Below, piece after piece: positions 1 to 64,000 of a stretch of 64,000 nt of DNA. The position numbers were made by a program, and so were the translations under genes. This DNA is from Paraspadella gotoi (taxonomy: Eukaryota > Animalia > Chaetognatha): NCBI GenBank assembly GCA_051294375.1, contig CM119264.1, positions 13,040,813 to 13,104,812 of the forward strand, given 5' to 3'. The first letter of the stretch is position 1; the number at the start of each line of letters is the position of its first letter. Under the pieces are notes generated by a model. The model searched no databases. It was given only the letters and a program-made list of their open reading frames with translations, and had not been told where the DNA came from.

Positions 1-176
1 GCCAGAAGTCAGAAGCCAAATTTTTGAATCGTGAGATGATGTTTCGTTCTTTTCGCGAACTACGTATATGCCTACTTAAATACATATTAACATACATGGA
101 CGAAACGTTTGTGCTGAAAATTATCTCATTTTCGCGCTTTGACCCACTTTTTATCCCTTTTTTTATTCGGCCGCAG

Positions 177-355
177 GTGGAACCGGAAATGCTGGAAATC
201 CGATGCTGGATTTAATGCTTCAAATGTCCTGCATGCGAATGCTTTCGCCCACTGTTCATCCTCCCGAACCTGGCGCCGCTCCTGCTGCCGGTGGAGGCAT
301 GATGGGCATGATGAGCATGATGGGCATGCCGGGCATGGGGATGTTCGGAAGGTGA
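177..355 (+). CDS. Last exon of an upstream gene encoding a Met/Gly-rich C-terminus
   Basis: Pyrimidine tract plus CAG acceptor at 176. Phase-1 reading GTGNAGNPMLDLMLQMSCMRMLSPTVHPPEPGAAPAAGGGMMGMMSMMGMPGMGMFGR-stop (TGA 353-355). A phase-compatible GTGAG donor lies at 31. Confidence 0.55.
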
Positions 356-1031
356 TCTGCGTCGAAAACCCGATCGAGACTGTCCGACAACTCGAACCGG
401 CTTGCTTGTTCGGATCCCAGCAAAATGCGACGATATTAATTTTTTCTTAATTCGAAATATATTTTTTTAAAAATGTTTGGAACTATGATCATTATCGAGT
501 ACTGAATGTTAAATGTTTGTCAAAACAATCGTTAAAAACAATTTAAAGTTGTGAAATTCATAATTTATTATTTTCATATAGATTTTCTCAAAAAAATTGT
601 TCGCCCGGTAAAGCGCCTGAAAACATATTGTTTATAAATGTAAAAATTATTCAGTTTTAAAATTATTCCTTTTTTTATTAATTTTTTTTATTCTGTTTTA
701 TTAAAAAAATTACTGGAGACAGGGCGACGGAAATCGAAAGAATTCGCGAAAAATCATTATCGCCAAATGTGACTGAGTTTGAAAAATGAAGGAGACGAAG
801 GGAAGCAATAAGATGACCTGCAACGTCAGGAAGGCCATCAATTTTATTCTCATTCTCATTTATTCTTCACTTCGGTTACAAGATTTGAACCCCAGACTTT
901 TACTCATGTTTATCTATCGCGATTTAAAACGGTAAAATAACAAATAAAAATACACGAGGAGAGACGAACGTCAAGTTAGGTCTTTTAAAAATCTTTATTT
1001 CATAAAAGGAAAATTTCAAATAAGTTTGTTA

Positions 1032-2802
1032 CTAATTTCTCTCCTCGAGACGAAAGTTCTTCGCCAATGACGTGGCATTCAATGTCTGTAACGAAGGAGC
1101 CGTCGCCTCCAACCTGTTGGCGCCGTAAAGCGACGCCGGGCCGCTCGACCTTTTCGCGCCATGGTTGTAAGGGGGCGGCACTAAATTCCACATCTCGTAG
1201 TCAGGATTTTGTGGCGCCGTAGGAGTCAACGACGCCAGGGATGATGGAGTTTCGGGGCGCGACGCCGAAGTCATCCATATATGATTAGGGATGACTAAGG
1301 CGGAGTTGACTGGCGGCGTCAATAATTCCGCTGGTGGCGGCGGAATCGGTGAAGGGGAATGACAGTTAGGCGAATCGTCGTTGGGGAGAGACGCCCAATT
1401 AGGCGTTGGAGTTGAAGTCGAGATGGCGTCCGTGTCGAGTCGATCGGCGACGGAGATAAGATCGGAAGAACTTCTCCGCCAGGCGGCGTTTGCGTCGACC
1501 AGCAATTCCACAGATCGCGTTTGGACGATTCGGTCGTCGAAGAAGTCGTCGTAATCGTAATCGTAGTTGTCGTCGGCGACGGCCTCTCCTCCGACCTCTT
1601 CCTCAGTCTCGCCCCTTCGTCCGGAACGAGGATTGTCCGTTCGGCGGCAGCACCACCAACAGCAGGCAGCGCAGACGCAGACGAACAGGAAAAACACGAC
1701 CGCAACTGAAGGACGTTTTGCATTTACATTAGGTACTGACATCGTGACCAACGCAAATTTTGCAACTAGAAACTCCCGAGTCGATCTTCTTTAGCCTTTA
1801 GGGTAAGTGAAGAACTCACCTATAATTGTAAGGATGACAAGTAGCCGTCGAAATTCAACGCATAAATCATCTTCCGCCTCACGTTTCCACGAATCGTGGG
1901 GAAAGACGTCTTCTCCAAACTTGCAATCGAATTCCCCGTTTTGCAATTTTGATAAACTGTCGGTGGAATAAAAAACAAGCGAATTTTACGATCGCCCGAC
2001 GAACAAGAATTTCTCTCCTCTAAGCTTCTCGCTTTCTCTTTCCCACTGAATCTCGATCGCTGCCGAGCAACATTTCCATACCACAACCTTCTAACAGGAT
2101 TGTAAATTTTTATGCTTTTTTTTTTCCTCCTTTTCTTGCCTATTTTTTCCGCCATTTCCATTTGTTTTAGAAATTTTCTCTTTTTTTTTATATCACTTGA
2201 TAGACTTCCATCTCAATATTAATATTATCATGAATAATGTATACGCTGCCATATGACACATCAAAATTGAATATGTAAATTTAACTCAGTCACAACATTC
2301 GATTTTAATTGCGCGTCACCCAAAGGTTCTAATTTTTTTTCTTACTCCTCAAACCCATTATTTTACTATTTCCTATTTTCTTCTTTCCTTCTTTCCCATC
2401 CCCGCCCTTCTCATACATTATTCCTTACGTTCCTCCCTCCCTCCTCGTTCCCTCCCTCCCTCCTCGTTCCCTCCCTCCCTCCTCGTTCCCTCCCTCGCAC
2501 TCGATGGTTTTCCCGTCGCAACATCGAAACTTCCTCGTCTTCTCCTCCAGGACGAGACGATCGCAGATATGAAGGCGACAGGTGGCGTCGCAGTCGTGAG
2601 GGAGGACGTTCAAGGGCTGGAATTAAGTTCTTTGATTGATTGATTGNNNNNNNNNNTGATTGAACGATGGATTGGCTTGATTGATTGATTGATTGGCTTG
2701 ATTGATTGATTGATTGGATTGATGTCGTTAAAAATATTTTAGGTGGGTTATTTTTGAATTGTAATTTTTATATCGTCATTTTCAGATTCAACCGAATTCG
2801 AG

Positions 2803-2854
<52 letters not shown>

Positions 2855-3566
2855 GTCTCTCTCTCTCTCTTTCTCTCTTCTTTCTCTGATGCGGACTAAT
2901 GTCTGTCTGACTTGTTCGTCATAGTTACAAAATTAGGGAGATTTAAAAAATTGTCAAACGGATGTTAGCCACATTGTATTTTAAGTAACTATGCCATATA
3001 GTATGTCATTAAATGCCCAGATGCCAATGTTTGGGGCTTAGTCGTTTTTGGTAGTCCAAAAACATCACCGACCTTAATAAATAAAAAAACTTACTTCTTT
3101 TAAGTTTTGACTTTTAATTCAAGTTATTCCGTTATTCAAGTTATTCAAGTTAAAAACGGGAAAAAGGGCGTAGCTTTCTTAAGGAACCACCACAATCCAC
3201 GTTTATAAACACAAAAGAGTCATGAAAGTTCGAGTAGCATTGAATATTGAATATAAAAGTTATTTCCTTAGATCAGGAGTTAACATAGTAACTTGTGGGT
3301 TCGAATTCAAGAGAAACAAAATCTCTATTTGTCTATCTACAAAATCGTACAAATTTAGTTCCTGTTATTTAGTCAACGTTGAAATTACATTACAATTTGG
3401 CTAAAAACAACATAAAACAGCTTTGGCTTACAGTGAGTTCTTCTATGGCGTTTTTGCAATCCTTAGGGATATTTTCCAAGGACGCCGAGGCCGAGGCCGA
3501 CGCCAGAAACAGGAAAGACGCCGAAAGAATGGCGTTGTAGAAAACGCCGAGGTTTGTCGAAATCAT
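1032..3566 (-). CDS. Single-pass membrane protein: signal peptide, degenerate LDL-receptor class A module, TM helix, Cys cluster and Pro-rich tail with PPPY (LDLRAD-like architecture)
   Basis: Phase-consistent GT-AG exons 3566-3432, 2616-2501, 1956-1820, 1705-1032. Signal peptide MISTNLGVFYNAILSASFLFLASASA; LDLa-like FRCCDGKTIDLSKLQNGEFDCKFGED; TM LLVILTIIVAVVFFLFVCVCAACCWWCCRR; tail LVPPPY. Confidence 0.75.
2430..2497. repeat. Short tandem repeat of a ~19-nt unit (CCTCGTTCCCTCCCTCCCT)
   Basis: Three to four near-identical units visible in the intron next to a splice donor. Confidence 0.75.
2647..2656. other. Assembly gap inside an (ATTG)n microsatellite
   Basis: Run of 10 N. Confidence 0.99.
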
Positions 3567-3811
3567 TTCGTAGGAGTTGTTGATTCTTCGGGATTTTTCG
3601 GTACGTGCTTTTTTATTTGCTGTTTTATAACTCTGCTGGTGGCTTTGGTTTATATTTTTTTTTAAAAACTATTTAACGGTTACCCGAGAAAAACCCTGTC
3701 GGGTATTACATTAACCAGAGACCTTTGTACTATTTTGTATTTTTATATTGGATTTAATCCGCTTGGAAAGGAGGTTCTCGAAACGATTCGCAAGTAAGGG
3801 AATAAATCAGT

Positions 3812-3891
<80 letters not shown>

Positions 3892-4622
3892 CAGGTTTTT
3901 AGCCAATGAGGAGAAGATATCATTGAATACATTAAATATTTGGTTATTTGCGTTTTTAAACGCAGTGAGACATAAATTGTATAAATAACAATTTTTTTTT
4001 TGACCCCCTGTTTTCATTCCCTATCCTTCTCCTCCTCCTCCTGCTCCTCTTCCTTTTCTTCTTCCTTCTCCTCTTCTTCCTCTTCCTTTTCACGCAAATC
4101 CAACGTCTCTAACTCGTTTACTTCCGGTTTTTTTTTAACGTTAAGTGTTTTTTTCTTCTGAGTCCTACGCATTTTTTTTTTGGTCCTATGCTGGATGACT
4201 AAAAAAAATGGTTATAATATTATTACGTTTTTATTAAACTTGGTTTCCTTGTTGTATCTTGAGAAATATATGGACTAATATATGGATGTTAAATTTCTAT
4301 CCTATTGTTTACTTATTATCACAACTTCTTTTATATAGTTACTAATATAATTTCAAAAAACACTGTTATAAAATGGTTTAAAATGGACTAATGGAGTAAT
4401 TTTTTGAATAAATTTCTAATTGATGGTTTGTTGAAGGGACGTTCATTGCTTATCGTATTTTTTTAAATTTACTTCTAGTATCTATTATATTATATCTTTT
4501 GGCCTAAACGTTTTTAGATTTACTTTCAAACAACAGTCAAAATTCAAAGCCAAAGTTTTGCAAGAATTTGCCAACCCGCCGTATGATCGACTACCGATGG
4601 AAAACTAAACTCCTCAAAGATA

Positions 4623-6112
4623 ATGGGAGGAAATTACTTCTACAGCGAAGACGCCTCGTGTTTGGAAGAAAATTCAACTTTGGAAGGTGAGTGTGATCGA
4701 GGTTTCGAGTGTGATCTAGTGTGATCGAGTGTGATCTAGTGTGATCGAGGTTTCGATGACCCATATAAGTTTTTTTTTTGGAAGACGATGAACGGGAATC
4801 GATTCGGATAACGAAGAGCGCCTCTTACGTCATAGTATAGAGATAAATTGCTCATTTAAATTAAAAACAACTCCACCCCTTTTTTTATTCACTCAACGAA
4901 TCGATGTGATAAATATACATACCGCCGTACGTAAATTGATCAAATTTTAAAACAAACAGATTTTGTTTCGTGGATTAATACAATTCGAATTTTAATCGGA
5001 TTTGTTCAATTTCCGTATGAATATGTTGCGTTCGTGGATAAAGTTTTAAATTTGTCATTGTTAGTCGTGTGGTCGGTGGGAACTTTACCGTAGTTTTTTT
5101 TTTTTTTTTCAAATACACAAGAGACTTGGAAAATTCATTTTTCCGTTTCCTATAAAACTTATAAAATTTAATCGTTTCCTAGTAGTTGCTCACGCCATCC
5201 TTAGCTTCAAAAGATTTCCGATGAATGACCTTCTGTTCGATGCCATAAAAACGACAGGTTTGATTGTGATCCTCGGGGCAAAGGTGGCAAAGACGGCAAA
5301 GACGGCAAAGATGGCAAAGGTTACAAAGTTGGCTCCGATATAAATAAATCTTCATTTAAGGAAAGAGAAGGAGGCAAGAGGTCAGCGAATATCATTTTGA
5401 AAGTTGGGACAACGATTTTTTTTTTATTTCTGCCACCTCAATTCTTCCTTGGAAAATAGATAGCAAATACAATCAAAAATATTTCAAATTATTACTAATT
5501 TCATTAATTTTCCATGATTATAATATATATATATATATAATATACGCAAAACTTATGGAAGGTTTGTGAACCCCCACCGCAGTCATGCTTCTTTTTTTTT
5601 CATTCCTGTCCGAGATAAGAGAAAGAAGCAAAGCATAAAGGGAGATAATGTCTAATTCCAATCGAATCCTTTTCAAAGGCCGCGTTTAATTTTTTTCCCC
5701 TGGTTTTAATACGATTATAAAATTCTGTGTTGAGGGCGACTGACTCAATTGATTCCATTGCATTGCATTATAACTTACTCATGAAAATTTGTTATAAAAT
5801 ATTCTTTGCATTCCTTCAATTTTTACAGATAATAAATTTGAATTCTTCTTTTAAATACATCATTTTTCCGACATACATATCAGAAACATAATATTTATTG
5901 TTTATAGTTTCATTCATATATACTTGGTCACTTTTATCGCTAAACTTTAGATCGATGTGATAAAAAAAAATCGATTGAAAAAATTTTTTAAAACAGCATA
6001 CTATGACTGCTCGACGCTCTTATTATTATTAAGCTTTAAGTTCATGTTTTTTACCTTGACCCCCCCCTAAAAATAATATAAAAATAGATCAGTTTATTCC
6101 GACCTCTTTTTA

Positions 6113-6195
<83 letters not shown>

Positions 6196-9100
6196 CTCCC
6201 TCTCTCTCTCTCCTCCCTCTCTCTCTCTCTCTCTTCCTCTGCTCTTTCTCTCGCCTTCCCCCCTCTCTCTCTCAGTGTGTCACCTTCTAAATGGTAGTTT
6301 TTTAAATTAAGGTTTAATTAAACTAATTAAATTTAACATTCTTTCCGAAAAATATTATTTTATGCAATTTCGCTTTGATTTTATCGCGAATCACTCGCAA
6401 CGATCTTCGAACGGCGGAAGGCTGTCAATGACGTCACAGAGTGATCCTTTCACCTCCTAACAATAACGACGACGACGACGACGACGACCTGAATACTGCC
6501 AAAAATAGAGTGGTTAAGTGATATTTTTTTTTCTTGGCTCCTCCTGTTTATTACATTTTGTTCGTCAACATTATTTTTGACGAGGTTCACTCTTACCCAT
6601 TTTTTTGTTTTGGTTATTTTTGTCTTGTTTTGGTCACGGATTTAATCGGTTTTTCTCTTTGAAGGGCAATATCAGTCTGTCATCATCCCTTTAGTCCTCG
6701 ATATTGCAGTTAGTCTTCCGCAACGGTCTTCTTGTCATTTGTGATTTCGCTTCTAAGAAGCGACTAACTTTGCCAAAAACGGAACGAAGAAATACTAAGA
6801 AAAAATGGTTAAAAAAACCTACCCGGACCTAGTCTCCGTTTTACATTTTCCCTACAAGTGCAATTGTCAGACATATCTGTTCAGAGTAAAAAAAAAACCC
6901 GCATTTAATGCGGCATTAAGCTAATACTCTTGCCATGATGAGAGGCGCTATTTAGCAATTAATACTTAAGTTCAGTCGTTTCGCTCATAAGAAAATTATG
7001 ATAGCCAGTTATTTGCAGAACGGAGAGAGCGAAAATGACGTATACTGTGGTGGTATATTCACACCGCCTCACGTCCACCATCGTTCAGCCAAATCCATTG
7101 GCTCAGAGGGGAAACACTCCATCCCAGGCGTTGTGTTTCATCCACAGTCCTAACGAATTCCCTCTGCGTTGGCAAAGCGAGATCGTCCTAGGGTAACCAT
7201 GCCAGTGATTGGAGGCGTCACTGAGAGTCGTAAGCCCCCTAAGGCCAACAGTGAGATGCCCCATCCCAATGGGCATCACAGGCAACCCGGATGTTGCCAT
7301 AAGTGGTGAGCCCTACTATCGAACACGCAACCTTCTTAGGGTACACTACGACAAACGCCTATGGCCCTGGGGTACGCTATGACAAACGCCTATGCCCCCA
7401 CAACTCGCTCTCTCTCTCTCTCCCACTATGGTAACAGTCTTGTCAGACACCCCTCAGGCTCGAGGAATCTGAGTGATGTCTTGGCCCGGGGATCCTGTGG
7501 CAGTATATTCACACCGCCTCACATCCACCATCGTTCAGCCAAATCCATTGGCTCAGAGGGGGAACACATCACCCCAGGCATTGTGTTCCATCCACATTCC
7601 ACAGTCCTAACGACTTCCTTCTGCGTTGGCAAAGCGAGACCGTCCTAGGGTAACCGCGCCAGTGACTGGAGGCATCACCGAGGGTCGGAAGCCCCCAAAG
7701 CCAATAGTGAGATGCCCCATCCCACTAGGCATCACAGGCAACCCGGCTGCTGCCATAGTACGCTTCTTGTTATATGTACAATTTTAATCATATTAATACA
7801 GTCTCTTCTTTAAAGATACATTTAATAATATGATTATAAGGAAACGATGAAAAAATCTAGTTCTTTTCTCGTTTGAGATTATTATCATGAGTATTCGAGA
7901 TTTTTTTTATTGCTGAGTTTTTTTCTTTCTTGTCGCGGGGGAGTTTTTGGATGGGAAATATGCTAATGCGTTTCCTTATCGCGTCCCCTGTCCCACGCAT
8001 GCTCTCTCTCTCTCTCTCTAAATATACTTATTTATTATAAAAATGTACCTACCGAGAGAGAGAGTATACAAGAGAAAAAAAGAGATGCATAACGCATATA
8101 CTTCATACATATATCTACATGCATTTATATTTTCCTTGGTTTCAGATATACTATAGTTCTTTTAATTTATGTTTTCCATTTTTGTCTATCATTTCGCCTT
8201 TCTCTTGAATCTGCCAGCTGCTCCTTCTTGTCCGCCGATTTGGGATAGGGTGTTGTGTTGGTCTCGCGCAGACGTTGGGGAAACCGTTACCAAACCATGT
8301 CCAAATCTGCTTCAATCACCGACGGGTAAGGAATTCGATAGAATTACTTTTTTTAGTAACATTTAGTAACAAATTTAATCACAATTAACCCTTGCTTTGC
8401 TTTGACTTTAGATGGTCCCTATATTTCCAGAAGTCAAGACATGACAAAACAATAGACGTCCCTCACTAAAATTATTAAATATAATAATTTACAATTGTAC
8501 ATACCTACGAACTTGGTACAACAAATATAAAAAATATTCATTCATTCAATAAACAAGTCTTGCTATTCTAAATCTAACCCACGAAAGAAATTTTGATTAA
8601 ACCTTCCACTAATACCATATCAATTTAGAAGATTACTAACATTGCGACGAAGGCGCAAATTTTTTAATTTTTTTTTAATTTTAATTTTGTATTTCACTCA
8701 TGAAAGAATCTAACTGAACCTGTGAACTTTCTTAGGCGTCTTCGCTTACCGCGTCTGCCTGGAATCTGCCTCTTGGAAATGGGGAACTTGGACCAACTAC
8801 ACTCTGTGCCTGATCCATGAGAGCGAGAACGGGACAAAAGGGGTAAACCTTTAACTGATGATGCGGAGGAGTGGAGTTATGCTAACTTAGCGGGGTACCG
8901 CCGATATCAAACTCACAACTTAACGATGAATCTAAACCAACTAAATTAAAATAAACAATTAAACACGCAAGGCGCATTTGGGATGGTGCAATACTCCTCT
9001 CAGCCAATGTTATTGGTGTAGTGGAATTGGAGTTTTTGCTACATAAACATCAATTTGATAAAAGCAAAAACGGCTCGAGCCGATGTCTATGCATAGGAAG

Positions 9101-9319
9101 TGACCTTCTCCCCATTTATCATCTCGCATCTCGAAAAGGTCGACGACGACGACGACGACAAAATCGACGAGATTCAGCGAAAGGAATTGATCGATTTTTA
9201 CCGACGAATCGTCAGAGAGATTTATCTCTATGGTTCTGTGCTCAACGTTTTGGTTCTATCCCTAGTAATCCTTATCTACTCCTATTTCAGGTCAGTTGAG
9301 AGCCAATCATGACAATTTA

Positions 9320-9414
<95 letters not shown>

Positions 9415-10603
9415 CCTCCCTCTCCCTGTCTCTCCCAACAGTCTCTTCCTTCCGCAGACCGCTCCGCTGTCCGCGTATCACCATTCACAAGCACCTGTCC
9501 TACTCTTATCTCTTTCGAAGTTGTTTTTTTTTCGTCAATGTCGTCGTCGCCGTTGGAGTCAAGGATTTTCGAGACGCGAACGTGAGTTGAGTTAATAAGA
9601 TTTTTTCTAATTCACTTAGACAATATTTGATCATAAAAGCTCTCCGCTTCGTCCTTCCAGCCTTGGTTCTGCAAGTCGTTCGTCTTGATCAACATCTACA
9701 CGATGACGACGACCTTCTTCTGGGCCTTCAACGAAGGCTTCTTCATCGTCAGAACCGTCGTCCTCGATGTCTTCGCCGTCAACACCCGACTCTACGAATA
9801 TTTTCTCATCGGATGGGGTCGGTTAACAAATCAAAGTCTTTCATATATGTAACAGAATTATCATTTTTACCTCTATTGCTTTCCCGGCTAGTCACTTTCA
9901 ATACTTATCATTTACAATAGCTACGATCACTGAGACTTGTATGGTACCACCTCTGTATATATATTATATTATGGCAACAGCCGGGTTGCCTGTGATGCCC
10001 ATTGGGATGGGGCATCTCACCGTTGGCTTTGGGGACTTCCGACCCTCAGTGATGCCTCCAGTCACTGTTTACCCTGGGAAGGTCTCGCTTTTCCAACTCA
10101 GAGGGAAGTCGTTAGGACTGTGGATGGAACACAACGCCTGGGATGGTGTGTTCCCCCTCTGAGCCAATGGTATTGGCTGAACGATGGTGGACATGAGGCG
10201 GTGTGAATATACCGCCACAATATAAGTAGCAATTGATTATCGATAGGAACGAAACGAAAAAAAAAATCTTCTCAATCAATGCTTGGCGACACTTTTAATG
10301 CGTGGTTCAGATTCGATGTTCATATCGTTTTCTCACAGGCGCGCCGCTCGCGATAACGATCCTTTGGCTTTTGGCCATGCTCTTGGTCGACACAAGTAAG
10401 TTGCTTAGCGAAGGGAACAGAATGAGCCCACTGTGATGCGAGGATACGCTTAATCGCATAAGAACCAACGGTTGAATTTGCGTAAAATTGACTGATTTAA
10501 AAAAAAGACGCAAAAAATCTCGGATTTGAATCCAGCGTCAATTTATAAACATTGGATTTCCCGAATGCCTCTTTGACTTTGGCATTGAGGAGAGAGAGAG
10601 AGG

Positions 10604-10684
<81 letters not shown>

Positions 10685-11052
10685 ATGGATCCGGCGAAAT
10701 ATAACTGCATAAAAAATAATGCGGTTTCTCTCGGCGATGATGCTTTCTTTCTAGTCACTTATACCAATGGCGCATCACTGATCTTCTAACCTGAGTGAAC
10801 CTCTCACCAGCACAGTTTTTTCTCTCCGGATTTCTTCCTGTCCGCAAGGGAAATAAATGTGTCGCCCGAATGAATTTTCCCGGAATAGAAAAGGAGCCCG
10901 CCGCCGGCGACGCCGGCGACGCCGGCGACGACGGAGACGGGCAATTGGGCAAATAACGAGGTCGACCCCTTTCAATTCCCACCTGACACCATCGCGGAGA
11001 AAGCGAGAGAGAGAGGAATAACCTCCAATTAGAGTTTCCTTTTTCGAGAGCG

Positions 11053-11099
<47 letters not shown>

Positions 11100-12524
11100 T
11101 TACCCGTTTCCCCAACATGAACTTGTCGGCGATGTATTTAATTATTATTTATTTATTATTATTATTATTATTTAAGTATTTAATCATTAGGCGAATAATA
11201 TTAATCCTATTAGTATTAGTAGTAATACTATATCTATCTAAATTATAAGCGCCAACAACATTTTCCATTCGACGAATCAGGTGACCTCGACGCCTGTTGG
11301 GCCGGATACGCCCGCATGAACGTCGCCTGGATTTTCCTTGCGCCGATGATCGGGACATTGATCGCCAACGTCGTCGTCATCGTCGTCGTCGTTTGGCTCT
11401 TGGTCACCAAATTAAAGGCGCAAAACGCGACGGAGAGAGAACAATTGAGGTGAGTCGAGTTGACCTCGTTATTTCTTCTTTTTTTTTCGTCATTATAATT
11501 CTATTCTGGTCTTCATTCTCTTTCGGTATTATCGTCATTTTGGTAAACAAGAGATTACTTCAAATTACCCCGTTTAAATTTCATTATGATAGATTCCATA
11601 TATTCATCACCCTCATTAATCTTAAAATCGTCATCGTCATCGTCATCATCATCAATCACAAACATCATTATTGAAAAACAAAAATAGCGACACCACAAAT
11701 CATTTCAACTTATTTGGCGACGCCAAAAGTCGAGATTGAAGGTTCGCGATATTAAGGTCTAGTTTGTTCTCCGGCATTTTTAAACTTAACTCACGAAAAA
11801 CCTTCTGATCTTTTTACGTGATATAAACATGGAAAAATAAAATAATTATCTTTTATCCTTTAGATTTACGTAAATTTCATGAAAGGCAAAACAAATATTA
11901 TTTAATTCCGAAACAATGTTCGCTTAATTTAACAGAAAGTTGAAAATATGCTTTGTCAGAAGCCCCTCTTCCATTCCAACAGTCGAGCGCTTAAATCGAT
12001 TCTGGTTCTGGTTCCACTTTTGGGAGTCACTCACTTGATCTTTCCTTTCAAATTCAAAGGCACCAAACAAGAAATCATCTACAGGCGAGTTTAACGGAAA
12101 ATTCTATAACAGGAAACTTGATACAAGTCACTTACAACCGTCAGTAGAAACTCATTAGATGATAAACGAGCCTCATTTTTCGTTTCGTTTGACACAAATG
12201 ATGATTAACTGATTCGACGCAGGGTTTTCAACGCTGTCAATCACAACATACAGGGAATCGCCGTCGGGATCATGTACTGTTTCATGAACAAACAGGTATC
12301 ATTAGTCGCAATACGGTTGAGGTCTTTTCGTCAATCGAACGAGTAAAACCAGATCCATGTAAGAGTTTTCTTTTTCCTTTTCCCACCTCCCTTTCTCCTC
12401 GACGCGCCCCAGGTTCAGCTCCACGTCTGCCGAAAATGGAAGAGTTGGCGCCACTTAAAGTCGGAGCGGAAAAGGTTCGCCAAAAAACTGGAAGACGGAC
12501 AACCTCCTGAAAGGAAGGTATACC

Positions 12525-12590
<66 letters not shown>

Positions 12591-12735
12591 TGAGAGAGAG
12601 AGAGAGAGAGAGAGAAAGGGGAAAAAAAAGATCAACCAAAATGACCAACTAAAATGAGAGAGAGAGAAAAAAAAAGAATGAGAGAGAGAAAGAAATAGAG
12701 AAGAGGGAGAGAAACAGAGAAAAGTAGAGACTGAG

Positions 12736-12802
<67 letters not shown>

Positions 12803-13805
12803 AGAAAGAAAGAAAGAAAAAAAAGAAAGAGAGAGAAAAAGAAAAAAGAAAGTGAGAGAAAAAGAAAAAGAAAGAGAGAGAAAAGAAAAAAGAAGTGAGA
12901 GAAAAGAAAAAAGAAAGTGAGAGAAAAAGAAAAAAGAAAGAGAAAAAAAGAAGTGTAAGTAACCTTAGATGAATCTTTACATGCATTGTTCTTTTTTTTT
13001 TTCATTGCTCAGTGCTTAGCTTCAAATGAATTGGACTGCATCGAACTCCAAATCGACACCTGTAAGGACAGTCGAAGGAGCAGGAAATCATCGATTCCAA
13101 CTGTTTCTTCATTCATCAGAACTAAAAAGAGTGAGAAAGGGAGATGGCTGGGACGGAAGTACCGAAGACTAAGAGACAGTAATCATCTTGTATCAGTAGC
13201 ACAGTTTGTACCGGAAAGTTTTAGTCTTAAAAAAAAATGGACCCCTCTTCAACGGGATTGAAATAGAACCGTTTTTTAAAAAAAAAATCAATCACTGACT
13301 TACGTACATCCTCGACTTAGGTTCCAGCCTGCCGCATTTGGGAGACTTGCTGCAGAGTCGTGGCCAGCATATGGCCGCGTTGGAGCACATCCGTTGGAAG
13401 CCGTCGGCGAGCGACGGAGCGGCCACCGAGGCGTCTGGAGTTCGCCGTCTCGCCGACGGCGTCGAAGTGGAATCGAGTGGAACAGAAAGAGGAAGCGGGC
13501 GAATCGAAGAAACGGCGGAAACGAGGAGGGAGGAAGAGAGACATCGACTCACCGCTCCGAGATCGAGAGATTTAGAGAGACTTAATTTTCCGCAGCGTCA
13601 GAGCGGTTCGCCGGGAAACGGAGACTGGCAACAAAGGCCGGTCGATCGGTCCCAGAGGCAGGAAGCGAGGGGCGTACAGAGAGGAATTCTCCGGACGACC
13701 AAACGCGACTTCCGACGGTCGGATGAAGTGAGGATCGTAGACGGGACCAACTCATCGGGGGACTTCAAGTCCGTCGTGACGAAGGTGAGGAAGGGGAAGC
13801 AGTGA
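4623..13805 (+). CDS. Class B1 (secretin-family) peptide hormone GPCR, CRH/DH44- or calcitonin/DH31-receptor-like; multi-exon, 3' end uncertain (13575 or 13805)
   Basis: Hormone-binding domain CPPIWDRVLCWSRADVGETVTKPCP (~8218-8325) and AYRVCLESASWKWGTWTNYTLC (~8736-8842). TM exons: YSYFR/PLRCPRITIHKHL, FFWAFNEGFFI...FLIGWG, LLVTKLKA, RALKSILVLVPLLGVTHL, QGIAVGIMYCFMNKQ/VQ. Probable first coding exon 4623-4686. Confidence 0.9.
7046..7757 (+). mobile_element. Complete miniature non-autonomous LTR element (TRIM/retrozyme-like): LTR1 7046-7301, internal 7302-7495, LTR2 7496-7757
   Basis: Two direct ~255-bp repeats (TGTGG...GCCATA). PBS-like TGGTGAGCCC 2 nt after LTR1; G-rich CCCGGGGATCC just before LTR2. 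Flanks ATAC/GTAC form a 4-bp TSD with one mismatch. No recognisable coding capacity. Confidence 0.85.
7625..7705 (+). ncRNA. Putative twister ribozyme, circularly permuted type P5, in LTR2
   Basis: P5 GTTGGC/GCCAAT; P2 3' strand GCGA; GA; T1 CCG pairing with L4 CGG; minimal P1 hairpin TCCTAGGG; T^AA cleavage site (7651/7652); P2 5' strand CCGC; GCC; P3 hairpin; GA-GGG-TCGG-AAGC-CCC. Order and conserved nucleotides match the twister consensus as recalled. Confidence 0.75.
9970..10219 (-). mobile_element. Solo LTR of the twister-LTR family (ribozyme core partly deleted)
   Basis: Reverse-complement copy of the 7046-7301 LTR with exact 4-bp TSD ATAT; lies in an intron of the class B GPCR. Confidence 0.9.
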
Positions 13806-14989
13806 GGTAAGGGCGATTCGCTGGGAAGACTTGGGTAGATTGGAGGTCGGCAGCAGTTATTGTTTAAAATTGATCCAATACAGTAATCAGTTATGGCTAA
13901 AAAAGTTCACGGGACACAAACTGGGATGATGTGTCTTCTAACAATGAAAATTAAGAATACGACAATCAATACATACATTATTATAGTAACTAGTAAGATA
14001 CTAATAAGTCATACTGAATTTTTTTTTTTAGAAAACGGAGCTCTAACCAGAGCTGGAAACTACAACTTACACGTTATTTTATCCTAGTCAATTCAAATGT
14101 TTCTTGTCAACTCGTTTTAAAAGTATATTTTTATAGAGCTGTGTCAACTTTTTTCTTACCCCAATTGTACCATAATGTCAATACATTAAAGCTGATGTGA
14201 ACAATAACGGATTTCTGTCTTATAAAAAAATATAATTAGAGCAATAAATAAAAATAGTCTCCATCTAAAATTTCTCGCATTTATACTATATGGGTAATGG
14301 ATAATGTTATATATTTGCCCGTTAATGATTAATAGTTTTACTTTTTTTACTTTCAATCTTTTTTCTCGTATTTTTCTTTGACCCCTACTAACCATGTTCT
14401 TCTCTTCATCTCCATTTTCTAATCTCGATCTCAATTTTGTTAATTCCACCTTTTCTGCTCCTTTGACCCTTTTTCCTTTTTTCCTTTTCTTCTTCGTTTT
14501 CCTTTCCCGTTTTCGTCGTCAGTCTCTTACCTTTTTATTTTCTGGTGTTATACTTATAGTTGTTTACATAACTTTTATAATTCAATTTTATCATAAACCT
14601 TCTCTTGTTTGTTTTCGCTCATTCTCGCTTCTAACTTTTTTTCCTTGACATTATTCGTCGATATTTGTCTGCTTGGTGTTTACCTTTCGCTCGCTTCATT
14701 TCTCATCCTCACGACTTTTTCTAAATTTAGCGCTATCGCTGAATTTGTTATTTGTTTACTTACGCATGAAAGTGGCATAAAATGGGAGTAGAGAAAATAA
14801 GATGGGGAATAGATAGAAATGATGGAGGACATTTAAACTCTCGTTGGAATTTGTTTGAGAGGTTGTCGCCTACTCTAAATATTTATTCCGCGAGTTGCAA
14901 AGGATTCTAGAGGCGGTAATGTGGTAGAACAATTTTAGTTTTCCGACTAAACCCAAAATCCACTAAATTAATCCTTGAAGAGAGAGTAA

Positions 14990-15141
14990 TTAGTGTTATG
15001 TGTTAGTGACAGAACCGTTCAATATAAGCAGTCCCTGAGCTTCGGATCAGGATGTAACACCGTGTTACAGGCGGACCACCGGGCTAGAACACCGGATCTT
15101 TGGGTTGGGAGGCAAATGACTTGCCTCCGGCACCAATGGCC
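14990..15141 (-). mobile_element. tRNA-derived SINE-like sequence
   Basis: Minus strand GGCCATTGGTGCCGGAGGCAAGTCATTTGCCTCCCAACCCAAAGATCCGGTGTTCTAGCCCGGTGGTCC resembles a degenerate tRNA (Gly-like anticodon arm, B-box-like GTTCTAGCCC). It is followed by a hairpin-rich body and a TAACAC-repeat tail. Confidence 0.45.
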
Positions 15142-15402
15142 GTTGATGAACGTTTGGTGGATTTTAGTCCACCATATCCCACTCTTTTCATCTAATTCTA
15201 AAAAATTATATATTTTTCATCGAAGAGTTTAACTCAGTCACTAGCAACAACAACAGAAAAAGATAGAAGCAAAACATTCAATGTATATTCATGAAAATAA
15301 GGCGATAATGTCCTAAATACACGTTGGATAGTCATTTCTTGCTTTCTTTCTTTCTCATTGTTTTCCCGCGATCTTTTTTCTGGAAAAGCGAAAAAAAAAA
15401 TC

Positions 15403-18400
15403 TTAATTGTGGGACTCGGGAGATCGGTATCTCAGAAGATCCCTCAACCGCATAATACCGCATAATACCTCGTCCGCGAACGCAGTCGATTTCTTATTCA
15501 CTTCTTCCTCTTTCTTCTCCTCCATCCTCTCCTCGAGTGTCTTCAAATTGTGCGCGAGTTTGACGACGAAGAGAAGGACGAAGATCGACGTGGCTTCGAC
15601 AACCAGCAACGCGCAGACGGAGAACAATCGGTTCTCACCTGGTAGAAAACACCGATTGGATTTTTTTGTTTTTGGTTGCGTTTTTATGATTCGCTATTAG
15701 CCACTTTTCAGTCGGACGGTCTGTCTCTTAATATTAGGATCAGACGGTGAGATAAAAAAGTTAATACGGCATTGTTGATCTGATTTGTTGTCAATACCGC
15801 TTTGTTTTTCAGACCTTAAAATTTAAAATTTACATTTTTATTTAATTTTATAAAAAAATATAATCGTGTAATATGATATCCTGAGCGGTGAATCTTTTTG
15901 GAATCGACTTTCCTTGTTCAGTTAAAAATCAACGCCAGTTCGACTCACCCTCACTAACTTACCTTCAGCAGTAAAATACCACGCCGTCCACAGAATCCAC
16001 GCGATCGAAATCAAGGTGGACGCGGCGCAAATGTACTTGGTTTCCATGGAGGCGAACCTGGCGCCTCGCTTTATCCACGAGTGAATCGTCGTCGCCGTCA
16101 ACAGCAACATCGGGTAAAGGTTAATGATGTAGAAGGGTACGCCGTCGCAGGCGCAGGACCATCGAGGCGGAATGACTGGAACGGATGGGGAGGAGAGGAG
16201 GAAGACGGAGGAAGAGGGAACGAGGGCGACCCATTCCACGTTGAGGACGATTTGAAAGGTTGTGAGAGCGAGGACGAAGAGTGCCTGCGCGAAGTTGAGG
16301 GGTTGACGGGTCGTCACATGTGAGAAAACTCGTCAAATAACGACAATTATATCTACAAATTTCTCATGTCTCATTAATTTGTAGCATATTATCGTATTTT
16401 TATTGTTTAATAATCGCCTTAAACGTGACCTGTCGCCACGCTAATCCATCACCTGCGATTCCGCGTAAACGTAGGGAATGTCTTTGAGATAATGGTGGCT
16501 CTTGCGGTCGATCCTCGCATTTCGGACGGATTTAACGAGGAGGCAAGAAAACACCAAAGCGTGAAGAGGAGCAAAGACGAGACGACGAAAAAAGCAAACT
16601 TTGTCGGTGGAGGAAACCTGAAAGTCGAAATGACCAAACTACGCGTAATACCAGATTAATGGGGAAAAAAAATTTGACGTTAGCAAGGCAGCTCAAATTT
16701 TTTTCACACCGAATTTAAATAGGTCGGTCGATCTATCAATCAGTCTGTCCCTTTGTCATTCTGGCAGTCTGTGTCTCCTCTTACCATAAATCCTAAAGTC
16801 AGCAAGAACATTGAGCCGATTCCTGTGTTGAGGAGATAATTGAGAATCCCCGAAGATTGAACGTGTACCGGATTCTTGAAGTCGAAGAGAAAGTAGGAGA
16901 GACAAGCGAACGAAGCCAAGAACCCCGGTGCGGCCACCGACAGAATCCCCAAGCCCCATGGACGGGAACCGAAGAAGGCGAACCACGGTCCATCGGTCTC
17001 GTAGCCCGCCCTCTCCAGTTTCGCGAAGGCCTCGGCCAAGTCTTTGTCTAATTTTTCTTCATCGACAGATTGCTGAAGAGGCATAGAAGCAGGATGATAG
17101 GATTATAATGATCACTACAATTAGACATGAGATAGCCAGTGCCATCATGTTATTTTTTTTTTAAATTTGAAACTTCTAATATATAAAAATTCTCAATTTA
17201 TTTTTTCGGAAGGAGGTTTTACGATCCATCGTTCCCCTTACTACCTCGTCAGCGGTGCATGCTGCGCAAGCCGGTATGGCTTTGCATTTTTGATCAAGGT
17301 CGACTGTGCCGTTTAATCCGTAGACTTGTGCCGTTTGTTTATGCCTCAACAAACCGATTTGAAAGTCGGCAACGTCGACAGTCTATTTATATAAATTTTA
17401 AAAAAAAGATTAATCTCATTAAAATTTTCTTTCTTTCCTCCATGCAGCCTATACAAATATCTACTGTATCAAGCACGAAGTCAAAAGTAAACTTCTGAAT
17501 TTCGTTGAGTCAAACCTTAAAAGTTCCCCTCAACGGTCCCTCCTGAAGATTCATAATGGTGTAGATATCAGCAGAAGAATTTCTGTCCATTAATGCAAAC
17601 GTTCTCAAAGAGAGATAGTCGACCTTGAATGAGTCCTGTTCCATTCTTTCCATCAGAGTTGAATAAATGCTTGAAGGATCTGATCGATAGGAATCAAAAA
17701 CATCCTGGAGAATGGAAAAGGATAGAATAGAATAAAGCTACTAGTTAAAATAAATGCATCAAAAGGGAATATTTGATAATTAGCTCTTATTTGGCTTAAA
17801 ATTTGTTAATATTTGAAGCTGGTTTTATGTATTAAATGCACAACCTGGCAAATTCCAACTCCAACGCATTTAGAGCGGAGGAGGTAGGAGAATGATCTCG
17901 CGAGCATAATAGCGACTTGCATCATGGCTTCCACGGATGTACTCTTGTAAACAGTTTTCGGTGAGTCCAGGTTTTCGGCTCCAGAGCATGTGCGGTCGAA
18001 TTTAAAATCTAAAATAATGCTCAATTATTATTTTATTTTGGCAACCGACGGGTTGCCTGTGATGCCCATCTCACTGTTGGCATTGGGGGCTTCCGACCCT
18101 CAGTGACGCCTTCAGTCACTGGAGCGGTTACCCGAGAACGGTCTCGCTTTGCCAACGCAAAGGGAAGTCGTTTGTACTATGGATGGAACACAACGCCAAT
18201 GGGATTAGCTGATGCGGTGTGAATATATCGCCACATTATAACCTTTAGACCCTATGAATTTATGGCATTTCGTATTCATGATAAAAACTAAAATATATAA
18301 ATATCTAATGAAATTACAGACCTTAAGACTTTAGTGTTTTACTTACTTCCATTCATATTACATTGAAAATTTTCCATCCAAAATTCAGAAAAAAATTCTT

Positions 18401-21400
18401 TCCAAAGTAAATTAGGAGATTCTGAAAGATCCGAGAGCTTTAAAGACCTATAAATAAAAATTGTAATCTACTAACACAAAAAATTAAAAACTAACTTTAG
18501 ATAAAGAGTGCTACTTTTTAGTTTTAATAAGCTTAAATCTGGATTTTTTATGAATGGCTATCAATTCTGCTCCAATTTCAATTTTAAAAGAATATTGATA
18601 AGAAAAAGGTTTATATGAAATCAATAGTTTTTAATTTGTTTAATCAGTTATCAGTTAAAAATCAGCATACCTGTAGTATTTCAAAAAAGGAGTGTTGATA
18701 ATTTTCTTCGGAACAATAACTACAGATCCAAGCAGCTGTTGCATATAAGTCTCATAAGTAAAGACGTATGATGCTTCCTTGATGACCTTTTCTACAGATG
18801 TTTGGTCAAACCAGTCATCGACTCCAATCCAGTAAAGACGACCAAAAGCATCAGCATTTTTGGCGGCAAACATTACCGACACCATGCGAGCTGGGTTCAA
18901 AAGCGAAACCACCACAAACGCACCTTCAAGCCAAGAAGAATAAATAGTTAAATAATGTAGCACTCTCTTTCATTTCTGATCAATGAACAGTAGTTTATAA
19001 CTCACGTTCATTTGACATCATCTTCACCAATACTCTTTCCATATTGGCCACAGTCTCGACGTCGGACGATTGAAGCTGATTATCCGAAGCGACGCAAATT
19101 CTCCGCGTTCCAGATTGAATTTTTTCCATCAATAGCATTGCCAGCCGAACAGAAGTGGCGCTGGAATCTCTAAGTAGGTGAATTGAATTCCATTTCTGAA
19201 CCTCCAATACGGACAAGAGAACTTCAATTTTAGCCGTTTTGGAGGGGATCGCGCGAATGAAATGAGGATATCTAAAAGTATGGAGAACTAATGGACTATT
19301 AAACAATTTGACCCGTTTCGATATATTTTTAACTTGCCGATGTCTAGTGTTGAACTCTGGGTCGTCGGTGATCGCGATCTGGGGAACTGGCACATTTAAA
19401 TCTTTGATGGCGGCGTGGATTCCTTTTGAAGACAATGGGTTAGAGTCCCCAACAATGGCTAGCGTAATCGTCTCTCGGGGTTTGGTGACGGGAGAGATGA
19501 AAGCCCCCTGGCCTAAAATGAATACGTAAAAATTCTATTAAAATTACAATAATTATTACTAATATTTTTAGTATCATTAAAATTATCAACATTAAGTCCA
19601 AAGTTTGCTTGCCATAGACTTACCAAGAATAACACTTCTCGTAATACTTTCTGCAAGTATCCCATTTCCAAAAGTATCAAACGCCTGTAAATAAAAATTC
19701 CAAACAAATCTCAAAAACATAACCTTGACTATTGGAAAAAAAAAGGTTTGATTAGATTTGTGGCTTGTGTTAATAGATATGTATATCTTCTGACCTTAAC
19801 TACTATTGGCACTCCAGGCAAAATAGTATTTTCTAAATTGATGTTTTGAACAACCCAGTCAAATGCGAGAAGATTTTCCATGTTTTCCTTTAAAGAAATT
19901 TCTTCAAAAATGTATTTACTTAATATAATACATATTATTACATAAATGTTAACAAACTAAAATTTACCTGAAGAAAGTTACCTCCTTCGTCTCTCAAATT
20001 TAACATGAGATGAATTTCAGCGACATTATCAATCTGATTGTCTATAGATTGCAAGGGAAGATCAAACTGAAACGTATTCTGTATCGTAATCAAGTCTGAA
20101 AAAAATTACACACATTATATGTATTGTTGTGTCTTTCTCTTAATCATGAATTTATTCATTTATTAATCAACATTATCTTGTTTTTCCGTCAGTAAAAAAA
20201 AACGCGTTGCTAAACAACGAAGATTTCACGAGTTACTTTTAAAAGCGTCAAGAAACTCACCATTCACGGAACCACAACCAATTTTGCTGCACTTGTCCGA
20301 ATTTATAGTCGAGGGAAAATAAAATCTGTAAAAAGTTGCTTTAGGGACAGGAGGATCCAACTGACGAGAATGATATCTTCCCACTTGAGCGATGGATTTG
20401 TCTCCCCTAAAGACTCCTTCGTTGATGTTGAGAATATTTAGCGGTACACGGGCCAAACCTTTTAAAAAATGTAATAAATTAAATACCGTGATTCAGGGGC
20501 GGCGAGATGGCGGACACCAACGCCTTCGGCGAGGTCCCCTGGAGGCCCCGGGAGGGCCCCTGAGAAGAAAGAAAAAAAAAGGAAAGGAAAGAAGAAAAAA
20601 AGAAGAAAAAAAGAAGAAAAAAAGAAGAAAAAAAAGAATGGAAGAAAAAGGGGGATAAAAAGGAATTGAGTCTTTATGAAAAAAGGTTCAGTCTGTGCAG
20701 AAAGTCTTACTGATCAAATTCATGTTAGATCTTACTTGGGCCCCTTTAGACTTTAGGGTTCAAGTTGGGCCCCTATTAAAGTAAAATCAATGCCTCTTTA
20801 TTGGTAATGTCCCAACTGTTTCAGGGATAGAGTCCATTTCACTCTTAATGCGACCCCTTATTCATTCAAATTACGGCCCCTCTAGAGCCCTGGAGCAATT
20901 TTCAAGGCAGAATTTCTGCCAGAAAGTCGGTAATCGAAAATGTAATTATACAATTCTAATACTTTAAAATTCAAAGTGCCATTTTTTGAAAAAAAACTGT
21001 TAATAATAGACAAATGTTTTCTAAAAAAATGATGGAATAAAACATTACAAAAATAATGATAATATTGTTGATTTGGAAGAGGGTTCAATACCTTGCAAAT
21101 TGTAGGCGAATTGAGATTGGTTGTCAGAAATCGAGATAAAAATGCTGCTCAAGATAGCGGAGGTAAAGCATTTGTAATTATTGATTGGACACTTATTACG
21201 TTCCGCGATTGACAAAGCATGAAGAATACTGTCGATTCCATCGTAAATGTTAGTGTGATCGTCATAGTATGAAAATTTATCGTAATCCACGTATTTCAGT
21301 GATGAAGATTTCAATTCTTCACTCTGCTTCTTTACTGTCATTTCTAGAAAAGGATTATCCACTGATGAGTTGGAAGCGTCCCTAGAATTAAGAACCATAA

Positions 21401-23172
21401 CTTATGGTATTACTTATGGCATAAGTAGCGCCAATTTATCTTTTTACGCCACTCAAAAAAGAATAAATTTAAATTAAATTTCACCGCTGTAAATTTGATT
21501 TTCCTTATTCCTCATGACCGCTGTTTGTTTTTAGTGAGTTACCTCAAATGGGTGTTAAAGTTGTTCGGTAATCTCCCGAAAGATTGAGCTACTATCAATG
21601 AACCTAAGACATCGTTTGCTATTGGCAAATTTTGATCGATGGCTTTTCTGAGGAAAGGTAACGTCTCCTGAAACAAAAGCCACGTGATGGAGCTGCGACG
21701 AATCTCCGCTTCTTGCTTCATGACTTTTTGGAAGACTTCTTCTCCTCCGAAAACAATCACGACGCCGACCTGAGACAAAATCGCATAATATACAATTTAC
21801 AATGGAATGGCTGAAAATTAAAAAAAAAACACAAAAAAAAACACAATAATTTGTAAATTCTAAAAATAACGGCAACTCCTACCTCGCTATCTACGAAAAA
21901 ACGCGTAACATATCTCTTAAGCATCTGAAGGATATCTTGATCGTTGAGGGTTTTGTAGATTTTGAGTCTGTACGCGACGTGGATTTGTTCTTCATTTGGA
22001 GATTCGGCAAGAATTCCGTAAAACCTTACAGCCAATGCTTCCCAATAGGGGGAGTCTTGAATTATAACTCCAATGTTTGACCATTGATAAGCCTACACAA
22101 CGGAAAAAGATTTTATGATGAACAATTTTTTTACGACGAAGATAAAACCAGTCTACATGTTGCATATGCCTAGTCACTATGAATTTTACTCCGGTTTTTT
22201 ATATAACAATTAGTCTACAAAACCTATAAAGTTTTCATAAGTAACGAGTGATTTGGACTTCATGTACAAAACTTTTGAAAACATTTGATTTCTTTGAGAC
22301 AAAAGCCGAAACTCCACCTTGTGGCGGTATATTCGCACAGTCTCACATCCACAATCCTTCTGCCAATCCCATTGGCTCAGAGTGGGAACCCATCCACAGT
22401 CCTAACGAGTTCCCTCTGCGTTAGCAAAGCGAGACCGTCCTCGGGTAACCGTGAGAGTGACAGGATGCGTCACTTAGGGTCGGAAGCCCCCGAAACCAAC
22501 AGTGAGATGCCCCAATGGGCATCACAGGCAACAAGGCTGTCGCCATCACCTAACCTTTAATAGCAAGTGAAAGGCCGATAAAAAATCGTTGGCATTGGGG
22601 ACGCTTTGAAAGAGATGCGGCTGCTCGGTCAGCGTGACGTCGTTGGATCGAAAGTTGACGTAAGGAACCGGGACGAAGGGCGCCAATCCGTCGGCAAGAA
22701 ACGACACTACCGCCATCGAGTCGTCCTCTCCCACGACGACGATGCGCTTGAGGCCGCTGATCGATCCGTCGGGTGGAATCTTAGCGGCGAGGTATACCTG
22801 ATCAGATTCTCCATATATATTCGTTTCATATGTTTTATACTGGTTGCACCAATTTCATAGATTGTAAAATATTAAGTTGTGGCGAATTCTAAATTGGCCT
22901 CTCGTATAGCTTGGTGAAACTCAACTCGTCCGATTGGCTTGGACAGCTATGACACGCATGTCTTTCCGTTGCTATAAATCCCTATTTTGTAACTTTTTAT
23001 TTTAGTTTTTTGTATTTTTTAGTTTTATAAACTTTCGCTCAGGAAATTATATTTTATTTTTCCTTTTTTTGGCTCATATTTTTGTTTAGTTTTTGTTTTC
23101 ATCTTTTTAGCCCATTTTTCGTTATTTCCTTTACCCTCATTTTTCTATTTTTTTTTTCTTTTGCCTTTAACT

Positions 23173-23211
<39 letters not shown>

Positions 23212-24105
23212 GTCTTTCTTTCTTTCTTTCTTACTTATATATTTTTTTAATTTCGATCTACTACGAAATATGAAATAAATTTTAAAAGCCGTACAACTAG
23301 TGGACAAGGTCAGGTCGTCGAAAAAGCGTTACTTTAAGAGAGTTGACGAGGGCGTGGAGCCTCGAAATGAACTGGTAAGGAGCTCCGCATGTGGCGAAAG
23401 CGACTGCTGCTACGGAGGGGCGCGGTGGTGGGAATTCTGAGAGGACGAAGTTGACGATCTCGGGCAAGACCTATGGGAAATATAGGAATTATAATATAAC
23501 AAAATACTAATAGATCATCGCCAAAACTTTTCGCAAAAATACGTATAAAAAAACGCAAAGCAACATTTTCATCAAAGAATTATTTTGATTTTTTTTTTTC
23601 ATCGACTCACAATCAGCTGAAATTATCTCCACCTTAAAACAACAACGACGACGACGGCCAATGCGAAAAGCGACATCTTTCTCACCAATTCTTGTGGCGA
23701 TCTGGCGACGGAGCCAGGCGCTCCGCATTGCACATCGTTCGTCGATGTCTCGAACAGAGGCAAAGCGACGAAGAGGATTGTCTCCGCCGCTTCGCAGTCG
23801 CCGAAAGTCGCCAGGGGGATTTCGCTCGGGATATTCTTAAAGATGGCGCGGCAGTTGGAAGCTTTTCAAGTTAAAATGTTGAGAGACTTAATTCTAAACT
23901 TTTCTTATGAACCAGTTTTATACGGTTATGAGATAACAGTAAAAAAAACATTTAGTTTCGCCAGGTCTCTCCTTCCCCACAAAAGCCAATTCGCCTCTAT
24001 TCTTCAAACAACTTTGAAAAAATTTAAATATTACTTACCACTTTCAGTTTCGTTCATGGCTAAACTTAGAACTAAAATTATTAGGAAATTCTTAATTCCA
24101 GCCAT
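15403..24105 (-). CDS. Class C (mGluR-like) GPCR paralogue A with two tandem Venus flytrap modules and 7TM
   Basis: Signal exon MAGIKNFLIILVLSLAM from 24105. VFT1 (~23860-20260) with VPYVNFRSNDVTLTEQPHLFQSVPNANDFLSAF and YQWSNIGVI. VFT2 (~20095-17245) with LLAFDWVVQNINLENTILPG, VPQIAITDDPEFNTRHR-YPHFIRAIPS, LYWIGVDDW, FSEFWMENFQC. 7TM motifs NPVHVQSSGILNYLL, SCLLVKSVRNARI, ETKYICAAS. Stop at 15403. Confidence 0.88.
18037..18235 (-). mobile_element. Solo LTR of the twister-LTR family
   Basis: Reverse-complement, internally shortened LTR copy with exact 4-bp TSD TTAT; lies in an intron of class C GPCR A. Confidence 0.9.
20494..20892. mobile_element. Possible degenerate hAT-type MITE
   Basis: Starts CAGGGGCGGC and ends GCCCTG, with repeated GGGCCC motifs inside an AT-rich intron. 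TIRs match over only 5 bp and no 8-bp TSD was found. Confidence 0.3.
22320..22547 (+). mobile_element. Solo LTR of the twister-LTR family
   Basis: LTR copy with exact 4-bp TSD ACCT, a few nt from a splice donor of class C GPCR A. Confidence 0.9.
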
Positions 24106-24605
24106 CGTTTTCTTTTAACATAGTTATTTTGCCAGGATAAAAATGTAAAAGTTTAAAAACGCAATAAAAAAAAACCAGTTTTAAAACAAATTCAATCTCA
24201 TCTGTCAGTACAAACCGGTTTTTTTTTTCAATCAAGCGGCTGATCAATCCCTAGGTTTTTCGTTTACATTGCACGGTAAGAACTAAATTGTACTTATGAG
24301 AGAATCGAGAGGCAATTTGCCAATAAAAACAAAGATTCTCGAATTACATCGTGTATATCTTGCTGAAAAATAAACTGCAGTAAAAAATAACAGTATGTGA
24401 AATTTTTATTTTACATAGTTAACACTAACAGAAATCAAGTTTGACAAAAAAAAACCACCCAAATATACAAAGAATAATAATTTATCACTATTTCAATTAC
24501 CAAAAACAAGCGCAGGTTATCATTGACAGAAGAACTGTCTTCACAACAAACCATGAATCTCTCCATTAAAAATTTATTTTTGATTTTCCTGATTTGTACC
24601 AAAAG

Positions 24606-27600
24606 TTATTGGAAATAACTCATTTTGCTGATCTTAAGGGTTGTCCCATCTATCTTGTGAATTCGTTCCTTTTGTTTAGACTGGTTATTGCTTGGTAATC
24701 TTGTCACATGTTCAACATGATTCATCACATAGTTTTCAATTGCGCCACGTTCCTAAAATCGAAACCAAATGTATGTTGTTTACCGATCGGGATATACGAC
24801 CAAACGGCTAAAAACTTTTAAACAAAATGATTGTCGTCATTAAAATATATATATGTTAATTAGTAATTAAAGTTTAAAAAACTAATCTTGGATATTTATT
24901 GATGATCCCAAACCTGAAAAACGACGTCTCTGGAAGACAGAGCGGATTTTTGACTTATAATACTGATTGCTTTTAACTCGAGTGTCTTGAATTTGTTTGT
25001 CCACTTGATAACAATGAGAAAAATAAATATACTGAGAGATTCTACAATCAGCAGTAAGCATATGGAGAGTAACTGTATTTCGCCTGAGTTTAAGGATTAA
25101 AAACGTCTTAATATAATATTAGATATTAGATATTAGATCGCGGCCACTTTTTTACCTTCGCTCAAAAAGTACCACACCGTCCAGAGAATCCAAGCCAAAC
25201 AACAGAATAACGACGCCAGCGAGATAAACCACGTCTCTTTATCAGCAAATTTAGTTCGTCGGTTGATCCAGGAATGGATAAGCGTTAACAGCAGTAAGAA
25301 CAGTGAGTATATGTTGATAAAGTAAAACGGAATACCGTCGAAGGAGCAAGACCAGCGCGGAGGGAGATAGGGAACAGTGGGGGAAATCAGGAGGAATGTG
25401 CTGGTGGAAGGAACGAGAAGAACCCATTCCAGACTGATGACAACTTGCACAGCAAAGAGGGATGTGACAACGAGGAGCTGAGAGGATAAGTATTAATTTA
25501 ACATAAATTTTTACGTCATTGGCGACGTACTACTTTACCTGAGATCCTGCATAAACCATCGGAATGTCGCGCTGACACTTTTGTTTGAAGCGATCAATTC
25601 GCGCATTGCGAATCGATTTCGCAAGCAAGCAAGAAAACAAAAGAGCGTGGAGAGGGGCAAAGACGATACGACGCACGGCGCACACACGTGGAGTCGATGC
25701 CACCTAAGATCAAATGTTCCCAACGACAAAATTTAAATTTCGGGCGTCGTTCTGTCAATTGACAATTTTCATCCCCCTCGTTCTTACCAGAAAGGTCAGG
25801 CAGAAAAGAAAGGTGAGGCAAATCGCAATGTTGAGGATGTAATTCAGAATCGGAGATGACTGGACGTGGACTTCGTTTTTGAAGTCAAGGACTAAGAGTA
25901 CCAGAGTGGCAAAGGAAGAGAGGAATCCTAGGATTACGATGCCGAAGACGATCATGCCCCAAATCCTCGACGCAAAGAATTCCAACTCTGGCTCGTTTGG
26001 GTCATAACCCGCGGTTTTTAGTTGGTCAGATGGTTTAAGTGTGGGCGATGAAATGCTCAGATTAAATGTGTTTAAGTCCTTCAGAAAATTATTAAAGGTT
26101 GTTAGAGAGTGCCAACTCTCATTTGCATTTTTGATTTAGAATTTTTCTCGGAATGTAAAATTATATATTATGGGTTATAAAATATCATTAATATTTTATC
26201 ATTTGATTGATTTTGTCTTAGATTATCAATGAAGCAAAAAAAAAATAAATACATTTTTTTTAGCATTGTGTCGAAAAATCTCATTTCTAAGGTACTATTA
26301 ATTAGTACTTACGGCTCCAATCTGCACGCAATCTCCGCAAACCGAGTCCTTTTCACATTTTGATACTAAATTGATCCTTTCCCGTTTTGGTCCATAAGCA
26401 GAGACGAGCAAGTCGTTCAGTTGCAACTCATTCGATTCGTGGGAACCAACATTTACAATCTGAATCAACGAGATGTATTTCATGAATACAACTTTATAAT
26501 ACGTAATTATCGTTAGCTTTAGCTACATACATACATTTTGACAACACTCTTACTTTAAAGGTATTTGCGAGAGTTCCCTTTTGAACGTTTCTTATAGCGA
26601 AGTATGCCGAAGCGTTTCGTTGGGTCAATATTAGAGGTCTAAGCTTAAGAGAGTCAGCGAGAGGGTCACCGACGATACTAGTTGTTTCGATCTTTCCCAT
26701 GAGATTTTGATAGAATGTATCGGAATTTTGAACGACCTGCGTTATCGCCGTCTGTGACGGAGTTGTTGACGCAATCAATTTCAATATTCAAGAATTATGA
26801 GCAAGACCTGATGGTTTTCTTACCGAGCATATCGTGGCTATTCCACATATGGATTGAAGGTGAGCTCGAAAAGCTTTGGTCAGTAAAAAAGCGACCTGCA
26901 TCATAGCTTCGACATCGTAGCTTTCATATGTGGTCTTAGGTGAATCCAGAGTCTCGTCCCCAGTGCAAGTACGGTCGTACTGAAAGCCTTTAAATCATTA
27001 TTAGTTATTAGAATTAACTTAAAAATATATATAGTACATAAATTTTTTTGACAGCCTTCATTTTTTAAAAACAATTTTTCACTGATCAACATTAAAGCGA
27101 CTTACTTCCACCGAGATTGCATTTAAAGTATGACATCCAAAAATGGTAAAAAAACTCGCGCCAAACCAAATTAGGAGAAGAACCAATCATTGTCAAATTT
27201 AACGACCTACAAGTAAAATAAAAAGAGAAATTAGATTATAATTAATCTTAAATACGTAATAGTTATAAATCTGTTCCATTCTTACTTAAAATAGTTCAAA
27301 AAAGGCACATTGATCGTTCTTTTAGGCACTATCACTATGGATCCCAACATCTGTGACGTAAAACTATGGAGACTAAATATGATTCCCGTTTGCTTTATGG
27401 TGTCGTTGATTGTGATTTCATTGAACCAGTCGTCAACGCCAATCCATTGCAGATGGCCAAACGCTTCAACTATGGAGGCGACGTACATCATCTCGACCAT
27501 TCGATCGGGTCCGACGAGTGAGATGACAACGTTGGCATCTATGAAGTCGGATGTGAACATCTTATTTTTGATCCAATTTCGCAGATGGTCATTGTGAAGC

Positions 27601-30600
27601 CAACTTACTTTTTACCAACATCATTCTTTTCAATATTCTCTTCATATTGTCGATGGTCTCGACATCCCTCGTTCTCAACTGGTTGTCAGTAGCGACACAG
27701 ATCTTCCTGTCGCCAGTAAGTCCTTTGATCTTCTGCTCCAGTAGCATGGCGAGACGAACGGATGTGGCGGAGGAGTCTCGAAGGACGTGGACGTAAGTCA
27801 AGTCGCGGTTCTGCAGCAGCGCGATAAGCACGTCGATCGTCATCGTTTTGCTCGGCACTGCGCGCAGGAAGGTCTGGTATCTGAACAGTCAAAGTTTGCT
27901 TGTAGCCATTATCTTAATTAGCTAATGGTTAAGTTTAGTTCAAGTATGTAAAGTAAAGATAGCCGAGCCACAGTAGTTAAGAGCTGACCTATCTCTTCTG
28001 TTCATTTCTGGGTCATCCGTGATGCCGACTTGCGGAAATGGAACCTGCATGTCAGTAATGGCAAATTGAATGCCTTTGGAGGAGTCCAACACAGAATCGC
28101 CAACGACGCTCAATGCGATTTCATGTTGAGGTTTGGTAATCGGGGAAATGAACGCTCCTTGGTCTTGAGGATGAAAAAAAAGGCCGAGTGGAATAAAATG
28201 AAAGAAATGCAAATCTAAATCTAACTCTACATTTAACTCTTACTCTTACTCCAGTCTTACCCACGAGAAGGCTTCGCATAGTGCTTTCTGCAATTTGTTC
28301 CGATCCGAACGTGTTTAAAGACTGCAAAATTTAAACTAAGTTGTGCCAAGTCTGAATAATCTTTAGTCGAAGAATTAGTACATGGGTAATTCTATAATTA
28401 AAATTAATTAGATTATATTGTTTCTTTAATAAGAATTATGAAATGATTTAATTAGAATAAATATTTCTTAACCTTAATAAGAATTCGAATGCCCGGCAAA
28501 ATCTTATTTTGTTCGTTGATTGTCCTCAAGGCCCAATCAAATGCCAGGAGATTTTCCATGTTCGTCCGATGAAAATTTCCATGTTCGTCTTTGAGTTTCA
28601 ACATCAAAAAGATCGTGACGACGTTGATGGTGTTGGTGTAGACTCTTGGAGGATGATGAAGCGGGAGGTCAAAATGACGTACGTATTTGACGGCCATGAG
28701 ATCTGAGGAGAGAGGAATAATGAGGGAAGAATGAGAATGAGAATCGTGATTAGTTATTAAAGGCAAAACAATTTTTAAGCAACGATGTTATCTCAGAATG
28801 TCTACGAATAAAATATTTACTTACCCTCGACCCATCCGCAGCCATTGGGTCCACACAATTTCGAATCGATCTTTTCAACCTCAAATTGTAAATTATTGTA
28901 GAAGACAGCAGAAGGAATCTGCGGATCGAGTGTCCGAGATACGTAGCGACCGACAGATTCGATTACTGGAAAATTGCTTCCATATTTTTTGATATTGAGA
29001 ATGTCCAGACCAACGCGAGCTAAGCCTATTTTTGGAAATGTTAGTTATCAACCCTCTGAGGGTCTTTAAGTCAGTTGATCATGGCAGCTAACTATATCAT
29101 GAACCGAGGCACCGTTCAGAGGAAGGTCAAACCTTGCAAGTTATACGTGAAGGTTGTTCCTTGGTAGGCGAGAGACTCGAATTGCGTGCTCAGAATACCG
29201 GATGAGAGGCAGGAGAAATCGTGGAGGGCACAAGAACGCTTCTCCGCATACTCTAGCCCTTGGAGAATGCTGTAAAAGGCGTTGTAGAAGTTGATATGAT
29301 CATCAAAGTGACGAAATGCGTCGTAGTCAACAAAAGTTATTTGTCTCCCAAGCACCGCACTCTGCTTTCGCAAGCATTCCGCCAAAAATGGGTCCGTCGC
29401 GTAGTGTGATGAAATTCTGAAAGCGAAAAGACCGAGATGATAGTTGGAAAATAAATACGTAAATGGACGGTGTCCAACGAAATAAATAAAAATAAACTCA
29501 CTTTAAATGCTCAGTAAAGTTTGATGGAAGTTTGGCAAAGGTCTGTGATAGAATAAACGATCCGAGAAGGTTTCTTACATTCGTCAATTGTTTTTCAATG
29601 AGACTTCTAATGTAAGGGAGAGTTTCTTGGAACAGCATCCAAATAGGACTGAATTTGTTGACGGTCAATCTGTCGTGAATAATCTGGAAAGACTTCCGGC
29701 TTCCAAAAAAAATAACAACGCGGGCCTTTTGCGAAAAAAAAAATTAAATCAATACTACAAAAAAAATGATTTATTTCGACATTCATGATATAAAAAAAAA
29801 AAGAACCTGCTCCGCGTAATAAAGTTTCTGAATATAATTTTCTAGAAGAAAGTCGATGTCATCGTCATTGAAAGAAGTGAAGACCGTCAGCGTATATGCG
29901 ATTTTAATCTGTTGATCTCTGGGCGTCTGCCCCAGCATTCCATAGAATCGTTCGGCCAAAGATTTCCAGTATACCGAGTCCTCAACCAAGACTCCTATGT
30001 TGGTCCATCCATAAGCCTATGTATTAGAAATGTAGGCAAAAATCGGGTATTATATAGAAGGGTAGTAGGTTGTGGCGGTGTATTCGCACCGCCTCACATC
30101 CCATTGGTTCATAGGGGAAACGCACCATCCACTGTGGTTTCCACAGTCCTAACGACTTCACTCTGCGTTGGCAAAGCGAGACCGTCCTAGGGTAACCGCG
30201 CCAGGGACAAGAGGCGTCACGGAAGCCCCCATCTCAATGGGCATCATAAGAAACCCGGCTGTTGCTGTAAGGTAATGTTTACTTAAGCTAGGACTAAGCT
30301 CTGACGAACAAAGCCCGAGGCTTTTTTTAAATATATTCTTATACCGGCCAAGGTAGAATGATGGCAATATTGTTAATATTAAGTTTAAAAAAAATCCGAC
30401 TATAAATATAGAAAATATTAACCAAAATCTTCGGAAAATTCACCCCTTCTTTGGAAGATTTTTCGCCATAGAAAGATTTTTCCCGAATCTGACTCCCGGT
30501 TGAAAACTCTTAGAATTCCTATCGTTAGCTCCTCTTTTACTTTTACTTTAAATAAAAATTTCACCAAAATGGACTAATTAACTTTACCATGATCGTATCT

Positions 30601-33223
30601 TATCAAAATAACCTAATAAAATGTAAAGAAAAATTATGAGAGCCCTTCAGACACTTTGCCAAAGGATTCCAAAATTGGACCTCATTTGTTGAACAGGAAC
30701 ATACCTCAGTCACGTTTATATTGTTTTCAAGAAAAAAAATCCCTTTCATTTCTATATAAAATCAGAGATGGAAAATTTTTCCGTCCAGAAGCAGTCTATT
30801 TGTTCTGGCTTGTTTGATATCAAGATGTTGATGATTTGACAAGAGAAAAAAAATGCGAGCCCTTCAGATGCAACAGGATCGGAATCAAGTGTTTTTACAT
30901 CGATATTTTACCAGAATTTTTACCAGGAGCGTTTATATTGTTTGGTAGTCAGATTTGAACGAAAATCTCCATTGAAAAAGTCTTCCTCGATCTCTAAGAA
31001 CGACGTAGACTCCTACTTAAGCGCAAGAAAAAAAAATTTCTTAATTTAAAGAGGGAAAGTTCAAAGCATCTTAGCATTCGAATTTTTTGGTTTAATTTCT
31101 AATTTATAAAGAAACAAGTTTATAGTTGTAGAGCTGTTCTTTATTCGTCATTTCTGTTAAAGTTTACCCGCCGAGTGGGTTTCATCTCATGCACAGATTT
31201 TGTAACTGAATTTCGAAAACTATTTTTTTTTGCTTAAAATGTTGCGACGTGCGATTGTGACGATTTTGAAAATTGTGAAATATTCAAGAGGTTTTCGAGA
31301 ATGATTCTAGATCTTGCTTTATTCTACCTGACACCCTTCATAGCAGTTACCCCCCAAAAAACACATTCACATTCTTCACACCTCCAGCAGTCGGGCGAAA
31401 GCGGAAAGAAAATCGTTTGTGTTCGGGACGCTCTGAAAGAGATGCGGCTGTTGGGTGAGAGAAACGTCGTTTGATCGAAAGTTAACGTAAGTGACGGGTT
31501 GAAAAGGATCGAGACCCGTGGCGAGAAACGAAACCACCGCGGGCGAGTCGTCTTCGCCGACGACGACGAGACGTTTGAGATGCGCGAGGGATCCTCCAGG
31601 GGGAGGTGTGCCAGCCGAAGACGATGGAGAAGAGAGGTGGCTCTAAGACATTAGTAAAAAAAAATGTCATCGGGATTTTCGACTTGAATTGGCGACGATT
31701 ATAATCACGACAACAAAACCTGGATATCAACAACGAGGTCAAAAAGATAAGATATGAAAGAATAGGGATCGCCGCAGGTCGGAAAGATGACAATGGCGAC
31801 GGAGGGAAGCGGATTCGGGAATCTCGACATCACGAAGTGGACGATCTCGGGCACAACCTGTCGAGCGGATTGGTCGCAGGGGGTAAAAAACAAGAGTTGG
31901 TCCAAAATTAATTTTTTGTCGAGTTTAAAAGGGATGGAAAAGAATTAAAGAATTACGTGAACGTGCGACGGTTTTTTGTAAAAAATATAGAGATTAGAGA
32001 ATTTGTTGCGGTTGCAACATTAGGCGTAGCACAGTAATTCTGCTCCAACTATTGATATAGATCAGGAGAAAATGACGAATACCGGGTAGCTACCTCTACA
32101 ATGATCTGTATGTACCAATATTTTGTTGCTCTGTATCGTGGTTTTAATAAGGTTTTCTCTTACGCGAACTACAGGGCTACAGGCTACAGGGCTACAGTCT
32201 ACAGGGCTATACTTTAAATCTCAGCCTATGCTCATCGCTCAATGCTCACCAATTCCGACTCCTCTTTAAAGACGGAACCGGGAGCGCCGCAATTGGATAC
32301 GTTGACTGACGCTTCAAAGAGCGGGAGCGCGACGAAGACGATGGTGGATGACACGTCGCAATCACCGTAGGTTGACATGGGAACGTCCACCGGAAAGGAC
32401 TTGAAAATGGCGCGGCAGTTGGATGAGTCTGCTTGGAAAAAATCAATTAAAAAAAAACTTTTCTACAGGGGTGGGACCCTATATCGAGACAAAATTTAAA
32501 AAACCATTAATCTAAAGCTCTTAATGATTTTTAAAATCAGAATAAATATTCATAAGTACTCTCTCTTAGCTTTTAGTTGATATATTAATTGCTTTGAAAT
32601 TCTTTGATATAATGCTTTCTTTGATGCAGCAAAGGCAACTGTTCGGTTTTTTTCCACGCGTTTTGAAAGAAATATGTTTGAATACTTATTGTTAAATCTC
32701 ATTCTAATACATAAAAGTTAAAAATATTTTTAACTGTACCCAGGGAAACGAATTTTATGTTCTACTGAGCCGTGGAGGGAAGTTATTGCCTCAGAAATAT
32801 TTTAAGACCCGTGCTTTTTCCCTTTATAAATGTTACTTTTCTGCATACCGAGGCGACTGATGATTCTCTGATTTGTTGTCTGTACTGAATCAACCTTGTT
32901 GCGTTCGAATAAAAACGCTTAAATTATATTACCGAAAAAAAAAGAAAAAAAATATAGCAATAATCCTCCTATTAATTTTGATTTATAAAGCATCAACATT
33001 TTATGAGGTTTTTTCCAAAAGTTTTTCAATAACTAAAAAAAATATCAACGTTTCGTGTTCATATAGATATCATTTTTTAAAATTATCTTAAAGGAGAATG
33101 AAATAAAGTAAAATTGTTACCGTCAAAGCAAGGTTAATTCTCACCATTGTATCTGAGAGTAAATCCTGATTGCAACAGTGACAGAATGATGATAAACGAT
33201 ACGAAGAAAGGATTCAGCGTCAT
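24606..33223 (-). CDS. Class C (mGluR-like) GPCR paralogue B with two tandem Venus flytrap modules and 7TM
   Basis: Nearly exon-by-exon colinear with paralogue A. Signal MTLNPFFVSFIIILSLL from 33223; SNCRAIFK...VFVALPLFE...CGAPGS; AYGWTNIGVLVEDSVYW. Second VFT NMENLLAFDWALRTINEQNKILPG, LRDSSATSVRLAMLL, LQWIGVDDWF. 7TM VHVQSSPILNYIL, PPRWSCSFDGIPFYFINIY. Stop TAA 24606-24608. Confidence 0.88.
30071..30269 (+). mobile_element. Solo LTR of the twister-LTR family (internal deletions)
   Basis: LTR copy with exact 4-bp TSD AGGT; lies in an intron of class C GPCR B. Confidence 0.88.
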
Positions 33224-33834
33224 TTCGATGGAATCAACTTATAATTTTTTAAATTACATTTTTTCAATTAAGAAATTCAGTGCGCTTTTCAACGCAATCA
33301 AAAACAGCTTAATACAGTGAAACCTGATTTCCCCCAGAACGAAAACCTGTTTCTCTTACTAAGGTCGTTTTCTTACCTTCTATTGCGCTTTTTCCGTCTT
33401 TCGCGCTTTCTCTCTCTTATTCGCTAGCTATACTATTTTTTGTATTATATTGATACATATTTTATTCTGTCTCTTTCTTTCGGGTTTGATACTACATTTA
33501 CTGGGTTTTATTTCAAAAATCACGTTATTATATTTTTACATGAAATTTAAGCGGGTCAAATAATTGAGTTTATGTCCTTTTTGGTATTAAATTTTTTGCT
33601 ATTCACATATGAATCATGCTCATGCTGTTTATTTCTAACGAGCAAAGTTAGTAACACAAGTGTTAGTTAAATATAATCGTAATAATCTTTGCCATGAAAT
33701 AAAGATAAACTTATCAACTTTCTGTGAATAGAAATTAAGCTGGATGAACCAATGCAGTTTTTAATGAATAAAAAAAAAGAATTAAAAAAGACAGCAACTA
33801 GTGAAATGACATTCCTCTTCGCTTTTTCGAAGAA

Positions 33835-39019
<5,185 letters not shown>

Positions 39020-42000
39020 ATTCTCGTTTGCTAATTTCCTAGAAAGTTTTTTATCACGTATTTGTCAACTTTTGTAAAAAGAAGAAGAGAATCTAGAAAT
39101 GTCATTTTCAATTAATAAACACATTTTCAAATACGTAGATCTAGTAGGTAATGTATTATTTAGCTAAAAAGGTATCGAAATATGATTAAAAGTCAAATTT
39201 AGATTATATGAATGGAAATTGATTAAGTATAAAACAGAATTTGGTTTTTCTTTGTGGGCTGAAATGGGCTGAGCCGCTGAAGAATACAATCCGAATCTTT
39301 GGCTCCGCGTCAGAAGCTATGGAACAGGACCTAGGCTCGGGGGCTTTCTTGGCTTTCCAGGCCCCCACGGCGGTTTACGGCCGTCATCACGCGTACCGCA
39401 ATGGAGGTTCTTTATGGGGATCAATTCCGGTCATGAGATGATGGGTTTACTCAATGAGCCACAGGGTCACAATGGCAGGAGTCCTGCTTATACATAGGCT
39501 GGGTGAACTTATAGCAATAGTATCAATTAACTCACAAGAAAAAAAAAATTTTTAATTTGGTTGTGTTAAGAGAATATATACATGAAAATCGTAAAAGGCT
39601 TTTATTCAATTTAAAAATATTTTAATCGCTTTTTAATAGACTGTTTTTTTTTTTGTAAAACATTTCAATTAAAACATTTACGATAATATCGCTGGGCTAT
39701 TCTCTATCAAAGGAAAAAAAATCTCGATTTCTTTTTATCGTTTTTTTTTTTTTTTTTTTTGATTCCATTTTTTCTTTTGTTCGCTCCTAATCTTTTTTTA
39801 ATTTTTATTTTTTTAAATTTTTTATTTTGCTAAGCAACGCAGGCGATTACTTCTGATGCTTTCTTTCGAAATCGATTATATACGATAGTCATGGTATGAA
39901 AATGTAAAAGTAACATTCATAATAGCAGTTAATTTTTATTACGATTATGACGAAACTTCATTCAAAAATAAACCAGAGACAAAAGAGCAGAAAATCGAGT
40001 TCAGAATAATGAAGCGTAAAAGCGTAAAAATATTTTCTTTATGGCGTCGCATTACGTAGATACTGACATCAGTTGTATTTTATTCTTTGAAGAGTATACG
40101 CAGTCTAGCCATTTCTCTTTTTCCTGATTTAAATACATTTAAATTAAATCTAATATATTTAAAAACATTTTTAGAATAATAGATTTATCGTACGAGCTGC
40201 ATTATTAAAACTTTGTTTAGCGCAATTAGTTATTATTTATTTATATTTTTCTAGTAAACATTAATAAAATTATAATTTTATAGATTGATTCGGTTACAGG
40301 TTTTTCTTAAAAGAATTTTAATTTCATCCTAAATTGTAAAACACCGCAGAGAAAAAGTCGGGGAATATCTCGATTAAGTCGGAGGAAAACTCCCCATCTC
40401 TCAGACTCCGGCCGTCGCCGTCCAACTCGGCTGCCATGGGAGGATTTCCTTTCTAAGAAACCACGCACGAATATCTGGTAGTAGGAATTTTTTTTTATAT
40501 ATCCACATTGATATGATTCGCGCCACCGAACATCAAAATCTCCCAGTCGATTGACGGATTTACGCTCCGTCAACAAGTGCCAGTCAATAGAGATGCAGGT
40601 TTATCGATCAGAAAGTAAATATAACATTAGCTATGTTTCGCATTCAACATTACGTCAGTGGAAAGGCAAAGCAAAACAAACTGATTTTAGCGAATCTATT
40701 CTTCTTCACCCAGTTTTCACTCGTAGTTAATAGTATTCAACTACGACCCTCAACTTGCTTAATCACCTAAGCGACGCTTCAGTAATTTTCCCCTCCTCTC
40801 TCTTCCCCTTCTATCTTTCTCTCTCGGTCGAGTCATCTCATTTTTTTTCTAGCAATCTTCGTTCAAGGTTAAAGCCTGGTTTTAAGAAACGAGCCCTAAT
40901 AAAAGTTTTTACATAAGTGAGAATGAAAAATTACCTTTCCGAGAAGGTATGTTATCGAAGGGAGTTTCTCTATTTTAGAAGAGGGAGGGAGAGATAAAGT
41001 GAGACAGCTTGATTGGATTTCTTACTAAAAGAGTGAGGAAACTTTTTACAATAAAAACCACTTTGGTAGATTAATTAAATATAGTTATTAATAACAGAAT
41101 TTTATTAGTCACAGTTAAAAAACATATAATGCTATATTTGGCACGAGAACACAACGAGATTTACAAACTGAACAATACGATGACAAGTTTTGATAATGAT
41201 AAAAACGATGAAGTTGATGAAAAATTAGGCTGTCGTTTGAACATGGGAAATGATTAGGGCAATGGCGTTAATTAATTGTTATTAATTGCAGCAAACTGCG
41301 GTAAAATTTTAATCAATATAGCAATTGATGTCGTGGTTTTAAATATAGGTCTTGTAAAAAAAGGCTCACTTTACGTTGCTCTGTTATTTCCCAATATAAA
41401 CCTGCATAGAGAACGCATAGAGTTTTTATCAATAAATTACCATAATTACATACCAGGTCATTATTTTGTTTTGGTTAAACGCCAATGAATGTGATTTTTT
41501 TTTTCGTTTTGGATTTGAGTAGCATCAATCATTTGTTCTTTGTCAGTTTAAAATGGCGAGAATCAAAAGAATCAAAACAAATCAAGCAGTATATATGATT
41601 AGTTGAATTTTTAAAGGTATCATCTGGAATTTTAGGATATCAATATATAACAATGTTTTGTAGAATAAGTGACAATCAGATGAATTAATATTGGCTAGTA
41701 GTATTATGTAAACTAAATGTTGCTTTAATAGTAAATATAAATCTTAAGAAAAATCGAAAATATAGCTTCTATCACAATCAGCAATGCCAATGAAAGAATA
41801 TGATCTTTGAGATCCGAGACATTCAGAATAATTTTATTATACTTCATTAATTTGAAAAAGTCTAAAATTCTTTAAACACAAATTCTAAAATTACAGTCCA
41901 ATGAATAAGGTTTTACTAAGGCATAAAATGAATGCTTAATAAATGAATAAATGCAACTACGTTTAAAAATATAAAGCTTTAAAAAGTATCAAAAAAGCGC

Positions 42001-42573
42001 AAAACACGCGAAGGCTTAAAATGTTGGAGTATTAAATTCCGCTAAAAATGGTTGACGCTCTTTAATTTTATATACTTGGCCTTTGGGTAACAATTAGGAT
42101 TAGGTTAATTTAGGCATCGATTCAGTTTAAAACATCAGCTCTCAGAAGTTAAAGGTAAATGGACGGGAAAGCATGGTTTTAGAAGGTTCGAATAATATTT
42201 TTAGCTCGTCGTTTTTTTCTTAACGACCAAAAAGCTGGATAAATATGCACTAAAAATCTGTATTTGTTTTAACTTTTGACGCTAAACTAAAAATTTCAGA
42301 TTTATTGACGCCACGGTCGAAGAGTCTTCCAGCTGAGAAACAACTTGTTAAAAAATCTATAAAATTCGGTGAAAATTTTGATTTTGGTTTAATTTTTTAT
42401 ATTTAAAATACGGTTTTAAAAATTCATTTGTTGACTCCGACTTTATTAAGGGTCGAAATTCGCTCCCGCAAAACGTCCTTTCCCACGAAGAGCCTGATAT
42501 ATTAAATCAATGAGCAATTGAGCATTATAATAAACTAAAGAACTCTTTCTGTACGTATGTCGTGTTATCCGTC

Positions 42574-43463
42574 TCACCCGGGCAGTCTGGCGTTCATCTC
42601 CAGCGAACTAACGCTACCGCCGGCGCCACCGCCCATTCCATCGCTAACTCCCTCACCGACGCCGCCGAAAGCTCGAGGCGACGCCGGGGGAATTCCGTAG
42701 ACGCCGTTTTCAGTCTTCGATTCCCGTCCTAACGTAGAGACTCGACTCGGCGTTCTTCGTTCCTCCCGGCGCCAAAAATCGGCGTTGGCGAGCGGCGTCG
42801 CCACCGAGTTCGGCGTCGGGGGCGTCGACGGCCCCAAAACTCGTCTTGGCGTCGTTTCCGGTTTGTCAATTCGGCGCCGCGATTCCATGAAGGGCGTGGT
42901 TGAGTCTACTGAGGCGTCGAAATCGGCGTCGTTCTCTTTGCCCGTCGTCGTCGTCGATTTGGGCGTCCTGTGTTTTTGAAAATAATTTGTTGACGAAGGC
43001 GAAAGGAATATGAATAACAACAGCAAAAGCGAAATGAATAATAAAGGAACAAAAACACAAAGATTAAAATTAAAAAAAAAAACAACAAAAAAAACAACAA
43101 CAACAACAACAACAGCAGGCGAAACAAAATTTGCCACACGACTCAACAACAACAACAGAAAAAAAACAACAAAAACAACAACAAAAACAACAACAAAAAC
43201 ATCATCATCATCATCATCCTCAAAAACTATAACAGAAAAACAACAATAAAAACTAGAACAAAAACAAAAACAACTACAGCAACAACTCGCCTCAGAATGG
43301 TAACGTAATCGTCGTCGGGCGGAAGAGAAAAAGCGTCGACGTCGGCGTCTCCGCCGGAAGTGGAAGCGTCGGTCCAGAGCGTCGCCCGTTGGCGTCCGTG
43401 GCGGGAACGCCCACCCGCGGCCGGACGAGGAAAGGATGATGAGGAGCGGGGAGGAGGGGATTT
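42574..43463 (-). CDS. Two phase-compatible coding-like exons (43463-43291, 42967-42574) encoding a low-complexity Ser/Thr/Pro-rich segment; parent gene uncertain
   Basis: GC-rich islands bounded by a CCAG acceptor, a GC donor (GCGAG) and a CAG acceptor. They join in frame: KSPPPRSSSS...DDDYVTILR/TPKSTTTTGKEND...LEMNARLPG. Confidence 0.5.
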
Positions 43464-44049
43464 CTGGAACGGGGTTTGGGAGGAAACGATTTGGGGTCAA
43501 AAATGAAAAGGGAATCCAAAAAATATTCTTTTACAGCTCGTTTCGTGAATTAAAGGAATTTTTTTCCACGGGTTTTAATGGATAAATTTAAATTGATTCG
43601 CTTTGTCAATGCGGATAGGGTGTGAAAAACGAGCCCCCGTTCTTAGAATTTGTAAATCAATGTTGAAATCGAAAATCAATTGAGCCCCCGAAGTCAAAAA
43701 TTGATTTTTAAACAATATTATTAATCAGAGGTTTAAATCGATAATAAAAATCTTAAAAGCATAAGGATCCAAGCCATGATGATAGTCATTCATTGATGCG
43801 ATGATAGTCATTCATTGACGCGATGAATCATTCATCGTAAATAAAACAAACAAATGCGTGTATGAGTGAAAGAGAGAGAGAGAGAATTTTTGAATTTGAA
43901 TTTATTCAATGGGCTTTAGGCACAAAATAAAACAATAGGCCATAAAAAGCTACTTTATTACATTTAAGTCTACGAAGTTTTCCCGCCAACGAAACGCATT
44001 ATTAGGTCTCTCTCGTTTATATAAAGAATAATCAGAATTTTTAGGGAAA

Positions 44050-44143
44050 AAATCCACGAAAATTCTCGGATGTAAATTTGGGATTTTGTATTGAGAAAAA
44101 AGCGCGGAATAAATGGCGATAATAAAAGTTTTTAGAAGGAAAA

Positions 44144-44182
<39 letters not shown>

Positions 44183-45235
44183 AGCTGGACAGCCGCTGGA
44201 CCGCCCGCTGGACCGCCGCTGCAGAGCTGAACTCATTTTCCGACGAATATGAGTAGGGACAAACTCTTTTCCTTTCTATAAAAAAATATTACAAAATAAA
44301 TATTTGGGTATAGAGCCATATAAGAAATTTTTTGTACATTGAAAGTAAACTTAAAAATGCATAAATTTTCGTTTGAGCATGTTCCCATACTAAATTTTTG
44401 ATTCACCCCATTGAGAGGGGCTACCCCTATTCAGAAGAAAAAAAACTAAACTCTTTTCAATAATAATGATCCAAAAATTATAATCCCTATTAACAAAATA
44501 TATAGTTGAAAATACTCAGTTAACGACTATGATATTTTTGACTTCCAAATATTTTTTTACTTATCAAAAAAAATTTTATTCCTCATTTTAAAAAATTTTA
44601 ATCTTGAATGAAATTTTTGATTGTTCTTTTTTAGGAAGAAACCAGACCGAGGTCAAATTTTATATTTGCATATTTAATTAATTTATAAATAGTTATCACA
44701 CATCAAATCAAAATTATTATTTAAAAAAAGATAAAAATGATTAAATATTAACACTAAAATATTTATAAATTTAATAATAGTATAAATTATCAGAATAACA
44801 AAAAAAGTAATGTTAATTTTGTCTATATCTCTCTTATCAACTCCTATTTTAGATATAATTTGCCAATAGTGGGCCAACCGGTTCAAAGTTACAATAATAA
44901 ATAAATACAAATTTATTTTTTTTTAAATGTAATGCATATTGTTCGGCGAAAGTGCTGCATATATAATAAGTCACATTAGCTGATTTATATGTGACAATGC
45001 ATGTCAATATAAGTTATTCTTCACTTTTTTAAAAATGTATCCACAAAAATCTCGGATGTAAATTTGGGATTTTGTATTGAGAAAAAGCCCCGAATAAAAG
45101 TTTTTAGAAAGAAAACAATCATAATTTTTCAAAAAAAAAACGATCACGCAAGAGAGCGTAAAGAAAGAAAGAGAAAGAGAGACAAAGCTGGACAGCTGCT
45201 TGAAGGCCGCTGTACAGTCAGTGCAGAAACTGAAA
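44050..45235. repeat. Diverged ~190-bp direct duplication (copies ~44050-44230 and ~45038-45235)
   Basis: Shared TCTCGGATGTAAATTTGGGATTTTGTATTGAGAAAAA and AAGCTGGACAGC...GCAGA..TGAA blocks. Confidence 0.75.
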
Positions 45236-45931
45236 TAAAGAATAAAAGAAATAAAAGAAATGCAAAAAATGTTACAATGGTTTACAATTTGAAATTTTTC
45301 CAATTTTTCCAATCGCAGTCTTGTAAAAGATTTTATTTTTATTTGTATTAAAATTAAGATATAGCTTCTCATTAAAAAGTTATTTTGAGTTCCCATTTTT
45401 ATTAGAGATTTAAAAAAATTTTTTTGAATTTCATCTTCAATATTATATACTGCAATATGTAAATTAGATTAAAGCATTTCTATATACTAATTTTGGATAT
45501 GATAATGAGTACTATAATCTAATTTGCATATTGCAGTAATCATAATGAAGTGGAATTCAAACAAAAAATACTTAAATCCAAATGTAATAAGAAAAAATAT
45601 CAAAGCTATTTCAAGATGAGAAGCCATATCTAAATTTTTAACTTACTATGAATGCACACTTTGTAAAACTTTATCATAATTCATAATAATTTTTATTTTA
45701 AAAAAAACGGTAAGTCACAGCCAAACGACGACGACGACGACGACGAACGACGTCACAAAGAAGCTCACCCGAATGAATATCAAGCCTGAACCGGCTTCGC
45801 CGGTCATGGCTTGATAAAAAGTTGAGTCTGCTCTCTCTCGTTGACCAACGACTTAGTTGGTTTTAAGTTTCTTTAGAGCTTACCGGTTTTTTGTCTTTTG
45901 ATCCTTCACCGACTGAGGAACTTTCTTGATG

Positions 45932-46892
45932 CTACATCGAATCCAAATCCGAGTCTTTTTTCTTCAACCGCAAAACCTGTAAACCGATGATACAATATTA
46001 TTACTGCACTAATGAAAACTTGTGAAGTAAAGATTTCTCGTGATTAAAATAGTTGAAATGATTACAATAAAAAATACAATTTCAAATTTAGTCACTGACC
46101 AAACAACAAGAGAAGATCATTCCGAATATTTGAAGACAACAGATGCCGAGTCCGACGGCTCCGAGAATTATCAGATGTTCGCGCAGGTGCTTTTCCAGTC
46201 GGGGGATGCAGCCCTAGTTAGGTGGAGTTTATGAATTAATTTAAAATCAACAACGAGAGCAACTAGGCCAACTCACCGCATAATTAACATTGCTGGGGTG
46301 ATCCCTCACCCCGCAACCGGGTCTGTAAGATTTGCAACAGGAATCAGGCGTCAAATTTGGTTTTGATCCGTTGAAGTCGGAATTTCTGAGCCAATGGGAA
46401 TGGCGCCAGTCGGCGAAGGAGAAAGCGCCGCAACATCGGAACTCTCTGGTGGGGTCGATGTGGGGCGACGGTGGAAGGGTTGGTCGAAAGAGAGAGCGAG
46501 GAGTTGGCGGAGTGGCGGAGAGAAAGAATATGGAATTGTAACGGTGTGGGATGTTGAGAGATGATTGGAAAGGAACTCAATTATAGGACGCTTATATTAA
46601 AACAGTGGAAAAAGGGGCTGGTTATGTGAAAATGCAAAAAAAAAAAAAAAAAAAAAAAAATGCAGCCTACCCTTCCCGAATCTTTTTATCTCTTACCTCT
46701 GGAGTCTATCAATGGCGATTGTTTTCTCCTCGTCGAACTTATAATTGCGCAATATCGTCGCGTTAAACTCATTGTGCAATTCTTTCTGCAGTTGATCTTT
46801 GCCGTAAAGGGTCGCCAACACTCCGCCAATGGCCTTGTGGGGGAGTGAGAGATTGAGAGAGTGAAAGAGTGAAAGAGAGAGAAAGGGGTGGA

Positions 46893-46930
<38 letters not shown>

Positions 46931-47601
46931 CATCAAAGAAAAAGAAAAGGCAGAAAAGCGCCTGAGCCCAATAAAACTTTAGATCCGAGTTTCTTACGCC
47001 ATTACGGTTGGCAGGAGCTCCCATTTGCGTCTCTAATTTCGTTTATTTAGTCTTTTTTAAATTTACATCCCTTTCTTTTATTGTCAAATACGAACTGAGG
47101 GGCTTTCTTTAATTCCTTTAACTAATCAACGAGGAGCATAAAGCACAAAGTTCGTTTCAACTGTATAATACCGTAACAGTGTTTCTAATTTTTCATTCTC
47201 TTATAAATCTTCATTGATTAAGTTATAATTAAAACGAAACCAAGTAACCATTAAGCCAACCGATCCCAAATAATTTCTCTCTCCGATTTCGGTCAACCGG
47301 ACATCCTAACCCTTACTTACCTGCAGGAGAAAAATGACCCAGAGGCACATCGAGTAAGTAACCAGACAACCGCGTTTTTCTTGCCAGGCGCCGCAGCAGC
47401 CAATAAATCCCACCTGCGGTAAAAAAGTTTTCATCGCTGAACCGAATTCGGAATTAACGACAAGTAAACGAAAAAAAGAAGAAAAACTTGTGATAGAATG
47501 TAATTTATGAATCAGATTCAATTTATTTTTGGTCAAGATGAAGACAAGCCCGAAGAATTATGATCTCACCTCAGACACGATTCAAGTGGTTCTATTAGTT
47601 C

Positions 47602-47660
<59 letters not shown>

Positions 47661-48305
47661 GTCATATAATTAGGAACTCTTTTACCAAAAAAAGGATTTT
47701 GAAAACAAAAAGTGAAAAGATAAAACTAAAACTAAAAGTAAAAGGCTAAGTAGGTAGTATTGCTTTACAATACCGTAACCCGTAAAAAACTCGTCCCTCA
47801 TCCCTGACCCACCAGCATGACGAGGCCTCCCGCGCCGATAAGGATGTAAGTGGCGGCGGGATAAGTGGAAGTGGAGAGCAGCGACGCGTAGTGGTGTTTG
47901 TCTAAAAGAGTCCAGAGGCCGACGCCCAGGACGACGCCTCCAGAGAGCTGATTGAGTGGGTCAGTTGAATGAAGCAAATGAATGATTGAGTGGGTCAGTT
48001 GAATGAAGCAAATGAATGATTGAGTGGGTCAGTTGAATGAAGCAAATGAATGATTGAGATGGTCAGTTGAATGAAGCAAATGAATGAAATGAAAGTGAAT
48101 AATCGATAAAATAAACGAAACGAATCACATCGGTGAAATAGTGGCGACTTACCATGACCCGTATTTTTATTAAATAATAAATATAAAGATATAAATATCG
48201 ACTTACCCAAAAGATGGCGTTGAATATGAAGAGTATGTACTTGAGAAAGGCGACGCCGCAGCATCCGCCGGCGTCCTTCTTGCTTCGATCCGATTCCGAA
48301 TACAT
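45932..48305 (-). CDS. Tetraspanin, CD151/TSPAN11-like
   Basis: [41 protein letters not shown], large loop FRCCG...PDSCC...[12 protein letters not shown]4 [11 protein letters not shown], last exon [17 protein letters not shown] (45932-45934). Confidence 0.93.
47950..48085. repeat. 34-bp tandem repeat, 4 copies (GATTGAGTGGGTCAGTTGAATGAAGCAAATGAAT)
   Basis: Directly visible; abuts the 3' splice site of a tetraspanin intron. Confidence 0.9.
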
Positions 48306-51300
48306 TTTTGAGATTTTATATTTATAGTTTATATCGTTCTTTTTTTTTTTTTAAATAAACTTTCTCATACGAATAAGAATCCTTATCCTCGGTCTCGACA
48401 CATTCTCAAGGCTCAAAGTTTTTATTACGTGAAAACAATTTATTCGAGATTCGCCCGAAGATTTTGGCAACCGAGCAATAACTTTTTTTTCTCAATATAC
48501 GAGAGGGTTTATATTTGTTTTACGACGGTGTTTTTAGATTTTTTTGTTTTATTTTTTATTTTTTAAATAATTAATGACGTAAATAGTCGAGGGATGAATT
48601 TTACATCGAGATTCTGTTTTTATCAGTTCAACTTTTGTTTTGTTTTCGTTTTCTTCCTCCGGAGAAAGTTGAGCCAAGCATTCATGGCAATCACGACGAA
48701 GACGAAGAGTAACGACGAAGATGACGACGAAGAATAAAGACGAACCCGAGGAATATAACGTCGTTATCGTCCTTTTATGCACGACGAGAAACCGTAAAAG
48801 TAAAAGGCTTTGTCGTCGTCGTCGTCGTCGTCTCGTATTTCTTCTTTTCCCCTTTTCTTATTCGGGGAATGATTCGATTATTTGAGGTTGTTAAACCAAA
48901 GAGCATCTGAAAAGAAATATTTAAAAAAAGAGGATAACAATTTAAAATGAACTTTTCTAGTCTTACTATAGAGAAATATAGAAAGGTAATTCTTAATAAT
49001 ATATTTTTAAAACTAAGGCTCTCTTGTGAGTTTGTTTTTGTAGGGGCAGTGAACCTAGAAGTTTGACAGGATGAGCCAAAGGTGAATACCCAGCTGCGAG
49101 GCGGTGAATCTTTTTACATGACCGAATTTTTCCGAGAAGAAAAAAGTGACACTTAATGAGACGAAATGGTTTCGAGTGGTGATAGTTAAGCGATGAGCGT
49201 TATTCTTCCCCGAGACAAAAAAGATCAATCAGGAATTAGGAAAAAAATGGCAAAAAAAAAAGGGGCGTTCGTACGTAGCAGCGGGAAATTTAAAAAAAGA
49301 AAAATTAGATCTTTCTTGGAGGTAAAAAAAAAATTGTGGCTCGAACATGAATATCGCGGAAAAAGTTGAAAAGTTGAGGAAAGAACCGAAGGCAGAATTG
49401 AGAAGGTTAACAATGGATGCTGCGGTTGAACGAGAATGTAAAGAGGAGTAAGTTAGGAAAGTAAGGTCTGGTTGGGCCAGAGATCACGATGTAAACAAAC
49501 CGCAAAAAAAGGGTGAAAAAAATTCGTAGGGGAGACAGATTATGATGTCGAAGTTTATGTAGATATGAAAAAGAAGCAAGATGTAATCTTTGAAATAATG
49601 ATAAGGTAAACGTCACCATAGAAATTTATTCAGAAATAATAAACAAAAAAAATTTTAAAATGTTTTAATTTCTTAGGATGTAAAAATTCTCATTTTACTA
49701 TGATAAAGTAAATATTTCATTATTTATAGTGGATTCATACTAAGAAAACAATTGAGTTTAATAATTAAAAAAATATATCTAAAAAAAAAAATTTAACTAA
49801 TGATTCCTTAGTATTCAGGAAAATTCTAACTTTTTTAGCTTTTCTTTAAAATAAGCTTTTTTTATTACTCAAAATCAAAACTAAAAATGGTTAAAATATA
49901 CATTGACATACATCACTATGTCGCAATTTTTTTTTACAAAGCATTTTAATAAAATTCGTGAAGATGTGAATTTTTTTCACACTCACCCACTGAGTCTGAG
50001 AGATTAGAAAAGAGGAGCGAAAAAAAACCAAATTCCCGTTTAAACACACGTGGGCGGAAAAGAGAAAGATTAAATAAAGGAAGAAATTAAATAGAAACAA
50101 GCAATTATAGAAAAAGGTGGGTTTTAATGAAGATAATTATTAATAAAAGATTCCTTGAGGAATAAACAGAAGAACAAATTAAAGAAAAAAAGGAAGCAGT
50201 GAATATTTACGTCTCAAATTTTAATATTTTAGTATTTTCAATGAGGAGAATAAATAAGTCTTTTGACGGTGTGTTCAAAATCTATCTGCGCTTGTAAGTG
50301 AAAGACTAAACTTTTATGTATATACAAAAATACCAGACAAATCGCATAAATATTTATGATGATGTATTTTAAACTTTTTTTTTAGCATTTGAATTCGTAA
50401 TTGATTTAATTCAACCGAGAAATTTATTTTTCCGTTTTTATTACTTTTGGTCACGAAATCTCGAAAAGATATTTAGTCGAGTTGAATTTCACGAGAAGCT
50501 ATTCGATGCTCCTTAGAATTCACGAAAAACACCCAACGGAAGTTGAGAGAGAGAGAGACAGAGAAAGAGAGAGAGAGAGAGAGAGTGAGAGAGAGAAGAA
50601 ACTAGTTTTTCTTAAATGTTTTAGAAAAAAATTAAACTTTGATCTTCAAGACATGAGCTATTAAGATAAGGTAATATTATTTATTTATACAACTCAACTT
50701 TTTAAATTTGATAAATCGTTATTAAAGACCCCATCGCCCCCCCCCGCCCCCCCTCCCAAAAAAAAGGCAAAAATAATTAAGAAGAAGTAAAAGTTGAGAG
50801 TTCTTCGTCTTCTGAGAAATAAGGAGGAAAAAGAAAACAAAAAATGGAAAACATTGAAAATAAAAATTAATTCGTGGTCGACAAAATTGGTAAAATAAAA
50901 AAGCATTCCTTAAAACAATTACTTTCAAAAAAATGATTAGTGGATAAAATTCGGTCGATTACAAAAAGTCTTTTTCCCAAATTTCTAGTTTTCGAGTTTA
51001 AAAACGTTAAATGTCATTTAACAATTACTAAAAAGGAGTGACGGTTTGAGTGGTTTCTTTTTTAATTTTTTTTTCTCTCTCGAACTCGCTCTTTCGATCT
51101 CTGCCCCTCACTTCTTCGTTCTCTCATCACAATCCTCCCCTCCCTCTCTCCCTCCTTCCCTCTCTCTCACTCTCTCTCTCAAAGTACGCTCGCAAAGAGT
51201 TTACGGCAAAATAAACAAAGTCCGTAATTTTGATTGATTTTCAATCAAAACGGATCCCATTATGAGTCTCCTGTCAAGGACGATTTTCCTACCGATCATT

Positions 51301-53168
51301 CGTCGAAGAAGTGAACATTTTCACTCTCCGAATCACAGTGTTAATCATTGAAAAAACAACGGTTTCAATTTTCACTGTCAATTAATTTTCCCCCCCTTAA
51401 GTACGATCCAAGTTCGGGAAAAGTTGAAAGGGAAAAAAAGGTTCACTCCTTGACTCGCTTCACTTAAGTAGTAAATCCAGACTTTACGAGTATTTTGAGT
51501 TTAAGTCAATTTTTTTTATATTTCCGATGATACACAAAGTTTTATCTTTAAAAGGAATTCATTTGAACTCATTTGTCGGGAGTTGTATTTTCCCTACCGA
51601 CGAAATCCGACCCCCGTGTACGAATTACGAATGAATTTCAGCGTCGAATCTTTTAGTTTTTCATAAAATTTCTTAATCAGTTAATGGGCTCCAGATTTCT
51701 GGTGAGAAAAATTTGGAATTTTTTTTTTCATTTTTTTTCTTTCTTGTTCGAGAATGAGATTGAGATAAAACAGCCAACGTGGATCGAATGCCAGGAAGCG
51801 GGAAAAAGAAAATTGAGGTAAAAACTGTTTTCCGGTTTCGTGCTTCCCCCCTCGCTCCAAATAGTTGATAATTACACGGATTATTCAGTTCAGAAAGCTG
51901 AGATCCTCATGAAAAAATTATAAATAACGAATCAGAATTAAGTTTAAAAAAATATTTAAATATATTCATGAGTTAATTAGTGCTTAATTTTTCGATCAAG
52001 GTTTAATTTTTTTCCTATATTTTATTTTGTGAGAAGATTAAACTCAGCAATACGGAAAAGTATTCTTACAAAATAGATTACCGTACAAATTATCACTTTA
52101 AGTATATTTTTATTTAGTATTCTTTATGCATTAACACCCTCACCTCTTTCTTCCTTATTCGAATTACCTATTTATGACTTCCGCCCGTGAGATCCATGAA
52201 TTTATCAACTATCAAACGAAAAAACCAATTAACCGTCAAAAGAGACGTCCTCCTGACGTCAAGTCCGCGTCAAGATCACGTCACGGATAAATAAAAAGTT
52301 TATGTGAACCATCCGACTGAAATGACGGCCGACAAACTTGTCAAATGCACGGAAAAAAATATCAACTAATTTTATCGAAAGTTTTGGCAATCTTTTTATT
52401 GGGATATTTTTTCTTAAATTGAAGATAATATTACAATAATATTGATATTACCTATTAAGATACTTTGTTATAGTTAAGGTCGCATTTGATGAAATAGTTG
52501 ATAATAGTTTAGAATGAATGTTTTTATTTTTACGATTTTCAAGTAGATTTCAAGACAAAATACTCAAAACAAGTTGTTACTTTTTAAATTTCCAAAAAGC
52601 TGCTTAACATGTTTCATTGATGCCGGTATTGATATAAGCATGAATTGGAATTTTCTTATTTTTGAATATTCAGTTCAAATTATATTGTCAGATTAGTTCA
52701 AAAAGGAAAATTCTTGTTTGTTTAGAAACTCACGCTTGCCGATGCTAGCCTTGTTTAGGTTCACACTCGAAACTATCTCGTTCTTCATCCCAAGCCTTTC
52801 ACGGTTCACGGAAAAAAACATATGTTCTTTGATGCCAGCGACACGCGATGGAACCGCCGTTAAACTTTCCGGGTCTTAAATAGAGATGAAAAGTGGGAAA
52901 AATAAAAAGAACATCGAGTTTGGAATTTGATAGTTTAAAAGCATGAAATCCGAATTTTTAGTTTAGAACTGATAGATTTATCTAATAATCTCTAATAATA
53001 AAAATAATTTTATATCAACCGAAATGGAAATACTAATAACACCAACAAATCGGAAATTAAATTAGGCAGTTGCAGTGCAATTCTTCTAGCAGCGGCCGAG
53101 TTCTTTGCCTTACCTTTTCCTGTCTTCTCTTCCTCACCTCGGAACACTCCATCCTCCTCCTCCCCCGA

Positions 53169-53258
<90 letters not shown>

Positions 53259-53717
53259 TATATCGAGAAAAGATCCTTACCTTCGTGCAGCGGAGTTCTT
53301 TAAACCTTACTGAAAATCAACTGCTGAGGAAACGCGGTTCTTGAAAACTCAGCGGGAGAAAAAATAAACAAGGAGTTGACGTCATCGGAAACGCGATTAA
53401 ATTTCGTCTTTCACGGTCTGTTAATCACGGCCTCTTAAGTCTCACTGAATAAGTGAAAACGAATAAAACTTTACGACGAATCAAAGCGACTGAAATAGAA
53501 TTAACGAGAATTTCTTTAAGTTTGACCCAATTGATTAAAAGTTTTCATGTGGACGCAAAATGACATTCAAATTAATACATTTTGAAAAAAAAATCAATGC
53601 AATTAACTATATTGAAAAAAACATGATTTACCAAGTTCTTCTTAAATCATATGGCCGGCCGGATTAAATAAAACCTGATTGAACTTTTCCCATGAAAAAT
53701 TAAAAAAGAGAAAAAAA

Positions 53718-54526
53718 ATGGCGAATGAAGATCCTGGATTCACGGAATTATGTTTGGAATCACCTCACGAAATTCACGACTCCAATCTGAAAAGAAGGAT
53801 TTCTTCATGTCCCGGTGAAAAAGAAAATCAATTAATCATTCAATCAATCAATCAATCAATTGTTCTATAAAAAAATAAATCAATCAATCCATCAATTTAT
53901 CAATCGATCGATCGTTCAATCAATCGATCAATTAATCAATCGATCGTTCATTCAATCAAACAATCAATAAACTAAAAAAAATCCCTACATATTTTATTTT
54001 TTTAAAAATCCAATTAAAACCAATTTCGTCCTCCAGATTCGCTGACCCCAGATTTGAGCATCGCTCATCCCTTGTCCCTCAACGCCGCTTTACCCTTCGC
54101 CGACAGACGGCCTTTTCCTAAAACGTCCATCTCGGGTCGCGACTCTCTCGACCACCGCCCTCTCGAGCAGAACTCGCTCGCCCCCCTCGGGCACGCCTCC
54201 AGCTTCTCCGGCGTCCGATCCTTGACGCCCTCGCCGCTGCCTTCGGAGCTCGACGAGGACGGGTTCGTCTCCGGACGAGCCTTTCGGGCTTTCGATCCCG
54301 GGAGAGAAGAGGACGACGGGAAGGACGGCGAATGGTTCGATGAGAGGAGGAGCGTGAGGTCGGTTGATTGATTGATTGATTGATTTATTGTATGATTGAT
54401 TGATTGATTATTTATTCAGTAAGTTGATTTATATTTTTAAAGAAAGAATTAAACCATGACTATTTTTAATTCATAACTTTCTCAACTTTCATAACTTTTT
54501 GCATTCTTTACTTCTCTTACTTAAAT

Positions 54527-54593
<67 letters not shown>

Positions 54594-54630
54594 TTTTCTT
54601 TCTTCTTTCTTTCTTTCTTTCTTTCTTTTT

Positions 54631-54712
<82 letters not shown>

Positions 54713-54759
54713 TTTCTTTCTTTCTTTCTTTCTTCTTATTTATTTATTTATTTATTTCT

Positions 54760-54791
<32 letters not shown>

Positions 54792-55495
54792 TTTTCATTC
54801 ATCTATTCATCGTTTTCATCACATCCTCATCCTCCGCCTCCAGTTATCCAGATTCCATCTCCATCGCTTCCTCTTTCGCCATCGGAAGTCGACGTGAGTT
54901 GGCGTCGAGCGTCGAGGAACCTCCAGGAGTCCGACCCAGGTTGCTGCGGTTGCTGCGGTTGCTGCGGTTGCTGTTGAATAGCGTTTCCGAGTTACAGATG
55001 CTCGTCCATATGGCACTGTTTTTATTTGATGCCCTTTGTCAGTTGGTGCAGATATTTTATTATTATTTCAAATTAACTCCGGAGGTAGCTGGTACTGGAG
55101 GTACAGCCGTTGAAAAATAACCGAACAACAGGCAAAATCATGTTGCCGCGGTGAGATTCCTATGCTGCCGATTTTCCATATGATCTCGTGACATAGGCAC
55201 AAGCATCTTGTGGTTTATCACTTGCTCCACTCGTACTCGCGGTGCAACTGAAAATCACAAAATAGTCCTTAGTCTTAGACTATAATTTTTTTTAGATTTG
55301 TCATCGCGACTGGCGACGACGATGACGACGACGACGACGACGGTGCAGTCGCCATGAAAAGGAAAGTCTCGCTTTGGGAAGGAGTCGCCCTTATGGCGGG
55401 TGAGAAATGAGGCGAGGGTGAGGAAGAAGCTTTGGTAAAATCAGGATGGAGCAGCTGCGAACATCCTATAGAATAATTGGGCAATGAAGAGGCTC

Positions 55496-55581
<86 letters not shown>

Positions 55582-55820
55582 TCCAGGCGGCATCGTCGGA
55601 GCGGCATCTTCGTCTCCCCGACCGGCGTCATTCGCCACGCCCACTCGGTGGGCGTCTCCCTCCTCGTCTGGTTCCTCGGAGGTATCATCACGCTCGTCGG
55701 CGCCGCCTGCTACGCCGAACTCAGCGGCGTCGTGCCGAAGAGTGGCGGGGAGTACGCCTACCTCTTGACGGCGTACAAGGGGACAGGGCCGTGGTGGTTC
55801 GGGGAGGTGGGTGAAGAGAG

Positions 55821-55893
<73 letters not shown>

Positions 55894-56178
55894 GGGAGAT
55901 GGTATCTAAACGACGTATGAAACCCACCTCCGCAGCTGCCCGCCTTCATGTACTGCTGGGTCTCACTCACCTTACTCAAGCCGGCGCATTCGCCATCATC
56001 ACCAAAGTCTTCGCCACTTACCTCGTCGCGCCTTTCTTCGGCGGCTGCGAACCGTCTGGCACTGCTGCTGACGCTCGTCGCCGTCACTGCGCAAATCGTC
56101 ATCACGCTTGCAATTGCGTGTCCGTTCGGGGGCGCTGAGAATGCAGGTTAGGGATAAAATATCAATACAATAACAATC

Positions 56179-56225
<47 letters not shown>

Positions 56226-59200
56226 CACTCCTTCCAGATAGTCTTCACTTTGACTAAATCCCTGGCCCTCCTCACCATCATCTCGCTGGCGGCGTCATGT
56301 TGAGTCGAGGCTACGACCAGAATCTCCGTCGAGGTTTCGAAGGATCAGATCAACTCTCAGCCAACTCCTTCGCTCTGGCGCTTTATCAGGTAGGCTTTGT
56401 CAGGCGGCATAAGGGATCTATTTAATAGGGCTTCATCTGGTAGGCTTTATCATATTGGAATGGATTCGATCGGGCTTATCAGGTTAGGTTTTTTAAATTA
56501 GCCTCATCAGGTCGGTATTTATCTGGAAGAGATTTATCAACAACGGTTTTTTTTTTTTCCGTGAACGACTTCATAAAGCCTATCGGCCATTATCAAGGAA
56601 GAACTCGAAGGAAAAAATGAGGAAGCTAATTAATAAACGCAGACGTAGAAGTGTTATGAAATTAAATTACAAAACCACGCGCCCCGTTTTTTTTTGTCCT
56701 CGATAACAGATAAAAGATAATAAAATTTCCCTCCTTTCAAACCCTAAAATGAAGTGCCTGTGGGCCTACGACGGATGGAATTACTTGAACTACGTGACGG
56801 AAGAGATAGTGAACCCTCGCGCAACATCCTCGCCGCGATGCTCGTTTCCGTCCCCGTCGTCACCTCGTCTACGTCCTCACCAACGTCGCTTACTTCACGG
56901 TCCTCTCACCCTACGAAGTCCTTCACATCGGTGAGACTATAGATAAACGAAACCACGTGGTGGCGTCTCAGACTTAATTTATTGATTTGAATTCGATATA
57001 TCGATTCTAAGATTAGTTTTGAGCTCATCCGAGGTTTATTTCTTTTTAATGTCATTATTTTTGGACAGTAGTGCCTATGAAGGCAGTATATTCGCACGTG
57101 CTTTAATATTTGATTAATATTCAGAATTTTTGATAATATATTTTCTGTGGCATCGTTTGCTTTTGGTTTTGATCTCAGGCGCCGTCGGCATCGGATTCGC
57201 TGACCGCGCCATGCCGACGGTGGCGCTCGTAGTTCCTCTCCTCATCGCCGCCTCTTGCTTTGGCGCCGCCAACACGGCCTGCTTCACCTCGGGCAGGATT
57301 TATTTCGCCGCCGGCAGAGAGGGTGAGAAGATGACGAACTCTGGATATTCTGAAGGCTTTGTACAAAGGAATAACACTTTACTATTTTCGTATAACTTTC
57401 CCAGGTAGTCAGATATTAATAAAGCCCGAAGTTAAATCCAATCCTCCATTCCAGGCCACGCCATCCGCACCCTCTCTATGGTGACGCGACGTTTCCACAC
57501 TCCGATGCCCGCCCTCATCCTCCAGTGTCTCATCTCCGTGGCGATGAACGCCTTGGGAGGCGTCGACCAACTCATCCGTTTCTTCTCCTTCGTCGCTTGG
57601 ATGTTTTACGGCCTCACGACTCTCGGTGATTTTGTGATTTTGGTGAAGACGTCTGCGTCTCGCCATCTGTTCCGTAACGAACGGGGGACGCCCGTGCACT
57701 CATGATCGTGATAAGCGAGCTCACCTATTTGGGATCGACCGAGAACATGCAGTGACGAGCCGTATGACGTAAATTGTTCAATTACCCCTGACCTTGCATC
57801 TCCTCCCCACTTCCACTCTTTCTCCATTCCGCAGGGGTCATCGTCCTCCGCGTGACGCGTCCAGACGCCCCTCGCCCCTTCCGCGTGCCCCTCGCCTTTC
57901 CCGTCGTCTTCGTTCTCGTCTGCGCGTATCTCGTGATGGCGCCGATCGTCGAGGATCCCAGGATAGAATTTTTGTGGGCCTTCCTCTTCGTCGTGGCAGG
58001 TGGGTCAAGTGACAGTCGGACTGACTGATTAAAATACTGAATCTGGCTAAGTGGATGACAACTGAAACCGCAATTTCATGTAAATCGAAATTTCAAGCAC
58101 AATGTATAAAATTGTACATATAAATTTTGTTCACGAGTTCAAAAACTCGGCGGAAAAATCGAAAGTCATCGTCTGTCCGGAAATTCGCGTCCTCTCGTCT
58201 TCTTCGCCGGAAGGAAATCGGCAAAAGGTGATGCGGAAGTCGGAATCATCCGCCGGAGCTGGATGAGCTGATGGTGCAATTTCTACCGGGAACGCTGGGG
58301 TTGTAGACTCAGTTGGCATCGTAAAAGATTCTTGTAAATCAGATTTGGTCGGGATTGCACCGCAATCGTCTTCTCGCGATTCATCCGGGACTCTCAAGTA
58401 AATGTAAAAGAGTTCAAAGGTTTCCCCATTGTTGTTATTGTTGTAGAGTCCATGAGGGACATTGGAAGGGATGAAGATTCCTTCGCAAGACTCGGCGGAA
58501 ATCTCAATAGATTCCCCGTCGATGAAGAGCCTGCCGGAAATGGTCGGAATAATTTCATATTGTTTATTTAACCTTTTTTAATTAATATTTTTTCTCGCCG
58601 ATAAAATTTCGCCTCCTCAGCTTTGTACTTGGTTTCAGTTTTCTTTTTTTTTTTCGCATGGTTACCTCTCCCTTTTTCTACTCCGCTTTCTTTTCCACCC
58701 TTCACGAGCGGAGAGCTACGTTTCTGGCAAAAGGAAAAAACGGATAAATCTTTACCTGCAAGAACCTTTTCTGGGAAAGTAGATTTCGGGTTCCCGGTGC
58801 CGATGATAAGTGGCTTTTTTGCCGGGCGCCAACCGCATGATTCCGGCCCTCGGTTCCCGAAAAAACCGTTTCCATTCTACGACGTGGGATTCGTCTAAAC
58901 CCGGGGTTTTGAATCGCGTCCACGGAGTGGAATCCGACGCCAGCGAAACGAGCCAACGTTTATTCATGAGAATTCATGTCGACGTTGAGAATAAAGTTTT
59001 TTTCTTAAAAAAAGAGAATGAAAAAATGCGCCTTGTTTCGATTTCTCTTCTGGGTCGTTTCGGGTAGCTCCGAATTAATTTTGATGACAGCTCGACGCTC
59101 ATTTCAATCAAAAAATTTCCGAAGTTGAATAACTCGTTTTAATTATTAAAAAGACTGCTACTGCTCAGAAACGAATGAACTTTGACAGAACCGAAGAGTG

Positions 59201-59530
59201 AAAATGAGATAAAAGCGAGGACAATATAGAATTTAACTTGGGCGCTGGTAATATATACGTAATCGCCGAACATCCGAAGACAAAAATATGAATTATATCT
59301 CAACTCAATTATCCCTTCATGATTTGACAGGCCTCTTCCTCTACATTCCATTCGGGATCTTCAAAGTGCACAACCGTTTCCACTTCCTGACGCAACCGTT
59401 GCTCTTTTTCGAGTATTTAATGGATTTGGGAGAATCCCTGGTGGCGGCGGACGACAGCCCGACGAAAATAAATGACAAACGCGAATCGAAAACAAAGAAG
59501 AAACTAAAGACTTTGTTTAAAAAATACTGA
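53718..59530 (+). CDS. SLC7 L-type amino acid transporter light chain (LAT/b0,+AT-like) with several apparent 1-nt frameshifts
   Basis: KRKVSLWEGVALMA-GGIVG-SGIFVSPTGV, CYAELSGVVPKSGGEYAYL, LWAYDGWNYLNYVTEEIVNP, SCFGAANTACFTSGRIYFAAGREG, TPMPAL, PRPFRVPL. Last exon GLFLYIPF...KY-stop at 59331-59530. Confidence 0.9.
58131..58967 (-). CDS. Cupin-fold metalloprotein resembling DddK/DddW-type DMSP lyases; 2 exons, ~203 aa, nested antisense in the last SLC7 intron
   Basis: Exons 58967-58756 and 58530-58131 joined by a GT-AG intron, 612 nt in frame. Cupin motif 1 GIMRLAPGKKATYHRHREPEIYFPRKG and motif 2 GIFIPSNVPHG. The cupin call is firm; the DMSP-lyase resemblance is inference. Confidence 0.8.
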
Positions 59531-60258
59531 CGCTTAAACATGAAGTGAAGTTTATTATTAATGAAGTTACAAATTAGTTTTTTAGCGTTTTAACCTTGAG
59601 AGACTCATTTTGGCTTTTTAAAAGAATTTAAACAAATTACAATAGGGTATTACAAACGTATCAATGGAAAGAAAGTCCTAATGCTAATTACTGTGTTGTA
59701 ATTATCAAATTGCCAAAGGTCAACATATCGAATAAATCCGCACAATTTGATATTTTTATTTAGTTTATTTCATTAAAACTTGCAGTTAATACGGGTTTAA
59801 CAAAAAAGTACATTTAGAATCAAGACAATCTTTTATAAATACAGAACAAAAAAAATTGATCATATTGATATGTAGCTCAAAACTACATACAACAAAATGT
59901 ATATATTTTTCTATCGCAATAAGGCAATATTGCAACAAATCAATGTAGAAATTATCTTTGCAAAAAGAAAAACCGTAACAAACAGATGATTAGATGAAAG
60001 ATTAATAATGAGGATTAGGTTTCTAGTAATAATTTTCAAAACAAATATAAATCGATTAAAGTGAACCACTCATCAAAATTTGAAATAGAAATTCGTTAAA
60101 GCAAAACAGAGCACAAAGTTTGATTCACAATGGCAATTTTCTTTTAGTCTAAGAAATAAATATATCTGAAATGGACTGACATAAAAAAGACTATCGCTTT
60201 TGTAAAAAAACAAAAGGCTGTTCTACACTTCAACTAGTCGAAATATTTTGACCTTACC

Positions 60259-62390
60259 TCACTGAATCGAGCTGTACCCCTTCTTTCCCCTCTGCTCCTC
60301 CTCCGAGATCAACGGAGCGCATTCCTCCCGTCCGGCGTTCCGGTACAGAATGAAATTTTGCACGACGAAGATCCCGGTGAAAATCCACGAGGCGAATCCG
60401 ACGCCGAACTTGGCGGGATTTCCGACCATCGACCAGATGTCGTCGCGATTCGCCGCCATCAGCGTCAGTTGTAGCACGAGGGAAGTGGAGCCGGAAAAGT
60501 CGAGGCAAATGTTGACGGACGAATATCCGGCCGTTGATTTTCGGCGCCAGTTCAGGTAAGCTTGTGGAGCGTACTTGACGACGCTTATGCCTGAGGGTCG
60601 GGAAGGAATGTGGAAGAGAATAAAAATAGGAAGTAATAGAGCAAGTAAGCGAAAAGCGTACATTATCCACAAAGACCCGACCTATTTTGATGTAGCTGTA
60701 GACGTGGATAAAGGAAAGCCAATCCATCGTTCCCGTGAAGGCAATCGGCAGACAGATTAACGGAGCCAGGAAGAAAACTACGAGAGCGAACCAGGACATC
60801 TTGGAAAGGCGTTGCCCTCCGTCAGGGAGGCAGGCGCACTAGTAATGGGGTTTGAGTTAATTATGAAAGGTTTATGAAACGAGAAAAAAAAATTAAGGAA
60901 CAAATGTATTCCTCAAGTTCACCTGGAGCGCCAGCAGGGCGATGAGCGCCGTGTTGTGAATCACCGAAGCCAAATCAGGAATTTCCACAGGAATCGGGGA
61001 GTGTGGGTGTTCGCGGAAGTAGATGGCTTGGATATAGGGGCTCCAGTACATGCTGCACATCACGACATCGTAGGATGTGTAGGCGAGAATGTTGAGAAGT
61101 CCGTAGTCGATGCTGAAGCCTGGGAGGAAGTGGTAAAGTAGAAATGTAAACTGAGAACATTAAAAAACCTTTGACAACAATCCACAAACCGTCATTTGTT
61201 TTAAAACAATAAGTCGTTTAATTTAAAGATGATTCAGTTAATCAATTAATCGATCAAAATGTTTTCACTAATGAAAAAAGCAATCGAAATTTGTTGATTT
61301 ATTGATATCCCGATAAATCATAAACTTAATCATGCTTTTCAGTCAACTTATCAATCTGAAGATTAAAAATTCATTCTCTCTCAACCTGACACGCTCCAAG
61401 ATTTGAAGTTGAGGAAGACTTGTGGATAGTAGGAGACGCCCCAAAAGACCATGTAGGTCCAGCCGAGGATGTTGTTAAAGATCTTGAGGTTGGCCGAGTG
61501 GACGACGTCGACGACGACGAAGGTGTGGTTGAAGGAGTTGATGGAGTTTAGCTCGGAGGAAGTGGAGCGAAGAACCAGAGTCACTTGACCTGAATTGAGA
61601 AAAGGGGGAGAAAAAAAGTACAAAGTTGAGAATTCCACTTAGGATAATACAAAGTCTTTTCAAGCGCTTTATGTACATACTGAATCTCAACTAAAAAGAA
61701 ATAGAAATAAACTCACCGACTTTCCGCGCTGTGATGGACACCGCTTTCACTTGAGCCGTTGTTCGGTTGTAGTTCGCTTCAAATCTTAAGCTGTGAATGT
61801 CGGCTAAGACACCGCCTGACGAATTCTTAACAGTGTCTTCGTCGTAAAAACTAACCAAAAAAATAATAAATTATTAAGGAAAAACCTACTATTTAATGAT
61901 AAAGTTATCAAAAAGAAAAGTAAATTGTACAATATCATATAGATATAAACAAAAGAAAACAATTACCCGATTTCGACCTCGGCGTCGTATTCTAGTTTCT
62001 CCAGCAAAACGACGTCGACGAAAATTCGTCTCCCGACTTGAACCGACACTTCCTGTTAGTTGGTAGAATTGGAGTTGTGCTTATTAAATTTAAAGAGATA
62101 GAAAGAAAGAAAGAAAAAGAAAAAAGTCCGCGCGAGCGAATTTTTCATATAAATTAAACTTTTAACTTCTATCTTATTTAGTGACGCCTACACTAGTCGT
62201 CACATCCCAGCCTCACGTGAAACCACCCTTCTGACATCACAAGCCTCACCTTTTCGTCGAAGAAAATCTTTGGTTCTTTTCTCGCCAAATAATTGGCGTA
62301 GAAGTCGACGTCGTCTTCAGCGACGACGACGACGACGACGACGAACGTCATAACGAAAAAAGTAAACAAACTTTGGCGCAGGAGCTTCAT
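60259..62390 (-). CDS. CTNS: Cystinosin (lysosomal PQ-loop cystine transporter) homologue
   Basis: Signal peptide and luminal domain; LGWTYMVFWGVSYYPQVFLNFK; SYIKIG-ISVVKYAPQAYLNWRRKSTAGYS; GNPAKFGVG; C-terminal GYSSI resembling the GYDQL sorting motif. Confidence 0.9.
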
Positions 62391-62770
62391 TTTTTTGGGG
62401 GTTAGTTTAAATTAATTAATGATTTAATGATTAGACGTAATTTCTCTTGATTAAAATTTGAATCAAAGGGTCTTCGACCGATCTCGAGGTTTGAACGAGA
62501 AGTAAATTTTTTTTTTGATCTTTAAACTTTGACTGTTCGTCGTCCTCTTGACAGATAAAATCAGAAAAAGAGATGAAAGTTCGTTTTTTTCTTCTTTGAT
62601 TTTATCGTTGGTTTTATTTAATGGTACATGAGCCTTTGTTTCTTGTGACTTTTTGGTTTCTTTTTGATTTGAATTTTTTTGGTTGTTGTTGTTTTATTTT
62701 GGTTTTTTTTTCGGAACAATTCCCTCGTGTCTCTTGGAAAAGTGGACGAAAACTGAATGACCCCTCGGGG

Positions 62771-62851
<81 letters not shown>

Positions 62852-64000
62852 TCTTTGTTTCGCGTTCCTTTCATACTCTCGGCTGTTCTTCCCCCCTGCT
62901 GAGGATTACTGGTCATTTTAGCCACGTGACCTTTTCGCTAGTTCGAAACCAAAAAGGAAGTCGGCCAGACGGACTGATTGTTCTTCTTCTTGAGCATCGT
63001 CCAGACAGGGGCTTCAGTATTTTAAATTTAAGGTTTCGTTTCTTTTTTTTATTTCTTCCTTTCTTTTTAGGTTTGAGAGAATCTGTTGTCTTTGATAAGA
63101 AGAACCGTTGTCACTGCAGCTCATCAAGTAAATATTTTTGTAAGGAATATATAGTGAATATGTACATTTTATCAGTTTGTCTACATGTTTTTTCCACGCT
63201 ATTATATATATATATTAAGGCGGGCCAAAATTTTTATCATTAGGAGTTCTGTAATATAAAATTCATTCGTCCATCATATGTGAAGCACAGTATAACATTT
63301 TTTTTTAAATTTTATTTTTTAAAAACGGATTCAGATAGCCCATTAAAAGTTGTCTACACAAAGTATAATGCGTTTTTCAATATATCGATGATAAGGGTAT
63401 AGGGAAAAACCTTTAAAAATCAACATCATCATCATCATACCATAATTTTCACAGTTTTTGCTAATTTTAACCAAAATCATAAAAATTTGGAAATCTTGTA
63501 ATAATTTTTTTTCAAGCTCTACCCGAATCCTTTTTTAAAAATTCTGAATTAAAAAAAAAAATTTCACAATTTATAGTAACACAATAAACTTTAAATTCTC
63601 TGTTATTAACTATACATAAAATCTTAAATTTTTAAAAAAATTTGTTATCCACAGGGATGCTCTAACGTTATTTATATTACAGAACTCTTAGTTTTTACCT
63701 TGTTCCGCCTTAAATATATATATATGTAATTATAATATTATATAATTTTGCAACTTTCATATTTATTTCTATTTGAAGATACAATTATTATACCATCAAC
63801 CATAATACTATGGAGCAAATAGTTACATATGAGTATTCTAAAAGTCAATTAAGAACAACCTTCTACTTCATTAAACCTGGTTTTATTAAAATGCTTTTGT
63901 AAAAAAAAAATTTTAAAATGCTACATAGTGAATTGTATATGTCTTTTGTGTATTTCCTGTGCAGTTTGCCAAATGAGTTTATTACAACTAAAGTGTAGCT

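Follow-up and report, generated by a model that had tools for sequence, protein, structure and literature searches.

Can an LTR retrotransposon of an animal be mobilized by means of a twister ribozyme? This question is raised by positions 7046 to 7757 of a 64-kb stretch of Paraspadella gotoi DNA (the window, meaning the whole stretch that was analyzed), where an initial annotation had placed a miniature LTR element with a twister-like motif in each LTR. The retrozymes described in the cited reports fall into two groups, those of plants, with LTRs and type III hammerheads, and those of animals, with non-LTR repeats and type I hammerheads (PMC7761336, PMC7229834, PMC9695139, PMC11722881), the animal ones being described as devoid of a primer-binding site and a polypurine tract (PMC7761336, PMC7229834). 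The initial annotation had drawn the same contrast and added that the twisters of Schistosoma sit on non-LTR elements, which agrees with PMC7761336, PMC7229834, and PMC8501958. Our best reading of the locus, to which we give a probability of roughly 0.55, is a candidate animal LTR retrozyme with a twister.

The locus is an old copy of an abundant miniature LTR element

The element is non-coding and measures 712 bp, with the LTRs (256 and 262 bp) and the 194-bp core lying exactly where they had been annotated (Table 1). The GC content of the core is 55%, versus 35% in the flanks, and Pfam gave no match for the reading frame that overlaps the core. Since LTR1 and LTR2 are only 90.2% alike (255 ungapped columns; Kimura distance, 0.107) and are separated by two indels, the insertion is old. 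If the two LTRs were read as separate solo copies, their flanks would agree at 1/4 and 2/4 letters, so we consider the pair to be a single insertion. The core occurs once within the window, which contains four further copies of the repeat, all of them solo LTRs. Features of a TRIM are present: two LTRs around a short non-coding core in less than 1 kb, a primer-binding site directly after the 5' LTR, and a target-site duplication in the 4- to 6-bp range. The two copies of this duplication, which had been called near perfect, agree at three of four letters around 7046 to 7757 (ATAC/GTAC), and the match is perfect in 4/4 solos, with a chance of 0.006 each that a random pair of 4-mers agrees.

Table 1. 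Positions of the element, its parts, and the solo LTRs in the window
Feature	Position	Strand	Remark
Left target-site duplication ATAC	7042..7045	+	3/4 letters as in right copy
LTR1, 256 bp, TGT...ATA ends	7046..7301	+	loose contig ends concentrated at 7046 and 7301/7302
Type-P5 twister-like motif of LTR1, damaged	7168..7249	+	U^A 7194/7195; relaxed descriptor match only
Core, 194 bp, non-coding	7302..7495	+	very deep in DNA runs
Primer-binding site, tRNA-Trp type of CsRN1-clade Gypsy elements	7304..7315	+	11/12 letters of published pattern
Two 29-nt units, period 31, in core	7339..7398	+	unit number differs among copies; joints 7397->7335 and 7363->7335
Weak polypurine-tract position, 5 purines in a row	7481..7495	+	purine run
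LTR2, 262 bp, TGT...ATA ends	7496..7757	+	90.2% alike to LTR1
Type-P5 twister-like motif of LTR2	7625..7705	+	strict descriptor match; block order as in Rfam Twister-P5 consensus
LTR2 motif, P5	7625-30/7700-05	+	6/6 pairs
LTR2 motif, P2	7634-37/7654-57	+	3/4 pairs, one fixed A·C
LTR2 motif, G7638 and A7639	7638, 7639	+	
LTR2 motif, T1 pseudoknot	7640-42/7686-88	+	3 bp, whole
LTR2 motif, short P1 segment	7643-50	+	8 nt
LTR2 motif, predicted U^A cleavage site	7651/7652	+	
LTR2 motif, T2 pseudoknot	7658-59/7691-92	+	2 bp, whole
LTR2 motif, P3	7660-66/7674-80	+	5/7 pairs
LTR2 motif, P4	7681-84/7693-96	+	3/4 pairs, one fixed A·C
Right target-site duplication GTAC	7758..7761	+	3/4 letters as in left copy ATAC
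Solo LTR	9970..10219	-	duplication ATAT/ATAT; ribozyme without P2 (lost)
Solo LTR	18037..18235	-	duplication ATAA/ATAA; T2 mismatch
Solo LTR	22320..22547	+	duplication ACCT/ACCT; T2 mismatch
Solo LTR	30071..30269	+	duplication AGGT/AGGT; P4 and P5 deleted

We then aligned the contigs of four runs to positions 6900 to 7900 (runs X1 and X3 come from one sample and X4 from another study). Core and LTR were thousands-fold deeper than the flanks in DNA runs from two studies, with 324,511 to 606,858 in the core bins versus 65 to 116 in the flank bins of X1 and 49,660 to 132,038 versus 11 to 30 in those of X4; contig depth is a rough measure and not a copy number, and the full element was seen whole once. 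This depth identifies the core as a repeated part of the family and not a chance spacer. Loose contig ends gathered at 7046, 7301/7302, and 7496 and led into mixed, AT-rich flanks of low agreement, which argues for fixed termini at many sites. The count of 31-nt core units is variable, as seen from contig joints that lead back to 7335 from 7397 and 7363. In all four runs, 3 to 12 contigs departed from the core at 7332 and continued into one and the same other sequence, which may point to a sister element or the helper. Contigs of run X9 covered the LTR and the core but not the flanks; X9 is guessed to be RNA, and a little genomic DNA could give the same coverage. Joints that go backward look alike for a circle and for copies mixing LTR1-like and LTR2-like letters. 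We are highly confident that the family is an LTR-type non-autonomous element. It is an abundant, non-coding miniature LTR retrotransposon, represented at 7046 to 7757 by an old copy.

Terminal marks point to a CsRN1-type helper

CsRN1-like Gypsy elements are characterized by a 4-bp duplication, TGT...AAA or TGT...ATA ends, and a tRNA-Trp primer site (PMC2582038), marks that are restated in PMC3630058. All three are present at 7046 to 7757, where the ends are TGT...ATA. The PBS-like TGG that had been noticed 2 nt past LTR1 indeed begins at 7304 and opens a primer site that agrees with the CsRN1 pattern at 11 of 12 letters, as scored against the published pattern (PMC2582038) and not the host's own tRNA-Trp; the 10-letter start of the site is unique in the window. 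The Gypsy-type helper of the initial annotation is thereby supported and, through the primer site, the ends, and the 4-bp duplication, narrowed to the CsRN1 clade, and we consider it very probable from these terminal marks that the helper is a CsRN1-type Gypsy element. The described members of the clade, such as PwRn1 and AgCR, share the same three marks with the element; they differ in that the element lacks gag and pol and that the clade description in PMC2582038, in the sections available, makes no mention of a ribozyme.

The G-rich tract that had been reported before LTR2 proved to be a run of only five purines, which ends 3 nt before LTR2. No majority change was recorded at the polypurine-tract position in run X9. 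Among the window frames of at least 80 aa, 121 of 181 were scanned (60 low-complexity frames were left out), and these contained neither a retroelement domain nor a helper element sequence. Exons in the window code for family-3 GPCRs, a tetraspanin, an amino-acid permease, and a PQ-loop protein. For one of the permease exons, the best-matching relatives, at 55 to 64% identity, belong to a horsehair worm and to echinoderms.

The LTRs carry a predicted type-P5 twister

We then searched for the twister fold with a strict descriptor, which demands the core letters, a full T1 pseudoknot, and at least 3/4 pairs in both P2 and P4, in the block order of Table 1 of PMC8501958 and of the Rfam Twister-P5 consensus; its tolerances were chosen after the sequence was known. 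On both strands of the window, the descriptor has a single match, at 7634 to 7696 with U at 7651, and it matched 0 of 200,000 dinucleotide shuffles of LTR2 and had no match in 150 shuffles of the window. It matches 111 of 141 phage loci, which had been preselected by a similar pattern. The core bases (U^AA, GA, and L4 G-U-NNN-AAGC-C) follow each other in P5 order in LTR2, where T1 and T2 both pair and where the P2 and P4 stems each have three of four pairs; the fixed A·C mismatches lie at the active-site end of P2 and at the far end of P4. P3 and P5, which are outside the descriptor, form in their usual twister positions (P3 lies immediately between T2 and P4), with 7/7 P3 pairs in LTR1 and 5/7 in LTR2 and 6/6 P5 pairs in both LTRs. 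Core bases, both pseudoknots, P3, and P5 in LTR2 thus bear out the type-P5 anatomy that had been proposed, on the same strand as the primer site. The predicted U^A sites fall exactly at the annotated positions, 7194/7195 and 7651/7652, 457 nt apart. As to a motif in each LTR, the claim holds beyond chance for LTR2, and LTR1 matches a relaxed descriptor only: it has a U·U in T1 and additional mismatches in P2 and P4. LTR1 and three solos have broken or missing pseudoknots, and P4 is absent from the remaining solo.

The initial annotation had staked the motif on an Rfam check, and this went against it: the Rfam twister models gave no match in the window, in 6900 to 7900, or in 7605 to 7720, and they matched 15 of 18 pattern-selected phage control loci. 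A covariance model that we built from 32 phage P5 twisters, a model without pseudoknots and dominated by one P2 type, likewise misses the LTR motif, even with filters off; its match elsewhere in the window was rejected as chance (E 2.6). The block order and core letters are those of type-P5 twisters (Rfam RF02684), and the differences are an 8-nt self-complementary P1, versus 12 to 30 nt in the primary phage parses, the joint presence of P3 and P5, the A·C mismatches in P2 and P4, and the miss by the model. The T1 letters of LTR2 are absent from 111 phage P5 twister parses. The short P1, the P3 insert, the other T1 letters, and the A·C at the active-site end of P2 are likely why the profile models miss the motif. 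In tested twisters, flaws in P1, P2, and most of P4 were tolerated and changes in pseudoknots or catalytic bases were not (PMC11662667), and a twister without P1 was reported to cleave at a near wild-type level (PMC5408937).

Other structured RNAs were sought in the same way. Neither strand contains CUGANGA, Rfam gave no hammerhead match, and neither a tRNA nor a 5S fragment was detected in the element by ARAGORN and Rfam. Ribozyme words taken from the family itself had 0 matches in viral and metagenome contigs, and a looser ribozyme pattern had four viral and two metagenome matches, none of which is a twister by Rfam. In prokaryote genomes, an 18-mer had 25 matches; none was longer than 34 bases when extended, and we rejected them as chance. 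We take the LTR motif for a predicted type-P5 twister whose fold is well formed though unusual and, judging from the sequence, consider this twister probably active in intact members of the family.

Conservation of the predicted ribozyme among copies

In the six window copies, seven of the eight unpaired core positions are identical throughout, and the eighth is deleted in one copy. The share of differing letters is 7/117 in the ribozyme core versus 64/896 in the rest of the LTR, and no covariation beyond shuffles was found among these copies (210 of 500 shuffles reach the score). The core and both pseudoknots are whole in one copy of six, LTR2. Since the pattern is as expected from neutral decay, it neither supports nor rules out activity of the source. 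At the T1, P2, P3, and P4 pairs that are broken in LTR1 or LTR2, most contig depth has the pairing letter, except at the A·C sites. One diverged X9 contig has 23 other letters over 151, the changes being assigned to it by their common depth of 213.6. A P3 A-U pair has become G-C in this contig and T1 is kept via a wobble; no catalytic-core change was recorded, one P3 pair is broken, and the P4 closing pair has apparently become a wobble.

Proposed mechanism of transposition

We propose that the family likely moves as an LTR retrozyme that is cut in both LTRs, forms a circle of ∼450 nt, and depends on a CsRN1-clade Gypsy helper. Transcription from the 5' portion of LTR1, or read-through, would give an RNA that is cut at U^A in both LTRs. 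This double cut would remove the terminal repeat needed for strand transfer, and a host ligase would close the RNA, in which the ribozyme, once rejoined, would adopt a competing rod fold as its resting state. tRNA-Trp would prime the helper's reverse transcriptase, which would read across the junction and rebuild whole LTRs, and the helper's integrase would insert the copy with a 4-bp duplication. We infer all the steps past transcription. Since cutting of both LTRs at the same site removes the terminal repeat, a circle would be the most plausible template; the same argument, from the loss of R, is made for plant retrozymes in the Discussion of PMC4918200. By this analogy, the circle would, on balance, be the template for transposition.

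The predicted unit is 457 nt at the locus and ∼450 nt in copies without a 7-nt insert of LTR2, which is missing in 6,022 of 10,412 depth units of X9. With LTRs that are ∼10% diverged and a damaged ribozyme in LTR1, double cleavage at 7046 to 7757 itself is doubtful; the release of a 457-nt monomer, as initially annotated, is better applied to the family, with a unit of ∼450 nt. The GC content of the unit is 55%, and the monomer folds modestly better than shuffles (linear z, -1.85; circular z, -1.49). For the LTR2 ribozyme region, a rod-like fold was predicted at -25.3 kcal/mol versus -11.5 kcal/mol for the nested stems, a gap of 14 kcal/mol in which pseudoknots are uncounted; such a competing fold is what a blocked state would need.

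The eight P1 letters are self-complementary, and their self-duplex was calculated at -11.0 kcal/mol. Taken alone, they are predicted to form no hairpin on their own, though two pairs with a 4-nt loop are possible. Two LTRs on one transcript could therefore swap strands, as is thought to occur between the hammerheads of axolotl retrozyme copies (PMC7229834). In the boldest version, which we offer tentatively and think rather unlikely, the element would be the first LTR retrozyme from an animal and also the first retrozyme with a twister, the P1s of its two LTRs would pair into a double twister, only full LTR-core-LTR RNAs would be cut and circularized, and intronic solo LTRs would stay quiet. 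Three of the six window copies alter one of the two middle letters of P1, which speaks against such a dimer, as do the possible 2-bp stem with its 4-nt loop and the finding that P1 is dispensable in published twister tests (PMC5408937, PMC11662667).

Alternative explanations

The locus could also be an ordinary TRIM whose active twister has another job, either trimming of read-through RNA or RNA termination as a substitute for a poly(A) signal, with the uncut linear RNA being the one that transposes, by way of normal strand transfer. Neither AATAAA nor ATTAAA occurs in any of the six LTRs, twisters trim the 5' ends of the non-LTR element Perere-3 (PMC8501958), and the competing fold could leave most transcripts uncut. 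We nevertheless regard this explanation as unlikely, given that the ribozyme stands in both LTRs, so that efficient cutting would remove the terminal repeat, and that the layout is the one of plant retrozymes, whose circles were demonstrated (PMC4918200). If instead the twister were a relic that does not cut, whether acquired from some other element or passed down from the LTR of the helper, this would account for the very short P1, the two fixed A·C mismatches, the silence of the profile models, and the lack of excess conservation or covariation in the window copies. Copies decay neutrally after insertion whatever the activity of their source, most contig depth retains the catalytic bases and both pseudoknots, and the P3 change in the diverged contig is two-sided; a relic is for these reasons improbable.

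A more radical view denies the LTR nature of the element and takes it for a Penelope-type or non-LTR retrozyme-like repeat, or for two SINE- or MITE-like copies that landed 194 bp apart. The repeat is dense (six copies within 64 kb), its inverted ends are short and imperfect, and the animal retrozymes in the literature are described as non-LTR (PMC7229834) and tied to Penelope elements (10.64898/2026.07.22.740005). The fixed ends, the 4-bp duplications flanking every solo and the pair, the CsRN1-type primer site 2 nt past LTR1, and the great depth of the core itself make this view very improbable, and animal retrozymes as described in PMC7229834 have no LTR, primer-binding site, or polypurine tract and show larger duplications. 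Least credible of all is a twister likeness arising by chance in a GC-rich LTR: Rfam and the phage-trained model both miss the motif and shuffles fold just as well as its 91-nt region (z, 0.22), yet none of the 200,000 shuffles satisfies the descriptor, and P3 and P5 form where a twister would have them though the descriptor ignores them.

Relation to known retroelements and significance

A candidate LTR retrozyme with a twister, our preferred reading, has much in common with the plant LTR retrozymes of PMC4918200: a non-coding LTR-core-LTR layout, a 4-bp duplication, a primer site after the first LTR, a self-cleaving-type motif in the LTR (predicted here), solo LTRs, a Gypsy-type helper, and a GC content of ∼55%. 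Plant retrozymes differ by a type III hammerhead, a tRNA-Met primer site, and a unit of 600 to 1000 nt, compared to an animal host, a predicted type-P5 twister, a tRNA-Trp site of CsRN1 type, ∼450 nt, and a weak polypurine tract here. A hammerhead in each LTR, which marks the plant type, is replaced here by a twister fold; the element probably works like a plant LTR retrozyme, yet it is not a member of that group as defined, being without a hammerhead. Nor is it an animal non-LTR retrozyme, as it does not consist of tandem type I hammerhead repeats without LTR, primer-binding site, and polypurine tract.

Animal TRIMs are known, and some have tRNA- or 5S-derived modules in their LTRs (PMC10886601). 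Those described there, including Helenus and Ajax, are also non-coding, shorter than 1 kb, and composed of two LTRs with a primer site, animal Helenus elements have 4-bp duplications, and these TRIMs contain a small-RNA-like module in the LTR, as here; the module is a tRNA- or 5S-derived promoter in these TRIMs versus a ribozyme fold in our element. Twisters have been linked to RTE and Perere-3 non-LTR elements (PMC7761336, PMC8501958), and 1.6% of Schistosoma twister variants have an LTR-type reverse transcriptase downstream, with no link drawn in the part of PMC8501958 that reports them. A self-cleaving-type motif (predicted here) in an animal retroelement and a small unit are shared with Perere-3 (PMC8501958) and with animal retrozymes (PMC7229834). 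Perere-3 differs in being an autonomous non-LTR element with a single 5' twister of P1 type (PMC8501958), and animal retrozymes differ in being tandem hammerhead repeats without LTR, primer-binding site, and polypurine tract (PMC7229834); a 2026 preprint treats the latter as Penelope derivatives (10.64898/2026.07.22.740005). Circles that bear twisters are known from metatranscriptomes (bioRxiv 2022.07.19.500677). The available portions of PMC6765202, PMC10085705, and PMC13725137 contain no case of a twister in an LTR, and a literature search at the level of titles and abstract openings retrieved neither a twister in an LTR nor an animal LTR retrozyme; twister catalogues (e.g., Roth 2014), Repbase, and Dfam may record the family or its relatives.

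Because Rfam misses the motif, such elements may be under-counted in annotated genomes. If our reading is true, animal Gypsy-type LTRs together with a twister would fill both empty cells of the retrozyme split, and the retrozyme strategy would have arisen anew, using a different ribozyme and a different helper clade. Twisters would also gain a second natural role besides the trimming of Perere-3. A family of this abundance would allow the still unproven notion of an RNA circle as template for LTR-type reverse transcription to be tested directly.

Sequence features of the LTRs and the core

Both LTRs of the miniature element carry a short inverted repeat with CCAAT-like words and one TATA-like word, a possible promoter. 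The predicted fold of 7303-7349 is a 12-bp interrupted hairpin in which the primer site pairs with the first of the two 29-nt core units, and this hairpin could either mask or expose the primer site. The window also has a tRNA-Arg(ACG) gene, but the primer site of the element is not complementary in the way expected for the 3' end of this tRNA. A second, strong hairpin (7444-7479) lies directly 5' of the polypurine position, and the majority letters among contigs at positions 7452, 7461, and 7468 fall within it.

Additional features of the window
Feature	Position	Strand	Remarks
Tandem family-3 GPCR genes, at least 2	15925-29502	-	7tm_3 and ANF_receptor exons
Short inverted repeat (CCAAT-like words, TATA-like word)	7087-7103 (LTR1), 7537-7553 (LTR2)		near LTR start, upstream of ribozyme
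tRNA-Arg(ACG) gene	35127-35201	-	
Self-inverted repeat, MITE-like	45350-45638		about 290 bp

Genomic surroundings and related arrays

Three solo LTRs of the family were located within or adjoining the tandem GPCR genes. The one at 18037 has the same sense as its GPCR gene, and pseudoknot T2 of its twister motif is broken. Segments 22571-22752 and 31398-31579, 76% alike, are likely paralogous receptor exons. Two further segments (44052-44225 and 45039-45227; 73% alike) both lie near the MITE-like repeat. Outside this genome, phage contigs L042 (40-2176), L075, and L116 harbor arrays of 3 to 5 type-P5 twisters each, spaced by about 350 to 600 bp.

A branch point inside the core

Loose contig ends were found at position 7332 in sequencing runs X1, X3, X4, and X9, with 3 to 12 contigs per run. 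The branching contigs consist of the LTR, the primer site, and ∼30 nt of the core, followed by a single different sequence that is common to them. We propose this joined sequence as a candidate for a sister element or for the 5' leader of the helper, a putative CsRN1-clade Gypsy element.

What the first reader, a model, noticed from the sequence alone, without database searches (positions are those of the whole stretch)
15403..33223. Tandem pair of class C GPCRs with two Venus flytrap modules each and no nine-cysteine domain
Seen: each gene reads signal peptide, VFT1, short Cys linker (e.g. SDKCSKIGC), VFT2, short three-Cys linker, 7TM. No internal signal peptide was seen between the modules, and landmark VFT motifs occur twice per gene. 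Known: mGluR, CaSR, T1R and V2R have one VFT plus a nine-Cys domain; GABA-B has one VFT and none. The glutamate-binding Ser/Thr motif (SYAST-like) is replaced by NFRSND and AITDD. Inference: an orphan, possibly chemosensory receptor family that could bind two ligands or form an intramolecular VFT dimer. Multi-VFT receptors may already exist as uncharacterised predictions in other invertebrates.
Basis: partly seen in the sequence, partly recalled or inferred. Interest (0 to 1): 0.72.

Follow-up and report, generated by a model that had tools for sequence, protein, structure and literature searches.

The report
Double-flytrap class C receptor pair
Two neighbouring animal genes each encode one spliced receptor of the glutamate/taste-receptor class with two ligand-trap (Venus flytrap) domains in a row instead of one; the outer trap likely senses an unknown small molecule and the inner one likely relays the signal, a design shared with undescribed three- to five-trap receptors of other invertebrates.

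Summary
Confirmed. Two tandem minus-strand paralogues (A, 1369 aa, 23 exons; B, 1424 aa, 22 exons; 49% identical, same introns but one) each read VFT1, VFT2, short Cys stalk, 7TM. Spliced contigs of one public run join VFT1 to VFT2 to the 7TM: directly in B, by exact offsets in A. A family profile finds two VFT modules per protein (55-59 and 192-200 bits; shuffles at most 8). No NCD3G. Neither pocket keeps the mGluR amino-acid signature. VFT1 keeps the pocket tyrosine and holds the most conserved stretch of the protein (84%) but has lost the coupling cysteine found in 73 of 75 modules; VFT2 shows the reverse. That suggests a distal sensor and a proximal relay (inferred). The design is not unique: uncharacterised 3-5-VFT receptors with the same three-Cys linker occur in amphioxus, a hemichordate, a crinoid, molluscs and a nemertean, and this scan already noted five-VFT octopus genes on other DNA. 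No two-VFT-plus-7TM relative was among the 44 proteins fetched. Clade membership is likely but unproven (no canonical mGluR in my trees). No description found in ten literature searches. New variant of a known kind.

The parts
24606..33223 (-). Gene B, 22 exons, 1424 aa, VFT1-VFT2-7TM class C GPCR; transcript runs on to 24429
   Evidence: exons 5-22 fit the RNA contig by constant offset, 8 joints listed directly
15332..24105 (-). Gene A, 23 exons, 1369 aa, same architecture, 49% identical to B
   Evidence: exons 7-22 fit one contig at offset 44
33145..33223 (-). B exon 1, predicted signal peptide, ends in a phase 1 intron
   Evidence: sequence and hydropathy; not covered by the contig
28825..32431 (-). 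B VFT1 module with two-Cys linker (exons 2-8), flanked by phase 1 introns
26313..28702 (-). B VFT2 module with three-Cys linker (exons 9-17)
24914..26078 (-). B stalk and 7TM (exons 18-21)
   Evidence: Pfam 7tm_3; alignment
24606..24752 (-). B terminal exon, cytoplasmic tail
   Evidence: RNA piece 24429-24751
24039..24105 (-). A exon 1, predicted signal peptide, phase 1
20261..23861 (-). A VFT1 module with two-Cys linker (exons 2-8), flanked by phase 1 introns
22555..22797 (-). A exon 4: cleft-lining segment of VFT1, most conserved stretch between the paralogues (84% over 50 aa; partner B exon 4, 31382-31642)
17245..20095 (-). A VFT2 module with three-Cys linker (exons 9-18), with a 66-nt GC-AG intron at 19272-19337
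15469..17072 (-). A stalk and 7TM (exons 19-22)
15332..15379 (-). A terminal exon, lysine-rich tail
   Evidence: RNA joint 15469>15379

Best explanation
Each gene makes one spliced class C receptor with two Venus flytrap domains in series above a single 7TM; the outer domain likely binds a small ligand that is probably not a standard amino acid, and the inner domain, predicted to be disulfide-tied to the stalk, would relay that movement to the membrane domain and a G protein. Shown: the architecture, its splicing, the residue pattern. Inferred: the pair is a strongly diverged, two-module offshoot of an old invertebrate family of mGluR-related receptors built from 2-5 repeats of a VFT plus three-Cys linker; the receptors work as dimers like other class C receptors; VFT1 is the sensor and VFT2 a relay and spacer. 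The VFT1 pocket has lost its acidic amine-binding residues and gained an Arg, so an anionic ligand without an alpha-amino group is the most specific guess.
For: Architecture and RNA. VFT1 pocket under constraint: best 50-aa window of the whole protein 84% (VFT2 best 70%, 7TM 68%), with DNA only 76.5% alike there, which points to selection, not conversion. VFT1 keeps the helix F Tyr (A Y224, B Y236) and, by motif position, the Ser165 equivalent; VFT2 has lost both and has Lys for Asp208. The Cys 18 columns behind that Tyr is in 73 of 75 modules and missing only in the two VFT1s, whose linkers have two Cys where 43 of 46 family linkers have three; in mGlu2 Tyr216 and Cys234 are the ligand end and the stalk end of helix F (PMC12394075, passages). 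Other Cys pairs are also lost two at a time, as in a folded domain. The 7TM keeps the TM3-ECL2 Cys pair and the TM3 Lys and TM6 Glu seen in mGlu3 (their role as ionic lock is recalled). Family link: best module-level matches are amphioxus, hemichordate and crinoid multi-VFT repeats (VFT2 81, 74, 68 bits; 7TM 69, 50 bits against at most 24 for V2R/CaSR).
Against: No ligand, signalling, expression-site or structure data. Loss of the VFT1 tether could equally uncouple VFT1 from signalling. The conserved VFT1 segment also covers the usual dimer helices (recalled), so the constraint may be on dimerisation. Pocket mapping is at about 20% identity: automatic alignment gave Glu or a gap at the VFT1 Ser column and Thr at the VFT2 Thr188 column. 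Family membership is unproven: the many multi-VFT hits are partly summed repeat scores; per exon, solved mGluRs score about as well (A4 14-16 against 6.6 bits, A8 14.1 against 14.2, A9 14.1 against 12.1, A2 19.8 against 23.6, A3 no hit against 18.2) and a single-VFT Schistosoma receptor scores 48 on A2; mGlu3 scores 138 on the family 7TM profile, the window genes 93-98. Trees held no canonical mGluR; VFT placements changed between models. RNA comes from one run of one study.
Confidence: 0.5

Rival explanations
1. VFT2 alone drives signalling (ligand not an amino acid, possibly a cation or a protein); VFT1 is an uncoupled spacer, dimerisation or protein-binding domain.
For: Only VFT2 keeps the helix F Cys and three-Cys linker and the Asp318 equivalent, a residue shared by glutamate and Ca2+ sites in mGlu1 (PMC5372683, passages). 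VFT1 is the more diverged module.
Against: VFT2 has lost the Ser165, Asp208 and helix F Tyr equivalents, Asp to Lys in both genes; the most conserved stretch of the protein lines the VFT1 cleft.
Confidence: 0.25
2. Both pockets bind ligands and the receptor integrates two signals.
For: Both modules are equally conserved between paralogues (52% and 49%); in relatives several repeats of one chain keep 4-5 of 5 signature residues.
Against: The two modules here have lost complementary parts of the site-to-stalk link rather than each keeping a full set.
Confidence: 0.17
3. VFT1 and VFT2 fold back on each other as an intramolecular dimer, so that the receptor works as a monomer.
For: About 28 residues lie between the last linker Cys and the first VFT2 core strand, more than the roughly 12 in relatives.
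Against: Relatives carry 3 and 5 modules on the same linker, which cannot all pair within a chain; one 7TM per chain would lose the 7TM-7TM rearrangement of class C activation (PMC12394075, passage). Not modelled.
Confidence: 0.05
4. Origin rival: the second VFT arose independently in this lineage by internal duplication in a single-VFT mGluR-like gene, not by shortening of a multi-VFT ancestor.
For: The AU test does not reject VFT1+VFT2 as one clade (p 0.50); the modules share one intron at the same column and phase (chance about 0.03); VFT1 is a phase 1-1 cassette; exon-level scores to mGluRs are comparable.
Against: Three-Cys linker and Tyr in the pre-linker strand (4 of 4 window modules, 27 of 49 family modules, 1 of 5 scorable nine-Cys modules) are shared with the multi-VFT family; a shared intron is expected under either history; VFT1 and VFT2 were not sisters in either free tree.
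Confidence: 0.3
5. Artefact: two genes (a secreted VFT and an ordinary receptor) read as one.
For: Such fused models exist in databases (Polypterus CaSR/V2R models).
Against: Spliced joint seen in RNA, short phase 1 intron at the same place in both paralogues, no stop and no second signal-like stretch.
Confidence: 0.02

Closest known systems
Uncharacterised multi-VFT class C receptors: Branchiostoma floridae LOC118426443 (3 VFT), Saccoglossus LOC100374272 and Anneissia LOC117110613 (4), Tubulanus LOC141898800, Babylonia LOC143274691, Physella LOC131957655 (5)
   Same: Tandem mGluR-type VFTs each closed by a short Cys linker, no NCD3G, one 7tm_3; best module and 7TM scores among the proteins fetched.
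   Different: Only two modules; far more diverged; VFT1 lacks the otherwise invariant coupling Cys; no module keeps the amino-acid signature, whereas several of theirs do.
Metabotropic glutamate receptors (mGlu1-8; PDB 8wg9, 3mq4, 8tqb)
   Same: Best solved-structure matches of VFT2 exons and of the family 7TM; helix F Cys, lobe Cys pairs, TM3 Lys and TM6 Glu.
   Different: One VFT, nine-Cys domain, intact Ser165/Thr188/Asp208/Asp318 site; matches are weak (best E 0.003 on exon profiles).
GABA-B receptors
   Same: No NCD3G between VFT and 7TM (PMC12716839, passage).
   Different: One VFT; only a marginal match (E 0.64); the window genes keep mGluR-type Cys and a Cys stalk.
CaSR, V2R, T1R, GPRC6A
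   Same: Class C fold; precedent for tandem paralogues and heterodimers (recalled).
   Different: One VFT plus nine-Cys domain; lower 7TM scores (at most 24 bits).
Mollusc two-VFT single-pass proteins (Patella SNE40_015081, Bulinus Btru_052726, Batillaria BaRGS_020056, Sinanodonta ACJMK2_016025)
   Same: Exactly two VFTs with three-Cys linkers.
   Different: One membrane helix and a long disordered tail instead of a 7TM; amino-acid signature largely intact.

Membership tests
Class C (glutamate family) GPCR | 7tm_3 membrane domain | tested here: met
   Pfam hits in 6 exons, B exon 20 above the cut-off; full alignment to class C 7TMs
Class C (glutamate family) GPCR | Extracellular VFT (ANF_receptor) on the same chain | tested here: met
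Class C (glutamate family) GPCR | N-terminal signal peptide | tested here: inconclusive
   hydropathy only; B exon 1 not in the contig
Class C (glutamate family) GPCR | Dimer formation and G-protein coupling | not testable with these tools
   conserved TM3 Lys and TM6 Glu are suggestive only
mGluR | Single VFT | tested here: not met
   two modules
mGluR | Nine-cysteine domain (NCD3G) | tested here: not met
   no Pfam hit; three Cys between VFT2 and TM1
mGluR | Amino-acid site Ser165, Thr188, Asp208, helix F Tyr, Asp318 | tested here: not met
   at most 2 of 5 per module; mapping uncertain at one column per module
mGluR | 7TM branches within mGluR classes I-IV | tested here: inconclusive
   no canonical mGluR sequence was in hand for the trees
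GABA-B | VFT joined to 7TM without a Cys-rich domain | tested here: not met
   three-Cys stalk and helix F Cys present
GABA-B | Closest sequence kinship to GABA-B subunits | tested here: not met
   mGluRs and T1Rs lead the PDB searches
Invertebrate multi-VFT class C receptors (undescribed) | Two or more tandem VFTs on one 7TM | tested here: met
Invertebrate multi-VFT class C receptors (undescribed) | Three-Cys linker after each module | tested here: inconclusive
   met after VFT2, only two Cys after VFT1
Invertebrate multi-VFT class C receptors (undescribed) | 7TM in one clade with the family | tested here: inconclusive
   sister to the 10 family rows (87/83 with the flatworm row; without it), outgroups only V2R/CaSR and one flatworm receptor

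The most novel reading that the evidence does not exclude
A class C receptor that has split sensing and coupling over two stacked flytraps: a distal VFT that catches a non-amino-acid anion and a pocket-dead proximal VFT that acts as the lever on the 7TM, with the two tandem paralogues working as a heterodimer. It would be the smallest, most tractable member of an undescribed family in which VFT cassettes are gained and lost as phase 1-1 exon blocks.
Probability: 0.2. Interest if true: 0.8.

Novelty: new variant of a known kind. Interest (0 to 1): 0.55.

Why it matters
Reviews list three ectodomain designs for animal class C receptors (VFT+NCD3G, VFT alone, Cache+EGF; PMC12716839, passages). 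Serial VFTs are a fourth, and how closing of a distal clamshell could reach a 7TM through another clamshell is unknown. At about 1400 residues these are far easier to express and solve than the 2300-2900-residue relatives, and their complementary losses give point mutations that test which domain senses and which couples.

Tried and rejected
No whole genome is held, so copy number and synteny are unknown; the species was not determined. Word-based protein searches with a VFT2 ORF and a 7TM exon pair found nothing; one with six family 7TMs returned only 8 V2R/CaSR-like proteins out of 7994 scored: weak searches, no evidence of absence. Atlas: VFT2 piece gave ANF clusters at 0.94 with 162 shared features, under the 170 typical of the same family; VFT1 exon 4 gave no usable hit. 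PDB searches with A3, A5, A6 gave no hit. Direct VFT1-VFT2 profile comparison is weak (20% over 384 columns, E 0.012). First exon alignment A1 misplaced the exon 5 rows and was dropped. VFT trees (48 of 75 modules; 31 of 75) put VFT1 with different groups. 7TM trees used 21 and 17 rows, isoforms and long rows left out. No listed run is on record as RNA; equal contig depths of the two genes (29.6, 29.4) were not used as evidence. No fold or complex was predicted: the spliced proteins could not be handed to those tools, so the arrangement of the modules is open. A recalled lead that C. elegans F35H10.10 or C30A5.10 and Drosophila CG32447 might have this design was not confirmed: the passages seen give no domain count and the WormBook chapter is not held. 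Look-ups by place in earlier findings were empty.
Full report
Gene structure. The window is intron-rich animal DNA (38% GC). Reading the minus strand I built two gene models by coordinates and corrected them with RNA: gene B 33223-24606, 22 exons, 1424 aa; gene A 24105-15332, 23 exons, 1369 aa. All introns are GT-AG except A intron 12 (GC-AG, 66 nt, in frame). The proteins align end to end at 49% identity over 1358 residues and share intron positions and phases; A has one extra intron in VFT2. Identity by part: VFT1 52%, VFT2 49%, stalk 23%, 7TM 57%, tail 19%.

RNA. One public run was listed (RNA by guess). Laid on 27250-30060, a single 4362-nt contig covers only exons and shows all 8 joints, each CT..AC on the plus strand, including the VFT1|VFT2 joint; the same contig reaches the 7TM exons and 3' end at a constant offset. 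A 4222-nt contig carries A exon 7 and exons 19-22 at a constant offset of 44, so the eleven introns in between are removed as modelled in total length. Limits: one run, contigs not molecules, B exon 1 and 11 nt of exon 2 outside the contig.

Domains. Pfam on 38 exon pieces hit the same ANF_receptor segment twice per gene and 7tm_3 in the membrane exons, NCD3G nowhere. A HMMER scan of 1.84 billion representatives with a VFT2 profile returned 26 proteins. Named and scanned by Pfam for 20 of them: receptors with 3 VFTs (amphioxus), 4 (hemichordate, crinoid) and 5 (molluscs, nemertean, unnamed records) on one 7tm_3 without NCD3G; a Macrostomum model with 4 modules and no 7TM in the piece; five mollusc proteins with 2 VFTs and no 7TM; seven Polypterus models with NCD3G that look like fused V2R/CaSR genes; one Schistosoma single-VFT receptor; two short unnamed pieces. 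A profile from 60 family modules finds two modules in each window protein, far above shuffles. None of the 44 proteins fetched in all has two VFTs on one 7TM with this linker.

Kinship. Module-level profiles of the window pair match amphioxus, hemichordate and crinoid repeats best, and the 7TM matches amphioxus (69 bits) and other family members above V2R/CaSR (at most 24). In 7TM trees the pair is sister to the 10 family rows on a long stem, but no canonical mGluR was available, and exon-level scores to solved mGluRs are comparable. Shared characters favour the family link: the three-Cys linker (43 of 46 family modules) and a Tyr in the pre-linker strand. Family repeats group by position across phyla, so the serial design is old; the window modules are too long-branched to place, and VFT1+VFT2 as a clade is not rejected (p 0.50). 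I put reduction from a multi-VFT ancestor at about 0.7.

Residues. mGlu1 Ser165, Thr188, Asp208 and Asp318 matter for glutamate binding (PMC5372683, passages); in mGlu2, helix F runs from Tyr216 in the pocket to Cys234, which bonds to the Cys-rich domain (PMC12394075, passages). Mapped through: VFT1 has Ser (by motif position), Asn, Ala/Thr, Tyr, Gln or Glu, with an Arg two places before the Asn; VFT2 has Pro/Leu, an ambiguous Thr188 column, Lys, no Tyr, Asp. The Cys 18 columns behind the Tyr is present in 73 of 75 modules and absent only from the two VFT1s, whose linkers also lack one Cys. Two further Cys pairs are lost as pairs, one in each module. The most conserved 50 residues of the whole protein (84%) line the VFT1 cleft. 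VFT1 is bounded by phase 1 introns on both sides, so a module can be gained or lost in frame; the modules share one intron position and phase (chance about 0.03).

Mechanism. Shown: serial VFTs on one 7TM. Inferred: dimeric receptor; distal VFT1 as sensor of a ligand that lacks the usual alpha-amino contact, perhaps an anion; proximal VFT2, tethered to the stalk, as relay. The main rival is that the untethered VFT1 is uncoupled and VFT2 alone signals. Nothing here tests chemosensation.

Literature. Ten searches found no description of serial VFTs in a GPCR; I saw 30 of 53 listed papers, all matching only an unrelated phrase. Subscription papers are not covered. The scan's own notes e1-8666125 and e1-8670868 report five-VFT octopus receptors with two- to five-domain cousins; I confirmed 3-5-module receptors independently, and two-module ones only without a 7TM.

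Verdict. Real, expressed, and a new variant of a known kind. The serial design is already visible in databases and in this scan; what this locus adds is a minimal two-module form, in duplicate, with complementary losses that make the mechanism testable. Interest 0.55.

Noticed in passing
window 7038-7302, 7492-7760, 9967-10227, 18029-18212, 22319-22546, 30070-30265: Dispersed repeat of about 260 bp in six copies (71-89% alike), three inside introns of the two receptor genes, with very high contig depth in the run; no Rfam match. Probably a SINE- or MITE-like element.
   Followed up: partly
window 35128-35200 (-): tRNA gene by Rfam, 58 bits.
   Followed up: no
window 46250-48350 (-): Tetraspanin gene (Pfam); a 71-nt direct repeat at 47949-48087.
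   Followed up: no
window 55477-58075 (+): Amino acid permease gene (AA_permease_2).
   Followed up: no
window 60257-61638 (-): PQ-loop gene, cystinosin-like by recalled resemblance.
   Followed up: no
window 45350-45638: Imperfect inverted repeat of about 290 bp.
   Followed up: no
P0009, P0012, P0017, P0024, P0026: Mollusc proteins with two VFTs, one membrane helix and a long tail, most modules keeping 3-5 of 5 amino-acid-binding residues: a possible undescribed single-pass amino-acid receptor family.
   Followed up: partly
P0010 residues 145-264: A Schistosoma single-VFT receptor is the best single-domain match of the VFT2 exon profile (48 bits) though its 7TM does not match.
   Followed up: partly
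P0001, P0002, P0005, P0008, P0021, P0022, P0023: Polypterus 'CASR/V2R' models with many partial VFTs and NCD3G look like fused gene predictions and can mimic multi-VFT receptors in searches.
   Followed up: partly

Follow-up and report, generated by a model that had tools for sequence, protein, structure and literature searches.

A spliced cupin gene in the last SLC7 intron

The window, by which we mean the whole stretch of 64,000 nucleotides that was analysed, carries an SLC7 transporter gene on the plus strand, and a second gene lies antisense and wholly within its last intron (58000-59330). This second gene encodes a cupin in a 203-aa open reading frame of 612 nt with no internal stops and an ATG at 58967 on the minus strand. 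The earlier note had described a two-exon gene in the last SLC7 intron, and this is confirmed, with all of the peptides that it quoted being found. The nested antisense placement is in itself ordinary. The SLC7 exon at 57454-57624 has its best PDB match in b(0,+)AT and xCT (E 2.6e-9), and removal of the host intron, the last before the stop at 59530, is seen in the splice joint given below. The features of the locus are the following.

58000-59330, plus strand: last intron of the SLC7 gene (b(0,+)AT/xCT-like transporter), host of the cupin gene; joint 57996/59328, skip 1331, GT..AG
57835-57999, plus strand: penultimate SLC7 exon
59331-59530, plus strand: last SLC7 coding exon
59076-58047, minus strand: cupin transcript from its 5' end to the poly(A) site, a single 840-nt contig of run X9
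58968-59076, minus strand: 5' UTR, 109 nt, with a single upstream ATG at 58977
58960-58977, minus strand: upstream open reading frame of five codons, overlapping the main ATG in a different frame
58967-58756, minus strand: coding exon 1, 212 nt, residues 1-71
58755-58531, minus strand: spliceosomal intron, 225 nt, GT-AG (GTAAAG...CCGGCAG), phase 2, separating the two cupin motifs
58530-58131, minus strand: coding exon 2, 400 nt, residues 71-203, with motif 2 and the tail
58047-58130, minus strand: 3' UTR, 84 nt

Also present in the window are exons of class C GPCR type (ANF_receptor, 7tm_3) and a cystinosin-like gene with a PQ-loop, which are consistent with an animal genome, and tblastn found no second copy of the cupin within the 64 kb. 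The five-codon upstream open reading frame may dampen translation of the cupin, and the 84-nt 3' UTR contains neither AATAAA nor ATTAAA. The tail encoded by exon 2 comprises about 80 Pro/Thr/Ser-rich residues, and the relative P0005 described below has no such tail.

The region is covered by nine runs from one organism and three studies, no run being registered as RNA, and eight of the eleven runs listed were compared with the window. X6/X7 and X9 are taken as RNA-derived because at SLC7, cystinosin, and the cupin their contigs are joined exclusively exon to exon, and X6 and X7 are counted as one data set because their depths over the gene are identical. The cupin joint 58529/58755 (skip 225, CT..AC on the plus strand) occurs in both X6/X7 and X9 and in none of the DNA-type runs X1, X5, and X8; RNA-seq support for the intron 58755-58531, which the earlier note had proposed as a check, is therefore present in both RNA-type data sets. 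The 840-nt contig of X9 covers 58047-58529 and 58755-59076, carries before 58047 a stretch of 21 non-templated T that corresponds to a poly(A) tail, and is a complete polyadenylated cupin mRNA. The 24 loose letters behind 59076 in this contig presumably come from a cDNA template-switch adaptor, which they resemble. Antisense RNA is also noted at 57454-57996.

In X8, introns are covered continuously and the alleles differ. One X8 contig (57400-58605) connects SLC7 exons with cupin exon 2 and another (58587-59711) connects cupin exon 1 with the last SLC7 exon, and the gap counts in both are wholly explained by non-coding indels. The 225-nt intron has five indels in X8, whereas the coding sequence of 612 nt has none, a contrast for which the naive chance of 0.0014 is too strong since the intron is AT- and run-rich, and the reading frame is intact in X8 and X9. 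The coding SNPs in X6 (three synonymous and three non-synonymous, none at motif residues) are too few for a selection test. In runs X10 and X11, from organisms B and C, the cupin was not found at a threshold of at least 80% and SLC7/cystinosin pieces were found at about 80-88%, which does not prove its absence there. That the gene is a contaminant, an assembly artefact, or a pseudogene is extremely improbable: some SLC7 exons upstream seem to contain small indels in the assembly, and the cupin start is overlapped by an upstream ATG, but contigs of different alleles in X8 tie the cupin exons to those of SLC7, the transcript is both spliced and polyadenylated, and its coding sequence is free of indels, and on these grounds contamination and pseudogene were rejected. 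The cupin gene is real, spliced, and polyadenylated, and it resides in an animal genome.

Relatives of the window protein and its predicted active site

The window protein is a member of the cupin superfamily, which is defined by the motifs G-x5-H-x-H-x3,4-E-x6-G and G-x5-P-x-G-x2-H-x3-N and a beta-barrel. Against Pfam, exon 1 alone matches Cupin_2 at E 0.051, while P0003, the in-frame read-through of the window protein with 75 intron codons retained, matches Cupin_2 (PF07883) at E 2.3e-5 and 24.5 bits (cut-off 27.2). An HMMER search with exon 1 among 1.84 billion representatives (E up to 0.001) gave five matches. P0005, a Logan sequence of 160 aa, and P0006, an ENA sequence of 121 aa, are genuine and both singletons; P0004, P0007, and P0008 were dropped as repeat-driven. 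P0005, which reaches Cupin_2 at E 2.3e-14, matches both exons (24/48 and 25/48 identical residues; 43-45% over about 130 columns) and so provides independent support for the splice. In P0006 the match is confined to exon 1, and the sequence is unrelated from just past motif 1, which may reflect an unspliced intron or a frameshift.

Other searches added no member to this family. P0005 retrieved only itself among 299 candidates, the profile search had no further member among 1,490, exon 1 alone matched none of 18 candidates in a word-based search of longer proteins and nothing in the PDB, and exon 2 alone gave one match, by chance. Motif scans for close relatives, which needed near-exact motifs, found none among the pattern matches in JGI metagenomes (0/283), GTDB (0/97), and IMG/VR (0/15), and a longer pattern had no match in IMG/VR, which is not proof of absence. 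P0005 has seven matches in 401 Actinomycetota genomes, at 28-39% identity and none of the family, and its Atlas neighbours (0.95-0.96) are mostly unnamed Cupin_2 clusters, one of the ten listed being named DMSP-lyase family. The nearest bacterial proteins are DddK-like and share about 21-30% identity with the window protein.

The earlier note had pointed to a resemblance to DddK, and this is indeed the closest characterised protein: DddK ranks first when P0003 is compared with the PDB, though only at E 0.23, and with P0005 the top four of 177,635 PDB sequences are DddK (E 9e-11 to 2e-9), followed by the next at 4.4e-5. A PDB search with the A3 profile was discarded as circular, A3 being rich in DddK. 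For comparison we gathered 117 metagenome loci, which yielded 77 unique DddK sequences of full length, together with eight proteins of the Acuticoccus group, one of which (P0009) matches DddK at E 2.8e-17, and a pool of actinobacterial cupins drawn from 151 genomes and plasmids. With the DddK HMM the spliced core reaches 23.3 bits (best of 500 shuffles, 7.3), although this identifies it only as a cupin since several generic cupins score higher (up to 46 bits). With an HMM of the three-sequence family, the 77 DddKs score between 34.9 and 48.3 bits (median 41.8) and the eight Acuticoccus-group proteins between 37.0 and 44.7, while no other cupin in this comparison exceeds 35.6, and the best of five later matches, L160 at 47.5 bits, is DddK-like. 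PF16867 matches neither P0003 (E up to 1) nor P0005 (E up to 0.1), which is a weak negative because true DddK-like proteins are also near its cut-off (24-33 bits); three of four Acuticoccus-group proteins are above it. NCBIfam matched none of the three proteins compared with it.

An AF2 model of P0005 built from 36 alignment rows (pLDDT 78, with 55-69 towards the C-terminus) shows a cupin barrel for which DddK is the first or tied first match (Foldseek 3.4e-9), but this match is non-discriminating, as TM-scores of other cupins are equally high and the model is biased by a DddK-rich alignment. VIA aligns model residues 10-149 with DddK 2-126 (Z 14.1, rmsd 2.5, 114 aligned residues; 3kgz ties at Z 14.1), and in this alignment a C-terminal segment of the model may fill the gate position of DddK without a Tyr. 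A single-sequence AF2 model was dropped (pLDDT 31).

The DddK active site is described as one in which Mn is coordinated by His56, His58, Glu62, and His96, Tyr64 acts as base, Tyr21, Trp26, Phe108, Trp110, and Phe117 form a cation-pi cage, and Tyr122 hydrogen-bonds the carboxylate, such that its substitution costs >90% of DMSOP lyase activity (PMC10686828). Tyr122 is also reported to gate the site, and the W26G change to reduce DMSP activity 50-fold (PMC12582016). According to the same reports DddK takes both DMSP and DMSOP and performs aza-Michael additions (PMC10686828, PMC12582016), a range that suggests a scaffold tolerant of related substrates. The corresponding positions in the window are as follows.

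58779-58805, minus strand: cupin motif 1, with His55, His57, and Glu61 as predicted metal ligands and Tyr63 as predicted catalytic base (DddK Tyr64)
58872-58874, minus strand: Trp32, equivalent to the DddK pocket residue Trp26, aligned in three of three MAFFT modes
58452-58454, minus strand: His97, predicted fourth metal ligand (DddK His96)
58404-58406, minus strand: Tyr113, at the position of DddK Trp110, the sixth Cupin-DLL residue (Trp/Tyr)

The H-x-H-x3-E-x-Y motif and downstream His on which the earlier note had relied are present as H55, H57, E61, Y63, and H97, and the resemblance to DddK exceeds these five residues in that the Trp26 and Trp110 positions are kept as well. All six residues by which the Cupin-DLL superfamily is described, together with the Trp26 equivalent, are aligned in 3/3 alignment modes. 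In all three modes S27 is the counterpart of Tyr21 and L111 that of Phe108, and the window protein has no equivalent of Phe117 or Tyr122. Of the five cage positions as described for DddK, two are aromatic in the window protein (W32 and Y113) and three in P0005. Beyond residue 115 the window protein contains no Tyr, and neither does P0005 beyond residue 125; hence Tyr122 is absent under any alignment. Tyr21, in whose place stands Ser/Thr, Phe117, which could not be aligned, and Tyr122 are all invariant in 77/77 DddKs, and in the first of the two trees described below each of the 19 DddK-like rows keeps Phe117 and Tyr122. Judged by its sequence, the window protein is not a DddK orthologue. Arg34 was considered as a pocket-reshaping residue and dropped, as the position is variable (F/Y/S/K/T) among DddK-like proteins.

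The combination of Trp26, HHEYH, and Trp/Tyr110 is found in the window protein, P0005, 10/10 DddK rows, and 8/8 Acuticoccus-group rows. Among the 30 other cupins with the best scores only L130 has it, and L130 is itself a member of the DddK-like clade. The five-residue motif is present in two of these 30 other cupins; P0022 and L166 have it but not the pocket Trp. When Trp26 and an aromatic residue at 110 are added, only L130 and L160, which are DddK-like, and the bicupin L163 qualify, so that the signature is informative within this pool, which is small and mostly actinobacterial.

Phylogenetic position and origin

Two trees were computed, one from 51 rows and 124 columns (LG+G4) and one from 38 rows (LG+C20), for which 13 long-branch or redundant outgroups and five DddKs were taken out and five new matches added; neither includes DddW, DddQ, DddL, DddY, or DddU. 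The window protein, P0005, and P0006 form a clade of their own (98/95 in tree 1, 98/98 in tree 2). DddK is monophyletic without the window protein in both trees (100/99), as is a DddK-like clade without the window family, which in tree 1 comprises DddK, the Acuticoccus group, and L130 (97/92; 87/86 in tree 2). The sister of the family is unsupported (43/68 in tree 1, where long branches were flagged, and 40/60 in tree 2), and AU tests rejected none of three forced placements of the family, with the whole DddK-like clade (p 0.36), with DddK alone (p 0.25), and with the Acuticoccus group (p 0.22). The DddK-type reading of the earlier note therefore holds in part: DddK is the closest characterised protein, but the window protein lies outside the DddK-like clade in both trees and is without Tyr122, Phe117, and Tyr21.

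The earlier note had further regarded the gene as horizontally acquired and domesticated. It is integrated, spliced, and transcribed, as a domesticated gene would be, but no supported bacterial sister is found in the trees. An alignment of about 125 columns cannot name a donor, so the case for transfer is made by the rarity of the family and by the nearest characterised relatives being bacterial. We regard a prokaryotic origin at some depth as fairly probable; acquisition of the gene itself from bacteria is plausible and possibly took place, and a recent transfer is unlikely. The origin is likely old in view of the intron and of an identity to the relatives of no more than about 45-50%.

We have also considered vertical inheritance, in which the gene would come from an ancient eukaryotic cupin family with patchy retention and there would have been no transfer into this animal's lineage; this reading we hold to be rather unlikely. 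P0005 and P0006 are much closer to the window protein than any bacterial protein found, P0006 turns unrelated at a point where an unspliced intron could produce this, there is no supported nesting among bacteria, and the GC3 of the cupin (0.53) is within the range of the window's other exons (0.47-0.91), which is uninformative by itself. The family is, however, rare, with two genuine matches in the exon 1 search and no new member from either the P0005 or the profile search, whereas a widespread metazoan family should yield named matches, although these searches were of limited sensitivity.

Proposed function and comparison with known systems

Based on the analogy with DddK, we propose that the window protein might well be a metal-dependent beta-elimination lyase that acts on DMSP or a related onium-propionate, probably with modest efficiency. 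It would likely be cytosolic, as it has no hydrophobic N-terminal segment. By analogy, His55, His57, Glu61, and His97 would hold a single transition metal that binds the substrate carboxylate, Tyr63 would abstract the C-alpha proton, and Trp32 and Tyr113 would hold the positively charged leaving group. Beta-elimination would then give acrylate and a neutral leaving group, which would be DMS if the substrate is DMSP. Since the carboxylate gate of DddK, Tyr122, has no counterpart, the rate and the preferred substrate likely differ from those of DddK; we speculate that Tyr115, which is common to the window protein and P0005, may serve as a substitute hydroxyl. The protein would represent a new Cupin-DLL subfamily for which DMSP is a plausible, perhaps minor, substrate, and we give this proposal an even chance.

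A lesser but serious possibility is that this lyase-like cupin catalyzes some other reaction, such as isomerisation, oxygenation, or C-N lysis of a small carboxylate, with DMSP cleavage absent or negligible. This would be in line with the loss of Tyr122, Phe117, and Tyr21, with a clade outside the DddK-like one, with Pfam yielding Cupin_2 only, with the mostly unnamed Cupin_2 neighbours of P0005 in the Atlas (one of the ten listed being named DMSP-lyase family), with the five-residue motif being found without the pocket Trp in P0022 and L166, and with the statement of Lei et al. that the vast majority of Cupin-DLL proteins are no DMSP lyases (10.1101/161257, section 11). What favors DMSP-type chemistry over such a reaction is that Trp26 and the aromatic residue at 110 are kept, a combination rare outside DddK-like proteins in the pool, and that for P0005 DddK stands five orders of magnitude above other PDB cupins. 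Within the lyase proposal, a dedicated enzyme for dietary or symbiont DMSP, used in acrylate/DMS defence or osmolyte turnover, seems to us unlikely: the catalytic set is complete, the mRNA is full-length, and DddK is the closest characterised relative, but the gate residue is lost, and even DddK and DddW are described as mid-range, possibly bifunctional lyases with a kcat/KM of roughly 10^3 M-1 s-1 (10.1101/161257). Doubtful to a similar degree is an undescribed, intron-bearing subfamily of bacterial-type cupin DMSP lyases that was domesticated in animals and cleaves DMSP without the Tyr122 gate; if this is true, these animals would possess a pathway to DMS and acrylate separate from that of the cnidarian Alma-type genes, and the window protein would be the first animal cupin DMSP lyase. 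Overall, the interpretation is partly supported: the observation at the locus is confirmed and a DddK-like mode of working is the best single reading, while membership in DddK was not found.

If the window protein is active on DMSP, it would be an animal-encoded, metal-dependent source of DMS and acrylate and a second, independent origin of animal DMSP-lyase-type genes, and surveys based on bacterial ddd or algal Alma genes would miss it; it escapes PF16867. If it is inactive, it would still be a small, expressed, and easily assayed member of a superfamily for nearly all of whose members the native function is called unknown (Lei et al., 10.1101/161257). Its natural loss of the Tyr122 gate would in that case provide a test of what makes a cupin a DMSP lyase.

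Among known systems, DddK of SAR11 (PDB 5TFZ, 5TG0, 6A53-6A55) is, like the window protein, a single small cupin, with matched metal ligands, Tyr64, Trp26, and aromatic residue at 110, at about 29-30% identity. The window protein differs in having no Tyr122 or Phe117, in the replacement of Tyr21 by Ser and of Phe108 by Leu (Phe in P0005), in a P-[RK]-K-G stretch after the catalytic Tyr and a two-residue insertion before motif 2, in its tail of about 80 aa, in its separate clade, and in being encoded by an animal gene with an intron. The Acuticoccus/Jiella group (P0009 and P0015-P0021, with L130 and L160) shares with it a Tyr at 110, an N-terminal Trp pair, and similar family-HMM scores, but retains the C-terminal Phe117 and Tyr122 and groups with DddK; P0009 is about 21-23% identical to the window protein. 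Beside five bacterial look-alikes, no DMSP-catabolic genes were recognised in 1.5-3 kb on each side, where the flanks encode glycosyltransferase/galE, a BrkB-family membrane protein, a helicase and luciferase-like monooxygenase, GH2, and ATC hydrolase.

The Cupin-DLL (DMSP-lyase and lyase-like) superfamily, which includes DddW, DddQ, DddL, and DddY and in which DddW is placed in one clade with DddK, is defined by six active-site residues (10.1101/161257), all of which are present in the window protein. Its description, however, drew on sequences of bacteria and metagenomes that were retrieved with PF16867, a profile that misses the window protein. The set of 361 Cupin-DLL sequences of Lei et al. 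could include eukaryotic members. Cupin lyases are described as bacterial (PMC11497337, PMC4437653), and a literature search with most subscription journals outside its scope found no published cupin-type DMSP lyase in an animal. The earlier note had held that the characterised eukaryotic DMSP lyases are of the Alma type, which agrees with the cnidarian genes but is too narrow given that DddP is reported in some fungi (PMC4437653), so that eukaryotic lyase genes are not all of this type. Alma-type DMSP-lyase-like genes, the only type known from animals, are reported in corals and other cnidarians (PMC7783167, PMC10901607, PMC10349084), and hence the mere presence of such a gene in an animal has precedent. 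Like the window gene, these are animal-encoded candidate DMSP lyases for which a horizontal origin has been proposed and whose activity is described as not fully validated. The Alma-type proteins, by contrast, are metal-free enzymes of the Asp/Glu racemase fold with catalytic cysteines and are unrelated to the cupin.

Antisense RNA across the SLC7 exons

The exons of SLC7, the plus-strand b(0,+)AT/xCT-like transporter gene that hosts the DddK-like cupin gene, are covered by spliced antisense RNA, as seen in the public run X9, where 68 nt are skipped at 57725-57792 on the minus strand (joint 57722/57791, depth 48.9). The ends of the skipped segment read GT..AG on the minus strand, and the segment sits within the SLC7 intron 57626-57834. 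A contig of X6, a second public run, spans 58534 to 57971 and thus passes beyond the cupin poly(A) site at 58047. The antisense RNA that is spliced at 57725-57792 could represent a cupin transcript with an extended 3' end, or else a separate RNA.

At the other end of the cupin gene, a short upstream ORF overlaps the start codon:

58960-58977, minus strand, upstream ORF of five codons

Low-depth contigs in X9 and in X6/X7 (runs counted as one) align with a small part of the cupin tail (58184-58212) before diverging; these matches are probably due to chance, the alternative being a cupin paralogue.

SLC7 and the other genes of the window

The SLC7 exons at 55900-57000, plus strand, do not share a single reading frame, and at these exons public contigs show gaps relative to the window. 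The frame breaks probably come from small indel errors in the assembly, and the gene itself is probably intact.

59334-62250, minus strand, cystinosin-like (PQ-loop) gene, in convergent orientation to SLC7
about 15400-29500, minus strand, divergent class C GPCR genes in a tandem array, with ANF_receptor and 7tm_3 exons
35633-36175, minus strand, long coding-like ORF of 181 codons
1035-1790, minus strand, long coding-like ORF of 252 codons

An RNA contig of the cystinosin-like gene extends to 59334, overlapping the last SLC7 coding exon. It may be a coincidence that a cystine exporter lies beside a cystine transporter of b(0,+)AT/xCT-like type and a possible organosulfur lyase. The GPCR array holds at least two genes, probably three. 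The minus-strand exon 48066-48350, which we take to resemble a tetraspanin N-terminus, had no Pfam match at E 0.01, and neither long ORF matched Pfam.

DddK-like cupins in bacteria outside SAR11

Three bacterial loci encode uncharacterised cupins:

L160:1501-1893, uncharacterised bacterial cupin
L130:1516-1911, uncharacterised bacterial cupin
L003:2965-3369, uncharacterised bacterial cupin

Judged from their residues, these are candidate DMSP lyases: all carry the entire metal set of DddK, the SAR11 DMSP lyase, together with Trp26, Tyr110, Phe117 and Tyr122 (DddK numbering), and they come from beyond SAR11, namely from actinobacterial genomes and an Acuticoccus plasmid.
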